From positions 1 to 52,216 of IMG/VR virus record IMGVR_UViG_3300025655_003190: a stretch of DNA of 52,216 nucleotides. One strand, written 5' to 3'. Every line of letters starts with the position of its first letter. The first letter of the stretch is position 1. Below are positions 1 through 52,216 of this stretch, piece by piece. Origin of the DNA: a virus (taxonomy: Duplodnaviria; Caudoviricetes). The translations under genes and the position numbers were made by a program. Below the pieces are notes generated by a model. It did no database searches and was not told where the DNA came from. It worked only from the letters and a program-made list of their open reading frames with translations.

Positions 1-507
1 CCATGCACTTGCCTCAATTAAATCATCATAATATTGACTAATACTCTGTGCTGTTTCGTAAATTTCTTTAACATCTAACAATTCATCAAAAACTTTACTT
101 GGATCACTATAAATGTTACGGATAATGTGCGTATAACTGCGACTATGAATAGTTTCATTGAATGCCCAGGTTTCAATCCAGGTTTCAAGCTCAGGAATGC
201 TAACAATAGGGAGTAATGCTAAGTTAGGAGAACGCCCTTGCACTGAATCTAGTAGAATTTGCCTCTTTAGGTTTGATGTGAAGATGTGTTGTTCATGTTC
301 ATTTAGATCCTTAAAATCTTTAGCATCACGTAGCACGTCTACTTCTTCTGGTCTCCAGAAGAATCCTAATTGTTTATCAGTAAATTTATCAAACTGCTTA
401 TATTTTACAGATTCATATCTTTGTAAACCAACTCCGCCATTTTTATCTAAAAAAGCGGTTGATTTCAAATGATTTCTATTTTTAGTAGGGAATACACTTT
501 TACTCAT
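1..507 (-). CDS. nrdB: Ribonucleotide reductase class Ia beta subunit, N-terminal part (runs off the window edge)
   Basis: Not in the ORF track. My translation from the ATG at 507 gives MSKSVFP...GFFWRPEEVDVLRDAKDF...FTSNLKRQILLDSVQGRSP...WAFNETIHSRSYTHIIRN, typical NrdB motifs including the ExxH iron ligands and the radical Tyr. Confidence 0.95.
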   Translation of the reverse strand, partial: MSKSVFPTKNRNHLKSTAFLDKNGGVGLQRYESVKYKQFDKFTDKQLGFFWRPEEVDVLRDAKDFKDLNEHEQHIFTSNLKRQILLDSVQGRSPNLALLPIVSIPELETWIETWAFNETIHSRSYTHIIRNIYSDPSKVFDELLDVKEIYETAQSISQYYDDLIEASAW

Positions 508-520
508 AAATTATTCTCTT

Positions 521-1639
521 TTATGTAATTAGTGGCAACTCGTTAATACTTTTACATTTTCTAATAGCTATATCAGTATTACAAAAACAGCGTTGTAGCC
601 CACATATTGTTGGATTTTCTTGAAAAATTTTAGATTGATCTCGAATATGACCAATTTCCTTGCCATTTAAACAAAGTCCTCTGTATATTGATCCATCAAA
701 ATCAACGAAAATTGAATCTACACCAGCATAGCAGATCCAATTAGTAAAACTATGCAAATCTTTTGATACTAAATCATCAGTATTTAACTCTTGATAATTG
801 TAATCAATATCCCACAATCCACAATTTTGCCACGATGTCTTATGCCTTGACTCTATAAAGGCTAGTTCTTCATTATTATAATATGTAACCTGTTGACTGT
901 CAACATCATTTTTAAGTTTATAATCAAATTTTGTATTTTTTTGTTTATGTATATCTTTTAGAACTGCTTTTTTCTTAGATCCAACATATGGGGAAAGCTC
1001 GTCACCGACTGCAACTTGCGGAGTAATTCTTCTTATTACATATCGTACAGAATGTGTTTCTAGTATATTAATTATATGTTTAACTTGCTCCATCTTTCCA
1101 GGTAGGAACATTACATTTACATTAATGAACCCTTTTCCAAGTTTTTCTAATTCGCATATCTTTTTTATTGTGTCTAGAATTTCCTTATCTCTTCGTTCTA
1201 AATGAAGGCTAATTGTAACTCCATTTAGATACTCTAATGATTTTACATATGTTTCTAAAGGAAGACTACCATTAGAAATAGAATTTACTTGATAAGTAGT
1301 GCTTAAATTATTTAAATAGTCAAGTATTGTTAAAAAATTAGGATCAACAAACGGTTCTCCACCAGTAAATGCCCATTTAATTTTTTTGTTAGATTTTTGT
1401 ACTTCTGTGTTAATAACATTTATAAAATTTAACGAATCTTGCAAGTTTACAAATGGACTGACGAGATCGTGTACATGAGGACTGCAATAACTACAATCGT
1501 AATTACATCGTTTTCCTAGATTCCAAACAACTGTAAGAACATTTGGAACATTGTGCAATGCGTGATCTTCGCATTGCAACGAACGTACTGCAACTAAAGA
1601 TTCAATATTAAATTTTGCAAGAGTCACAATCTTCTTCAT
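521..1639 (-). CDS. Radical SAM protein with C-terminal SPASM/twitch-like Cys cluster
   Basis: CNYDCSYC (CxxxCxxC), TGGEP, C-terminal CYAG...DGSIYRGLC...CGLQRCFC. Start codon uncertain because it overlaps the nrdA end. Confidence 0.88.
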   Translation of the reverse strand: MKKIVTLAKFNIESLVAVRSLQCEDHALHNVPNVLTVVWNLGKRCNYDCSYCSPHVHDLVSPFVNLQDSLNFINVINTEVQKSNKKIKWAFTGGEPFVDPNFLTILDYLNNLSTTYQVNSISNGSLPLETYVKSLEYLNGVTISLHLERRDKEILDTIKKICELEKLGKGFINVNVMFLPGKMEQVKHIINILETHSVRYVIRRITPQVAVGDELSPYVGSKKKAVLKDIHKQKNTKFDYKLKNDVDSQQVTYYNNEELAFIESRHKTSWQNCGLWDIDYNYQELNTDDLVSKDLHSFTNWICYAGVDSIFVDFDGSIYRGLCLNGKEIGHIRDQSKIFQENPTICGLQRCFCNTDIAIRKCKSINELPLIT

Positions 1640-3875
1640 CAGTTAATTTATTAACGTCAATTTCACCTTGTCCATCATAGGTATTAAAATAATATAATTG
1701 TTTACCGCCATACTTGTAGAACATCAAAATATGTTGTAACATTTCGCTCATTGGAATTTTTTCATCTTCATAAAACTGTGGGTTATACGAAGTATTTACA
1801 GAGATGCCCTGATCAATATACTTTTGCAAAACTGCCATAATCTTCAAATAACCCATTGGAGATTTCTGATCCCATAGTAGTTCATACTTGTTCTTTAAAT
1901 GACGGAATTCTGGAACCACTTGCTTGAGAACACCGTCTTTGGATTGTTTAACTGATACGTAGCTGCGTGGTGGTTCCACACCATTTGTAGCATTTGAAAT
2001 CTGTGCCGAAGTTTCAGCTGGCATCAGTGCCATTAGTGTACTGTTGCGAATTCCTGTTTCTTTTAATTGATCGCGTAGTGCTTGCCACGGGACCGCATCA
2101 AAGTGGGGAACAAGTTCATCAACATCTTGTTTGTATGTGTCTACAGGGAGAATGCCCTGTCCATATTTTGTTTCGTGTACTAGCGGGCAAGCACCTTTTT
2201 CTACTGCTAAGTCAGCACTTGCTTTAATAAGATAATATGACCAATGTTGGGCCCAATTATCAATTAGCTTCAAATCAGGATCAGAATAGTTAGTTCCTTG
2301 CTTGGCTAACCAATATGCTAGATTAATAATACCTACACCTAACGGACGACGTCCTTCTGTAGCAAGACGTGCTGCAAGAATGGGATAGTTCTGATAACTT
2401 AACAGATTATCTAGGCCACGTACTGCTAGTTCGCACGCACGCTGCATTTCTTCCGGATGCTTAAACGCACCCCAGTTAATAGCAGATAAAGTACATAGTG
2501 CAATCTCGCCGTTTTCGTCGTGGATATCATTTAGAGGTTTAGTTGGCAAATCAATTTCACAGCATAGGTTAGATTGTTTAACAGGTGCTACTGTAGGATC
2601 AAACGCACCGTGTGTGTTAGCATGATCTACGTTCATCAAATAAATGCGGCCTGTGTCTTTGCGCTCTTGTACAAACTGCGAAAACAAGTCCATTGCTTTA
2701 ATACGTTTACGACGAATATGTGTATTACGTTCTGCACGTTCATATAGCTCGCGGAACAAGTCTACATCTGAGAAGAATGCATCGTATACTTCAGGAACGT
2801 CATTAGGTGAAAATAGTGTGATGTAATCGTTGTTCAACAAGCGTTCATACATAACCTTATTAAACTGTACACCATAGTCCATATGACGTACACGATTATC
2901 GTCTGTGCCTTTGTTGTTCTTTAGAACTAACAAATCTTCAACTTCTAAATGCCAAATTGGATAATAAAGTGTGGCAGCACCATTGCGCACGCCGCCTTGC
3001 GAACAAGAGCGTGTTGCTGCTTGGAAAAGTTTATAAAAAGGTATCACACCTGTGTGATACGCATCGCCCTTACGAATAGGACTCTTAATAGCACGAATAC
3101 GTCCTGCGCCTACGCCAATCCCTGCTTTTTGCGAAACATACTTAACAATAGAACTTGTAGTTGCGTTAATTGAATCAAGGGAGTCATCCGTTTCAATCAG
3201 TACACAACTAGAGAATTGGCGTTGACTAGTACGTACACCTGCCATTACAGGTGTAGGTAAACTTACTTGGTGTGTAGAAATTGCATCATAATAATCTTTG
3301 ACCCAACGCATACGAGTGTCGCGTGGATGATCTGCAAATAATGTAGCAGCAATAAGTGCGTATGCTACTTGCGGTGTTTCATAAATTTGTTTAGTAACAC
3401 GATTTTGTACGAGGTACTTGCCGCGCATTTGTTCCATTGCGGCATATGTTAAATGCTCATCGCGCTCGTGCTTAATAAAAGAATTAATATAATCCCATTC
3501 TGCGTTATCGTATAGATCTGGTAATTCAGGATCATAGAGCCCGGATTTTACATTTTGCTCAACCAACTTGCGAATATGCCACGGCGTAAACGCACCGTAT
3601 ACTTCTTTGCGCAAGTGATAACAAATAAGTCTGCCAGCAACATACTGATAATTAGGAGTTTCTTCAGAGATTAAGTCTGCTGCTGCTTTAATTAATGTTT
3701 CTTGGATATCCGGTGTTGAAATACCTTGATAAAATTGTAAGTGACTTTTTAATTCTAATTCTGAAGCACTTACACCTGTAATGTTTTCGGTTGCCCAAAA
3801 TACAACCTTGTGCATTTTATCAAGGTCAAGAAGTTCCTTGCGCCCGTCGCGCTTGGTCACCGTAATATCGCTCAT
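1608..3875 (-). CDS. nrdA: Ribonucleotide reductase class Ia alpha subunit with N-terminal ATP cone
   Basis: VTKRDG ATP cone, FSSCVL, QSNLCCEI, PAETSAQISNATNGVEP, KQLYY, C-terminal CDSC. Confidence 0.97.
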   Translation of the reverse strand: MSDITVTKRDGRKELLDLDKMHKVVFWATENITGVSASELELKSHLQFYQGISTPDIQETLIKAAADLISEETPNYQYVAGRLICYHLRKEVYGAFTPWHIRKLVEQNVKSGLYDPELPDLYDNAEWDYINSFIKHERDEHLTYAAMEQMRGKYLVQNRVTKQIYETPQVAYALIAATLFADHPRDTRMRWVKDYYDAISTHQVSLPTPVMAGVRTSQRQFSSCVLIETDDSLDSINATTSSIVKYVSQKAGIGVGAGRIRAIKSPIRKGDAYHTGVIPFYKLFQAATRSCSQGGVRNGAATLYYPIWHLEVEDLLVLKNNKGTDDNRVRHMDYGVQFNKVMYERLLNNDYITLFSPNDVPEVYDAFFSDVDLFRELYERAERNTHIRRKRIKAMDLFSQFVQERKDTGRIYLMNVDHANTHGAFDPTVAPVKQSNLCCEIDLPTKPLNDIHDENGEIALCTLSAINWGAFKHPEEMQRACELAVRGLDNLLSYQNYPILAARLATEGRRPLGVGIINLAYWLAKQGTNYSDPDLKLIDNWAQHWSYYLIKASADLAVEKGACPLVHETKYGQGILPVDTYKQDVDELVPHFDAVPWQALRDQLKETGIRNSTLMALMPAETSAQISNATNGVEPPRSYVSVKQSKDGVLKQVVPEFRHLKNKYELLWDQKSPMGYLKIMAVLQKYIDQGISVNTSYNPQFYEDEKIPMSEMLQHILMFYKYGGKQLYYFNTYDGQGEIDVNKLTDEEDCDSCKI

Positions 3876-3886
3876 TGTTTCCTCTT

Positions 3887-4306
3887 TTATTCTACTGTTA
3901 AATTGTTGCTTGATAACAATCTTTTAATTTTTAAGTCTTGAAGTGTATTGCTATTTACTATCTCATTAGGGATATAGTTAAGTATGTAGTCATTATTGAC
4001 TCGAACACAATAGAAATCGTCAAGTTGTAAAATGTCTATAGATTGTATATCTTTATGCGTTATTAGCATAAGAGTATACACGATTCCTAAGCATTTTGCA
4101 AGATCACAATAGACATCATCTGCTAAAAGATCCCACGGGCCTGGCCATTTTTCGTATTCGTCCATGTGCAGATAATGATTAGTGAGAGGCGCACGTTGCC
4201 ACCATTTATCTACAGTAACCAGAGCTTCTTTTATATTAAGTTGTGATGTATTTGTTCTTAACTCCCGCCATTCTAATAAGCGGTCGTCAAATCTATTAGG
4301 CCACAT
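3887..4306 (-). CDS. Hypothetical protein
   Basis: 139-aa ORF coupled to the upstream tail-like gene; no confident motif. Confidence 0.7.
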   Translation of the reverse strand: MWPNRFDDRLLEWRELRTNTSQLNIKEALVTVDKWWQRAPLTNHYLHMDEYEKWPGPWDLLADDVYCDLAKCLGIVYTLMLITHKDIQSIDILQLDDFYCVRVNNDYILNYIPNEIVNSNTLQDLKIKRLLSSNNLTVE

Positions 4307-5892
4307 TATCTTGCAAATTTATGAATTGTGTAAATAAATGTTGCGTCATCGCCGGTTGACGATGCTGTAAATTGGAAGGATACAGTATTTGATGTTTGAC
4401 TAATATTAAAAGTAATACCGGTAGAAGCAGATTCACTATATTCTTCTGTAAAGGTTGGAGAATTTCCGTTATATCCAACTGTAGCATGGATTTCGCCAGT
4501 ACGTACACTATCAGCACGCTTAATGTTATAAGTGACACTAAATCCACTATAAAAGTTTGTATCTAATGAAAATACCGTAGTAAACGTTCCGGTGTTGTCG
4601 CCTAATGTTGTAGTATAACCAACAGTTTGCTCAAGGTTACCCATTTTCAATGCTGCATTTTCAAATGCAATATTTTGGGTATCATTTAATTCGATTCTCC
4701 TTGAAACGCTATCGTCGGCGTCGTTACGTTCAAATAGATCACCAACACTGACGTTATTATTTGAGTTAAAATCGACAATAACAGAGCTTGGATTTCCGGC
4801 ACCTTGGAAATTATTCCCAACATCTAAGAATGTATTGTATGCTGAAACGTTCAGTTGTCCTGTTCCAATTTCAATACCTTGCGCCGAAATATTGTCAAAC
4901 AACGAAAATGCAATTTTAACACCTCGAGGACCACTATTAACTGGAGTTGCGCCTAATACTATTCCTTTATAGTGGGTGTTAAATTGACTATTTGTAACAT
5001 TAATTCCATGACAATTATAATTAGTAAACAATCCGTAAGTAGTATTACTAGTGTGGCACTTGTCAAATGTTACTTGTTCTGTAACTACTGTAGTTGAGCT
5101 TGCAATTTTAATACACGCAGTATTTTCTAACGCATCGCTAAGCGTACTCTGTAATAAGTTGCCCTTAAAATTAACTGAATCAAAATAACTCTGAGTTGTC
5201 TTTTCAACCAAGAAAATATCCATTTCTTCCGTTGACTCAAAACTCATACTTGATATTTCAATATGTGTTGGAGGTAACGCATCGTTGTTACCAATATTTG
5301 CACCAATTTGTTGTAAACTATCGGCGGTTCTTGCAACATACGAATCAATGGTACTACCGTCTGCACTAGTGTATCGAATAATACTACTGTCAGCACCGTC
5401 GCCCCATAATTTAGCGTAAGGTGGGATTTTAATTGTGCCTGAAACTCTATAAAGTCCAGCTGGGAAATATAAACTACGTCTTACTTCTTCGTTGACTTCT
5501 CTACAAAACAATTGATATAATGCACGATTAATAGCATCAGTATCATCTGCTTCGCCATCGCCAATTGCGCCAAAATCTTTAACACTAGCAAAGTCATCTA
5601 ATTTATCTTGAAGACTTCTAGTCACATCGTTAGTTGGAGTAGAACCAGTTTGCGCAATATATCCAGCATCATCACCTTTATATGTATAAGTTGACGCAAT
5701 TGATAAAATGTCACTATATTCGGTTAATATTTCAGTATTGCCTACAACAGGAGCACCTTCTGCTAATGTTCCGTTACCAATAAACAACCTACGTTCATCT
5801 AGTGCCCATCCAAGTTCGCCGCCGGCAAGCTGTGGCAAGTTCTCAATCAAACCTTTACGGTGTGTGATGCGTGAAATTTGTACGATAGCCAT
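4306..5892 (-). CDS. Tail fibre/tailspike-like virion protein with pectate-lyase-type beta-helix
   Basis: N-terminal LPQLAGGELGWALDERRLFIGNG (Mtd-N-like); SVKDFGAIGDGEADDTDAINRA...LYFPAGLY beta-helix cap; Asn/Gly/Thr-rich body; upstream TATAAATA. Confidence 0.75.
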   Translation of the reverse strand: MAIVQISRITHRKGLIENLPQLAGGELGWALDERRLFIGNGTLAEGAPVVGNTEILTEYSDILSIASTYTYKGDDAGYIAQTGSTPTNDVTRSLQDKLDDFASVKDFGAIGDGEADDTDAINRALYQLFCREVNEEVRRSLYFPAGLYRVSGTIKIPPYAKLWGDGADSSIIRYTSADGSTIDSYVARTADSLQQIGANIGNNDALPPTHIEISSMSFESTEEMDIFLVEKTTQSYFDSVNFKGNLLQSTLSDALENTACIKIASSTTVVTEQVTFDKCHTSNTTYGLFTNYNCHGINVTNSQFNTHYKGIVLGATPVNSGPRGVKIAFSLFDNISAQGIEIGTGQLNVSAYNTFLDVGNNFQGAGNPSSVIVDFNSNNNVSVGDLFERNDADDSVSRRIELNDTQNIAFENAALKMGNLEQTVGYTTTLGDNTGTFTTVFSLDTNFYSGFSVTYNIKRADSVRTGEIHATVGYNGNSPTFTEEYSESASTGITFNISQTSNTVSFQFTASSTGDDATFIYTIHKFAR

Positions 5893-5919
5893 GTGTGTTT
5901 AATCCATTTAAGTTTATAC

Positions 5920-5927
5920 TATTTATA
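5920..5927 (-). promoter_or_regulatory. T4-late-type promoter TATAAATA
   Basis: Exact TATAAATA 27 nt upstream of the tail-like gene. Confidence 0.6.
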
Positions 5928-6648
5928 CAATCTGGTTTTCGTAATATTGTTCAACCCTTTTCCACCATTGATTACGCCAATGTTCAAACTCGTCGCCTTC
6001 TACCGTCCATTCCATGTATTCCGGTGGCTTGCTATAGATCCCTGGCTCGGTTTCCACAGGCTTAACACACATTAAAATAACACCTTTTTTGATATTAGTA
6101 CCGTATACTTCATTGTGTGCTTCGGCGTATGCTGCTAATTGTAAAAAGTAATCAGTAATCCATTCTGTTTTTTTAGGTTTGTTTGCTTGTTTAAAATCAA
6201 GAATAGCAGGTGCGCCTTTGTGTACTCCTACACAGTCTGTTGTGCCAGCGTAGATACCTGGAAAGTAAAGTGGAACTTCTGTGCCCCAGAACTCATCTGC
6301 ATTTACAAGACCATGTTCAATAACTTCTTGTGCCATGTCATGACTTGCCCATCCGAACGGATTAGAACCTTTGTCTTTGATTTCACCAGTAAGCACATAG
6401 TTTTCTAGATACGTGTGCATACGAGTGCCACGATTAGCAGCTTCTGTTGTAATCTGTTGCGCTTTTTCGTGCCCGACACGTTTACGCCACTCGTTTAGTG
6501 CTTTCTTGGCTTCTTCAGGTTTAGTTTTATCCAGGATTGTAGTAACAGAAGGAACCTTATCGCCTGTTGGTGTGGCGTATAATCTTTTTCCGTTTACTTG
6601 TTCGCGAGTTAAGTTTTTATAATCAAACTTTTTTATTAATTTAGACAT
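5923..6648 (-). CDS. PD-(D/E)XK exonuclease (MGME1/Cas4-like phage family)
   Basis: PSVTTIL, RGTRMH, YAGTTD...ILDFK, YFLQLAAYA motifs. Confidence 0.85.
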   Translation of the reverse strand: MSKLIKKFDYKNLTREQVNGKRLYATPTGDKVPSVTTILDKTKPEEAKKALNEWRKRVGHEKAQQITTEAANRGTRMHTYLENYVLTGEIKDKGSNPFGWASHDMAQEVIEHGLVNADEFWGTEVPLYFPGIYAGTTDCVGVHKGAPAILDFKQANKPKKTEWITDYFLQLAAYAEAHNEVYGTNIKKGVILMCVKPVETEPGIYSKPPEYMEWTVEGDEFEHWRNQWWKRVEQYYENQIV

Positions 6649-6654
6649 CTGATT

Positions 6655-6683
6655 AGTATAACATGAAAATTATGTTATGTCAA
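6655..6683 (-). promoter_or_regulatory. Sigma70-type promoter, likely leaderless
   Basis: TTGACA-17 nt-TATACT with extended TG; ATG 6 nt downstream. Confidence 0.8.
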
Positions 6684-7564
6684 TGTTTTCTAATTTTTTG
6701 TTTTAATGTATCTACATCAATTGATTGTCCTGTGTAATGTTCCGGACAAAATTTACATTGCGGTATTTCGTTATCGATATGATCTAAGAACGCTTGCCCT
6801 TCGCCATTTTTAACCATTTCTAAAGTTAGCGGTTGATAGTTTTGTACTAATTCTCGATCTTCGGTTGATAAATCAAAATCAAATTGTTCAATTAATTCTG
6901 GAAATAATGCAACAGGACCGCACTTATAAATGTTTCCTCGAATAAAATGATAATTTTTATTTTTAACAAACGTACAAAACTCGTGTACTTGTGTAGGATT
7001 GTTGTTGTGTAGCTTCATTGGTGTACCAGAATCTAAAATGCTATTCTTCCAAAAATAATCCTGATGCCAAACCCCAACTCCTACACCTTCATTATTTTCA
7101 TAATACCAATGACTGCCAAACCTCCCGCAACCGTTTTGATCATATTCTCTTTTTGAAATATTACCTAGATAATTTTCAATACGTTCCTCAATAAACTCAA
7201 GCTCGTTTAGATGATGAAGGCTTATACCAATCCAGGTCATGTTATCTCGGCATGCTTCATACAACCCTTTGACTTTGTCTAGTTGGGTGGCATTGGTAAG
7301 AATTTGTTTACCGTATTTAGGCCATAAACGGTGCAATCCTTTAATCCAATCAACGATACTTGGATTTAAAAGAGGTTCGCCACCAAGTATAACAATACGG
7401 TCAAACTCGATATACTCTGCCCACTCTTCGTAAACTGCTTCGTAGTCTTTCCACAGTTGTGTTCCGGTAAATTTTAAGTTATTAAAACGGTTACATTCGT
7501 TGCATGCCAGGTTGCAAACGTTAGTAATATAGAATTCTATTTTAGGAATGAATAATTTTGACAC
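6680..7564 (-). CDS. Radical SAM protein
   Basis: CNLACNEC, LGGEPLL, TNA, C-terminal YKCG...CKFCP. Confidence 0.88.
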   Translation of the reverse strand: MSKLFIPKIEFYITNVCNLACNECNRFNNLKFTGTQLWKDYEAVYEEWAEYIEFDRIVILGGEPLLNPSIVDWIKGLHRLWPKYGKQILTNATQLDKVKGLYEACRDNMTWIGISLHHLNELEFIEERIENYLGNISKREYDQNGCGRFGSHWYYENNEGVGVGVWHQDYFWKNSILDSGTPMKLHNNNPTQVHEFCTFVKNKNYHFIRGNIYKCGPVALFPELIEQFDFDLSTEDRELVQNYQPLTLEMVKNGEGQAFLDHIDNEIPQCKFCPEHYTGQSIDVDTLKQKIRKH

Positions 7565-7585
7565 GCTGTATTTAAGCGTTAGGAT

Positions 7586-7924
7586 TTATTTGCGTTTATT
7601 TGCTGCACGTTTAGCAGCCTGCTTCATGGTCATTTTAGCGTGATCAATGCTCATGTTTTGTGGATTTAGTTCGGCTGCTTTTTTGCTTTTGAATACGATT
7701 TTGTCATCATTCATGTCAGCAATACCACCAAGTAGTCCTTGTGTTACTGCGTCTTGTAGTGTGTCGCGGTCGATGTTGATGCCCATTTTGCTGGCCATTT
7801 GCATAAACGCATCTACACTGAGTTCACCTGCTGCGTTTTCATCGTCAGCACGACCCACAAAGAACTGTGCTAGTGCTGCTAGTTCTTCGCCGTCGGCTTC
7901 ACGGATGATATCGCGGATGTTCAT
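7586..7924 (-). CDS. Hypothetical protein, possible internal head protein
   Basis: N-terminus MNIRDIIREA resembles a capsid-targeting leader; basic C-terminus. Confidence 0.6.
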   Translation of the reverse strand: MNIRDIIREADGEELAALAQFFVGRADDENAAGELSVDAFMQMASKMGINIDRDTLQDAVTQGLLGGIADMNDDKIVFKSKKAAELNPQNMSIDHAKMTMKQAAKRAANKRK

Positions 7925-8284
7925 TTATTTTAGAAGATTTTGCGCTGTGTTTTCAATTGATTCCCAGGCTTCATCTTCGTCTTCGTCTCTGCCTGATTCT
8001 ACATCTGATAATGAATTTGCCATTGTGTGCATACTACCGCCCATATATCTGCCTCCGTGATGTCCGCCAATAGCACCTAAAATATGTGCGTACCAATATG
8101 CTTCGGCTGCGCGACGTTCTTCTTGTGGTAGCATTCCTAGAGCTTGATCTGCAAGATTTGCAATCTCATCCATGATGTATTCAAATTCTTGTGCGTCAAA
8201 TTCAACTGCTTCAGTAACAGTTTCTTCTGCTACTGGTTCAGCAACTTTGTTAAAGTTCTGTAGGATGGTGTAGATTTCGTTCAT
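7925..8284 (-). CDS. Hypothetical acidic protein
   Basis: 119-aa ORF abutting both neighbours. Confidence 0.65.
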   Translation of the reverse strand: MNEIYTILQNFNKVAEPVAEETVTEAVEFDAQEFEYIMDEIANLADQALGMLPQEERRAAEAYWYAHILGAIGGHHGGRYMGGSMHTMANSLSDVESGRDEDEDEAWESIENTAQNLLK

Positions 8285-9162
8285 TAGATGCGCTCGCGTC
8301 CTAAGTTAGATAATTCATCACCTGGCTCTTCTTCAGGCATTTCTGGTTCCATATCCATTTCTGGTTCTGGTGGTAATTCAGCGTCCATATCCATGTCGCC
8401 CATGCCCATATCTTCTTCACCTGGTACGCTCATTTCTTCGCCAGTGATAACACCAACTGCTGATTCTAGTTCACCTTTAGCACCACTTAGTGCATCAATT
8501 AAGCCTTGTAATGCACCATCAACTGTGCTTTGGAATTGGCCAGCAGCGTCAACACCTTGCTCACCCTTAATACCATCAACTAGTGCTGGTAATTCTTTAA
8601 CTTTTAGGTCAGTCATGTTTTCGATCATCTTTTGAACTTGATCAACCATGTCTTGTGCTGCTAGTACAACTTGCGCTTGATCTACTTCCGTACCTTCCAT
8701 CATTTTCTTTTTCTTGCACTTGCTAGCTTCGACCATCTTGCTCATAAACTTAATAGCACTATCGCGGTTTTCTAGAACGCTTGCTAAACCTTTACTAACA
8801 CCTAGTGCTGCAATTTCACTTTCTGTTAACTTGCCGCCAACAGCAACAGTTTTAACAGCATTCATATATTTTGCTTTTGAATTCATAACTTTAACCTTTG
8901 ATTCTGGTTGGGATTCTGTAACTCTAGCACTTAGAGCTTGTTCCATAAACATTAACTTTAGATATGTTGCGTTTGTTTCTCTATAATGTCCTTGACGACT
9001 GCTTTTGAACTCGGCAATTTTAGCACGAGTTTCGTTCAGCATACGAACAGCAGCATCACGGCTAACAGAAGAAACATCAACTTTCTTGCCAAACTGTGAG
9101 TTATAGGCTTCAGAAAGTTTTTTAGAATTGAGTTTTGGTGCTAGATCATTCAGATTCATCAT
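8284..9162 (-). CDS. Hypothetical helical protein with acidic Met/Pro/Glu-rich tail (possible head core/scaffold-associated)
   Basis: 292 aa, helical character, tail EDMGMGDMDMDAELPPEPEMDMEPEMPEEEP; TAAATA at 9183-9188. Confidence 0.6.
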   Translation of the reverse strand: MMNLNDLAPKLNSKKLSEAYNSQFGKKVDVSSVSRDAAVRMLNETRAKIAEFKSSRQGHYRETNATYLKLMFMEQALSARVTESQPESKVKVMNSKAKYMNAVKTVAVGGKLTESEIAALGVSKGLASVLENRDSAIKFMSKMVEASKCKKKKMMEGTEVDQAQVVLAAQDMVDQVQKMIENMTDLKVKELPALVDGIKGEQGVDAAGQFQSTVDGALQGLIDALSGAKGELESAVGVITGEEMSVPGEEDMGMGDMDMDAELPPEPEMDMEPEMPEEEPGDELSNLGRERI

Positions 9163-9604
9163 TAAATCCCTTAATTTTAATATATTTAGTCAACTTTACA
9201 GTTTTATTAAGGTTACGTCTAGCCTGCTTTAGTTTGTTAGCATCTTCGTTGATCCTAATTAAAAGTACCTGGCGTTCATCATCGTTTTTTGTCTTATCCA
9301 ATATGCGTTTTCTATTTTCTATATCAAACTTATACTGCTGAATTCTACGGTCATCGCGAATAATATCGTTACCTTTGGACCATAAGTTCTTACTGTCGTA
9401 TATGCACCATCCTAATGCTGCTGAACTTGAACTTAAAGTGCTAACAAAATCATCATACTTGTATACGTCGTATACATCATCATGTTTAACAATGCGATAA
9501 CGCTCTAATACATGATATGTCTCACCTGATTGTACAATAGGCGGAACACTTTCTTTATCAAAAAAACGCTTAACTTTATCTGTAATACTGTTAATATCGA
9601 TCAT
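9146..9604 (-). CDS. Hypothetical protein
   Basis: 152-aa ORF with overlapping start/stop junctions. Confidence 0.65.
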   Translation of the reverse strand: MIDINSITDKVKRFFDKESVPPIVQSGETYHVLERYRIVKHDDVYDVYKYDDFVSTLSSSSAALGWCIYDSKNLWSKGNDIIRDDRRIQQYKFDIENRKRILDKTKNDDERQVLLIRINEDANKLKQARRNLNKTVKLTKYIKIKGFNDESE

Positions 9605-10017
9605 ACTTCTTCAAACCATATGTTTTGTTTTGTTCCTGAGGTGCTAATGTAAGGTAATAAACCTTTCTTTTCACCGAGATCTAAAATTATCGGTGTTCCG
9701 TTAAAGTCATCATACAATGCTCCTAGTGGATCACCGTCTTTAAAAAACGCCAATTCAGTTTCACTCTCAAATGTGAAACACCATTTACTAGCAGTTCCTT
9801 GCTTTTCAGGATTGGTTATATTAACAGGTTGTATACGAAATAGCAAGATTTGTAATACCGTTTCCCAATTACTTTGCTGTCTACGTAATCTGTTCCAGTC
9901 ATCGACAGTATTAATTACATTTCCATTAATATTAACAGGCAATGTTTGTTGTTTATATGGTCTATTTACACCTGTTTGTGTAATATCAAACGATGTACAT
10001 ATCTTTATTCGTTGCAT
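9601..10017 (-). CDS. Hypothetical protein
   Basis: Probable start MQRIKICTSFDIT at 10017; the longer track start overlaps the upstream gene. Confidence 0.65.
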   Translation of the reverse strand: MQRIKICTSFDITQTGVNRPYKQQTLPVNINGNVINTVDDWNRLRRQQSNWETVLQILLFRIQPVNITNPEKQGTASKWCFTFESETELAFFKDGDPLGALYDDFNGTPIILDLGEKKGLLPYISTSGTKQNIWFEEV

Positions 10018-10229
10018 AAGGTTACCAGTACTTTTAATCTTTCTAATTGCTCTAAAATTGCAGGATGACGCTCTGCTAATCCATCCCAATCATAACGCAA
10101 TGCGAATCCATTCCATTCTTCGTATGTGTTTTGTTTAACAACTCTGCGTTCGTTTGAACCTGCGTGTCTAGCAAACACCGTTTTTCCGCCATCAGGCGAT
10201 TCATAAACAATAAAAGGGCTTTTTTGCAT
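10005..10229 (-). CDS. Small hypothetical protein (YESPDGGKTVFAR motif)
   Basis: 74 aa; TAAATA 4 nt before the ATG. Confidence 0.65.
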   Translation of the reverse strand: MQKSPFIVYESPDGGKTVFARHAGSNERRVVKQNTYEEWNGFALRYDWDGLAERHPAILEQLERLKVLVTLCNE

Positions 10230-10248
10230 AGCGTATTTAAGGTCAATA

Positions 10249-10277
10249 AAAAAGCCCAGTATAAAACTGGGCTTTTT
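10249..10277. terminator. Intrinsic terminator, potentially bidirectional
   Basis: AAAAAGCCCAGT-ATAAA-ACTGGGCTTTTT perfect stem with A/T tracts on both sides, just after the 99-aa gene. Confidence 0.85.
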
Positions 10278-10299
10278 AGGTTTGTTGTCAGTAAAATAA

Positions 10300-10599
10300 T
10301 TACTGAGTGAAACCAGTTACGTCTGCAATAGTGTATGCTTGGCTGTCAGTTGCTGTGTAAGCACCTGCTGCAAAGTCGCTATCTTCAGCACCGCTGATAA
10401 TGAAGTAAGCGGTAGCTGTAGTACCTGCTGTGAAAGCGCCAACAACTTCGATAGTAGCTAGTTGCTGAATGCTTTCTACTAGAGCGTCCATGTTAGCTTG
10501 GGTCATTGCTGAACCCTTAGCGAAGCTCTTTACTAATAGGTTACGACCTACAAATTCACCTGCACCTGCATAACCGTGTGCGCGAGTTACTCCTGGCAT
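10300..10599 (-). CDS. Small Ala/Thr-rich protein, probably a highly expressed virion protein
   Basis: Strong AGGAG RBS, own TATAAATA promoter and own terminator. Confidence 0.6.
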   Translation of the reverse strand: MPGVTRAHGYAGAGEFVGRNLLVKSFAKGSAMTQANMDALVESIQQLATIEVVGAFTAGTTATAYFIISGAEDSDFAAGAYTATDSQAYTIADVTGFTQ

Positions 10600-10630
10600 A
10601 ATAATTCTCCTAATGTTTGTTTGTTAATAT

Positions 10631-10638
10631 TATTTATA
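10631..10638 (-). promoter_or_regulatory. T4-late-type promoter TATAAATA
   Basis: Exact octamer in the intergenic gap. Confidence 0.65.
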
Positions 10639-10654
10639 TAAAAGACAAAAAAAC

Positions 10655-12553
10655 TTATCCTAGTTCAGGATTGTTTTTTGCGAAATTTGCTTGACTGAAA
10701 CGCATGCGATCTACAAACTTAACAGGGCCGTGTTCTGTGTCTGCTACATAACCTTCATGCCCTGGTTCGCCAGCGATATGAGCATGTACTGACCCTGCTT
10801 GTTGGTCAAGTTGGCGCACGATATCGCTTTTTACCTGTGAAATCACTAAAAATGCCTTAATGATCGCAGCAAATCCTTTCTTATGTTCAGCTATGTATTG
10901 CTTAATGTTTGCAGCTTTTTGCTGACTTGGCGCTGCTGTTTCAATCCAGCCAATGAATCCGCCTGCTAGATTATCATAATGTCCTTCTCTAACACGAGCG
11001 TTAACATACTTTTTAATTTGTTGCGGAAGATCAGAAATTTTACGATTTCTAAACTCTTCCGGACGCATAAAATCATTAACTAGCGGAATTAAGTCCTTTA
11101 GTGCTTCTAACGCTTCGCGGTCGCGTTTAGGCATGCTTACATGTGGATCTTCGTCAAAGTAAGGATCTAGTATTAGCACACCAGGCGAATGACGTAGGCT
11201 ATTGCCTACATGCTTAATAGCTTGACTAGTTCCATCTTCATCTACGTGAGTATGTATAGCAACAGCAACTTCTGCTTTGCTAATAGCATGACCAATATCC
11301 GAATCAGCATCAACTTCGTATGTAATAGTGTTTGGAGTAAACACATAACGATTTTGCTTACTCTTTTCTGGCTTAGGTTGTTCAGGAGTACCAAACAACA
11401 AATCGCCTTGAACATATCCTTTAAATGAAGGCGGTACTATTCGTTCTAATAATGGAAATAGCTTTTGGTACATGGCAATTAATTCGCTACGCTCACCTTT
11501 GCGTTGACTCATTATGCTTGCTAACATTTCTGGGCTTGTTGCTCTACCATCATAACCTTTAGCACCAAACCCCGATTTATCAGTTAATACAAATTGACCT
11601 TTTAGATTGCGTCCAAAAATAACAGCAGGTTTGCCATCCCATTTAATTGTAACATGCTCGGTAGTATCTGCCATATTAGAAAGAATACTAATAGCTTGTT
11701 CTATGCCGCGGCCGCCTTGTGTAAATGGCAAATCTTCTGGATGCTCAATACGGGCTTCCATTAAGTTTTGTTCATATAAACCGTAAATACCCGGTGTGGT
11801 TAATCTATCACGTAGTTTAGCAAGGAAATAACTTTCAGATACACCTTGCTCTAATTGTAGTCCTTCGCGTTCAAAATATTCGCGAGCATCTTTAATCTTT
11901 GCTTCGCGATTAGGGTCACGTGCTAGTGCATTCATAATAGTTTCAACAGAGTGTAAATCTTCTTTACGTGCTGTTGGGCTTAATAAAACTTTAGCAATCT
12001 TGTCCCAGTTATTTGTTACAAGTTCATTAGTATCTCTTGCGATCAATCCTTGTGTTTGGTTGATTTTGTAGCCTGCTGCTTTAGCAATAGAACTCAATAG
12101 CACATTACGGTGCATTCCCTTAAAGTTTGAATCTGGAGCAGAGTGTAGGAAATAGGTTGAGTATGCTAAATCAGGTACAAACATAAAGTCAGTTTGTACA
12201 AAGCCATACTCTGGATTGCCTGCAATAGGTGTCTTAAAGTGTACATTAATTCCAGACTTTTTAATCCATTCTTTAGGATTACCGTTGTTTGCTTCTACCC
12301 AACGTGTTAGTGTGTTAACTAATCCATCTTTATTATATTTTGAAGCGTCAACACCTAGGTCTAAATCACCCGACGTTGCTTTCTTTCCTGTTGTACCAAG
12401 CATATTTTGTAACAACGGAAGAGCAGTTATTTGTTCTAACCACTTAACAGTTGGTTTTACATAATCGCGGTCAATACGATCTGTTGCCGACGATCCATCG
12501 GCATTCTTAAATACGTTTCCGCCTTCAAGTAAAGTATAAACTGATTTCATCAT
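10655..12553 (-). CDS. Two-domain protein: Pol-beta-type nucleotidyltransferase-like N-terminus plus ATP-dependent ligase-like C-terminus
   Basis: LGTTGKKATSGDLDLGVD and VQTDFM (NTase-like); TIKWDGKPA, QGDLLF, HEGYV and VKFVDR (ligase motif-like). Confidence 0.6.
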   Translation of the reverse strand: MMKSVYTLLEGGNVFKNADGSSATDRIDRDYVKPTVKWLEQITALPLLQNMLGTTGKKATSGDLDLGVDASKYNKDGLVNTLTRWVEANNGNPKEWIKKSGINVHFKTPIAGNPEYGFVQTDFMFVPDLAYSTYFLHSAPDSNFKGMHRNVLLSSIAKAAGYKINQTQGLIARDTNELVTNNWDKIAKVLLSPTARKEDLHSVETIMNALARDPNREAKIKDAREYFEREGLQLEQGVSESYFLAKLRDRLTTPGIYGLYEQNLMEARIEHPEDLPFTQGGRGIEQAISILSNMADTTEHVTIKWDGKPAVIFGRNLKGQFVLTDKSGFGAKGYDGRATSPEMLASIMSQRKGERSELIAMYQKLFPLLERIVPPSFKGYVQGDLLFGTPEQPKPEKSKQNRYVFTPNTITYEVDADSDIGHAISKAEVAVAIHTHVDEDGTSQAIKHVGNSLRHSPGVLILDPYFDEDPHVSMPKRDREALEALKDLIPLVNDFMRPEEFRNRKISDLPQQIKKYVNARVREGHYDNLAGGFIGWIETAAPSQQKAANIKQYIAEHKKGFAAIIKAFLVISQVKSDIVRQLDQQAGSVHAHIAGEPGHEGYVADTEHGPVKFVDRMRFSQANFAKNNPELG

Positions 12554-13497
12554 TTATGTCCAGTTTCCACTTTCCATTGTGTTACTTCTTCAGGAGTTAA
12601 TTCTGCCCAACTTGATGGCGGATTGGTTGAGACAATTGCTGTTTGGCGTGCATTTTCCCAAATACCCTGGTTAAGTAACTGTGCTGAATTAATGTTCAAC
12701 ACAGCTATAATGTCAAAGTCCTTTACAAGTGTATCGTCATTTAATAAAACGTGAGCCGGATTATCTGGAGTGAACACCCGTCTTAGAACTGGCTTTTGTT
12801 GTTTTTGCCGATGTCTAACTTTCTGATTTCTAGTTTTACGTGCTTCAGTAGTTGTACCTACAACTACTGTCTTATCCATATCATACCAGCGTCCATTAAA
12901 TTTAACAAACTTATGCGGTTGATTATCGCCGTTATTATTTTTTATAGTGTACATTAAAATAATAACAGGAACTTTTAATCCAGCAGTAACCTTAACCCAG
13001 TTCGGAAGTTTGCTTCCGTATGATACTGAGGCTAATTTCATCGACTGCACATCAACTTTGTCTGCTTTGGTTGCCATTTTAGAACCAATTGCACTTAAAA
13101 TAATAGCCAATGCTGCATTTTGCGATTCATTGTTATTCAAATCGTCGCCGTTTTTTAACAATATATCTACTGCGTCTTCGACTGTTTTAGTGGGACTTGC
13201 ACCTAATTCTTTATATACCAACTTTTGTAGTACTGCTCGGTAATAGGATTCGTCAACACCTTTGTCGGCGTATGCACTTTGTAGTTGATACCGCTGATTC
13301 AGCCATTGGTTAATAAAAGACTTGACTGCTAACCGATTGCTTCGTGCCTGCATTGCTCTATTTTTAATCTGGTCCCATGATAATCCTTTGCCTAACTCTT
13401 GCTTTAAAGTTCTAGCATAGGTCATCATATCTCCCCAATCAAGGAAGATCTCATTGAGCTGTGTTTTATTTTCAACTAAAATATCAGATATCTTCAT
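12550..13497 (-). CDS. Hypothetical protein, possible internal head protein
   Basis: N-terminus MKISDILVE...LNE. Confidence 0.6.
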   Translation of the reverse strand: MKISDILVENKTQLNEIFLDWGDMMTYARTLKQELGKGLSWDQIKNRAMQARSNRLAVKSFINQWLNQRYQLQSAYADKGVDESYYRAVLQKLVYKELGASPTKTVEDAVDILLKNGDDLNNNESQNAALAIILSAIGSKMATKADKVDVQSMKLASVSYGSKLPNWVKVTAGLKVPVIILMYTIKNNNGDNQPHKFVKFNGRWYDMDKTVVVGTTTEARKTRNQKVRHRQKQQKPVLRRVFTPDNPAHVLLNDDTLVKDFDIIAVLNINSAQLLNQGIWENARQTAIVSTNPPSSWAELTPEEVTQWKVETGHK

Positions 13498-13732
13498 CAG
13501 TGCGCCTTAGACTTCTTTCAAACTTTTTAGGGTCTCTTGATCGTATTGCATTTAACAACTTACGATTTAATACCTCTGCTGCTTCGCTGTCGTAGTTTGA
13601 ATCAATAAATTCCATAAGTCTAATAGCACTAGAGATGACATTATTAGCTCGACTTTCAACTAAATGCGATCTATCGCGTTCTACATATAAACTTTCTAAT
13701 TCTTCAAGAATACTACGTGTGCGTTTTTGCAT
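13484..13732 (-). CDS. Hypothetical protein
   Basis: Probable start MQKRTRSILEEL at 13732, downstream of TAAATA at 13755-13760. Confidence 0.65.
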   Translation of the reverse strand: MQKRTRSILEELESLYVERDRSHLVESRANNVISSAIRLMEFIDSNYDSEAAEVLNRKLLNAIRSRDPKKFERSLRRTDEDI

Positions 13733-13757
13733 TGTGGTTCTCTTTTTAATGTTGTAT

Positions 13758-14645
13758 TTATTCAATTACCAATTGAATACCTTGCTCAAACGATCGCGGA
13801 GCATAAGTTGGGTAAAGTTCTTTAAGCTGACTAATGTCTGGGCGGCGTCTTTGGGTACTTCCAGGACGGCTTGGTGCGCAAACCCAGTTAATATTGATAA
13901 TTCCTAGCTTTAGAGCAATAATATTAGCAGCATCGATAGTCGACAATTCTCTATCATTGCCAACATTAACAACTCGACCTTGTACATTATTACCTAAATA
14001 TATCGAAGCATCTACTGCATCATCAACATAACAATAACTTCTAGTTTCGTTGCATCCAATTAATTCAAAATTATTGTTTTTAATTTTTTCAATGATATCA
14101 TAAACAAAATGCCCTGGTAAACTATATTTGCCGTAAATGTTGAAATATCTAATTGCTACCCAAGGTAAATTAGAATTAGCTAGATAATTCTCTGAGCAGA
14201 TTTTTGCTAATCTATAACACCATCGAGGGTTATGTATGTTATCAATTGTTATATCCGTTGTTTCGTCAATAATATCATGTGGATGCCCGCTTGGAACTTC
14301 GCTACTACTGGCATACACAATTTTTTGAAGATTTTTATTTTGTTTAGCAAACTGAAATAATGCGAGGTCTGTGCCAACATTATTTTCTAAAAGTTCGTTA
14401 GCCATTGAATAGAAATATTTTGTTCCGTTAATTGCACTATAGTGATAGATATAATCAAAATCTGTGTCAAGGTCCTTTAATGCATCAACGACATTTGATT
14501 GAATATAACAATCTGCGTTAGGGGTGCGTTGTGATCTAAAATTGTTATCAATAGCTACAACTTCGTTACCTGACTGCTTTAGCTGATTACAAAGTTCATG
14601 CCCTAGGAGTCCACTTGCTCCTGTAACTAAAATTTTTGCTGCCAT
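13758..14645 (-). CDS. NAD-dependent NDP-sugar epimerase/dehydratase (UDP-glucuronate decarboxylase-like)
   Basis: TGASGLLG, ASSSEV, PRWCYRLAK (YxxxK), RYFNIYG, TRSYCYVDD. Confidence 0.88.
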   Translation of the reverse strand: MAAKILVTGASGLLGHELCNQLKQSGNEVVAIDNNFRSQRTPNADCYIQSNVVDALKDLDTDFDYIYHYSAINGTKYFYSMANELLENNVGTDLALFQFAKQNKNLQKIVYASSSEVPSGHPHDIIDETTDITIDNIHNPRWCYRLAKICSENYLANSNLPWVAIRYFNIYGKYSLPGHFVYDIIEKIKNNNFELIGCNETRSYCYVDDAVDASIYLGNNVQGRVVNVGNDRELSTIDAANIIALKLGIININWVCAPSRPGSTQRRRPDISQLKELYPTYAPRSFEQGIQLVIE

Positions 14646-15364
14646 TTTTTGTTTAACTCCTTTATATGCTTAAACCAGTTTTGTGCTGGATCTTCGTCTT
14701 CTAGTGTTTCGATTAAAAAATCAAAATCTTTTGGCAAGCACTTGCCGCCAAACCCACGTGTACCGTCGTGTCCTGGTACTTCCATATATGTTTGATCGTG
14801 TTGTACTTTTAAAAAAGTATCTTTAACTTTATTATAGTCTGCACCCATTCGTTGAGCTAGATCATAAAACACATTAGCAAATGCAATGCGCAACACTCCA
14901 AAATTATTAGAAAACATTTTAATTAGTTCTGCTTCAGCTGTAGTACATCTAATAATATCTTCGTTAGACAACCAGTCTGGAAGACTATCGGTCCCGTCAT
15001 ACCCTACTACAAGAGGTCTGTTTAAACAATCAGTATCCCAGTACCGTTCTCGTAAAAATTCCGGCATGTAAATTATATTACCAATCTCGTCATGTATTCG
15101 TTTACAAGAATGCAACGAAAGTGTACTACGTACTACAATAGTAACATCTGGGTTCAATTTTTTTAATTCTTTAATTTCATGTATAACTGTATTAATGTCA
15201 TCATTGGTGTTTGTTGGTATGCAAACAAATACCGTGTGAGAATTTTTAAGAATCGTTCGATCGGTGTGTAATAAAAGATCATGTATTACACATTCTCGGT
15301 CTTTAATTAATCCTTTATGGGTTCCTTTTCCAACATATCCATAACCTAGAATTCCAAACATCAT
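14627..15364 (-). CDS. ugd: UDP-glucose/GDP-mannose 6-dehydrogenase family protein, short form
   Basis: GYGYVG, CIPT, RST, PEFLRE, AELIK, GFGGKCLPKD (catalytic Cys); lacks the usual C-terminal domain. Confidence 0.8.
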   Translation of the reverse strand: MMFGILGYGYVGKGTHKGLIKDRECVIHDLLLHTDRTILKNSHTVFVCIPTNTNDDINTVIHEIKELKKLNPDVTIVVRSTLSLHSCKRIHDEIGNIIYMPEFLRERYWDTDCLNRPLVVGYDGTDSLPDWLSNEDIIRCTTAEAELIKMFSNNFGVLRIAFANVFYDLAQRMGADYNKVKDTFLKVQHDQTYMEVPGHDGTRGFGGKCLPKDFDFLIETLEDEDPAQNWFKHIKELNKKWQQKF

Positions 15365-16746
15365 CCTCCTCCTTTAATTGCGTTCAGTAGATTATTGAGC
15401 TTACTTCCGTCTACATTAGCAGCAATTTTTTTAGTATCCTGGGTAGAGTTTGTTGCATTACTAATTGGCTTGATGCTATTCATAATGTTTGAAGTTGTTG
15501 GCATGTTAGAATCTTCTGATTGATCACAATCAGAAATACGTAATGTTTCTATATCAAATTCTAAATCCACTTTTGAACCAACGCCAGAACTTGAACGTGT
15601 TTTCATTAACTGGATTTGATAGCGGCCACGCTCGCGCATTGCTCTTGACGTAAAAATACCAAACACATTGTCTGCTGTGTTAATCTTAGAAATACCACCT
15701 GAAATATGCGAGTGGTCAAACTCAATTTCTTCTACTGCTGAACGGTTTAACTGTGATGCAGTTACCATAATAACGTTTAATTCCTTTGCTAAGTTGCGAA
15801 TTTCTTCTGACACATACTTGTCCTTAACAAACAAATCACTTGGACTTACTTTAGCACTTACTGGCATTAACAAGTCCAGATAGTCAATACACAAAAAGTC
15901 CACAGTAACACCAGTTTGGATTTGTAATTCTTTAATGTAACTACGAATATCATTTACTGTACTTTGTGCCGGCATGTACTTGATACGAAACTTGCCAGAC
16001 TTCTTCTGCATCATCTTAACTTTCATTTCAACATTATCAATGTCCTTAAATACTTCCTTGCTAGATGTATTAGTCATCATTGAGTCAATACGCATCGAAC
16101 ACAAATCTTCTGAAAGTTCTAACGAAATATATACGCCATTGAGTCCTGCTTGTACCCAGTTCACGCTTAGATTCTGCATAAACAAACTTTTACCCGAACC
16201 TGAACCACCGGCAAAAATCTGTAGTTCTCCTCTATTAAATCCACCATACAACGCACGGTCTAAGTTAAGCCAACCTGTACTAACTTGTCCGTTGTTGGAC
16301 TTAATATTCATTAGACGTGTACGCGGATCTTCAAAGTAATCTGTGCCCATATCCTTGTGTAAACTAATTTGTACCGCATCTTTAACAAGTTTTTCTACTG
16401 GATCAAAGTCACCTTTTTCTAACAAGTCTGCTGATTTAAGAATTGCACGTTCTAGCTCTTGCCGCCTGGTAAACTTTTCAAACTCCTCCATGAACCAATC
16501 ATAATGTCCATCTTTCATCTCCGGAGGAATTGGTTTTAGCTTCGCACCTACCGCAGCATTGAGTTGTTCTAATTCGGGCATAGTCTTATATTTGTCGCTA
16601 TGCTCTTTAATAAACGTTGCTGCTTCACGTAAACTTGGATCAAAATTATCTACGTTGTAGATGTTCTGAACACGCACATAACTTTGTGCATCCCCAAGCA
16701 TCATTTCTAAAAATAACTTTTGTATATCTACTGAATAATCTTTCAT
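15361..16746 (-). CDS. Replicative DnaB-family helicase (T4 gp41-like)
   Basis: Walker A GGSGSGKS, SLEL, IDYLDL, TASQLNR, MKTR. Confidence 0.93.
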   Translation of the reverse strand: MKDYSVDIQKLFLEMMLGDAQSYVRVQNIYNVDNFDPSLREAATFIKEHSDKYKTMPELEQLNAAVGAKLKPIPPEMKDGHYDWFMEEFEKFTRRQELERAILKSADLLEKGDFDPVEKLVKDAVQISLHKDMGTDYFEDPRTRLMNIKSNNGQVSTGWLNLDRALYGGFNRGELQIFAGGSGSGKSLFMQNLSVNWVQAGLNGVYISLELSEDLCSMRIDSMMTNTSSKEVFKDIDNVEMKVKMMQKKSGKFRIKYMPAQSTVNDIRSYIKELQIQTGVTVDFLCIDYLDLLMPVSAKVSPSDLFVKDKYVSEEIRNLAKELNVIMVTASQLNRSAVEEIEFDHSHISGGISKINTADNVFGIFTSRAMRERGRYQIQLMKTRSSSGVGSKVDLEFDIETLRISDCDQSEDSNMPTTSNIMNSIKPISNATNSTQDTKKIAANVDGSKLNNLLNAIKGGG

Positions 16747-17705
16747 AGTTTCCTTTTAAGAGCCTTGCGTGCTAACTCAATCTTGACTTTGCTAGAATTT
16801 TTATTATTAATAATATCAATCAGGGTATTTAATCTGCCATAACGTTGTACAGCGTCATTTATATCTTTAATATCTGCATCCCATTCTGGGATACTTACTG
16901 AAAACCCATACTTAACTGCATCATCAATCAGTGCTAGACCTGCTTGATCATGATCTGGTACTACAACAACTTCCCTGTTAAGTCGACGTAGGACCGCAGC
17001 TTGAGTATCACTAATTCTATTTGTTGTTACTGCTACTCCATCAATGCTTAACGCATCAAATTGTCCTTCGACTACAACCACAAACTGCCAATTATCGTGT
17101 TGATTGTCTATACCAAACACGTATCCTGTTTGTTGCTCATGTAAGTACTTCGGTCGTCTATTGTCAAGGAAACGGGTGGTATGTCCTACAATTTTATTAT
17201 TGTACGTATACGGTATCAACACGCCTAGTCTTGGTTGATCCGGATCGATCATATATGGATAGTCCCAGGGATCTATTCCTCTGTTGCGTAAGTATTCTAT
17301 TATTTCTGAATCAGAATCTTCAATTAAACGTGCATTTGCTGGCAATGATGTTTCATTAAAATGAACACGCTGTTCTTCATCTGCACGCTCACGCAAAATT
17401 TGATTTACATCTTTGTGCTTTAGACTTTCCAGATTTAACCGCTGTACTTCAATTTCTGGCACGCCCATCCATTTAAGCAAACGTTGTGCTTTATAACTTA
17501 CAGGATATCCAAGAGTAAAGCTAGCAGTATAGCCGCAATTGAAACAGTGATAGCTCCAGTCTGTATCCGTCGAAAACTTGAGTCCTCCGCGCATACGTCT
17601 GTCAGCAGTTTCCCCGTTGTGTATACAACAAGGAGCATTAAAACTAGTCCAACCAGAAGTAGAAGTTTTACGTTTTCCATTGATGTAAGATAGTATATTT
17701 AACAC
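16743..17705 (-). CDS. DNA primase (T4 gp61-like; Zn finger + TOPRIM)
   Basis: PCC...YHCFNCG zinc domain; VVEGQFDA and PDHDQAG TOPRIM motifs; adjacent to the helicase. Confidence 0.9.
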   Translation of the reverse strand: MLNILSYINGKRKTSTSGWTSFNAPCCIHNGETADRRMRGGLKFSTDTDWSYHCFNCGYTASFTLGYPVSYKAQRLLKWMGVPEIEVQRLNLESLKHKDVNQILRERADEEQRVHFNETSLPANARLIEDSDSEIIEYLRNRGIDPWDYPYMIDPDQPRLGVLIPYTYNNKIVGHTTRFLDNRRPKYLHEQQTGYVFGIDNQHDNWQFVVVVEGQFDALSIDGVAVTTNRISDTQAAVLRRLNREVVVVPDHDQAGLALIDDAVKYGFSVSIPEWDADIKDINDAVQRYGRLNTLIDIINNKNSSKVKIELARKALKRKL

Positions 17706-17711
17706 TTTATA

Positions 17712-17741
17712 ATTATAGCATATTTACGTTGTGTTTGTCAA
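17712..17741 (-). promoter_or_regulatory. Sigma70-type promoter for primase, likely leaderless
   Basis: TTGACA-18 nt-TATAAT with extended TG; GTG start 6 nt downstream. Confidence 0.75.
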
Positions 17742-17759
17742 CGCTATATAAATATCTTG

Positions 17760-18875
17760 ATGAACAAAACATACTGCCCATCTATCCACGGTGGTATCTC
17801 AATTAACTTAACTAAAGATGGCCGAGGTGTTGTTAAACCGTGTTGCGAAATTTTTATGCCAATGGTTTATATTGATTCCCTTACCCAACCAATATTTGAC
17901 CACCCTGAGTTTTTGAAACGCAAACAAGCAAACGATCAAAATCAATGGGATCAAGGATGCAACGGATGCCGCGCCATTGAAGAAAGCGGCGGATACAGTT
18001 ATCGTCAAAGTCAAATTGATCGATTCGGAACTTCTAACAATAAAGAACATTTAGCTGTGTTGGACTTAATGTACGACACCAGTTGTAACTTAGCTTGTCG
18101 AACATGCGGTCCAGCATCAAGTACCTATTGGCAAAAGCACCTTAAAGATAACAACATTAAATTACCGGCAATCCAGCCACAGTCTCATCAAAACTTATCT
18201 AATACTGTCTTAAACACCATATTAACGCAACGTATTAAAACTGTTGATCAAGTAAAACTCAGCGGCGGCGAACCATTAATGAATCCAGGCTACTGGAATT
18301 TATTAGAACAAATGATAAACCAAATGCCTGGAGTATTTACTAACTCTGAACTACATGTACAGACCAACGGTACTCATTCATTATCCAAGGTACACCAAAA
18401 TATATTTTCAAAATTTAGATTGGTTAGAATAAGTTTTTCGATCGACGGCATTCAAAGTCAATTTGAATATCTTCGCTGGCCAGCATTATGGTCGCAAGCT
18501 ACTGATAATATCTTAAAAATGAGGGATACTGCACCTTCAAATGTAATGTTTAATTTTGAAGAAACTATTAGTATCTTTAATTTGTTTAATCGGCATCGCC
18601 TTCCAGAATGGATTGCAAACAATATCCCTACTAACCGCGACGGCGATCCAGTAATTTACAATATGCATTTAGCGCACGGTGATTTTTCAGTTCAAAATCT
18701 TAGCAATGAATATGCCGCTGCAATCAATTACAAATTCTTACCAAACAACTTTGTCGAGAATCACAATAACATTTGCGCAATGATAGATAAAATAAATCAG
18801 TTTGACAATTTACGTCAACAAAATTGGCTACACGCATTTCCAGAATTAGCCGAATTCTATATTAGATTCATCTAA
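17760..18875 (+). CDS. Radical SAM protein with N-terminal Cys-rich (twitch-like) domain
   Basis: YCP...KPCC...CNGC, then CNLACRTC, SGGEPL, TNGT, SIDG; TATAAATA at 17747-17754. Confidence 0.88.
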   Translation: MNKTYCPSIHGGISINLTKDGRGVVKPCCEIFMPMVYIDSLTQPIFDHPEFLKRKQANDQNQWDQGCNGCRAIEESGGYSYRQSQIDRFGTSNNKEHLAVLDLMYDTSCNLACRTCGPASSTYWQKHLKDNNIKLPAIQPQSHQNLSNTVLNTILTQRIKTVDQVKLSGGEPLMNPGYWNLLEQMINQMPGVFTNSELHVQTNGTHSLSKVHQNIFSKFRLVRISFSIDGIQSQFEYLRWPALWSQATDNILKMRDTAPSNVMFNFEETISIFNLFNRHRLPEWIANNIPTNRDGDPVIYNMHLAHGDFSVQNLSNEYAAAINYKFLPNNFVENHNNICAMIDKINQFDNLRQQNWLHAFPELAEFYIRFI

Positions 18876-19568
18876 CCAAGATATAATACGTTCGGCAATA
18901 ATCTTATGTCCGGTTTCATTTGGATGTCTCTGTGGCGCAAACACTTCTTGACCGTATCCTTGAAGGTATGCACGCATATTATCCATTGGTGCGTAATATG
19001 TAGGTACCGAAATTGCTCCAGGTATTACATTTAGCACATTAAATTGTACTACCGGGATGTTGTATCTTGCAGCAATGCCATCAAATAACAATAAAGTTTC
19101 GTTTAAATTTTTTAATTGCAATTCGTCGCACATTTGATCGTCGATAAAACTTTTAAATGCATTGCGCCAATTATCTGAATAATTTAAATTATCGTGCAAC
19201 ATCCAGGCACTATGAACATGCTTGTTCCACTCCGGATCACCATGACCTGGCTCATGGGCAGCGTTATGCCAACTCCAACGCCATGATTCCGTTAACCCTA
19301 CTAACAAAATTGTGTCTTGAACATCGTGATTAGACACGTACCACGTAACTGTATCACGCATTGATACTAAACTAGCACCCGGAAATGCAAGATTTTCTAA
19401 TTCTAGCCCGTAGTGATTAGCAACTAATCCAGGGTATCCGTGGGCAAGCCGATACGGGGTATTATAATCCCACCACTTAGGTTGATGTTTAGAATTTACA
19501 AATTCTGGATCATCAAGCTCGTCGCCAAAGGTCCAGGAGCAGCCAAACGCTACAAGTTTCTTAATCAT
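18846..19568 (-). CDS. SGNH/GDSL hydrolase-like protein
   Basis: FGCSWTFG (block I), NLAFPGAS, HPNETGH (block V). Confidence 0.75.
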   Translation of the reverse strand: MIKKLVAFGCSWTFGDELDDPEFVNSKHQPKWWDYNTPYRLAHGYPGLVANHYGLELENLAFPGASLVSMRDTVTWYVSNHDVQDTILLVGLTESWRWSWHNAAHEPGHGDPEWNKHVHSAWMLHDNLNYSDNWRNAFKSFIDDQMCDELQLKNLNETLLLFDGIAARYNIPVVQFNVLNVIPGAISVPTYYAPMDNMRAYLQGYGQEVFAPQRHPNETGHKIIAERIISWLDESNIEFG

Positions 19569-19582
19569 ACGTATAATTATGG

Positions 19583-19933
19583 TTAGTAATTAATGCGAAC
19601 TGAATTTACTGTGCCGTCTGTATATTCAACTACAGCACGTAGCCATACAAAGTTACCTGTGAAGTTAACTGCTGTATTGCCATCTTCTTGTGTTGTGCCG
19701 TCTGAAAACACAGTAATGTCTGCCCAATCAGTTGAGCCTGGATTTGTGACTAGACTGCCTTGAACGGTAATGGTTCCAGTAAATCCTGTTACAGAAAATA
19801 GCGCAGTATGGCGACCATCAGCTTGTCCGTAGTACCCGTTACCTTTGACTGCGTCACTGGTTACAGTTTGTACAGAGCTATCGCTAGGATGCGTTTGTTG
19901 TGAAACTAAAAGTTGTGTAGTAATTTGCGCCAT
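19583..19933 (-). CDS. Putative small virion structural protein
   Basis: Beta-rich, Thr/Gly-rich; similar to the C-terminal part of the next gene; TAAATA upstream. Confidence 0.55.
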   Translation of the reverse strand: MAQITTQLLVSQQTHPSDSSVQTVTSDAVKGNGYYGQADGRHTALFSVTGFTGTITVQGSLVTNPGSTDWADITVFSDGTTQEDGNTAVNFTGNFVWLRAVVEYTDGTVNSVRINY

Positions 19934-19941
19934 ATCAATAT

Positions 19942-20679
19942 TTATCTTACATATACGCTGCCAACAGTACCACTAGTACTATCAACTTTCAAACGCATAT
20001 AGCTGTGTAAGCCTTCTACATTAATGTATTTTGTGTCTGAGTCTGCGCTGCCAAATGTAGCAGAAGTTAAATCATACCACTCTGTTCCGGTAGGTGAACC
20101 TTGTACAGTTACAGTACCTACAAATGAACTGTTTGTGTATTGTACTGTTTGTAAATATTGTTCTGGTTGCCATTCTGAACTGTAATTTGTTTGACCTGCT
20201 GTAAAACTTGGTAGGGTTATTTCTGAACTTGCTACAAACTCTGGCATTACTGCATCTTGAATATAGATTACACCTCGTGCTCCTGCATTGTCATCAATAT
20301 ATACAGGTTCTGTTAATGTTGAACGATTTACTGTAATAGAATAATTTGCTAATTGCGATTGTATATTGTCTAAATCTGATTCAACAATAGTAAGTTTAGC
20401 CTGGCCACGAGCAGCAACCACTGTTTCTAAGTCTTTAGTGAACAATAATTCTGTACCATCTCTGCTTATTACACGACAGGTAAATGTTAGTCCTGTAATG
20501 TCCACTGGCTTTTGATCCTGATTTAAAAATCTAAATAGGATAACGTTGTCTACGCCTTTCGAGGCTTTTAAGTTCTTACTAAACACTGGTTCCCACCTCA
20601 CATTGTGATAGGCTCCTGTGTTGTCTGATAACAACACTACCTGAGTCTGTTGATATAAATATGCTAAAGTTGAATACAT
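19942..20679 (-). CDS. Putative virion structural protein (BppU-N-like)
   Basis: FRFLNQDQKPVDITG...GQAKLTI pattern typical of baseplate upper-like domains; TAAATA at 20698-20703. Confidence 0.5.
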   Translation of the reverse strand: MYSTLAYLYQQTQVVLLSDNTGAYHNVRWEPVFSKNLKASKGVDNVILFRFLNQDQKPVDITGLTFTCRVISRDGTELLFTKDLETVVAARGQAKLTIVESDLDNIQSQLANYSITVNRSTLTEPVYIDDNAGARGVIYIQDAVMPEFVASSEITLPSFTAGQTNYSSEWQPEQYLQTVQYTNSSFVGTVTVQGSPTGTEWYDLTSATFGSADSDTKYINVEGLHSYMRLKVDSTSGTVGSVYVR

Positions 20680-20702
20680 ATATAAGAGCCTTTTAACTAT
20701 TT

Positions 20703-21080
20703 ATGGATACAGAGCTATTTGAAAAAATCACCGATAAGTACCCGTTCCTATCAATAGTTCGGTATGCAGAAAACGAACATGTTGGAATTATTTTAAATCA
20801 AGACTTACAAGTCACTACAATGTATGACTTTGGTAGTATCTACCACGATGATTTAAAACGTTTATTTCTAGAACTAGGCGAGACCTGGTGGTGGGAAAGC
20901 AATCACACCATTCCCATTAATATATTTTTAAAAGCAGATTGGGAAATATTTAAACCATATCTAAAAACTTTTAATAATAAAAATTTAGAAATAGTATCTG
21001 GGCAAGTTACGAGCCTTTCGGATTTAACCAAACATAAAAAGAAACGTAAGAGTATTACTCTTGTGCGGCGTGTTGATTAA
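20703..21080 (+). CDS. Hypothetical protein (WWWESN motif)
   Basis: 125-aa ORF divergent from the structural gene. Confidence 0.7.
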   Translation: MDTELFEKITDKYPFLSIVRYAENEHVGIILNQDLQVTTMYDFGSIYHDDLKRLFLELGETWWWESNHTIPINIFLKADWEIFKPYLKTFNNKNLEIVSGQVTSLSDLTKHKKKRKSITLVRRVD

Positions 21081-21615
21081 CGATATTCATATGTAATACT
21101 ACAAGATGTGCGTAGCTCACGGCATGAGCACGTTTAAATGTATACCCGTCATCTGTCTTATCCCATACCGTTTCAGACACTTCTTTCCATGGCTTGCCAA
21201 TAAGGTGTTTCTTTCCTGGTCTAATCATTGCTAAGAACATTGCCATTCGCGGGATAGAATTTACATCAAGATCCTTTAATATGTTAGCATAGTTGTTGAT
21301 ATGTATAATTTTTTCAACAAATTCTGGGTCGTGTAACTTGTGCCACGGTGGTTCTGTATTCATTAACTGGTCATAGTGCGCTTGATCCTTAATATGCTCG
21401 TACACATGAACATTAAGAAAATCAATCTTAAAGTATCCTAGCTCTTCTGCTCTTTTGTAATCAATACTTGCGCAATTACACACAGGATCCACAGGAATGG
21501 GTGTTACGTATACGCCCGAGTTATGTTTGCGATCCTGCTGGCGTGCCGGAATATGTTTAATTAGAGTAAGAATAGAACTTCTATCACCAAAGTCAATATC
21601 AATGTCTGCGCTCAT
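21055..21615 (-). CDS. dnaE: Minimal DNA polymerase III alpha (family C)-like protein
   Basis: DIDIDF, HNSGV, KIDFL, IRPG and YTFKRAHAVSYA match DnaE palm/fingers motifs in only 186 aa. Confidence 0.75.
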   Translation of the reverse strand: MSADIDIDFGDRSSILTLIKHIPARQQDRKHNSGVYVTPIPVDPVCNCASIDYKRAEELGYFKIDFLNVHVYEHIKDQAHYDQLMNTEPPWHKLHDPEFVEKIIHINNYANILKDLDVNSIPRMAMFLAMIRPGKKHLIGKPWKEVSETVWDKTDDGYTFKRAHAVSYAHLVVLHMNIVNQHAAQE

Positions 21616-22259
21616 AACTTTTGTATCCATTGTGTTAGTGAGATATTCAATTCCTGTTCGAGCTCACTAATCATTGTATAGAAAAACTGTTTATTATCTT
21701 TAGATAATTTTGGTCTTCTGCTTTTATATAGTGTAACATTTATCGGTGTTTTGTCAACCTTGATCGGTGCTGGAAGATCAAAATGAGTTGAATAACGATT
21801 TATAAAGTCTGTATCCGACAACTCGTCATACAAAAAAGTAGCAAACCGATCTTTAAAAAATTCTTTCCAGCGCCGCACAATTAGTCCAGGATGATTTCCG
21901 TGTTCCATCATAATAGGAACAGCAGAATTAAAGTCACCGGACGAATTAGTAAAATTATATAAACTCCATAACATATCCACTGGATCTCGAATAATTATTG
22001 TAGCTCGAACAGTTGCTATATCCGATAATTGCTCAATTAAATATCTATCAATAGCAAACATCGCTGGATTAAAATTAGCAGAATAGTTAAATTGACTATA
22101 CTGATTAATATATTCTTCTATACCTTTACCGTTGATTAACCATGCATTTTCTTTATCGCATCCAGATTGGTCAAACCAACGCTGTTTAATGAGGTTAGTC
22201 CATAACCAGCTAGATCCTGCTTTAGGATATCCAATATTAATAATATGTTGCTTTTTCAC
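21612..22259 (-). CDS. Sulfotransferase family protein
   Basis: IGYPKAGSSWL (5'-PSB loop) and IIRDPVDMLWS (3'-PB motif). Confidence 0.8.
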   Translation of the reverse strand: MKKQHIINIGYPKAGSSWLWTNLIKQRWFDQSGCDKENAWLINGKGIEEYINQYSQFNYSANFNPAMFAIDRYLIEQLSDIATVRATIIIRDPVDMLWSLYNFTNSSGDFNSAVPIMMEHGNHPGLIVRRWKEFFKDRFATFLYDELSDTDFINRYSTHFDLPAPIKVDKTPINVTLYKSRRPKLSKDNKQFFYTMISELEQELNISLTQWIQKL

Positions 22260-22672
22260 AGGTTCAACACATTTCGTATAATCGGTAAGTTGAATCTATA
22301 TTCTAGTGATCCTCTAGTATATAAAGTATTGGTATTAGACTCAATACGGCCGTCAAACCCATACATTGTACCAGAATAAAGAAATTTTGGTTGCGAGAAA
22401 AATTGATCAATTGTTAAGTTAACAACTTCTAACGGAAAATCGTTAACTACATCATCGTAGACACTCAATTGTAATATCACCGGGTATCTTGTATCAATGT
22501 TTGTAACATCAAAACTAGCAGAAGTTCCTGGGACCATATATTGTTTTACCAGACATTCAGACTGATTTTGCACAACTTTCGCAAAAATATCATATTCCTC
22601 GTAATCACCAATTACAGATTCTGCTTTTTGTGCTTTTGTAGTAATAGTGAGTGTAGTATACGGAGCTACCAT
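22256..22672 (-). CDS. Hypothetical protein
   Basis: 138-aa coupled ORF. Confidence 0.6.
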   Translation of the reverse strand: MVAPYTTLTITTKAQKAESVIGDYEEYDIFAKVVQNQSECLVKQYMVPGTSASFDVTNIDTRYPVILQLSVYDDVVNDFPLEVVNLTIDQFFSQPKFLYSGTMYGFDGRIESNTNTLYTRGSLEYRFNLPIIRNVLNL

Positions 22673-23370
22673 CCAGCCTTCCGAAGCATTTCTTTAACAT
22701 ATTCTTGATCAGCAGGATACTTATTAAAAATACGTTCCCACACTTCTGGATTAATGTATTCCCAAATTAACTGTTGTTGATCTGTATTTAAGTTTGTTAG
22801 GAAATCCATGCCTGAATCAGAATTATATATTACCCAAGGACTCAGTGTTCCTTTTGTAATAAGTTGACATACCCGATTTGCATTATTAAAACGTATAACG
22901 TCCTTAGGGTCTGCGTTTTTTTCTTCACCCCAATTGATGCTATATTCCATTGCTCGAACCAATGCACGATCAGCACGTTCTGACACTAACAAATGCATTA
23001 AGTATTCTTGATAGGTACTATCTTTAGCCCAATGGTCTAGTTTCTTGTTGTTTTTAATAACGTATTCAATAAATTCCGATACATTAATAGCGCCAATTGA
23101 TACACAATATCGTCCAAATTTAACAAATGCTTTATAGTAAGGACTTTTAGCAAAATCATCAAATGTTTTTAGCTTTGCCGAACCTTGTGTGTATTCAAAA
23201 AACTTTAGATATGCCTGGTACCCGATTTGAACTCCACGTTCATCCTTTTCCTGAAATCGTTTTTTCTGCTCGCAGACATGTACTGCAAGACTACTTTCGC
23301 GCTTGAATTCTCGCTCGCAATACTTACAGGTATATATATCAGTTGTTTCCGTGAAGTTTAATGTACTCAT
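22666..23370 (-). CDS. Hypothetical protein with N-terminal zinc finger
   Basis: CKYCEREFKRESSLAVHVC. Confidence 0.7.
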   Translation of the reverse strand: MSTLNFTETTDIYTCKYCEREFKRESSLAVHVCEQKKRFQEKDERGVQIGYQAYLKFFEYTQGSAKLKTFDDFAKSPYYKAFVKFGRYCVSIGAINVSEFIEYVIKNNKKLDHWAKDSTYQEYLMHLLVSERADRALVRAMEYSINWGEEKNADPKDVIRFNNANRVCQLITKGTLSPWVIYNSDSGMDFLTNLNTDQQQLIWEYINPEVWERIFNKYPADQEYVKEMLRKAGW

Positions 23371-23785
23371 TTACTTCTTTTTTAGTAACAAGTTTAGATA
23401 ATATTTCAATATCGCTAAGTTTAACAGAAGGAAATAATTCAGATAATTGCTTTTTAATTTCCGAGGACTTGTCTTCCTTCTTCTTCATTTGTAGCCATTT
23501 GTGTTTTTGCGGGCCAATGCCTGGAGCTGCTGCACATAACTCTAACCATTGCAACTTAGGATGCTTATTGATCTCATACCAGTTCTTGTTACAGTAATGA
23601 TTAGCAGCCGCTAGATAATAATGTTGAATTTCACGTGACCCTTCTACACTTGCTCCCCACTTTAACGCAAGAAAGGCACTAAAGCCCTTACGTTCTTCGT
23701 CGCTTAGATTATCATAAAAATCATAATCCTTGCGATCCATTGCCGCAAGCATTTTAAAAATGTCTAATTTAGCCGCCACCTTCAA
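23339..23785 (-). CDS. Putative clamp-loader small subunit (T4 gp62-like)
   Basis: Size and pattern (FLALKW...AANHY...HPKLQW...KHKWL) resemble gp62-type proteins; located in the replication region. Confidence 0.45.
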   Translation of the reverse strand: MKVAAKLDIFKMLAAMDRKDYDFYDNLSDEERKGFSAFLALKWGASVEGSREIQHYYLAAANHYCNKNWYEINKHPKLQWLELCAAAPGIGPQKHKWLQMKKKEDKSSEIKKQLSELFPSVKLSDIEILSKLVTKKEVNEYIKLHGNN

Positions 23786-24206
23786 TATTCCTATCTGGTC
23801 CTGTTAGTACATCCCACATACGATGCTTTTCTACTTCCTGCTCATATTCTGAACTGTCTGGAAGTTGATTAATTATACGTTCAACTTCGCGCATATGTTT
23901 GTTAAACATTTCTTTTAATTCTGGATGACGTTCTTCCATCACATAATCACGTTCCGGGATGTTTAGCACACGTTCAATGATTTTAATACGTTCTTCTATA
24001 TCCCAAGTACCTTTGTCACCGTGTACTTGGATACCTTTGGAAACATTTTTGTCGTTGTTAAGAGATATGTTACCCCAATTTAACCCTGCTGTGTTAATGG
24101 TATAATCATCATAATCATCATAGTTATACGGCACAGTAATAGTTACTGGGTTTCCATTTTCATCATCAATATCTACCATTGTTATAGTAATATTGTCGTC
24201 CTTCAT
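23769..24206 (-). CDS. Hypothetical protein
   Basis: Probable start MKDDNIT at 24206. Confidence 0.6.
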   Translation of the reverse strand: MKDDNITITMVDIDDENGNPVTITVPYNYDDYDDYTINTAGLNWGNISLNNDKNVSKGIQVHGDKGTWDIEERIKIIERVLNIPERDYVMEERHPELKEMFNKHMREVERIINQLPDSSEYEQEVEKHRMWDVLTGPDRNIEGGG

Positions 24207-24207
24207 A

Positions 24208-24711
24208 TTACCCCCAGGCTTTATTATAATCCACCACTTCGCAGTTGCGAGATACGTCTTTAATAAAGTAAACACATTCTGGATTCTCACCATCACTCAA
24301 TGGAACAGCCAGGTACTGTCCGTTCTTTAATTTAGGTGCATACCAAGAAACTTCATTGTATACATCTACAATTTCAATTGGAAGGAAAGTAGGAGCATAT
24401 GAGCTCAAGCTATTATACTGATATACTTTAAAGTCGCGATCATTTAAACTAGTTAAAGGTAATGCTTCAAGATCGCCAAGGTCATCTTCGCCAATTAGAA
24501 CAGACCAATCCAGCGGCATCTTAATTTGTTTATCGCCAATTTTTAATACAAGTGCCGGACTAGTAAATGATTCTAAAAAGATAAGCGGGATATAAAAGTA
24601 ATCTGGCTCATTTGGATCGCTATTGTCTAGAATAGCAAAGCGCATGTCATCTATTTCTTCTGGCAGCGTATCTAAATTATATGCTGTATTTTCTAGTGTG
24701 TGAATTCTCAT
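24208..24711 (-). CDS. Hypothetical beta-rich protein
   Basis: 167 aa with its own promoter; possible degenerate Hint-like fold (see findings). Confidence 0.7.
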   Translation of the reverse strand: MRIHTLENTAYNLDTLPEEIDDMRFAILDNSDPNEPDYFYIPLIFLESFTSPALVLKIGDKQIKMPLDWSVLIGEDDLGDLEALPLTSLNDRDFKVYQYNSLSSYAPTFLPIEIVDVYNEVSWYAPKLKNGQYLAVPLSDGENPECVYFIKDVSRNCEVVDYNKAWG

Positions 24712-24717
24712 GGTATT

Positions 24718-24746
24718 ATTATAGTATAGTTTAGTTCTGATTGCAA
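24718..24746 (-). promoter_or_regulatory. Sigma70-type promoter, likely leaderless
   Basis: TTGCAA-17 nt-TATAAT; ATG 6 nt downstream. Confidence 0.72.
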
Positions 24747-24747
24747 C

Positions 24748-26208
24748 CTATTTCCACTCGTACTTTTCTTGTGTAAACGGATAGTTTGCTTCTTTATAAA
24801 ACGCCTTGCGCTTAGTTAAATGTCGTTTGGCAAACTTACATGTTGAAGTTATGTCCCAGATTTGGACATGGTCTTTATCTTGTGCTTTTCGTATACCACG
24901 GCCAATGGACTGAATAACACGAACAAAAGACTTGCCAGGCTCAACAAGAACAAGATTGAAAATACGAGGAATATTAATGCCAACGGCAGCAACACCATAC
25001 GTTGCAACAATAATTTTATTGTCAGATTCTGAAATTTCATCATAATGCTCTTGTCTATCCTTTGCTTTTGTTGCACCACTTACAAATACTGCTCGGTCGC
25101 CTAAACGTTCTACTAAGTCAGTGCCGGCACTAACACGATCAACCAGCACAAGTGTATTACCTGACTCATTGATACTCTCGATCATTTGTGAGATAACGTT
25201 TAATCTATCTTGGTCACTTAACAAGAATTTAAGTTCTGCTTGGTAGTTGGTATGCTCTGCATGATCTTGTAACTGTACAATGTTAACGTGACAGTTGGCA
25301 AGTACACCCTTTTCTTGTAGTTCATTGGCAGCAATACGATTAATAACCGGGCCAATGCTTACATGCAATGCCTGAAACTCAAATAATTCCTTGGGGATGG
25401 TTCCGGTTAATCCCCAGCGTAGCGGAATCTTTGCCATTGGTCCTGTTAGTAGGGTTTTAAGTGCGTCTGCTTTTGCTTGATGCACTTCGTCGACAATAAC
25501 ACAAACAACATCCTCTAAAAACTCACCAATGGAAATAGGTGCTTGTTGATTACGTGTTGCTTTTAATAGCGAGTTGAGTGACTGCCACGTACAAATAGTA
25601 TGTGTCTTACCAAACTCTTTTCTATCACCGTAAAATACACCAACATCTAACTGCATGTTGATGTAATCCTTTTCGGTTTGTGTTACCAAACTTTTGTTGG
25701 GTACAATAACAATCGATCGTCCATACTGTTCAACACGCTGACTAAGAGCTGCTGTCATCAGTGTCTTACCGGCACCTGTAGCAATCTCCTGCAAGCTCTG
25801 TGGATTCTCCAGAAAGTTATTAACAACTTCAATTTGGTAATCACGTAATTCAATAGGCTGTCCTTCTGCTGGATGCCCTTTTGGCCAATGTACATGACCA
25901 AACGAATCTGTTTCTACACGTTCAAACTCAAACGAGGTGCGATAATCACGTTGATCGTCTAGAAGAATGTCATAGTTATTGTCTGCTAATACCGGAATGA
26001 TTTCCGGAAGCAAATTAACATAAGTGCTTCCGCCCATTTGAAAGAATGCTACTTTCCCATCCCAACGTCCTAGTCGCACTGCTGGCAAATAACGTGCGTG
26101 TGGTATTACATACTTAAACTGATTTACAAGTTTTTTTCGAATGTTAAGATCTAATCCTTCAATTTTAACATTCACTTCGTCTTTAATTACTAATTTTGCT
26201 CTAAGCAT
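24748..26208 (-). CDS. uvsW: SF2 DNA helicase, UvsW-like
   Basis: LRDYQ, ATGAGKT, DEVH, GLTGT, QSIGRGIR, HLTKRKAFY. Confidence 0.9.
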   Translation of the reverse strand: MLRAKLVIKDEVNVKIEGLDLNIRKKLVNQFKYVIPHARYLPAVRLGRWDGKVAFFQMGGSTYVNLLPEIIPVLADNNYDILLDDQRDYRTSFEFERVETDSFGHVHWPKGHPAEGQPIELRDYQIEVVNNFLENPQSLQEIATGAGKTLMTAALSQRVEQYGRSIVIVPNKSLVTQTEKDYINMQLDVGVFYGDRKEFGKTHTICTWQSLNSLLKATRNQQAPISIGEFLEDVVCVIVDEVHQAKADALKTLLTGPMAKIPLRWGLTGTIPKELFEFQALHVSIGPVINRIAANELQEKGVLANCHVNIVQLQDHAEHTNYQAELKFLLSDQDRLNVISQMIESINESGNTLVLVDRVSAGTDLVERLGDRAVFVSGATKAKDRQEHYDEISESDNKIIVATYGVAAVGINIPRIFNLVLVEPGKSFVRVIQSIGRGIRKAQDKDHVQIWDITSTCKFAKRHLTKRKAFYKEANYPFTQEKYEWK

Positions 26209-26896
26209 TTAACATACTCGCATAAGATTCAACCAACATTGTATTATACTCGTCTGTGGTTGTCAAGTGATGTGCTATTATATGATACCTATATTCTGCT
26301 GAATTATTCATAACACAATGTCTATTAGATATATCTAGTATATAAGCTCTGCCGGTGCTAAATGGTACCACGCCGTGATCCTCAAATACAAACTCGCAGC
26401 CTTGCGGTTGTGTTATAGCAATATTTACAGGACCAAGATGCGAGTCGGTTCCGTCACGGTGTAAGAAAATATATCCGCCAGGCGCAAGACGCATTATACG
26501 CAATCGTTTAAATGAATTTCCAAACCAATTATTCTTGAAGAACTCAACGGTTTTAGGCATAAGACTTAGTGCTTCCGGAGTCCAAATGTATGGACGATTG
26601 TCGTTGTAATATTCATCTTCGCGTGTGCTGTCATAACTTTTACCGTGAATGCAAAAACTAGTCCATCCTTGGTGTTCTTCGTAATCTTCGCGATGATCCA
26701 CTAATAAATGTTCTACTTTTTTAATCTCCAAAAGTATCTGATCGGTTGGGATATCTACTGATAGTGGCATATATGGCATTCCACTTTGGCGTAGAATCCA
26801 GTCGCTAGTGATACTGTTGGGTTGAACAATATGTGGCGGTTGTCGATCTCGACAACGGTCAATGATCATTTTTGTTAATTTTTCTTTTGAAACCAT
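26201..26896 (-). CDS. 2OG-Fe(II) oxygenase, aspartyl/asparaginyl beta-hydroxylase-like
   Basis: RIMRLAPGGYIFLHRD (HxD), HCVMN, RYHII. Confidence 0.78.
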   Translation of the reverse strand: MVSKEKLTKMIIDRCRDRQPPHIVQPNSITSDWILRQSGMPYMPLSVDIPTDQILLEIKKVEHLLVDHREDYEEHQGWTSFCIHGKSYDSTREDEYYNDNRPYIWTPEALSLMPKTVEFFKNNWFGNSFKRLRIMRLAPGGYIFLHRDGTDSHLGPVNIAITQPQGCEFVFEDHGVVPFSTGRAYILDISNRHCVMNNSAEYRYHIIAHHLTTTDEYNTMLVESYASMLNA

Positions 26897-28025
26897 CTAA
26901 TTCTTCTATTGTACTTTTTAACAACGTGTACTTATATGTGTCAATGTTTGATTTCCACGTATAGCCTTCAGGAACTCCATACTGGTCTACCCAATCGATG
27001 ATATTTTTATTATAAAAATTTACAGTCTTGTGTTTAGACGCTTGCCATTTTTCAGTGAAATTTTCAATTTGATGTGCTTCTAACTGCTTTTTAAATTCGT
27101 AGTTAACTCTATCAACAAATAGCTGACGCTTTTTTAATTTTAATTGTTCTTCTGTGGTTAGTGCTCGTTGGTCGCCTAGTTGTAAATGTTGTATATTGTG
27201 ATTGCGAATAAAATCAAAAACATACTCACCAAAATTGTTACCATCCCAGTCTTCCCATAAACTCTTTGTATATTTGATTTGCGATATACTAATATCTACA
27301 ATATTTAAACATTGCACAGTAGGTTGCAAGATTGTAAATATCCAGAACATTCCTGATCCCGGACAAGTTACTGTCGGGGTTATTGCCGGAACCCACTCTT
27401 CGTTATTAAACACCCATAATTGACTTTCGGCTAGTTGTGTATATTCTTTGTTAAACTCTTTCCAGCGTTCAAGCTGCTGAAGATCATACAAGAAACTTTT
27501 ATTCATTCGAGATGTTTGGTTCCAATTGACCACTGTTCCTGTTTTCTCTAATACTTGTGCAATTAATTTCTCACCAAACTGTACTCCTGAAATTTTCCGA
27601 GACCCGTTTCCTCGACTAAGCATCAACGGCGTATAGTCATGATGTATGTTCTGTTTGCTACGTACGGCAACCGGAGCCATTGATGGGCCAGTATCAAATG
27701 ATTCGGCAGTTATTAAACTGAGGTCTACATAGAAACATTGGTCGTCAAGCCAAAAGTATTCGCAATTCAAAGGATCAACAATGTGCCCAATTAATCCGCG
27801 GTGCGGATAATTATCAAGCAAAGATAGAAACTGGTCAAAATTCTGGAAAACTGTTCCGCTATTAATAAAAAGACCGTATCTTTCGCCACCTGATACTGCT
27901 TTTTGATAACCATCCTTCCAGTTATCAACGATAATTAACTCGCGTTTAACTTGAGTCCCCCAATATTCATATTGTAACGAAGCTAATGTATGGTTTAGAT
28001 TCGGACCTCTTTTTACAACAATCAC
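26859..28025 (-). CDS. Hypothetical protein
   Basis: 388-aa ORF with a HHDYTP motif; no confident family. Confidence 0.65.
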   Translation of the reverse strand: MIVVKRGPNLNHTLASLQYEYWGTQVKRELIIVDNWKDGYQKAVSGGERYGLFINSGTVFQNFDQFLSLLDNYPHRGLIGHIVDPLNCEYFWLDDQCFYVDLSLITAESFDTGPSMAPVAVRSKQNIHHDYTPLMLSRGNGSRKISGVQFGEKLIAQVLEKTGTVVNWNQTSRMNKSFLYDLQQLERWKEFNKEYTQLAESQLWVFNNEEWVPAITPTVTCPGSGMFWIFTILQPTVQCLNIVDISISQIKYTKSLWEDWDGNNFGEYVFDFIRNHNIQHLQLGDQRALTTEEQLKLKKRQLFVDRVNYEFKKQLEAHQIENFTEKWQASKHKTVNFYNKNIIDWVDQYGVPEGYTWKSNIDTYKYTLLKSTIEELDGFKRKINKNDH

Positions 28026-28834
28026 AATCTTGTAATCCTGTCTGGAAATTGATTATTTTGAAATCTATTAACTAACAAGGATACATTGTCAACAGTCCCA
28101 ATTGGTATAACCGTGAACATTTCTTCCGGTCTCCAGTTATTAATTTCCCAATGCTGCGTCCAGCATTGCCGATACTTCGCAAACCAGTTATTAAAATCTT
28201 CCCAACGCCTGTTCTCAGCGTGATCTATGTCAACAACACTAATATAAATGTTTGGCTTAAAGTATACCCAAGGTTTTGCTAACTCGCATAACCGTTTACA
28301 ATTGTCTGGTTCGCCGTCGATGAAATAGTTGTATGGGGTTTTACCTAACTCTTGCCACTGTACGAATACCGTACCTTTGGTTACCTTTGTGGTGCCAAAT
28401 TTAAGCCAAGTACGGTCAAATGGTGTGACTAGCATCCCTGCCTGTTCGCGATAATCGAAATTTATATCAGTCACATCGTCATTACGCAGTAACATTTCGG
28501 CCATGTGAATTGATTCATGAAATTCTAACCAGGTCGGATCACCATTATAGTTCTTTTCGTATATCTCGTGCCAACAATTTAAATCTTGCTGGGTGACTTT
28601 ATAGTTGGCATCTACAGTTAGTCCAAGTCGATGCGCCGCTTGTTGCACGTTAGTTAATGACTGATCTAATTTATAATGGTCTTGGTCAAAAGGGTTATCG
28701 TAAGTATGCGATTTGAAATCAAATTTCAAATGTTGTAGATGTTTATAATATCGATACATTGCATGAGCAGCAGGAGTGTCGTTCAACGCAATATCAATAT
28801 CTGTGTTATTATTCCAGTGTATCGTTAGTTTCAT
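28022..28834 (-). CDS. Hypothetical protein
   Basis: Trp/His-rich ORF (HEIYE, HESIH, ELGKT). Confidence 0.65.
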   Translation of the reverse strand: MKLTIHWNNNTDIDIALNDTPAAHAMYRYYKHLQHLKFDFKSHTYDNPFDQDHYKLDQSLTNVQQAAHRLGLTVDANYKVTQQDLNCWHEIYEKNYNGDPTWLEFHESIHMAEMLLRNDDVTDINFDYREQAGMLVTPFDRTWLKFGTTKVTKGTVFVQWQELGKTPYNYFIDGEPDNCKRLCELAKPWVYFKPNIYISVVDIDHAENRRWEDFNNWFAKYRQCWTQHWEINNWRPEEMFTVIPIGTVDNVSLLVNRFQNNQFPDRITRL

Positions 28835-29858
28835 TTTTAGCAATTATAACAATTTTTTTAGCACTACTACATAAAGAATCAAAAACAGGTATATCGTACA
28901 TCGACTCTTCTCTATAAATCAGACAATCTATTCCTTTATCTAACATGTTTGTACTTGAAATATACCAACCACTATTCATTGCCATATCTTTATTAACCAT
29001 TACTTCTAAGCCTATATCCTTGCTGGCCACAGCCCAGGTTACATTGTTTGTTAACTTAATCCATTGATTAAGTACATCAATTTCATCTTCTCTCATGGTT
29101 ATAACACGGCAAGATGCAAAATGTCCTAACTGAGATCCGTAGTTGTGTATCATATAATCAAATAAAGTTTTGCCAATATCAACCCCTAGCCCAATTAGGT
29201 TGTGTATTGAGTCAAGAGATATCGTATTTTCTGGTAACGAATTTAGCAATCCATCATTTATATTACTTACAATATATCCATTGCCGTACATTTCAGCAGT
29301 TGGTATCCAGTTATTTTTATCTCCGATGATCCCATCTGCAAGCGTTTGCACAGATGGGTCAATGTCAATCTGATTTGTTAAACAAAACTCATATAAGTCC
29401 CGTACCAATGCCGGACGAACCTGTCCAGCCCAGCGGCGCTGCGTTCGCTGCCATCGGAAAGAGTCTGACCCAACGAATATGCCATCGTGATTACATTCGG
29501 ATAGCATATCTTTTAAATTCTTAATTGTTGATTTATTAAATGGAAATTTCAAATAAATTTGATTGTCTTCTATCCAAAGCAACGGAGCATAGCTAGGATC
29601 AAAATCAACTGGAGAATTCTGCCATGCCAAATCTAAAAATAATTCTTCTGAAAATATACCATTGCTTTCGGCATAAATCTGTTTACGATACTTATGTACA
29701 ATGTGTTCCCATAGATTATTTTGTTTAATTGTTAGCGATCTGTTATCTGCTAAGAATCTAGCGACATTTTCCATAAAGTTAATATCGTAACGAGAGAAAC
29801 GTAAATTTTCTCTCATCCACAAATGAGCAGAATCTCTGTCTACAACTTTCCTTATCAT
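28809..29858 (-). CDS. Hypothetical protein
   Basis: 349 aa with its own promoter. Confidence 0.65.
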   Translation of the reverse strand: MIRKVVDRDSAHLWMRENLRFSRYDINFMENVARFLADNRSLTIKQNNLWEHIVHKYRKQIYAESNGIFSEELFLDLAWQNSPVDFDPSYAPLLWIEDNQIYLKFPFNKSTIKNLKDMLSECNHDGIFVGSDSFRWQRTQRRWAGQVRPALVRDLYEFCLTNQIDIDPSVQTLADGIIGDKNNWIPTAEMYGNGYIVSNINDGLLNSLPENTISLDSIHNLIGLGVDIGKTLFDYMIHNYGSQLGHFASCRVITMREDEIDVLNQWIKLTNNVTWAVASKDIGLEVMVNKDMAMNSGWYISSTNMLDKGIDCLIYREESMYDIPVFDSLCSSAKKIVIIAKNETNDTLE

Positions 29859-29864
29859 AATAAT

Positions 29865-29893
29865 ATTATAGCATAAAAATAAAAAAGGCGCAA
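29865..29893 (-). promoter_or_regulatory. Sigma70-type promoter overlapping a terminator stem, likely leaderless
   Basis: TTGCGC-17 nt-TATAAT with extended TG; ATG 6 nt downstream. Confidence 0.65.
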
Positions 29894-29912
29894 GAGTATT
29901 TCATCTTGCGCC
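29881..29912 (-). terminator. Intrinsic terminator of the ATPase gene
   Basis: GGCGCAAGA-8 nt-TCTTGCGCC followed by T6 on the minus strand. Confidence 0.8.
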
Positions 29913-29958
29913 AATAACCAGAGAACTTAGGAGTTCAACATAGCATAGTGTTCTCTGG

Positions 29959-30954
29959 TTAAAAACTGCTTTTCATACAAGTTACTGCCGCCATATCCTT
30001 CCAACGCTGTGGGCTAACCTTAATCAAATCTGCTAGCTTCAACGCCATACGCAAGCTCATTTCGCGCAACGAATCCTTGTTCTCGTCCATAAACGCAATA
30101 ACCTCATCGCCTTCGTTGTTCTGGAAATAGTAATGCTCAAACAAGTCGCCCTTGCGATGAATCTGCTTAATACGCAAGAACTTGTCACGCATGGTGTCCA
30201 TTGTTAAGTCGATATAATGGCAACGTGATTGAAGTGCTTCCAGGTGATCTTGTAGCTTTTTGCTACGTACATGGTCAAACTTTAGGTTAGTAATAAAAAT
30301 TACTGCGCCGTGGAAGTCAAAGCGGTCTGGGATACCCTCACGACGCAGTAGCGAGCTATCCGCATTCCAGTGGATAGTGCGCTTCTTCCCAGAATCAAGG
30401 GCCGCTTTAAGCAAATTCAGTGAAAGGTCGTCCATAAGGACCGAGTCGCAATCGTCAAATACAAGCACGTTACCTTTGTCAGCGTGATTGTAAAGTGTAG
30501 CATACAACCCAATTGGGGTCATGGCACCCTTAACTACTTCGTACTTAACTTTGCTGCCAACAAGGCGATCAAACATCGAACTCTTTTCAAGTTCGCGCTG
30601 GACGCCATAAGACTTGCCCACGCCCGGAGGACCCACTACAATCATAGCACGCACGTCGCTGTTGATTGTTGCTCGGGTCATATCTTCCAGGACACCAAAG
30701 CGTGTTTCAATGCGATCCATTACTTGTTCATCGGTCTCTACAGCAGACTTTTGAGCTGGAGTTCCAATAAACTCAACGTCTTGTTCTTCAACGTTTACAC
30801 GGATTTTGTCGCGACCTACACCAATCGCTTCGTTGGGACGAACTGTGATAAATGAACCTTTTGCGCCTGTTTGAATACCCTTAACTACTTCGAAAGTCTG
30901 GTTACGGATTTCTTCGCCGCGGTAAGTGCCACTTAAAATTCGAACTGTATTCAT
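29959..30954 (-). CDS. P-loop AAA-type ATPase, probable early gene
   Basis: GPPGVGKS, VFDDCD, IFITN, ALQSR; AGGAG RBS; two consensus promoters upstream. Confidence 0.85.
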   Translation of the reverse strand: MNTVRILSGTYRGEEIRNQTFEVVKGIQTGAKGSFITVRPNEAIGVGRDKIRVNVEEQDVEFIGTPAQKSAVETDEQVMDRIETRFGVLEDMTRATINSDVRAMIVVGPPGVGKSYGVQRELEKSSMFDRLVGSKVKYEVVKGAMTPIGLYATLYNHADKGNVLVFDDCDSVLMDDLSLNLLKAALDSGKKRTIHWNADSSLLRREGIPDRFDFHGAVIFITNLKFDHVRSKKLQDHLEALQSRCHYIDLTMDTMRDKFLRIKQIHRKGDLFEHYYFQNNEGDEVIAFMDENKDSLREMSLRMALKLADLIKVSPQRWKDMAAVTCMKSSF

Positions 30955-30970
30955 TACTGAACTCCTAGAT

Positions 30971-31016
30971 GTTTTGCTATGTTTGAGTAACTATTATAGT
31001 GCCGTTTTGCTATGTT
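30971..31016. repeat. 13-bp direct repeat GTTTTGCTATGTT (30971-30983 and 31004-31016)
   Basis: Exact copies 33 bp apart, one in the promoter spacer and one in the 5' UTR. Confidence 0.8.
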
Positions 31017-31021
31017 GTCAA
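30993..31021 (-). promoter_or_regulatory. Consensus sigma70 promoter
   Basis: TTGACA-17 nt-TATAAT, exact. Confidence 0.9.
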
Positions 31022-31098
31022 CACTTTTTTTAAACTTTTTTGTGGTATTTTTGCCACAAAATCAATAGGTTAGTCTTTGCTTGTATTAGTATATGAAT

Positions 31099-31127
31099 AT
31101 TATAGAAGAAAAAAGGGTGTTTGTCAA
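31099..31127 (-). promoter_or_regulatory. Second consensus sigma70 promoter
   Basis: TTGACA-17 nt-TATAAT, exact; the -35 lies at the loop of a hairpin. Confidence 0.88.
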
Positions 31128-31136
31128 CACCCTTTT
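31111..31136 (-). terminator. Intrinsic terminator hairpin
   Basis: AAAAGGGTGT-TTGTCA-ACACCCTTTT downstream of the 163-aa gene. Confidence 0.75.
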
Positions 31137-31172
31137 AATTAAAAGATTTTTTATTATTATAAAAATATTTTA

Positions 31173-31664
31173 TTAAGTGGTTGGGTCGCCGTCATCAGCT
31201 GCGCCGTCGGCCATATCAACATAAACAGGATAAATGTTATAGTTGAAATCAACAGTTGATCCTTCTTTTACTAAAAGATGGAATTCGCCTTGTTGATCAT
31301 CACTAAATGCTGTCATGTCGATGTCGGCTGGGGTTGCACCGTCCATTGAAATTGCTGTTTTCATTTGACCGCCTGTTACTCCCCAGAAGGTAGGAGCACG
31401 TGGATCGCCATCTTCGCCAAATCCAACAATGAATGCGTCGCCGCCTGAAACAGCAACACTAACTGGGGTTTCGCCAGTTACTGAATCTTCTAAGGTGACC
31501 GAACCTAATACTACTGGTTCAGCAACATTCTTCTCTGGTGTTACTGTGTTAATAGTACTAACTGTGCCACTGAACAATTGAGTCCCGTTAATGTTAACCA
31601 CTAACGAAACATTACCGGAATTTGCATAAGCATTACCGTAAAGTTTTAGCGTTCTACTAGCCAT
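31173..31664 (-). CDS. Acidic beta-rich protein, possibly virion-associated
   Basis: GGAG RBS, TAAATA at 31698-31703, own terminator. Confidence 0.6.
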   Translation of the reverse strand: MASRTLKLYGNAYANSGNVSLVVNINGTQLFSGTVSTINTVTPEKNVAEPVVLGSVTLEDSVTGETPVSVAVSGGDAFIVGFGEDGDPRAPTFWGVTGGQMKTAISMDGATPADIDMTAFSDDQQGEFHLLVKEGSTVDFNYNIYPVYVDMADGAADDGDPTT

Positions 31665-31690
31665 TTATTATCTCCAAAAACGTTTTTGTG

Positions 31691-32395
31691 TTACCAGTAT
31701 TTATCAATTACTGGGTCTGAAATCTCATGTAGTTTAGGTTTGCCATGAAAAACAATTACTCGTGTATCATCAACAAAAGTTCCTGTGCCAGGAGCCTTAT
31801 GTCTATGTGTATTTATGTCATATCCTCCATCTAGTAACTCCCAACGCCAGCTTCTAACCAATTTTTCATCAAAAAATTGCATTTGTGGCGGGGGAACTTT
31901 TTTATCGATATAATTTTGATCCCCATGAAGCCTAGACATATAAGCACCTGGGTCCAATTTGAAGTCTTCCCATATATACCCAAACTTATCGACATTAAAA
32001 TACATCAAACTACTGTTGAGTTCTCGCTTTCTTTGATTGAACAAATAGCGAAAATCTCTAATCCCCCAGAAGTATTTAGGATCGCAATCTAAAATCCAGT
32101 CAAGCGATCCTGATATTGCAACATCAAGGTCTAGATACAAAAGTTGTCCGGAGAATTGTGTTCTGTCAAATAATTGAACCTTATACCACCATCCTTTGCT
32201 CGCACCATGCGGTGATAAATCTTTTAGCGGATGCTTAATATATTTGTCAGGAACTTCTCTACCTGGTTCTGTATACACATGAAGTTTTATTTTTTTGTTG
32301 AGATTACGTTTAAGACCTTTATAAAGTTTATCGACATAGATCCAGTCATACATTGACCCGTGTATTACACATGCGCAATCAATAATATCTTTCAT
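31691..32395 (-). CDS. Glycosyltransferase, GT-A fold (GT8-like)
   Basis: WWYKVQLF, YLDLDV (DxD), NSSLM, GDQNYI, VFHGKPK. Confidence 0.78.
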   Translation of the reverse strand: MKDIIDCACVIHGSMYDWIYVDKLYKGLKRNLNKKIKLHVYTEPGREVPDKYIKHPLKDLSPHGASKGWWYKVQLFDRTQFSGQLLYLDLDVAISGSLDWILDCDPKYFWGIRDFRYLFNQRKRELNSSLMYFNVDKFGYIWEDFKLDPGAYMSRLHGDQNYIDKKVPPPQMQFFDEKLVRSWRWELLDGGYDINTHRHKAPGTGTFVDDTRVIVFHGKPKLHEISDPVIDKYW

Positions 32396-33240
32396 ATCAA
32401 TTGCCCTTCTAGACGTTTATACCAACTTCCGGAACGTATTTCATCAACGGTATACTCAGTGTGTGCTATTTGTGTAAACCACATTTCTTTATTTCGATTA
32501 CTGAGAGATTCGATATTTTTTATCTCCTCGGACACAGGATATGCTAGACTAGATTCATTAACAATAATCGGACAACCAGCAATGGCGGCTTGAATTCCAG
32601 GACCACTATTATAATTAACCAATGCATACCAATTATACGTTAAATCAAAACTATCATAAGTTCCATCAACCTTTATAGGTTTTTCAACAGTAGCGTCTAT
32701 CGGAAGTTGATCCATATTAACTGTGCATCTCGGGTGCGGGCGTATTATTATAGGACGATCTGTATATTCTCTTAGGTCGTAAAAAGTTTTTACTACCCAC
32801 TTCTCAATATCAATCCCACGTACTTGTTCTGATTGTCTGTGCTGAGCTGCTATTACAATAGCACCATTATTTTCTGTTTGTGTTTTTAATTCTAAACCAA
32901 GTTTTTTTGGGCGATCCATGTCAAGATGATCTAAATGCCCATAATATCCGTTGGCATTAATATTTTCAAGTGCTACTTTCCAGGTTTCGCCTCGTTTAAG
33001 TGCTCCAACATCGATTACAATCACAGGCTTATTGTGATGCATATAATGAGTGTAAACACGTTGATTTGCCGCTAACCGGCCGTTCCACAGAACTGACCAA
33101 ATAACAGCACAATCTGCATCAAGAGAATTTTCCACCGGAGTAATTCCAAGTGCTCGGCAAGATTGTAAAAATGCATCCAATACATCGCGACCATTTAATG
33201 CTACAGATTTTGGAAAGTATGCTATCGATTTTATACTCAT
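32392..33240 (-). CDS. KpsS/KpsC-like (capsule synthesis, GT-B) protein, paralogue 1
   Basis: AAQ...TDRPIIIRPHP...VNYNSGPGIQAAIAGCP...HTEYTVDEIRSG; start placed at MSIKSI. Confidence 0.65.
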   Translation of the reverse strand: MSIKSIAYFPKSVALNGRDVLDAFLQSCRALGITPVENSLDADCAVIWSVLWNGRLAANQRVYTHYMHHNKPVIVIDVGALKRGETWKVALENINANGYYGHLDHLDMDRPKKLGLELKTQTENNGAIVIAAQHRQSEQVRGIDIEKWVVKTFYDLREYTDRPIIIRPHPRCTVNMDQLPIDATVEKPIKVDGTYDSFDLTYNWYALVNYNSGPGIQAAIAGCPIIVNESSLAYPVSEEIKNIESLSNRNKEMWFTQIAHTEYTVDEIRSGSWYKRLEGQLI

Positions 33241-33252
33241 ATAAATATCACA

Positions 33253-34059
33253 ATGGCAAGTTATACCGTAGTTACAACATTTCATCAATCCGGTTATGAT
33301 TTATACGGTAAACGTATGATCCAATCTTTTTTATCAAACTGGCCTAAAGATATAAAATTATATGTATATGCCGAAGATTGTAATGTAGACGAAACTGCCG
33401 ATAACCTAAGTGTATTTAACTTAGATAAAGCTTCGCCAGAATTAGTTGCGTTTAAACAAAAATGGAAAGGTGTGCCAAAAGCAAACGGTGATGTTAGCAC
33501 CGATCCTGTCCGATCACAACGCAAGGATTCCGGAAAAGGGTTTAAATGGGACGCTATACGTTTTTCGCATAAAGTATATTCTATATTCCATGCTGCTAAA
33601 CATACAAACACCGATTACTTAATTTGGATGGATGCAGATATGGTTTGTCATAGTACTGTTAAGTTAGAGGATATTGATCGTTTGATCGACGGCAGTAGCG
33701 ACTTGTATTATCTAGGACGCAAAGGTAAATTTTCCGAATGCGGGTTATATGCAATGAATTTGCGTTCAGGCAAAACACAAGATTTTTTACAATTATTTCA
33801 ACAATATTATGACGATGCCGAGAACGGCATTTTTACGTTAGCCGAATGGCACGATAGTTTTGTGTTTGATGCTGTTCGTAAACAGTTGCCACTTACGCAA
33901 AAGAATTGGAGCGAAGGTATTGTCAAGGGCGAAGGACATCCACTTATTAATTCAGATTGGGGTGCATATCTTGACCATTTAAAAGGGCAAAGAAAACATC
34001 TAGGAAAAAGTAAGGATAAAGACTTATTAGTAAAAAGAAATGAGGATTACTGGAAATGA
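33253..34059 (+). CDS. Glycosyltransferase/nucleotide-diphospho-sugar transferase, GT-A
   Basis: VTTF, RFSHKVY, WMDADM (DxD), WHDSFVFD, HLKG; TATAAATA at 33240-33247. Confidence 0.7.
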   Translation: MASYTVVTTFHQSGYDLYGKRMIQSFLSNWPKDIKLYVYAEDCNVDETADNLSVFNLDKASPELVAFKQKWKGVPKANGDVSTDPVRSQRKDSGKGFKWDAIRFSHKVYSIFHAAKHTNTDYLIWMDADMVCHSTVKLEDIDRLIDGSSDLYYLGRKGKFSECGLYAMNLRSGKTQDFLQLFQQYYDDAENGIFTLAEWHDSFVFDAVRKQLPLTQKNWSEGIVKGEGHPLINSDWGAYLDHLKGQRKHLGKSKDKDLLVKRNEDYWK

Positions 34060-34637
34060 ATTTGCCTACTCATCTCGGTGGACACAAAAACAAAACTCAT
34101 CTAGATCAAGGTGCGTTAGAATTTGCAATTAACGAACTTAATGTTAAAACTATGCTTGATATTGGTTGTGGACCTGCTGGTATGGTAGAACTTGCTTGCA
34201 AAATGGGCGTTGATGCTCAAGGTATCGATGGTGATTTCGAGGTAGAACGTCCTGATGTTTTAGTTACTATACACGACTACGCATCTGGCCCGTCTAAATT
34301 AGAGTTAGAAGTAGATCTAGTATGGAGTTGTGAGTTTGTAGAACACGTTTACGAGGAGTACCTGCCTAATTTTATGGCTGACTTCCAGCGCGGCAAAACA
34401 GTATTCATGACATTTGCTCCACCCAATACACCAGGGCATCACCACGTTAACTGTAACACTAAAGAATATTGGATTGATGTGTTTAATCGTTACGGATTTG
34501 ATTATAGCGACGAGTTAACTGATCAATTACGCAAAAACAGTACAATGGGTCGATGGAAAAAGAATAAAGAAACCGGTGAACGTTTTTGGTGGAAAGCGTT
34601 TGTTCGTGATAATGGATTAGTTTTTATAAAACGCTAA
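34056..34637 (+). CDS. Class I SAM-dependent methyltransferase
   Basis: LDIGCGPAG, GIDG, WSCEFVEHV, GHHHVN. Confidence 0.85.
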   Translation: MNLPTHLGGHKNKTHLDQGALEFAINELNVKTMLDIGCGPAGMVELACKMGVDAQGIDGDFEVERPDVLVTIHDYASGPSKLELEVDLVWSCEFVEHVYEEYLPNFMADFQRGKTVFMTFAPPNTPGHHHVNCNTKEYWIDVFNRYGFDYSDELTDQLRKNSTMGRWKKNKETGERFWWKAFVRDNGLVFIKR

Positions 34638-35111
34638 ATGAACATGTTTGCTTTTCTTAGGATCAGCAAACGACTCTATATTTGCAAAACCTTTGCGTGA
34701 CACTAATGCTGTGAGTAATTCTTCATCATAGCCCGACTTGTGAACATCCCATGTATCTGCAAACTCGCCGCGTTGCCAGCCCCAAAATCCGGCGCACGCA
34801 TGTTCTATATCTCTATCGGTTTCTCTGCGTAACCATTGCTCAATGTGTTTAGTCATGTTAGGAACAAGCATTTCGCAGCGGCCGCCTGGTTTTAAAATTT
34901 TATACCATTTCTCTAAAACTACTTCGCCTTGTTGAAATGTCAGGTGCTCAAAGAAATGCCTAGAGAATATTTCGTCTACTGAGTTCTCTGCAACGTGTTG
35001 ATCTATATCCCAAGCGGTGCAAACAAAATCTATACCAGGTAAATCTCGTATGTCACAGGTTTTAAAGTCTGGTTGTGTAGGGGTTTCGCCGCAGCCAAAT
35101 TCAATTTTCAT
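34617..35111 (-). CDS. Class I SAM-dependent methyltransferase
   Basis: IEFGCGE, VDEIFSRHFFEHL, ILKPGG, VPN. Confidence 0.82.
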   Translation of the reverse strand: MKIEFGCGETPTQPDFKTCDIRDLPGIDFVCTAWDIDQHVAENSVDEIFSRHFFEHLTFQQGEVVLEKWYKILKPGGRCEMLVPNMTKHIEQWLRRETDRDIEHACAGFWGWQRGEFADTWDVHKSGYDEELLTALVSRKGFANIESFADPKKSKHVHLAFYKN

Positions 35112-36055
35112 ATGTACTCTCGCATGTGCTTCCACGCAGAACCATTTTTAAGTTCTTCAAAATTCCAATGGCTCATTGCTAACTTTGCTAACCAATCATC
35201 TCTATCAGGCATACTAGGATTTTCGATATCTTGCCAACGTGCAAATGCAATATCTCGTGCCTGACAATCATTTACATCATCTGCATAAACAGGTACACCT
35301 GTAATTGCACTAGCTACCGCAGGACTCGAATTATACACTATGGTTGCCCAAGCGTTTTTTAAATCTTGTTGTAATGATCTATTGCGATGATCTACAATAG
35401 ATACGTTCATTCCATTCAATACGTTTAACCTACACGACTTTTCATTTAAATTTAAGTATTTTCCTGCACGTTTATCACCTGGGTGGCCACGCAGCTTAAT
35501 AGGCCTATCTGTTACAGTACGCAACCTGCGTATCATATCAATGGCCCAATCTTGATTATCTAACCCTTTCATTGACCAACCACCGTTACGCTGCAAACAA
35601 ATCAAAATATGTTCGCCGTTAGTACGCCATTCTTTATGTTTAATGTCCATGTCACGGCGTATTTGTTGCCACCTGCTATACATTGGATTATTGTTAAAAT
35701 AATTTCCGGTTGTTGGAAACACTCCATCTAACGAATATCTCAAGTAATGTGCTTTATTTTCTGGATCAGCAAATAAAAATAGATTCGAATCTACAAATAT
35801 AGTATGCTTTCCTGCTTGACGCTGTTGTTCCATAACTGTGCGTCTGAGTTTTAAATGCGGAGTATCCGGCGAATCTTCATGTACATAACCTTGTATCAAT
35901 GCTACATCGCTTGGTTCCCAACTTCCTTGTATTATACGTCCTACATCGCCATTGGCGTTAACACCTTGAATAAAGTTTTCAAGTATTAACGGCTTTTCAG
36001 GATTCTTATTATTTTTAGGAATCCCGCTTATGTATGCATTAACTGTCTTGCTCAT
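35108..36055 (-). CDS. KpsS/KpsC-like protein, paralogue 2
   Basis: CLQR...TDRPIKLRGHP...VYNSSPAVASAITGVP...SHWNFEELKNG; start placed at MSKTV. Confidence 0.65.
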   Translation of the reverse strand: MSKTVNAYISGIPKNNKNPEKPLILENFIQGVNANGDVGRIIQGSWEPSDVALIQGYVHEDSPDTPHLKLRRTVMEQQRQAGKHTIFVDSNLFLFADPENKAHYLRYSLDGVFPTTGNYFNNNPMYSRWQQIRRDMDIKHKEWRTNGEHILICLQRNGGWSMKGLDNQDWAIDMIRRLRTVTDRPIKLRGHPGDKRAGKYLNLNEKSCRLNVLNGMNVSIVDHRNRSLQQDLKNAWATIVYNSSPAVASAITGVPVYADDVNDCQARDIAFARWQDIENPSMPDRDDWLAKLAMSHWNFEELKNGSAWKHMREYI

Positions 36056-37124
36056 TATCAGACTCGTCGATATCCAAGGTTTCGTTATCGTCTTCTGCAA
36101 GTTCATACTCAAATTTAGATAATTCTTTTTGTGCTTTTTGTGATTTTTTAATAGCATCTTGCAAGTGTCTCCAACAAGTACCCGAGAACATTTCTTCCTC
36201 CGACCATTGGCAATATGCTAAATTATATAACCACTGCATAACTAATTCTGGATCTTCTTGTTTAGGATCGTTAATTTCTTCAGCAAAGTTTGATGATATA
36301 TTATAAGCAAAGTTTCCAGGATCAGTTGCTATAACTGGAACACCTGCTAATATAGCGTCAATACTTAATCCTGATGAATATGTTACTACGCAACACGCAT
36401 TAACAATATCATCTTCCCAGGGCTTTTCTCTGCCATTGCTCCAGCGTATGTCACCGTGCTCGCCGAATGCAATGTTACGAAACAAATCAGAATAGTTCTC
36501 CCAACCTCGATCAGAAATACCCGGGTGTGTTCTAATACGTATTGGTTTATCTGTAAATTGACGAATGCGTGTAATTGTATCAATGATCCATTCGTTGATA
36601 TTGTTATTTCGCAAGCTAGCATCACCTGCTAGTTGCATACCAATTAGTATTTCATCTCGCTGGTTAACATTTTCTGCCCAACCTTTCCAACTGAGCCCCA
36701 TAACTTCTTCAAAACGAACCGCTGGCGAATTGACAGAATTCCAATATGCTGAATTATTTAAAAAACCATTAACGCCTACACGATAATATTTGTTAGGCCG
36801 AAATACTTCTCTTGTTAGCAATGGAGTTTCAATACAAACAAAGGTACGAGCTTTTTCAGCAATAGCATTGCGTATAACATGGTGAGGGTTTTTACGATCT
36901 TTCCATGATCCAAACATAATAGCCACATCACAAGGTTGATAATCTGTGCCGTATATATATTCAACTGAATTGCTTGTTCCTTTAGTTACGGTGTGGTCAA
37001 ATGATAAAAATTCCTTGGGTTTTTTTATCTTTGCAAACTCTGTTTCAATGCCATGTCCAAATCTACGCAACAACTCAAATTCGTGTGCATGACCTGCTGT
37101 ATTCATAAAAACTTTAACTTTCAT
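36039..37124 (-). CDS. KpsS/KpsC-like protein, paralogue 3
   Basis: GMQLAGDAS (QxxxD)...TDKPIRIRTHP...TYSSGLSIDAILAGVP...CQWSEEEMFSG. Confidence 0.7.
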   Translation of the reverse strand: MKVKVFMNTAGHAHEFELLRRFGHGIETEFAKIKKPKEFLSFDHTVTKGTSNSVEYIYGTDYQPCDVAIMFGSWKDRKNPHHVIRNAIAEKARTFVCIETPLLTREVFRPNKYYRVGVNGFLNNSAYWNSVNSPAVRFEEVMGLSWKGWAENVNQRDEILIGMQLAGDASLRNNNINEWIIDTITRIRQFTDKPIRIRTHPGISDRGWENYSDLFRNIAFGEHGDIRWSNGREKPWEDDIVNACCVVTYSSGLSIDAILAGVPVIATDPGNFAYNISSNFAEEINDPKQEDPELVMQWLYNLAYCQWSEEEMFSGTCWRHLQDAIKKSQKAQKELSKFEYELAEDDNETLDIDESDNEQDS

Positions 37125-37881
37125 TCAATATATCCCATGCTTTTCCTGATTTCATTTCGTTTATGTGAAACTGCCCGTATGCTAAATGACACGCCCATGC
37201 ATAACGTTCATCGTCGGTTGGATAATACGGTGTTTCAATTTTACTTAAATCTTGCAATCCGACCGGTTGTGCAGCACTAGGTGCCAATGTAAATACAGGA
37301 ACACCAAAAAACACACTTTCAGTTGCTGCATTACTATTAAAAGTAACTAGTGCATGCACATCATTACTTAATGCTTTTTCAAGTGGTTCGTTAATTCTTT
37401 GTGTACGTTGTTTAGCACGTTCGCGTATTACAATAGGTCTATCTGTATGTTTTTTTATGGTAGCAATAGTTTGTGCTATCCATACATCTCTATCTACTCC
37501 ATAAAATTTACACGGCTTTTCGTCTGGCAGCGCAACTATAATTTTTGATCCATGTTTCCATTTATGAATAGTTTTTTTAAACTTTTTAAATCTGTCATTG
37601 GGTCTAGGTATAATATTAGTGTGTTGCAGATTGTTTTTAACAATTCTGTGCCAATATTTCCAAGTACCTTCGTTTCCAAAATATCCTGTGTCTACATAAT
37701 AAAAGTCTCTGCCATCTTCCCAGCAACGCTTCATTATTTTATGTTTAAGTATTCCACGGAGTACGATAGGTTCACTACTAGAATCATAATCAAACAGTTC
37801 AGTGTTAACAGATATACAACCACTTCCTTTAGCGAAGTCGTTAATATATCTATCATTCCCGTCCTTACTTAGAAATATCAT
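37114..37881 (-). CDS. KpsS/KpsC-like protein, paralogue 4 (lacks HP motif)
   Basis: TDRPIVIRER...VTFNSNAATESVFFGVP...GQFHINEMKSG. Confidence 0.6.
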   Translation of the reverse strand: MIFLSKDGNDRYINDFAKGSGCISVNTELFDYDSSSEPIVLRGILKHKIMKRCWEDGRDFYYVDTGYFGNEGTWKYWHRIVKNNLQHTNIIPRPNDRFKKFKKTIHKWKHGSKIIVALPDEKPCKFYGVDRDVWIAQTIATIKKHTDRPIVIRERAKQRTQRINEPLEKALSNDVHALVTFNSNAATESVFFGVPVFTLAPSAAQPVGLQDLSKIETPYYPTDDERYAWACHLAYGQFHINEMKSGKAWDILNES

Positions 37882-38440
37882 TGTATACGTATGCTAGTTT
37901 TCTCTTTGATTGGTAAGGCATTAAGTTAACTGCGCCAATTTCGTCGCAAAATTGTTTTACTCCGGGCAAATTATAATCATCAAAGAAAATGATTTTAGAA
38001 TCTTTAACCATTGAATAATCGTGTTTTACAGTTTCATATGAGTGCCCGCCATCAATAAAAACAAAATCAGCAATTATTGGCGCTGTTAATGTATCTGTTG
38101 TAAATCCTCTATGTAATTCAAACGTAACACCAGGATTAGATCTTTGTATTTTTTTAATCTTTTGTTTGGCATAAGAATAGTCGCCAATGCCTTTACCATT
38201 TTTTTCTTGTTTATTAGTTTCTTCATTTGCTAAATCGAATAAATCATATCCAATGTAATGAATGGTATTATTGTACTGCAACGCTCTTCTAATTAATTTA
38301 TGTGCTGTGTGACCTTTATTTGTTCCGATTTCAACAATAGTTGTTGGTTTAACTGCTTCAATTGCTGCATCAAAATATACTAGTCTCCAGCCTTTTTCTC
38401 TATATTCTCCTGTAGGCCAATTAATCATTTGTTTTTCCAC
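37865..38440 (-). CDS. SAM-dependent methyltransferase (Methyltransf_24-like)
   Basis: VEIGTNKG, GYDLF, FIDGGHSYE, FDDY. Confidence 0.85.
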   Translation of the reverse strand: MEKQMINWPTGEYREKGWRLVYFDAAIEAVKPTTIVEIGTNKGHTAHKLIRRALQYNNTIHYIGYDLFDLANEETNKQEKNGKGIGDYSYAKQKIKKIQRSNPGVTFELHRGFTTDTLTAPIIADFVFIDGGHSYETVKHDYSMVKDSKIIFFDDYNLPGVKQFCDEIGAVNLMPYQSKRKLAYVYNDISK

Positions 38441-39288
38441 TCCCTAACAAATCGTGTGTCTGTTTGTTCTTTAAGTTTAACCTTGCCTTTATGCTCTTCT
38501 TCAAGTTTTTCTGGGTCTGCACCAGCGAGTATAGCATCAATAAATTTATCCATTTCCGGATCATGTTTACGAGCTGCTTTAAAATGTCTAAAATATTTTC
38601 CTAATTCTGTTTCTTTTAACGGACTTAACGCTTTACGTTCAGGATGAAAGTCTCTACATTTTACTCCGTGTGCTTCTGCGTCTAATATACAATCAATTAA
38701 CACATATGCATCGTTGGGTTTAGGAAAACGAGTTTTATCCTCTTTAATAACGTGACTATTGTAGATATCTTCATAACGATTAACAAATGTTTTTGCATAA
38801 CGATGATGTGGATTAAACCAATATAACCCAGAATCCGAATGCGGTTTATCTATGCCTTTCCATTTTCCCTTGTTCATTGTTACACCCATGTACGCAACAA
38901 GATTATTATCCGGCAATACATTATCCAACCACTGTCCTGTTACAGGCTTGTAAGTAATAACATCGGCGTCTAGATAAATTATCTCGTCAAAGTCTTTGAA
39001 TGTTCTTGCTGCATCTACCCAAGTAAATGCTTTGTATGCAAATCCTCTGCTAAAGTGATCACCGATAAAATCCAAGTAGTTTTGTAAATTTGGATTGCAA
39101 CGTTCAAATACATTAACACCAATAACATTAGGTGCGCTAGGTAATTCGCTTTCATCCATGTCCTCTAAGTAACAGACAAGCATGACTTCCTTGGGCCAAA
39201 ACTTTACGAATGTTTCAACCATGCGCTTCGCTAATCCATCATAGTAACTGCGATTAAATGTTGTAACTGCTAATACTTTCTTTTTCAT
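38425..39288 (-). CDS. Glycosyltransferase GT-A, paralogue of 33253-34059
   Basis: VTTF, FAYKAF, YLDADV, DSGLY, NDAYV, HFKA. Confidence 0.68.
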   Translation of the reverse strand: MKKKVLAVTTFNRSYYDGLAKRMVETFVKFWPKEVMLVCYLEDMDESELPSAPNVIGVNVFERCNPNLQNYLDFIGDHFSRGFAYKAFTWVDAARTFKDFDEIIYLDADVITYKPVTGQWLDNVLPDNNLVAYMGVTMNKGKWKGIDKPHSDSGLYWFNPHHRYAKTFVNRYEDIYNSHVIKEDKTRFPKPNDAYVLIDCILDAEAHGVKCRDFHPERKALSPLKETELGKYFRHFKAARKHDPEMDKFIDAILAGADPEKLEEEHKGKVKLKEQTDTRFVREWKNK

Positions 39289-40229
39289 TTGAACATCAAC
39301 GGTTTTAAATGTGCCCAGGATTCACCCTTACGATGCTCTGTGCCGGTCCACTGAGTGTATGCAATATCGTATTTCCATTGCGTTAAGTCTATATCATATG
39401 ATAAGTTTTCTATCTGTGATAAATCTCTATGTGCAACTGGCCAGATCATTGACCCATCGTCTAAGGCAAACGTTGGAATACCTTCGCATATTGATTCAAT
39501 GCTGCTTAGACTATTATATGTAACCACACAATATGCTTCTGCTAGATCTTGATATAGTCCGTCGGCTTTTGTAGGGGTTGATAGATAATCTGATAAATCG
39601 TCTGTTCGATCACTAACTGTAATATGTTTATCTTTAAGTTTTTTCTGTAACTGCGTTGCTAGTTTTATTCCTCGTTCTCGATTCCTAGGATGCGGACGAA
39701 TTACAATAGGACGATCTGAATATTTTCTAATTTCATATATAATGTCTTCAACCCAATTATAAAAACTTTCATACCCTTTAGCGTATAAACTTAATAGACT
39801 AGAGTCATTTTCTTTTTGGCCCATTATGAGAATATTTTTTCCTGGACTATTCCAGTCTTTAAATGTAATACCTGTTTCTTGTTCGAACTTCCGCCAACGA
39901 TCGGGAGGGGAATTTTCATTACCAAACACCCCTTCTGTCCATTTATAACTATACCATCCAAGCCTTGCCCATCCTAGATGTCTACGAAAACTTGGTGATT
40001 CATTAACTAGATATGGTTTTCCTGAATCTTTAATATATAGATATGCGTCGCGTCTAAGATCATTTCTTAATATCTTAGGTTTAATTAAATTAGTTTGTAT
40101 ATAACAATCGCCATCGTCAGCATCTTGCCATTTTTTTATCAAGAATTGATCACCATGTCTCTTTAGTCCTTTTTCAAGTCCTGGAAAAGCGGACTTTAAC
40201 GCATATTCAATCCCGTAAAGAGTAATCAT
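39285..40229 (-). CDS. KpsS/KpsC-like protein, paralogue 5
   Basis: MGQKENDSS (QxxxD)...SDRPIVIRPHP...TYNSLSSIESICEGIP...TQWTGTEHRKG. Confidence 0.7.
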   Translation of the reverse strand: MITLYGIEYALKSAFPGLEKGLKRHGDQFLIKKWQDADDGDCYIQTNLIKPKILRNDLRRDAYLYIKDSGKPYLVNESPSFRRHLGWARLGWYSYKWTEGVFGNENSPPDRWRKFEQETGITFKDWNSPGKNILIMGQKENDSSLLSLYAKGYESFYNWVEDIIYEIRKYSDRPIVIRPHPRNRERGIKLATQLQKKLKDKHITVSDRTDDLSDYLSTPTKADGLYQDLAEAYCVVTYNSLSSIESICEGIPTFALDDGSMIWPVAHRDLSQIENLSYDIDLTQWKYDIAYTQWTGTEHRKGESWAHLKPLMFK

Positions 40230-40909
40230 AAACCGTGCTGTTCACAGTATTCGGTAAAAATACGTTCGCGATGCCATTCGCTACCCATTGGCGTATTAGC
40301 AAACTCGTGGAAACTTGGTGTGCCTAATGTATAATGCAACAATTTAGCATCAGGATTCTCACCGTATTCATCAGGAAGCCAATTCCACTCAGGTGGCAGT
40401 TCACCGATGCGTTCATCTTTAATCCAACTAAAACGATGCAAGTGCGAGCCGGTTGATTTTTGAATGTAGTCTGGTTTCAATATGCGGTTAGGATGACTAT
40501 TGCAGTTCCAAAGTATTACGCTTGACCAGTTCTTGCGTGGATAATTTTCGTTTTTGCTACCTAAATACTTGGTAGTCATTTTAGTTTCATAATCGTGTTT
40601 AACTACCATTACGTCTTTGTCTGCTTCACGCAATTCCCAAAGTTTGACAATATCATCGCGCACAATCATATCGCCATCCATAAAGATAGCCCATCCAATA
40701 TAATCCATTAAGTGCGGAACAAGGAATCTACTATAGATAAAGTGATTGCTTCCATCTGTATGTGTTTCTTTATAATCGTCAAACAAATTTAATGCAAGCG
40801 GAATAATTGAAACCGGCTTACTTGCGTGTCTAATAATTGAATTAGCACACGTGTGATATGCTATTGCTTCTCGTGGATCGTATCCGATAAAAATTGGAAT
40901 TGGTTTCAT
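40226..40909 (-). CDS. Glycosyltransferase GT-A (GT8-like)
   Basis: IFIGYDPRE, SRFLVP, FMDGDM, YPRKNWSS, HYTLGTP. Confidence 0.8.
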   Translation of the reverse strand: MKPIPIFIGYDPREAIAYHTCANSIIRHASKPVSIIPLALNLFDDYKETHTDGSNHFIYSRFLVPHLMDYIGWAIFMDGDMIVRDDIVKLWELREADKDVMVVKHDYETKMTTKYLGSKNENYPRKNWSSVILWNCNSHPNRILKPDYIQKSTGSHLHRFSWIKDERIGELPPEWNWLPDEYGENPDAKLLHYTLGTPSFHEFANTPMGSEWHRERIFTEYCEQHGL

Positions 40910-41679
40910 AATCTTGTAATGTCGTCTTCGTCGCAGCGATTACCGTATTGTATTTCTACCACTCTACACGGTTTGTTAAATGGATTGGTTAATTGGTGCC
41001 ACTCGCCGCAGATAATAGTAAATTCGTCATGCTTTTCTAATTGTTTTGGAGGCATTGTGTATCCAGATTCTAATCTACTATTAACAATGCATTTACCTTC
41101 ACTAACAAGCCAATACTCATTACGCTGTGCATGCTTTTGCATAGATAAACTCTTACCTGGATCGACTGTAAGCTCTTTTACCTTACAGCCTTCTACTTCG
41201 TGTAGCACACGATAATATCCCCATTGGCGAGTTGTTTTTGGTGATTTCCATTCTTCAAGTATCCATGAGCTACTATTTGCTTTATCTTCGCCGCCAACTC
41301 CAAACACAAACTCTACTTCTTCAAATACCATTTCTGGAATGTTATCTCGAGTTCTATCTCCGCCGTTAGCGAATATTACACTATCAAACGGAATCCAGTT
41401 ACGTGTATCATTTTTAACGCTAAGAGCGTATTCAATTGCTTTACAAGCAGATCCGTCCGAATCATCAAATGCAACAACTTCGTCAACGCAGCCAAGTGCT
41501 TCAACAATAGCAGCACGCTCGTGCCACGGCATAAACGAACGTCCTTTTTTACGAACAAGCCAGTCATCAGAATTTACGCCTACAATTAAATAAGCGCCTA
41601 AATCTTTTGCTGCTTCTAGGTAGCGGATATGTCCGCTGTGAAGGGGATCAAATCCCCCAGTGGCTACTACAATTTTCAT
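40906..41679 (-). CDS. Cytidylyl/nucleotidyltransferase (TagD/RfaE-like) fused to a type II phosphomannose-isomerase-like cupin
   Basis: TGGFDPLHSGH (HxGH), GVNSD, ANGGDR, SSS; then RQWGYY...SLSMQKH...EYW...WHQLTN...EIQYG...EDDI. Confidence 0.88.
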   Translation of the reverse strand: MKIVVATGGFDPLHSGHIRYLEAAKDLGAYLIVGVNSDDWLVRKKGRSFMPWHERAAIVEALGCVDEVVAFDDSDGSACKAIEYALSVKNDTRNWIPFDSVIFANGGDRTRDNIPEMVFEEVEFVFGVGGEDKANSSSWILEEWKSPKTTRQWGYYRVLHEVEGCKVKELTVDPGKSLSMQKHAQRNEYWLVSEGKCIVNSRLESGYTMPPKQLEKHDEFTIICGEWHQLTNPFNKPCRVVEIQYGNRCDEDDITRL

Positions 41680-41713
41680 TGTAGTATTTATTATATACGT
41701 ATATAACTATGAC

Positions 41714-42466
41714 TTAATCAAAACCGTGCCAGATTTTACTGCCGTCAAGCCAGCTCAAAATTAAATCTTGATGTCTGAGATATCCAAAACGATTAATACT
41801 ATCCTTGGCGCTATCAGGTAACAAATCAGTCTCTAATAAATCATACCATGAGGTATTTCTCGGATCTTGCGGGCTACTAACTTTATACGTAATAGCCTTT
41901 AGCCAACGTTCCTCTGGTCTTTTTTGCATAAATGCACATTCAAAACCAGACAATGCAAGCATATACATTAAACTTACAGTAGTGTAATGATAGAAGGTAT
42001 TACTTTGAAGTGTAATATGCATTTGGTTATTCATCATTTCAACCGAAGTTGGCACTTGAATTATTAACATTCCGCCGTCGGACATTACACGGTTCCACTC
42101 TGCTAAAGTATTATACGGATTTAATGCATAATGGAAAGCATTATGACACCATACTACATCATATAGCTTGTCTTTTTTGTGTTCAAGATTTTCAAAATCA
42201 GCACGTTTATATGTTACATTTTTGTACTTTTGTGCCAATGACAAATTTTTATGTTTTTTATCAATGCCTGTGCAATCAATATTTAACGGTATTCTTCGAT
42301 CATTGTCGTCTAAAATTGCCGCTGTTGCCCATCGTTCAAGATCATCGCCGTCGCCACAGCCCATGTCGCAAAATGTATCAACTGATTCTAAGAAATTTTC
42401 ATATCCAAATAATGTGTTTAACGTGCTTTCTGCAACTGCACGCGATTCTTCGTCTGTAATATTCAT
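41714..42466 (-). CDS. Class I SAM-dependent methyltransferase
   Basis: CDMGCGDG, GID, YDVVWCHNAFHY, GGMLIIQVP. Confidence 0.82.
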   Translation of the reverse strand: MNITDEESRAVAESTLNTLFGYENFLESVDTFCDMGCGDGDDLERWATAAILDDNDRRIPLNIDCTGIDKKHKNLSLAQKYKNVTYKRADFENLEHKKDKLYDVVWCHNAFHYALNPYNTLAEWNRVMSDGGMLIIQVPTSVEMMNNQMHITLQSNTFYHYTTVSLMYMLALSGFECAFMQKRPEERWLKAITYKVSSPQDPRNTSWYDLLETDLLPDSAKDSINRFGYLRHQDLILSWLDGSKIWHGFD

Positions 42467-43455
42467 AATAAAGATTGTATAATATTTTGAAACTTTTGTT
42501 GATGCATATTGTACAATCTTCCAAGTAGTTCTCGGTTATTATGTAATCGATTGTATATATGCATTCTAATGTTATTTAAGTTGCTCAATGATTTATTGCG
42601 TAAAAAGTCATCAATACTTTGCGTTACCATTTGGTATCGACGTTCTTGACCAAGTTCGTTATCATAGCTATGATCTATTAGATCATCAAACAAATCAAAA
42701 CCTAAATTTCTTACACTCTTAACTAACCCTGGAACAGCAAACCAGACCGGAATTTGATAATATGCAAATGCCTTGAACGTTTTTTCAGTGATGAAAATAC
42801 TTCTCCAGAGACGTTCAGTTGAAGCCTGCTCACTGGTTTCTAAAATTACATTTAATAAGGAATTATAAAAAATATTATCTGTGTGATGATGTTGTTGAGT
42901 ATCTGTTTCAACAACTCCGTCGATATAAATTGGAAATGTGTACGGAGCCATTGATTGTTTATATTCTTCTGGCCACTTAGTGGATCCAGACCCACAACTA
43001 ACTACACCTTTATAGTTAAGATCTAATAATTGTCGAATTGCTGTAATTCGATTATATGATGCACGCCTTGCTAGTGCAATGAAATGATTTTCAATCTTAA
43101 TATTTCGAAAATCAATATGTAAACTATGTCTGTAGAACCCACAATGAGCCACCATATGCTCTACAAATTTTGCAGCTGGGTATCCTAATCTATCAAGAGG
43201 AATATCAACGTTATACAGAACACTGACATCTAATGTTTTACCAGTGTTTTCTTGTATACTCTGTAATGCTAACTCAATATATTTTGGATCGACACCTTCG
43301 TTGCAGCAATTAAACAACCAGCGTTTACTGAATATATCTGTTATATCTTGTTGGTTTGCAAACTCTGTAAGTTCTTCGAAGAATCTAAGATTTACAACTT
43401 TGTCGAAATCTTGATTCCAAAATTGATATATTATCCTTTCACTAGACTGTGACAT
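42463..43455 (-). CDS. Putative glycosyltransferase (GT10/GT-B-like C-terminal motif)
   Basis: NVILET...FITEKTFK...GFDLFDDLIDHSYD. Confidence 0.5.
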   Translation of the reverse strand: MSQSSERIIYQFWNQDFDKVVNLRFFEELTEFANQQDITDIFSKRWLFNCCNEGVDPKYIELALQSIQENTGKTLDVSVLYNVDIPLDRLGYPAAKFVEHMVAHCGFYRHSLHIDFRNIKIENHFIALARRASYNRITAIRQLLDLNYKGVVSCGSGSTKWPEEYKQSMAPYTFPIYIDGVVETDTQQHHHTDNIFYNSLLNVILETSEQASTERLWRSIFITEKTFKAFAYYQIPVWFAVPGLVKSVRNLGFDLFDDLIDHSYDNELGQERRYQMVTQSIDDFLRNKSLSNLNNIRMHIYNRLHNNRELLGRLYNMHQQKFQNIIQSLL

Positions 43456-43894
43456 CTTCCATGCCAGCAGTACGTAATTTAACAATATGTCCCATTTGCC
43501 ATTGTTTAGCATCAAGCCCTTTCATAATACCTAGCCATCGATTACGTAACAATGCTACTTCGTTAATAAGGAGTTCCATGTCAATGACTTCTCCTTCGCC
43601 GTCTACATACTTTTCAGCGTCACGGCTAGACAAAGCGCGACTATACCCTTCTAAATATTTTTGAAAATGCTTGCGTCGTATTTTACGCAATTCAATATTA
43701 AGAAAATTTAACACAGCTTCGATTTCTTGAAGCTGGTTAAATCTTTGTTCAGTAACGCCCGGAAGCAACTTAATATTACTTTCTACATTGCCACCAATCC
43801 GAACCTCACGTTTAGCCTCTTGAAGTTCATCCATATAATAATCGATAAACTCAGGAAGTCTTGAAAGATCCTGCGTTACTTTGTTATACCACAT
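43442..43894 (-). CDS. uvsY: Recombination mediator, UvsY-like
   Basis: Helical 150 aa with AEKYVDGE...IMKGLDAKQWQMGHIVKLRTAG; two genes downstream of uvsX. Confidence 0.75.
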   Translation of the reverse strand: MWYNKVTQDLSRLPEFIDYYMDELQEAKREVRIGGNVESNIKLLPGVTEQRFNQLQEIEAVLNFLNIELRKIRRKHFQKYLEGYSRALSSRDAEKYVDGEGEVIDMELLINEVALLRNRWLGIMKGLDAKQWQMGHIVKLRTAGMEDVTV

Positions 43895-44160
43895 TAGTAA
43901 GTATCGTTGTCGTCGTCGTAAAAACTGTATTCGTCTTCTTCGTCAATTTCGTCTTCGTATTCTGAATGATCTTCAACATACTCTAATAGACTTTTCTTTA
44001 CATTTGTATCTTGTGCAACTTCCATAAGTTCTTGGGCATCAAACCCATTTTCGACCAAAACTTGCACAAAATCGTCGGCTGCTGCCGAGAAGCCGCCGCT
44101 AATATGCGAACGCAATGCTTCCCAAATTTCCATTGCTAAATCAGGACTCATGTTCTTCAT
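43894..44160 (-). CDS. Small acidic hypothetical protein
   Basis: 88-aa ORF between uvsX and uvsY. Confidence 0.65.
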   Translation of the reverse strand: MKNMSPDLAMEIWEALRSHISGGFSAAADDFVQVLVENGFDAQELMEVAQDTNVKKSLLEYVEDHSEYEDEIDEEDEYSFYDDDNDTY

Positions 44161-45265
44161 TATCTCCTACTTCTAGAACGTCCGTATTAACATCTTCAAT
44201 GATGTCATCTGTTACGTTTGCTTCTTCGTTACTTATCTGTTCTTCAGCAAAAGCAAAATCTTGCATGAGCCTATCAAGAATCCCATCGTCGTTATTTTCC
44301 CAAGCCTTACGGAAAGCAAGTACTTCTTCACCTGTACTGCGTTCTACAAAACGTAGCCGATTGCCTTGCTTAGTAAGCAAACCTTTCTTTTCGGCTAAAT
44401 CAACCAGACCAGAATATGGATTCATGCCAGTTTCATACGGGATTTTAACTTGTACTGCTTCAAATGGTTTTGCATAGCGAGTCTTCATAACCTTACATGC
44501 AGCGCGAATACCATGTACGTCAGAAGTCTTATTACCATCCTCATCTTCTTTGAGCTTCAATTTACGCATTGCTACAACAATTGAAGATGCATAGATAAAG
44601 CCTTGACCGCCGCTAATCTTGTCATCTGGATCAAACATATCTTGCGAAGCGTATGTGTGGTTAGTTGCTACCAAGCCTACATTGTAAGCCCCGATCATGT
44701 TTACTGTGTTGCGCACAAGTGCAGTAAGTGCTTTAGGCTTACGACCCAAATCACCTTTCATATCGCCTTTTTCAAATTGATCAACATCCGTTGGAGTCAA
44801 CAACATGCCCAACGAATCGATGATAAACAACACCTTAGGACGTTCTTCGTCTGGCATTGATTTATAATCTTTCATAAACATCGAAATAGTTTTAGCAACG
44901 TCGTCAATCATGCTCATACTCAGTTTTAGCAGTTTATCTTCCGAGGTATCAACACCCAATGCGTGTAGCCACTGTTCATCAAGTGCGTTTTCTGAGTCAA
45001 TCATTACAACAAAAATACCTTGTTGCTGGGCGTGTTTAGCAATGTTGCCAGATACAAAGTATGATTTGCCTGCGCCCGATTCTCCTGCGAATACAGTAAC
45101 CTTGCCCATTGGCACACCTTTATGGAAATCGCCACTAATAAGGTAGTTTAGAGCATAGTTGCCTGTTGAAATCCAATCGGTTGGATCATTGAACCCAATG
45201 GATAGTCCGTCAATACTTTTTGTAATATCCTTCCGGAACTTACTTACATCAAATGGTTTAGCCAT
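44141..45265 (-). CDS. uvsX: RecA/UvsX recombinase
   Basis: GESGAGKS, DSENA, IDSLG, SGGQG, KTR. Confidence 0.92.
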   Translation of the reverse strand: MAKPFDVSKFRKDITKSIDGLSIGFNDPTDWISTGNYALNYLISGDFHKGVPMGKVTVFAGESGAGKSYFVSGNIAKHAQQQGIFVVMIDSENALDEQWLHALGVDTSEDKLLKLSMSMIDDVAKTISMFMKDYKSMPDEERPKVLFIIDSLGMLLTPTDVDQFEKGDMKGDLGRKPKALTALVRNTVNMIGAYNVGLVATNHTYASQDMFDPDDKISGGQGFIYASSIVVAMRKLKLKEDEDGNKTSDVHGIRAACKVMKTRYAKPFEAVQVKIPYETGMNPYSGLVDLAEKKGLLTKQGNRLRFVERSTGEEVLAFRKAWENNDDGILDRLMQDFAFAEEQISNEEANVTDDIIEDVNTDVLEVGDNEEHES

Positions 45266-45289
45266 ATTTTTATCCTTTAATTTTTAAAT

Positions 45290-45319
45290 ATTATAGCACA
45301 AATTATGCTACTTTATCAA
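45290..45319 (-). promoter_or_regulatory. Sigma70-type promoter for uvsX
   Basis: TTGATA-18 nt-TATAAT with extended TG. Confidence 0.6.
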
Positions 45320-46244
45320 GATATTTTTTATAATTTCCACTATAGAAATGATCATAGTTAAATTCAATAGTGTCGTGTTCTAGCAAATACAAGTCATTCC
45401 AGTCATCGTAACTAAGCACACTAAATTTTGAAAGTGTGCTGAATAACTCAACTAAGCGAGTAATTGGATTCATAATCGAATCAAAATTATAGTCAAATAT
45501 CTTAAAAGGTTTGAACCCAAAATTCTTTTCTAAGTGTTTATGCCAACCAGGTTGTGCATATGCTAAAAATAAACCTCTATTTGTAACGCTATACAGAAAT
45601 TTTTCAGTAACAAAAGGGTAATAGCTAGTTGCCATAGTTTCACTAACTATATGTACAAAACTTTCTACTATTGGTTTTGATAACACTTTAACATTATGAG
45701 CATGATTAAACCGTGTGTAATCTAAACTATAAATTTGATTAGCAAACTGCTCGTCAATGTTAAAAAATTTATTATAAAAACGTTCGTTTGTGCCTACGAA
45801 ATCTTTAACGTGGCCAGCTATCTCGTCTAATTCAAAAACAAAGTTTTTAGTTGCATAACCTTGCTTAAACCATTTAAACTTTTTAGTAATCGCTGTTAAT
45901 AGCTTTCTGCTAACATGTCTTCCGCCGTTAAACGTACAAAGAAAATTTCTTAAATTTCGTACAGGGTGAATACGATAATCTTCAAATTGATCGATGAAAT
46001 TATTTTTAATCCACATATCTAACGAAAAGTTCAAATTTAGATTTGGATACTTTTCTTTAATAGTTTGATCAAAAATGTATTCACAGCATACTTGCCCTGC
46101 ATACTCTCGGTTCAACTCGTTAAGCACCCAAGACTCGATGTTCTCATCAAATGCGCCAATATGATCTACTAGCTCAATTACATCGCTATCAATACTAGCA
46201 ATATCTTTTTGTAGATCATTATATAACGGGCCAATCCGAGTCAA
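45303..46244 (-). CDS. Putative glycosyltransferase, paralogue of 42463-43455
   Basis: HIVSET...FVTEKFLY...GFKPFKIFDYNFD; TTG start with AGGA RBS. Confidence 0.5.
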   Translation of the reverse strand: MTRIGPLYNDLQKDIASIDSDVIELVDHIGAFDENIESWVLNELNREYAGQVCCEYIFDQTIKEKYPNLNLNFSLDMWIKNNFIDQFEDYRIHPVRNLRNFLCTFNGGRHVSRKLLTAITKKFKWFKQGYATKNFVFELDEIAGHVKDFVGTNERFYNKFFNIDEQFANQIYSLDYTRFNHAHNVKVLSKPIVESFVHIVSETMATSYYPFVTEKFLYSVTNRGLFLAYAQPGWHKHLEKNFGFKPFKIFDYNFDSIMNPITRLVELFSTLSKFSVLSYDDWNDLYLLEHDTIEFNYDHFYSGNYKKYLDKVA

Positions 46245-46331
46245 TGCCTATCCTTTTGCCAAACAATATAGAAATTGTCCGATCAAAACAAACTCTAAAA
46301 TAATTAGTAGGTCTATCATATCAGTTCTCAG

Positions 46332-46375
46332 AAAAAAGAAGGACTCAACACCCGAGAAAGACCTCGGGTGCGAGT
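46332..46375 (-). terminator. Intrinsic terminator after the SSB gene
   Basis: CACCCGAG-6 nt-CTCGGGTG stem extended by ACTC/GAGT, then a T-rich tail on the minus strand. Confidence 0.78.
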
Positions 46376-46389
46376 ATTATACCTTTAAA

Positions 46390-47376
46390 TTATGAGGACT
46401 GCCGTGCGCGGATCATAGCAAGGATATCTTGTGCCTTGTCTGCGCCCGCTGCTGGCGCTGCTTCTACCTTAGGTTCTGCTGCTGGTGCAGGAGCAACGTT
46501 AGGTTCAAACGGAGGAGTAGTATCTTCTGCTACCGGCGCTGCCGTTTCTACCTTGGGTGCTGATTCTGGTGCCTTTGTTTCTGAATCACCAAAATTCATA
46601 CCAGCTGGTTTGAAATAAGACGCCCACTTGTCTGGATCGTATGCCTGGCCATCAACAGATGCTTCAAACATCTCTTGCATAACTTTCAGTTCAATATCGC
46701 CCGGCTTGTTAGGTAGGAAGGATTTGAGATCAAATAAGCCATACTTTTCAATCGCTTCCATTTCATCTGCAGAAAGTGCAGTTTCCTTACGAGCCCACGA
46801 CGAAGTGCTGTAATCAGCATACCCACCTTTAGTGGTCTTAATAATGCGGAAGTCAAGTCCATTGTTGTAATCAGTTGGCAATTCTTCCATATCTGGGTCC
46901 ATTAGTGAGGACTTAATAGTAGTAAAGATTTGCGGACTGATAATGAACCGACGAATTGGATTCTCAGGTGTCTTGTCATCTTCTAGTGGATTAGTGTGTA
47001 CAAAACCCTGGAACAAGTAACTACGCTTCTTCCAGTATTTACGGCCCATATCTTCAAGAGATGGATCCTTGAACCAAGTGCGAACTTCTGTCAAAATTGG
47101 ACACGTTTCATTCCACATTTCAACGCAGGGTACTGTCACAACAACCTGCTTGTTATCTCCGCCTACCACGCCGTTAAATGGCAAACGAATCATTTGGCGT
47201 TCAATCCAAAAGAATGGGTTGGAAGTGTCACCATCTGGAAGGAAGCGAACAGTTGCAGTATCCCCTTCGTTAATGTTCCAGTGTGGGTAAATGGCGTTGT
47301 CGCCTTGGAAAGTTGAACCACTAGCCTTGTTTTCTTGTGCTGCTAGTCGGGCACGAATATCTGCTAAAGATGCCAT
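46390..47376 (-). CDS. Single-stranded DNA-binding protein (T4 gp32-like)
   Basis: VRFLP, C...CP, YWKKRSY, GLDFRIIKT..GGYADYSTS; Ala/Pro-rich tail. Confidence 0.88.
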   Translation of the reverse strand: MASLADIRARLAAQENKASGSTFQGDNAIYPHWNINEGDTATVRFLPDGDTSNPFFWIERQMIRLPFNGVVGGDNKQVVVTVPCVEMWNETCPILTEVRTWFKDPSLEDMGRKYWKKRSYLFQGFVHTNPLEDDKTPENPIRRFIISPQIFTTIKSSLMDPDMEELPTDYNNGLDFRIIKTTKGGYADYSTSSWARKETALSADEMEAIEKYGLFDLKSFLPNKPGDIELKVMQEMFEASVDGQAYDPDKWASYFKPAGMNFGDSETKAPESAPKVETAAPVAEDTTPPFEPNVAPAPAAEPKVEAAPAAGADKAQDILAMIRARQSS

Positions 47377-47390
47377 AGTAAGTTTCTCCT

Positions 47391-47436
47391 TATGCCTTAT
47401 GCCTATGTTTTTTACCTTATGCCTAAGTGTATGCCT
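47391..47436 (-). repeat. Four AGGCATA repeats in the SSB 5' leader
   Basis: TATGCCT on the plus strand at 47391, 47398, 47418 and 47430, directly abutting the AGGAG RBS. Confidence 0.85.
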
Positions 47437-47486
47437 AGAATGTTTTTTCTAAAACAAACAAAACTATTGCTAACACTTACAGAGTA

Positions 47487-47516
47487 AGTATAGCATAAAA
47501 GTATTTAGCGTGTCAA
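47487..47516 (-). promoter_or_regulatory. Sigma70-type promoter for SSB with a TAAATA inside the spacer
   Basis: TTGACA-18 nt-TATACT with extended TG; TAAATA at 47502-47507. Confidence 0.75.
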
Positions 47517-47529
47517 TAATTTTTTAAAT

Positions 47530-47554
47530 AAAAAACGGGCCATTTAGGCCCGTT
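47530..47554 (-). terminator. Intrinsic terminator
   Basis: AACGGGCC-5 nt-GGCCCGTT with a T tract on the minus strand. Confidence 0.8.
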
Positions 47555-47579
47555 GTGTTTTAGCGTATATCGCTTGGAT

Positions 47580-50500
47580 TTAATTGCCCATTCCCGCTAA
47601 TCGTTTAATATCAGCAATAGCAGAATTAATTTGAGCACTTAATTCTGCACCCTTGTCAGCAATTTGGTCGCCAATATTACGTTCTTCAGATGCTGGCTCA
47701 ACAATTTCAATATCCATATCTGTTGGAATGCCTACAGGGACATCAGTTGTATCAATTTCATCTGGTTCAATCATGTCAACTGGATTTTCCGGGTTGTCTA
47801 ATTGACTAGTAGCAGTAATACCATTACCTAGTGCTACATCTAAATCGTTTTCTAGTTCTGTTAAACTTTCATAAATTCCCTTGCCAAACATGTTTGATCC
47901 TCCGGTAGTTTCGCCTTCGCCTTCTTTGGCCATTTTGGTAGCAGTTGCGTACATTACTTCTTCGCCACGATCACCGTAACGCTTTTTAAAGTCTGCTTTT
48001 GATTTTTTCATGCCCTTAACATACTTTTCGCGTTTCTTTTCTTCGCCTTTGGTTAGAGAACGTTCGTCAAGTTTAGGTTCTTCTATGTCTTTTTCATCGG
48101 CAATTTTACCATCGTCTTGTGCACCACCTGGAATAATTTGCTTTGGATCTGCAATCTCGTCATCTTGTTGTCCAAACTTACCAGCGTTAGCTTCTTGGGT
48201 CTTTTTCATTCCAGGAGCAACAGGTGCTTGTGGTTTAGTTGGTTTACGATCAAATCCGTAATTAGGATCATCACGAGGATCATCACGTTCTGGATCATAT
48301 GGTTCTGTATCAGCAGGCGCAAACCAATCAACACCTTCTTTGCCTAGATCGCTAGCACTTGTTTCGTCTACCTCTTCAGAAAATAGTTTTGCTAATCTTT
48401 TACCAAGTTCGCTACGACGTGTCCATGTATCAATAACAGCTTCTGTTGCAGCGTCAATGTCATCACCATAACCCATATCTTCGGCATAAACTTCTGCTAG
48501 ACTTTCGGCTGTTTGACGAATAACATCAGGATTCAATCCATATTTCTCAATAGCGTCATCGATACCTTTAACTAAAACTGTGCCATCACTTGAACCCCAA
48601 TCTTCCAGAATACCTTGTTCTAATTTAGAAGCATACTCTGTCTCGGACATTTCAATTAAGCCCATTTCACGTGCTTCGTCATTTAAACGTAAAATGCGCT
48701 GTTGGATTGCCTTTTGTGCTTCTTTGTCATTGAATAAACTTGGGTCGCGTAGCAAATCATATAGTACTTTACTTTTTTCTAAATAATCTTCTCGATCACG
48801 TATTGGAGTATCGTTGAAGCCTTCGTCTACTTGTTGTTGAGGCTCTTGGAACGCAGAGAAGTCTTCATAGACTTTTTCTTGCATACCAGCTAGTTTACGC
48901 CATGCGTTCATTTCTAGCATTGCATCACGTTCTTGTTTACGTTCTTGCTCGCCGGTATCAATATCTAACTGCTCGTTAACATCTTTGTTTAATTCTTCTT
49001 CTTGGTATGCTTTTAGTTCTTCCAATGAAGCAAATGGGCCAGCAACTACTTTGCCGTTTACTAAAGCGTAAAACCCATCTGGGCCTTTAACAGCACTCAT
49101 ACCATATTTGTTCATGCCACGTGCGCCAAAGTCTTGTGCTTCTTCGAATTCTAATTCGTTGTCACCGCCAAGTACACGATTAGCTAAATCTTCCAAACCG
49201 GGATAGGAATCAGTGTATTCTTCGATCCAATCTTGAATAACCGGACGAGCATCTGCTTCTGGGTCATCATTTGCTAATTCTGCTAGACTATCATACAAAT
49301 TGTCATCACCAATGATATCATATAACACGCCAGTGGCATTCATTGCGTCTGTTCCAACAGGAAGTGGCTTCGATAAAATGTCTTTTAACTGTTTAATTTT
49401 AGCTTCGTCATCTGGGATAGCCCAGGTGCCTTCTGTTACTTGTTCCGCCCATTGGCTAAATTGGTTAAACTCTTTCATTTGTGGTTCCTTGGTTTGTTCT
49501 GGTTGCTGTAATTGTTGTGCATATCCTGCTTTTTGCTCAGCATCGCGCTTTTCTTGTTGTTCAGCATCTTGTACTGCCAGGTATGTTCCAATTAGTACTG
49601 GTGGTAGATACTTTAACACGCCTTTAGCGATTTTAAAGGCAATCTTACCTTTCTTGTATACGCCTTCTTCCATCTGCGCACGATGCTTTTCTTTCACTTC
49701 GCCTTCGACGCCTAATTGCTGTAAAGAATAAATTAGGCTGCTATGTTGCATTGCATCGCCGTCGATACGCAATTTGTTTTTACCTTTAGCAATTACTGCC
49801 ATGCCGCGCTTTTCGGCAGAATTAGCAATAAATTGCACTCTGCTTGGATCTACTACGCTATAAACAAACGTATATAAACCAACCGGCACTTTGCCGCTCG
49901 GTGATAATTTATTTGCGAATCCAGCTTCGTTTATTTGTTTCATAATGTATGGTAATGCTTCTTCAATACGTTGATCAATAGTTTCGCGTGTAAATTGTCC
50001 ACGTAGGTTGTTTAACGCTTCTGCATCATCGTCAATCTCTGCAGGATTCCAGTCTTCTTTGTAAGCATGGTACCCACGCTTACCTGCTAAACTTTTTAAA
50101 CGATGACGTAGAGTTTTGTAGCGTTCGCGACCAGCTTCAACTACTTCATATTGATCATCGTCTTCGGTAATTCGTTGTGTAGCACGTGTAAATTTAGATA
50201 GTACATTTGCTTCGCGTACAATATCGGTAATATGTTGACCGAATACATCATATGGTGTGCCGCCTTCTGCTACATGGCGTGCCATGGCACGTCCGGCAAC
50301 TAACGATGTAAATGGCAACTTAAAGCGTTCGCCCTCGGCGTTTTCAACATATAACTTTTCGATGTTGCGGAAGCGTTGTTCGCCTTCTTCAATTGCCTTG
50401 CTGTGTACGATCTTTAAACGTGTTGTACCTGGTTTGTTATTATAACTGGTGTGCTTAGTGCCATTCCACCCCTCAAACAACCCTTCATTGATAGCAGCCA

Positions 50501-50843
50501 TACCTTGCATGCTGTATTTTAACTTGTTTAAATTCTTTAATGAGAATGTTAACAGATTGCGTGTGGCGAAATTTTTCAACTGTGCTAGGAAGTCATACCA
50601 AGCATCCTTGTCATCGCCTTCCATATTTTTGCCAACATTATCACCATAATAGCACTCAAAGTTGCTTTCGTCGTCGAGTAGAATAACTACGGTTCCGTAA
50701 TTATTGTTTTTAGTTTCAAAGTCAAAACTAAACATTTGAGCATCGCCCGGGCTAACCACAGGTTTGCCTTGACTGTCTAATGTTTTAACTGTGTAGTCTC
50801 TGCTGACTAATAAATTAAAGAGATCGTTTGCTGTGCTATCCAT
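47580..50843 (-). CDS. Large acidic modular protein, probable head-associated/internal protein
   Basis: 1087 aa directly downstream of terL, TAAATA at 50865-50870, string of short modules, IKRLAGM end motif. Confidence 0.6.
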   Translation of the reverse strand: MDSTANDLFNLLVSRDYTVKTLDSQGKPVVSPGDAQMFSFDFETKNNNYGTVVILLDDESNFECYYGDNVGKNMEGDDKDAWYDFLAQLKNFATRNLLTFSLKNLNKLKYSMQGMAAINEGLFEGWNGTKHTSYNNKPGTTRLKIVHSKAIEEGEQRFRNIEKLYVENAEGERFKLPFTSLVAGRAMARHVAEGGTPYDVFGQHITDIVREANVLSKFTRATQRITEDDDQYEVVEAGRERYKTLRHRLKSLAGKRGYHAYKEDWNPAEIDDDAEALNNLRGQFTRETIDQRIEEALPYIMKQINEAGFANKLSPSGKVPVGLYTFVYSVVDPSRVQFIANSAEKRGMAVIAKGKNKLRIDGDAMQHSSLIYSLQQLGVEGEVKEKHRAQMEEGVYKKGKIAFKIAKGVLKYLPPVLIGTYLAVQDAEQQEKRDAEQKAGYAQQLQQPEQTKEPQMKEFNQFSQWAEQVTEGTWAIPDDEAKIKQLKDILSKPLPVGTDAMNATGVLYDIIGDDNLYDSLAELANDDPEADARPVIQDWIEEYTDSYPGLEDLANRVLGGDNELEFEEAQDFGARGMNKYGMSAVKGPDGFYALVNGKVVAGPFASLEELKAYQEEELNKDVNEQLDIDTGEQERKQERDAMLEMNAWRKLAGMQEKVYEDFSAFQEPQQQVDEGFNDTPIRDREDYLEKSKVLYDLLRDPSLFNDKEAQKAIQQRILRLNDEAREMGLIEMSETEYASKLEQGILEDWGSSDGTVLVKGIDDAIEKYGLNPDVIRQTAESLAEVYAEDMGYGDDIDAATEAVIDTWTRRSELGKRLAKLFSEEVDETSASDLGKEGVDWFAPADTEPYDPERDDPRDDPNYGFDRKPTKPQAPVAPGMKKTQEANAGKFGQQDDEIADPKQIIPGGAQDDGKIADEKDIEEPKLDERSLTKGEEKKREKYVKGMKKSKADFKKRYGDRGEEVMYATATKMAKEGEGETTGGSNMFGKGIYESLTELENDLDVALGNGITATSQLDNPENPVDMIEPDEIDTTDVPVGIPTDMDIEIVEPASEERNIGDQIADKGAELSAQINSAIADIKRLAGMGN

Positions 50844-50873
50844 AATTCTTCTGCGTTAATGTTGTATTTATGT

Positions 50874-51950
50874 TCAAAACATTATAAATGGCATTGGCTC
50901 AATTACTTCGTCACCAAAGTCTTTGATTTGATCGTTTAGATCAGCATGATAGTTTTGTAGCACCTGCATCATACGCACAGCAAGAACTGTAGCCATTACT
51001 AAGTCATCAGTTTCTCCGATCTTAGCAGCATAACTCGTTCCGTGCGCTACAAACGTTTTAAATTCAGATATTAAACTTTTAGAGTTCACAGTCATTTTCT
51101 TAGTTTCAACTAAGTTTTTAAGTTTAGCACAAGCACTTAACTTAGATTTATTTGTTGTATTAAATCCTTTACGTATGCGCATACCAGCAGAACGATTCAT
51201 TTTAGGTTCTGACAGCATCATTCCTGGAAAGTTATCCTCACCAAACTCTGCTAAACTAATGAGTGCTGCTTCACCAATGGTGTTGTTTTCAATTGAGTAA
51301 TAAATGCTTGTAGCATCTTGTGTTTTGTCGTAAATTGTTTTTACAATATCGTTTAGAATACGTATTTGTGTAGGAATAGGGGTTTTATTGTGTTTCCACT
51401 CTGCTACTTGTATTGTTGTGTTTGCTTCAAACACCTGGATAGCAGCAGGGTCACCACCTGTACCTAAACTAGGATCAAGTGCTACTACATAAAATTTATT
51501 TGCTTGCGGTTCTTTGTACCAGCGTACTTGTCCTGTTTTGTACAATGGTTCGACTCCTTCCATATCTACCAGTGTTGTAGCATTAATAAGAGTCTCGTCG
51601 TTGATGATGAATTCGCAATTTGAAACTAAAAGATTGTTAGCATAAAATCTATGATTATTCTCAACTTCTACAAGATCGTAAACAGGTTCGTCTGGACAAA
51701 CGTTTATGCTAATTATAGTCGCAACGTCGTTGTTAGCTATAATTTTATCACCAATTGATAAATTTTTAGCAGCAACCTTATTAAGGTGAGAATCAAAAAA
51801 GTTATGGTCGGGTGTAGACTTAATTTCTCCACATGACGTTATTATATTAATTACTTCTTTAGAACCTTTATTAATAATGCCAGCGAAATTGCTCCACCCT
51901 GTATCAGTTAAAACCTGAATTCCTTTATTATTTTTTAATAATTCTGCCAC
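50874..51950 (-). CDS. terL: Terminase large subunit C-terminal (nuclease) half, preceded by the C-terminal fragment of a split intein
   Basis: CEF junction, LDPSLGTGGD, IENNTIG, GFNTTNKSK, DDLVMA. Likely GTG start at 51950 with AGGA 7 nt upstream. Confidence 0.88.
   Translation of the reverse strand: MAELLKNNKGIQVLTDTGWSNFAGIINKGSKEVINIITSCGEIKSTPDHNFFDSHLNKVAAKNLSIGDKIIANNDVATIISINVCPDEPVYDLVEVENNHRFYANNLLVSNCEFIINDETLINATTLVDMEGVEPLYKTGQVRWYKEPQANKFYVVALDPSLGTGGDPAAIQVFEANTTIQVAEWKHNKTPIPTQIRILNDIVKTIYDKTQDATSIYYSIENNTIGEAALISLAEFGEDNFPGMMLSEPKMNRSAGMRIRKGFNTTNKSKLSACAKLKNLVETKKMTVNSKSLISEFKTFVAHGTSYAAKIGETDDLVMATVLAVRMMQVLQNYHADLNDQIKDFGDEVIEPMPFIMF
51618..51950 (-). mobile_element. Intein C-fragment (~111 aa) of an atypically split TerL intein
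   Basis: Block B STPDH, block F VYDLVEV, block G LVSN/C; no block A in the same reading frame. Confidence 0.85.
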
Positions 51951-52215
51951 GGACAAATCCTTCTGGGACTTTGCCGTCCCTAAATTGTTTTGATACAACA
52001 CCGTTGTTATACCATTTCATTCCACGCTTTCCAATCTGTTTTCTTGGTTTTCTTCCTTTAACAAATCCATCTGGACACTCAAACGCATAAGTTTCGGTTT
52101 CACCATTATTAAACCAGGACTTTCCTGCTGCGGCACCAATTTTACCTTTGTGGGCTGCGCTAATTTTCTTGTTGCGTTCTGGGTCCTGTGTAAAATCATA
52201 AAATCCTTCTTTTTC
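51928..52215 (-). CDS. 3' end of a homing-endonuclease-like ORF (NUMOD3-like motif plus two WxNNG repeats)
   Basis: Not in the ORF track. My translation: ...RNKKISAAHKGK...KSWFNNGETETYAFECPDGFVKGR...MKWYNNGVVSKQFRDGKVPEGFVRGRIIKK*. The catalytic domain lies outside the window. Confidence 0.75.
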   Translation of the reverse strand, partial: EKEGFYDFTQDPERNKKISAAHKGKIGAAAGKSWFNNGETETYAFECPDGFVKGRKPRKQIGKRGMKWYNNGVVSKQFRDGKVPEGFVRGRIIKK

Positions 52216-52216
52216 T

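Follow-up and report, generated by a model that had tools for sequence, protein, structure and literature searches.

The 186-aa product of a short minus-strand gene from an uncultured freshwater giant phage is very probably the C-terminal half of a minimal DnaE-type enzyme that is split over two genes. The gene is real and conserved, and its product is neither new nor a stand-alone enzyme; a split minimal DNA polymerase III alpha of the group 2.2 jumbo phages was described from sequence in 2021 (Iyer et al., Viruses 13:63, PMC7824862). The explanation that best accounts for our comparisons overall, and which we hold to be likely, is that T4-like group 2.2 jumbo phages have a minimal DnaE-type (C-family) core made from two genes, of which this one codes for the C-terminal unit. 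As to what the assembled enzyme would do, we lean slightly toward templated polymerization of dNTPs. The gene lies in a phage DNA fragment of 52,216 nucleotides (the whole stretch that was analyzed, hereafter the 52-kb window), which represents ~15% of one genome. Matching DNA was found in nine sequencing runs, all of them freshwater or estuary metagenome DNA, and no RNA run was among those listed.

The coding sequence and the frame directly upstream of it were located as follows:
21055..21615, minus strand: probable C-terminal unit of a split minimal DNA Pol III alpha (186 aa; stop codon 21055-21057)
21612..21615, minus strand: ATGA start/stop overlap, combining the ATG (21615) of the C-half gene with the TGA of the upstream ORF
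21612-22259, minus strand: upstream 215-aa ORF, whose TGA lies within the ATGA overlap

The ORF listing also gives a longer frame that runs from the first ATG (21055..21630, 191 aa), and the ATG at 21615 yields the 186-aa protein. Since the closest homologues (183-186 aa) begin at the same methionine as the latter, 21055-21615 is the right coding sequence. As the preliminary description of this DNA had it, the ORF is intact and its start overlaps the upstream stop (ATGA at 21615-21612, minus strand), an arrangement that suggests translational coupling with the 215-aa ORF. Scans of positions 20500-23500 for promoter-like sites (17, against 13.8 +/- 4.5 expected) and terminator-like sites (1, against 1.3 expected) yielded nothing usable.

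Translation of the ORF revealed five DnaE motifs in the order previously reported for them, and all three catalytic aspartates (D4, D6, and D65) are indeed kept:
21589..21606, minus strand: DxD strand (DIDIDF, residues 4-9), with D4/D6 equivalent to D401/D403 of E. coli DnaE
21511..21525, minus strand: HNSGV, residues 31-35, a conserved palm strand, after the position of the DnaE thumb
21415..21429, minus strand: KIDFL, residues 63-67; K63/D65 correspond to E. coli K553/D555
21214..21225, minus strand: IRPG, residues 131-134, in the fingers; corresponds to E. coli FRPG 638-641 by family profile
21109..21144, minus strand: YTFKRAHAVSYA, residues 158-169, the steric-gate helix, aligned to E. coli 754-766

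In E. coli DnaE, D401, D403, and D555 have a catalytic role and H760 is the steric gate (PMC8485763). The correspondence of D4/D6 with the first two of these aspartates was drawn via P0195, a natural fused homologue, and an alignment of 3 fused, 19 N-half, and 8 C-half rows (A5) that was inspected by eye before folding. A family profile placed KxD at E. coli 553-555, RPG at 639-641, and YxFKxxH at 754-760, with KIDFL aligned to 552-556 and D65 at the position of the third catalytic aspartate. In the same profile alignment, which spans E. coli 540-641 and 740-767 only, H164 corresponds to H760 and A163 to S759. H164, as well as H31 and G34 of HNSGV, is invariant among 32 close members (alignment A1) and at least 90% conserved among 71 diverse members with 30-58% overall identity (alignment A6). 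The HNSGV assignment comes from this conservation and from the predicted model of the fused homologue, where its counterpart is a beta strand (E218-227), and it lies outside every sequence alignment to DnaE that we made.

The motifs are held in a much reduced frame. The ORF starts three residues ahead of DxD and has no counterpart of the GS-motif segment for NTP binding, which in DnaE comes before the DxD strand; where E. coli has ~100 fingers residues from 641 to 740, the phage protein has ~12; and nothing is left past ~E. coli 770, so that the clamp-binding, HhH, OB, and tau-binding parts are missing. Pfam searches with the ORF returned no family at E<=1, and a protein of 186 aa is too short to hold the PHP, thumb, HhH, and OB domains, whose absence had been pointed out earlier. 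The idea of a clean internal compaction rather than a truncation held in part: the protein is internally compacted, but because the GS-motif segment is absent, it is N- and C-terminally cut as well.

At the family level, the ORF matched PHROG 11778 along its full length, over 181 of 191 residues (E 2e-58; 7-187 on the query, 6-194 on the 197-position profile), and gave weak matches to PHROG 405 (DnaE). PF07733 (DNA_pol3_alpha) has no match anywhere in the 52-kb window, and both the partner half, at 33.2 bits, and the fused homologue, at 59.6, exceed its cut-off of 23.9. A single-sequence phmmer search of the PDB retrieved only chance-level lipocalin and capsid matches (E 0.7-1.4); with a profile of the 71 diverse members, all nine hits at E<=1 were Pol III alpha, that of E. 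coli being the best (1.3e-5). Homologues of the C-half number 6976 at E<=1e-3, falling into 380 clusters at 50% identity, and the best 120 of these 6976 are 182-199 aa long. The C-half was found in 96 phage records, all but one of which (95/96) cover at least 80% of the query. Identity is at most 46% to isolated phages and 84-88% to other metagenomic copies. In several records the C-half is misnamed as a membrane or hypothetical protein.

Across the 71 diverse members, D4, D6, K63, D65, R132, and P133 are invariant, and the three aspartates are invariant in the 32 close members too. The dN/dS ratio has a median of 0.061 (range 0.028-0.095; 47 usable of 55 pairs), a value to be read with synonymous sites near saturation. 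As judged from these sequences, the C-half gene is under strong purifying selection. A decaying or catalytically dead DnaE remnant, serving as a scaffold only or not kept at all, might be suspected of a protein that Pfam does not recognize and from which most DnaE domains are gone, yet we find this hardly credible in view of the low dN/dS, the length held among the best 120 of ~7000 homologues, and catalytic residues that are all invariant at such low overall identity. Varying length and loss of the aspartates had been named beforehand as the marks of decay, and the homologues display the opposite on both counts. Because length is conserved, the aspartates are invariant, and the palm is predicted to form in a fused model (below), the gene is functional rather than decaying.

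The GS NTP-binding motif (GRGSS) that is missing from the C-half is carried by a separate protein of ~160-185 aa, PHROG 11127. This N-half was found in the phages PA5oct and Phosso, and in 4/4 long related contigs, one of which has a C-half 84% identical to that of the window. In relatives, the two genes lie 33-224 kb apart; in PA5oct, the N-half is at 187.7-188.0 kb and the C-half at 144 kb. We identified no fewer than 7996 N-half proteins, which have a conserved EFL[RK] at their end. The number of phage records is 93 for the N-half versus 96 for the C-half, and among genera common to both listings the tallies are alike except for Klebsiella (10 N-halves versus 11 C-halves). Within the 52-kb window, queries with PHROG 405, PHROG 11127, and the PA5oct N-half all came back empty; since the N-half is absent from a fragment that covers ~15% of the genome, we infer the pairing in this very phage from its relatives.

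Further support for the pairing comes from nature's own fusions. Three proteins of 375-376 aa (P0195, P0271, and P0272) contain PHROG 11127 followed by PHROG 11778 in one chain, with a 9-residue linker between the halves, and PF07733 (4.8e-16) spans the junction. P0195 aligns colinearly with residues 319-417 of E. coli DnaE. In a phylogenetic tree with midpoint rooting only, these rare fusions form one derived clade (100/100 support) among the split forms, and therefore the split state looks older than the fusion within the phage family, given that rooting. An alignment that combined fused proteins with rows of either half (A3) was rejected, as it misplaced N-halves onto C-half columns; in local MAFFT trials, the misplacement varied with row numbers.

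In cyanobacteria, intein-split DnaE likewise has its catalytic subunit encoded on two distant genes, and the pieces are rejoined by protein trans-splicing. The phage halves share the two distant genes but differ in having no intein-sized extension. The C-half begins two or three residues ahead of DxD, neither half carries such an extension, and intein-mediated joining was ruled out by the lengths together with the end-to-end alignment. The halves must consequently pair non-covalently.

Structural modeling is consistent with such a pairing. When modeled alone, the C-half had pLDDT values below 50 at residues 1-5 and 21-57, leaving the palm part (residues 1-57) disordered. Even so, the seven best VIA rows for this model were all C-family polymerases (Z 5.1-9.4, the highest against 4iqj over residues 65-186; next unrelated entry 2.5), and the top Foldseek hit was T. 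aquaticus Pol III alpha, with an E value of 0.59 that is not significant by itself. The AF2 model of the fused P0195 reached a pLDDT of 85.8 and a pTM of 0.81. Its 19 best Foldseek hits were all C-family polymerases (best 4.5e-8, next 0.62), and VIA aligned 305-341 of its residues to 16 entries at Z 12.1-21.6, among them 5lew (Z 21.6) and 3e0d (Z 20.3), with the next entry at Z 3.9. In the models, a Pol-beta-like palm with the aspartate triad is thus predicted to form in the fused homologue, and the palm fold whose formation had been proposed as a check is recovered there, at Z 12-22 against DnaE structures.

Two-chain docking of the halves scored 0.90 in each of three runs, whereas the best of three controls scored 0.01; that mark is reached by 116/157 solved complexes and by 2/215 mismatched pairs. 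At least 97% of contacts are common to the runs, with a pLDDT of at least 88 for the partner and ~90 for the C-half, and the predicted interface brings residues 2-10 of the C-half against residues 122-135 of the N-half. As the two chains are halves of a fold that has been solved as one chain, the docking result may reflect likeness to DnaE structures.

These findings bear directly on the preliminary suggestion that the 186-aa protein by itself is a self-sufficient minimal nucleotidyltransferase. An intact ORF of conserved length that keeps all three aspartates would be compatible with such an enzyme, as would the location of the two halves far apart rather than in one operon. However, the GS NTP-binding motif sits in the N-half and not in the polypeptide that holds the acidic triad; the two halves co-occur almost perfectly in phage records and in all four long contigs; they are fused in three natural proteins; and the palm part that is disordered alone becomes confidently modeled with the partner. 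We therefore consider a self-sufficient enzyme very improbable, and it is the other option of the same description, a subunit of a multipartite polymerase, that the co-occurrence, the natural fusions, and the predicted docking favor.

The C-half gene resides in a replication module with primase and DnaB in the window, PA5oct, and Phosso, and the gene order is shared. The relevant neighbors in the window are the following:
15361-16746, minus strand: DnaB-like helicase (PHROG 19, E 3e-71)
16743-17705, minus strand: primase (PHROG 47, E 6.9e-38)
20703..21080, plus strand: PHROG 11637 gene, 125 aa, no assigned function; convergent, with a 3' overlap of 26 nt with the C-half gene
22666..23370, minus strand: PHROG 11058 gene, 234 aa, the conserved upstream neighbor, with an N-terminal C2H2-like zinc finger
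24748..26208, minus strand: DNA helicase (PHROG 16), on the far side of the conserved module, with a counterpart in PA5oct

PA5oct and Phosso also have PHROG 11637 as an opposite-strand neighbor with a 3' overlap, of 17 and 4 nt, respectively. In PA5oct, the PHROG 11058 gene directly adjoins the C-half gene, and in the window two extra genes are inserted between them. An Atlas look-up of this zinc-finger neighbor returned only phage-specific clusters and no function. The window also encodes SSB, UvsX, UvsY, and the large terminase. The proposed search for a separate PHP gene and a family B polymerase had a divided outcome. PHP domains were detected in 0/5 records, two complete phage genomes included, with a control that was positive in 14/14 genomes. 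A family B polymerase was present in 3/3 relatives searched, and none was found in the 52-kb window, which covers ~15% of the genome.

In the two-gene enzyme that we favor, the C-half would supply all three aspartates that bind metal (D4 and D6 from the first strand, D65 from KxD), together with K63 and a cut-down fingers module that ends at the steric-gate helix (H164), while the PHROG 11127 protein would supply the GS NTP-binding motif. The DxD strand of the C-half would pair with the N-half strand just before the GS motif, thereby rebuilding the Pol-beta-like palm. The resulting heterodimer may add deoxynucleotides to a primer on a template, presumably with low processivity, given the lack of thumb, clamp-binding, HhH, and OB parts, and with no proofreading of its own, given the lack of PHP. 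Its place would be beside the family B replicase, where it could plausibly extend primers, fill gaps, or serve in repair. Templated synthesis is nevertheless not assured, since every DNA-gripping part of DnaE is missing.

The loss of these same parts (the thumb, clamp-binding, HhH, and OB regions with which DnaE holds DNA) would also suit a real two-gene enzyme that acts as a template-independent nucleotidyltransferase instead of a templated DNA polymerase, for instance in DNA or RNA end tailing, in protein or small-molecule nucleotidylation, or in the synthesis of a nucleotide signal. In line with this, once the C-family polymerases are passed, the fused model most resembles CCA-adding enzymes, MenT toxins, and Cid1-type terminal transferases, at Z 2-3.9 only. 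We regard this alternative as improbable: two elements that in DnaE position the incoming dNTP opposite the template, RPG and the helix of the steric-gate His, are kept; the match to polymerases (Z 12-22) stands against Z values under 4 for terminal transferases; and the gene lies within the conserved primase-helicase module.

Returning to a templated polymerase, a more specific role is conceivable, if unlikely, in which the enzyme is a primer extender coupled to primase and helicase that hands RNA primers on to the family B replicase, or else represents the ancestral minimal C-family form. The latter notion follows Iyer et al., who suggest that the minimal version is the ancestral form of C-family polymerases (PMC7824862). 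The placement within the module in three distant phages, the steric-gate His, and the loss of the processivity parts are consistent with a primer extender.

Comparison with known systems places the 186-aa protein close to the unit of Iyer et al., which, according to the published description, likewise comprises the Mg- and template-binding subdomain only. Its partner NTP-binding unit lies on a distant gene, as it does in the relatives of this phage. The hosts described there are T4-like jumbo phages with a family B polymerase, a gp32-type SSB, UvsX/UvsY, DnaB, and primase; of these, SSB, UvsX, UvsY, DnaB, and primase are encoded in the window, and the family B polymerase is seen in relatives. 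Within the scope of that description, from which we equated the C-terminal unit with PHROG 11778 by its features and not by accession numbers, nothing about the 186-aa protein is different in kind. The Pol-beta-like palm is common to DnaE (E. coli 2hnh/5fkv, T. aquaticus 2hpi/3e0d, and M. tuberculosis DnaE1 5lew) and PolC (3f2b/3f2c), and so is the order in which the DxD and KxD aspartates, the lysine ahead of the third of them, RPG, and the steric-gate His helix occur. In contrast to DnaE, which has 1100-1200 aa in one chain, the phage pair amounts to ~350 aa in two chains and is devoid of PHP and thumb.

Bacillus subtilis DnaE offers a functional analogy. This second C-family polymerase is reported to extend RNA primers before handing over to PolC (PMC3664799), and similarly represents a DnaE-type enzyme that is tied to primase and helicase and works beside a different main replicase. 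For the phage enzyme, this tie is one of gene neighborhood only, which makes the analogy a putative one; moreover, the Bacillus enzyme is a full-length single chain with activity measured in the published account, whereas the phage enzyme is known from sequence and models. Our literature search found no measured activity for any member of the split family. The main text of the PA5oct omics paper makes no mention of a DNA polymerase, and a 2026 jumbo phage review contains none of the terms 'polymerase III', 'DnaE', 'family B', 'PolB', or 'split'.

The family is large, with ~7,000 clusters at 90% identity for each half, and the two genes form a core pair of a major jumbo-phage clade that includes the therapy candidates PA5oct and RaK2-like phages. 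For annotation, we recommend 'DNA polymerase III alpha-like, C-terminal unit of split enzyme' as the name of the ORF, in place of membrane or hypothetical protein. As predicted from the sequences and models, the pair would be the smallest known version of the bacterial replicase catalytic core, in the form of two chains, and its reconstitution would reveal what a palm with a fingers stub can do without thumb, clamp, and proofreading parts. The finding also raises the question of why phages with a T4-type polymerase keep a split enzyme under strong selection. Should the primer-extender role prove true, the T4-like jumbo phages would have a two-polymerase fork, comparable to the passage from DnaE to PolC in Bacillus and from Pol alpha to Pol delta in eukaryotes.

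On the minus strand of the window, the open reading frame (ORF) at 21055..21630 encodes 191 aa when read from its first ATG, and a second ATG, at 21615, gives a 186-aa product, here termed the C-half. Its nearest homologues (183-186 aa) start at the Met of this second ATG. The preliminary description had recognized five motifs in DnaE order, and translation recovered all of them in that order:

DIDIDF, C-half residues 4-9, minus strand
HNSGV, C-half residues 31-35, minus strand
KIDFL, C-half residues 63-67, minus strand
IRPG, C-half residues 131-134, minus strand
YTFKRAHAVSYA, C-half residues 158-169, minus strand

The described overlap with the preceding gene was also found, as an ATGA at 21612-21615 that places the C-half start on the stop of an upstream 215-aa ORF, and the observation on the C-half is confirmed. 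A Pfam search of the ORF found no family. PHROG 11778 ("DNA polymerase", 197 positions) matched the C-half over its full length (2e-58), and the DnaE-type PHROGs 405 and 11165 also matched, weakly. When a profile of 71 representatives was compared with the PDB, all nine matches at E<=1 were DNA Pol III alpha chains, including those of E. coli (1.3e-5), T. aquaticus (5.8e-5), and M. tuberculosis (7.6e-5). The family profile alignment placed KxD at E. coli residues 553-555, RPG at 639-641, and YxFKxxH at 754-760, with H164 of the C-half aligned to H760 and A163 to S759. Compared with E. coli DnaE, the C-half has no counterpart of the residues before about 398, of the thumb, of about 90 residues in the 641-740 stretch, or of anything beyond about 770.

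The C-half is widespread among large phages. A tblastn search identified it in 96 isolated phage records, all at <60% identity and 95 of them at >=80% query coverage, with carriers that include PA5oct and its relatives, RaK2/K64-1, GAP32, CBB, 121Q-like coliphages, Atu_ph07, and Phosso. A metagenomic protein collection held 6976 homologues (E<=1e-3), the best 120 of which measured 182-199 aa, and a 50%-identity library contained 380 clusters. The motif residues were invariant across 32 close homologues; among the 71 representatives (29-58% identity), D4, D6, K63, D65, R132, and P133 were invariant, while D8, H31, G34, K161, and H164 were at least 90% conserved. Selection was estimated from 14 coding sequences, those of the window and of relatives L007-L019, with the truncated L020 left out. 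Over the first 178 codons of the 11 distinct sequences, the Nei-Gojobori method gave a median dN/dS of 0.061 (range 0.028-0.095) for the 47 of 55 pairs that were usable, the other 8 being synonymously saturated. Decay, which would have appeared as variable length and lost aspartates, was not seen: length is held, and D4, D6, and D65 are invariant. Together with the low dN/dS, this indicates strong purifying selection on the gene; conservation and dN/dS both contradict the reading of the C-half as a decaying remnant, which we regard as extremely improbable.

Iyer et al. 2021 (PMC7824862) describe group 2.2 jumbo phages as carrying a minimal module in two proteins, one N-terminal and NTP-binding, the other C-terminal and binding Mg and template, with the two units encoded by distant genes. 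The C-half belongs to this family, its PHROG 11778 being matched to that account by description only. A PHROG 405 search of the complete PA5oct genome revealed the C-half family at 144 kb and a 169-aa ORF at 187.7-188.0 kb, which corresponds to DnaE profile positions 362-429 (E 3.2e-8), terminates shortly past the GRGSS motif, and was assigned to PHROG 11127 (7.8e-46), the NTP-binding N-half. PHROG 11127 was present in all four long related contigs; in the contig whose C-half is 84% identical to that of the window, the two genes lie about 72 kb apart. The spacing is 33-44 kb in RaK2, GAP32, CBB, and PA5oct, and 182-224 kb in Atu_ph07 and Phosso. Isolated phage records with the N-half numbered 93, versus 96 with the C-half, and the tallies agreed by genus (34/34 in Escherichia, 11/11 in Pseudomonas, 8/8 each in Salmonella and Erwinia, and others), Klebsiella (10 N-half versus 11 C-half) being the sole unequal one among genera listed for both. 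The N-half family numbers at least 7996 proteins, which carry Pfam PF07733 and an invariant WGxGRGSS and always end in EFL[RK]. Three different searches did not find the N-half in the window; since the 52,216-base IMG/VR virus record is judged about 15% complete, this is uninformative on the whole genome.

The two halves also occur as one chain. One of the library representatives, the 375-aa protein P0195, matches the C-half query at its residues 190-372, and a search around its length recovered 16 proteins: three fusions (P0195, P0271, and P0272; 375-376 aa, mutual identity 78-81%), 11 C-halves of 206-222 aa, and two weak matches with PHP plus PF07733. These last two, P0284 and P0285 (540-551 aa; E 6e-6 and 8.6e-4 to the fused mini-DnaE), may represent intermediates or DnaE forms with a different split. 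In P0195, PHROG 11127 covers residues 8-180 and PHROG 11778 residues 190-374, while PHROG 405 (6e-15) and PF07733 (4.8e-16, residues 97-207) span the junction unbroken. All nine phmmer matches of P0195 at E<=0.01 were Pol III alpha, and its residues 106-205 aligned to E. coli DnaE 319-417 (3.5e-6). From phmmer and a mixed alignment of fused, N-half, and C-half sequences, the phage split point falls between the FL closing the GS-motif helix pair and the DxD strand, and the fused proteins bridge it with nine residues. In a tree of 85 rows (71 full-length representatives of 150 listed, fragments dropped, with the three fusion C-parts and the 11 C-halves), the fusions came out as a single clade (100/100) surrounded by split forms; with a midpoint root and bootstrap not settled, this fits, but does not prove, one late fusion event. 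The fusions are rare and would be convenient single-chain proteins for activity work.

Modelled alone from the 32-row alignment, the C-half reached a mean pLDDT of 73.6, with residues 65-186 good and residues 1-5 and 21-57 below 50. Foldseek placed T. aquaticus Pol III alpha at the top, at an E of only 0.59, while in VIA-align the best seven rows were C-family polymerases (Z 5.1-9.4; next row Z 2.5), led by 4iqj_C (Z 9.4, rmsd 3.4, 121 aligned, model residues 65-186 onto chain residues 621-841). The fused P0195 model, built from the mixed alignment after this had been checked, had a pLDDT of 85.8 and a pTM of 0.81, and its palm strands were now confident. Its best 19 Foldseek matches were C-family polymerases (4.5e-8 to 1.4e-3), followed by Cid1 at 0.62; VIA-align gave 16 entries at Z 12.1-21.6, followed by a CCA-adding enzyme at Z 3.9. 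Individual comparisons included 5lew (Z 21.6, rmsd 4.3, 329 aligned), 3e0d (Z 20.3, 341 aligned), PolC 3f2c (Z 17.6), and E. coli 5fkv (Z 15.4), and the best 25 matches in a viral model library were phage DnaE-type polymerases. Its DnaE alignments start at chain residues 21-46 (353-380 in PolC-numbered entries), inside the PHP region. Judged by alignment ranges rather than residue pairs, the stretch of about 80 poorly conserved residues that opens the N-half may therefore be what is left of a PHP domain.

The window C-half was further folded as two chains with the N-half from the contig whose C-half is 84% identical, using alignments made in-house. The docking score was 0.90 in three of three runs, the best of three controls giving 0.01; of 157 solved complexes, 116 attain the docking mark, against 2 of 215 mismatched pairs. 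Between runs, >=97% of contacts agreed, partner pLDDT was >=88, and C-half pLDDT rose to about 90; the confident interface joined C-half residues 2-10 (the DxD strand) to N-half residues 122-135 (the WGxGRGSS strand and turn). The models support binding of the two halves rather than show it. Because the two chains are halves of a fold that has often been solved as one chain, the docking pass may reflect that likeness. The preliminary description had offered two interpretations. A stand-alone enzyme is contradicted by the co-occurrence, the fusions, and the two-chain docking, and we consider it highly improbable. The subunit of a multipartite polymerase is supported, the C-half being one of two co-occurring halves that are fused in three rare natural proteins. 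Our analysis establishes the C-half as the part that holds the metal and template side in a conserved, two-gene DnaE-type core.

The other genes of the window are of T4-like jumbo phage type (ribonucleotide reductase, DnaB, primase, two helicases, UvsX, UvsY, gp32-type SSB, and terminase). The order in PA5oct is helicase (PHROG 16), 11279, 11758, 11058, C-half, 11637 (opposite strand), structural protein, primase, and DnaB; in Phosso, 11058 is followed, after a gap, by C-half, 11637 (opposite strand), structural protein and, after another gap, primase and DnaB. From 15361 to 26208, the window mirrors this order with a few genes inserted (marked as such below, beside two genes of the shared order):

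17757-18875, radical-SAM gene, inserted
18846-19568, GDSL-like gene, inserted
20703-21080, plus strand, PHROG 11637 gene, convergent, with a 26-nt 3' overlap with the C-half gene
21612-22259, minus strand, 215-aa sulfotransferase-like ORF (weak PF00685, E 0.002, below cut-off), inserted
22256-22672, minus strand, 138-aa ORF, no match, inserted
22666-23370, minus strand, PHROG 11058, 234 aa, C2H2-like zinc finger at residues 13-32 (Pfam E 8e-4, below cut-off)
23769-24296, 175-aa ORF, inserted

The convergent overlap recurs, at 17 nt in PA5oct and at 4 nt in Phosso, so the layout has been kept among distant phages. The 215-aa and 138-aa ORFs (21612-22672, minus strand) separate the C-half from its usual upstream neighbour, the phage-only PHROG 11058, which lies directly upstream in PA5oct and nearby in Phosso; its product may bind DNA as a partner of the mini-polymerase. 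Across the window, three radical-SAM-like genes and a sugar-nucleotide set (epimerase, UDP-glucose dehydrogenase-like, glycosyltransferase, and heptose kinase/adenylyltransferase-like) are interspersed with replication genes (521-1639, 6680-7564, 13758-15364, 17757-18875, 31691-32395, and 40906-41679), a combination suggestive of a pathway for glycans or for DNA modification.

We propose that the N-half and C-half pair non-covalently as a heterodimer, in which the rebuilt palm would add deoxynucleotides, dNTP use being favoured by the retained steric-gate His. A template-independent transferase formed by the same pair is an alternative that we hold to be unlikely. With the thumb, clamp-binding, HhH, OB, and PHP parts lost, the predicted polymerase would be distributive and without proofreading of its own, working beside a family B replicase. 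A family B polymerase was present in all three relatives' records searched, and a PHP domain in none of five, complete PA5oct and Phosso included (the control was positive in all 14 genomes). In PA5oct, the family B polymerase (217.6-221.4 kb) lies in two separate frames of 825 and 379 aa, and an intron or homing-endonuclease insertion may interrupt it; that of metagenomic relatives is a single frame of 893-897 aa. B. subtilis DnaE is reported to extend RNA primers and to be complexed with primase and helicase (PMC3664799). By this precedent and the fixed place beside primase and DnaB, primer extension by the mini-DnaE pair is a reasonable guess, no more.

The split mini-DnaE family is already described by Iyer et al. 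2021 (PMC7824862), beyond which we found no paper on the family and no assay report in the literature searched. Documented here are three natural fusions, colinear with E. coli DnaE, confident predicted models for both the fused protein and the putative heterodimer, the near one-to-one co-occurrence of the two halves in isolated phages, a dN/dS estimate for the C-half, and a conserved primase-helicase module.
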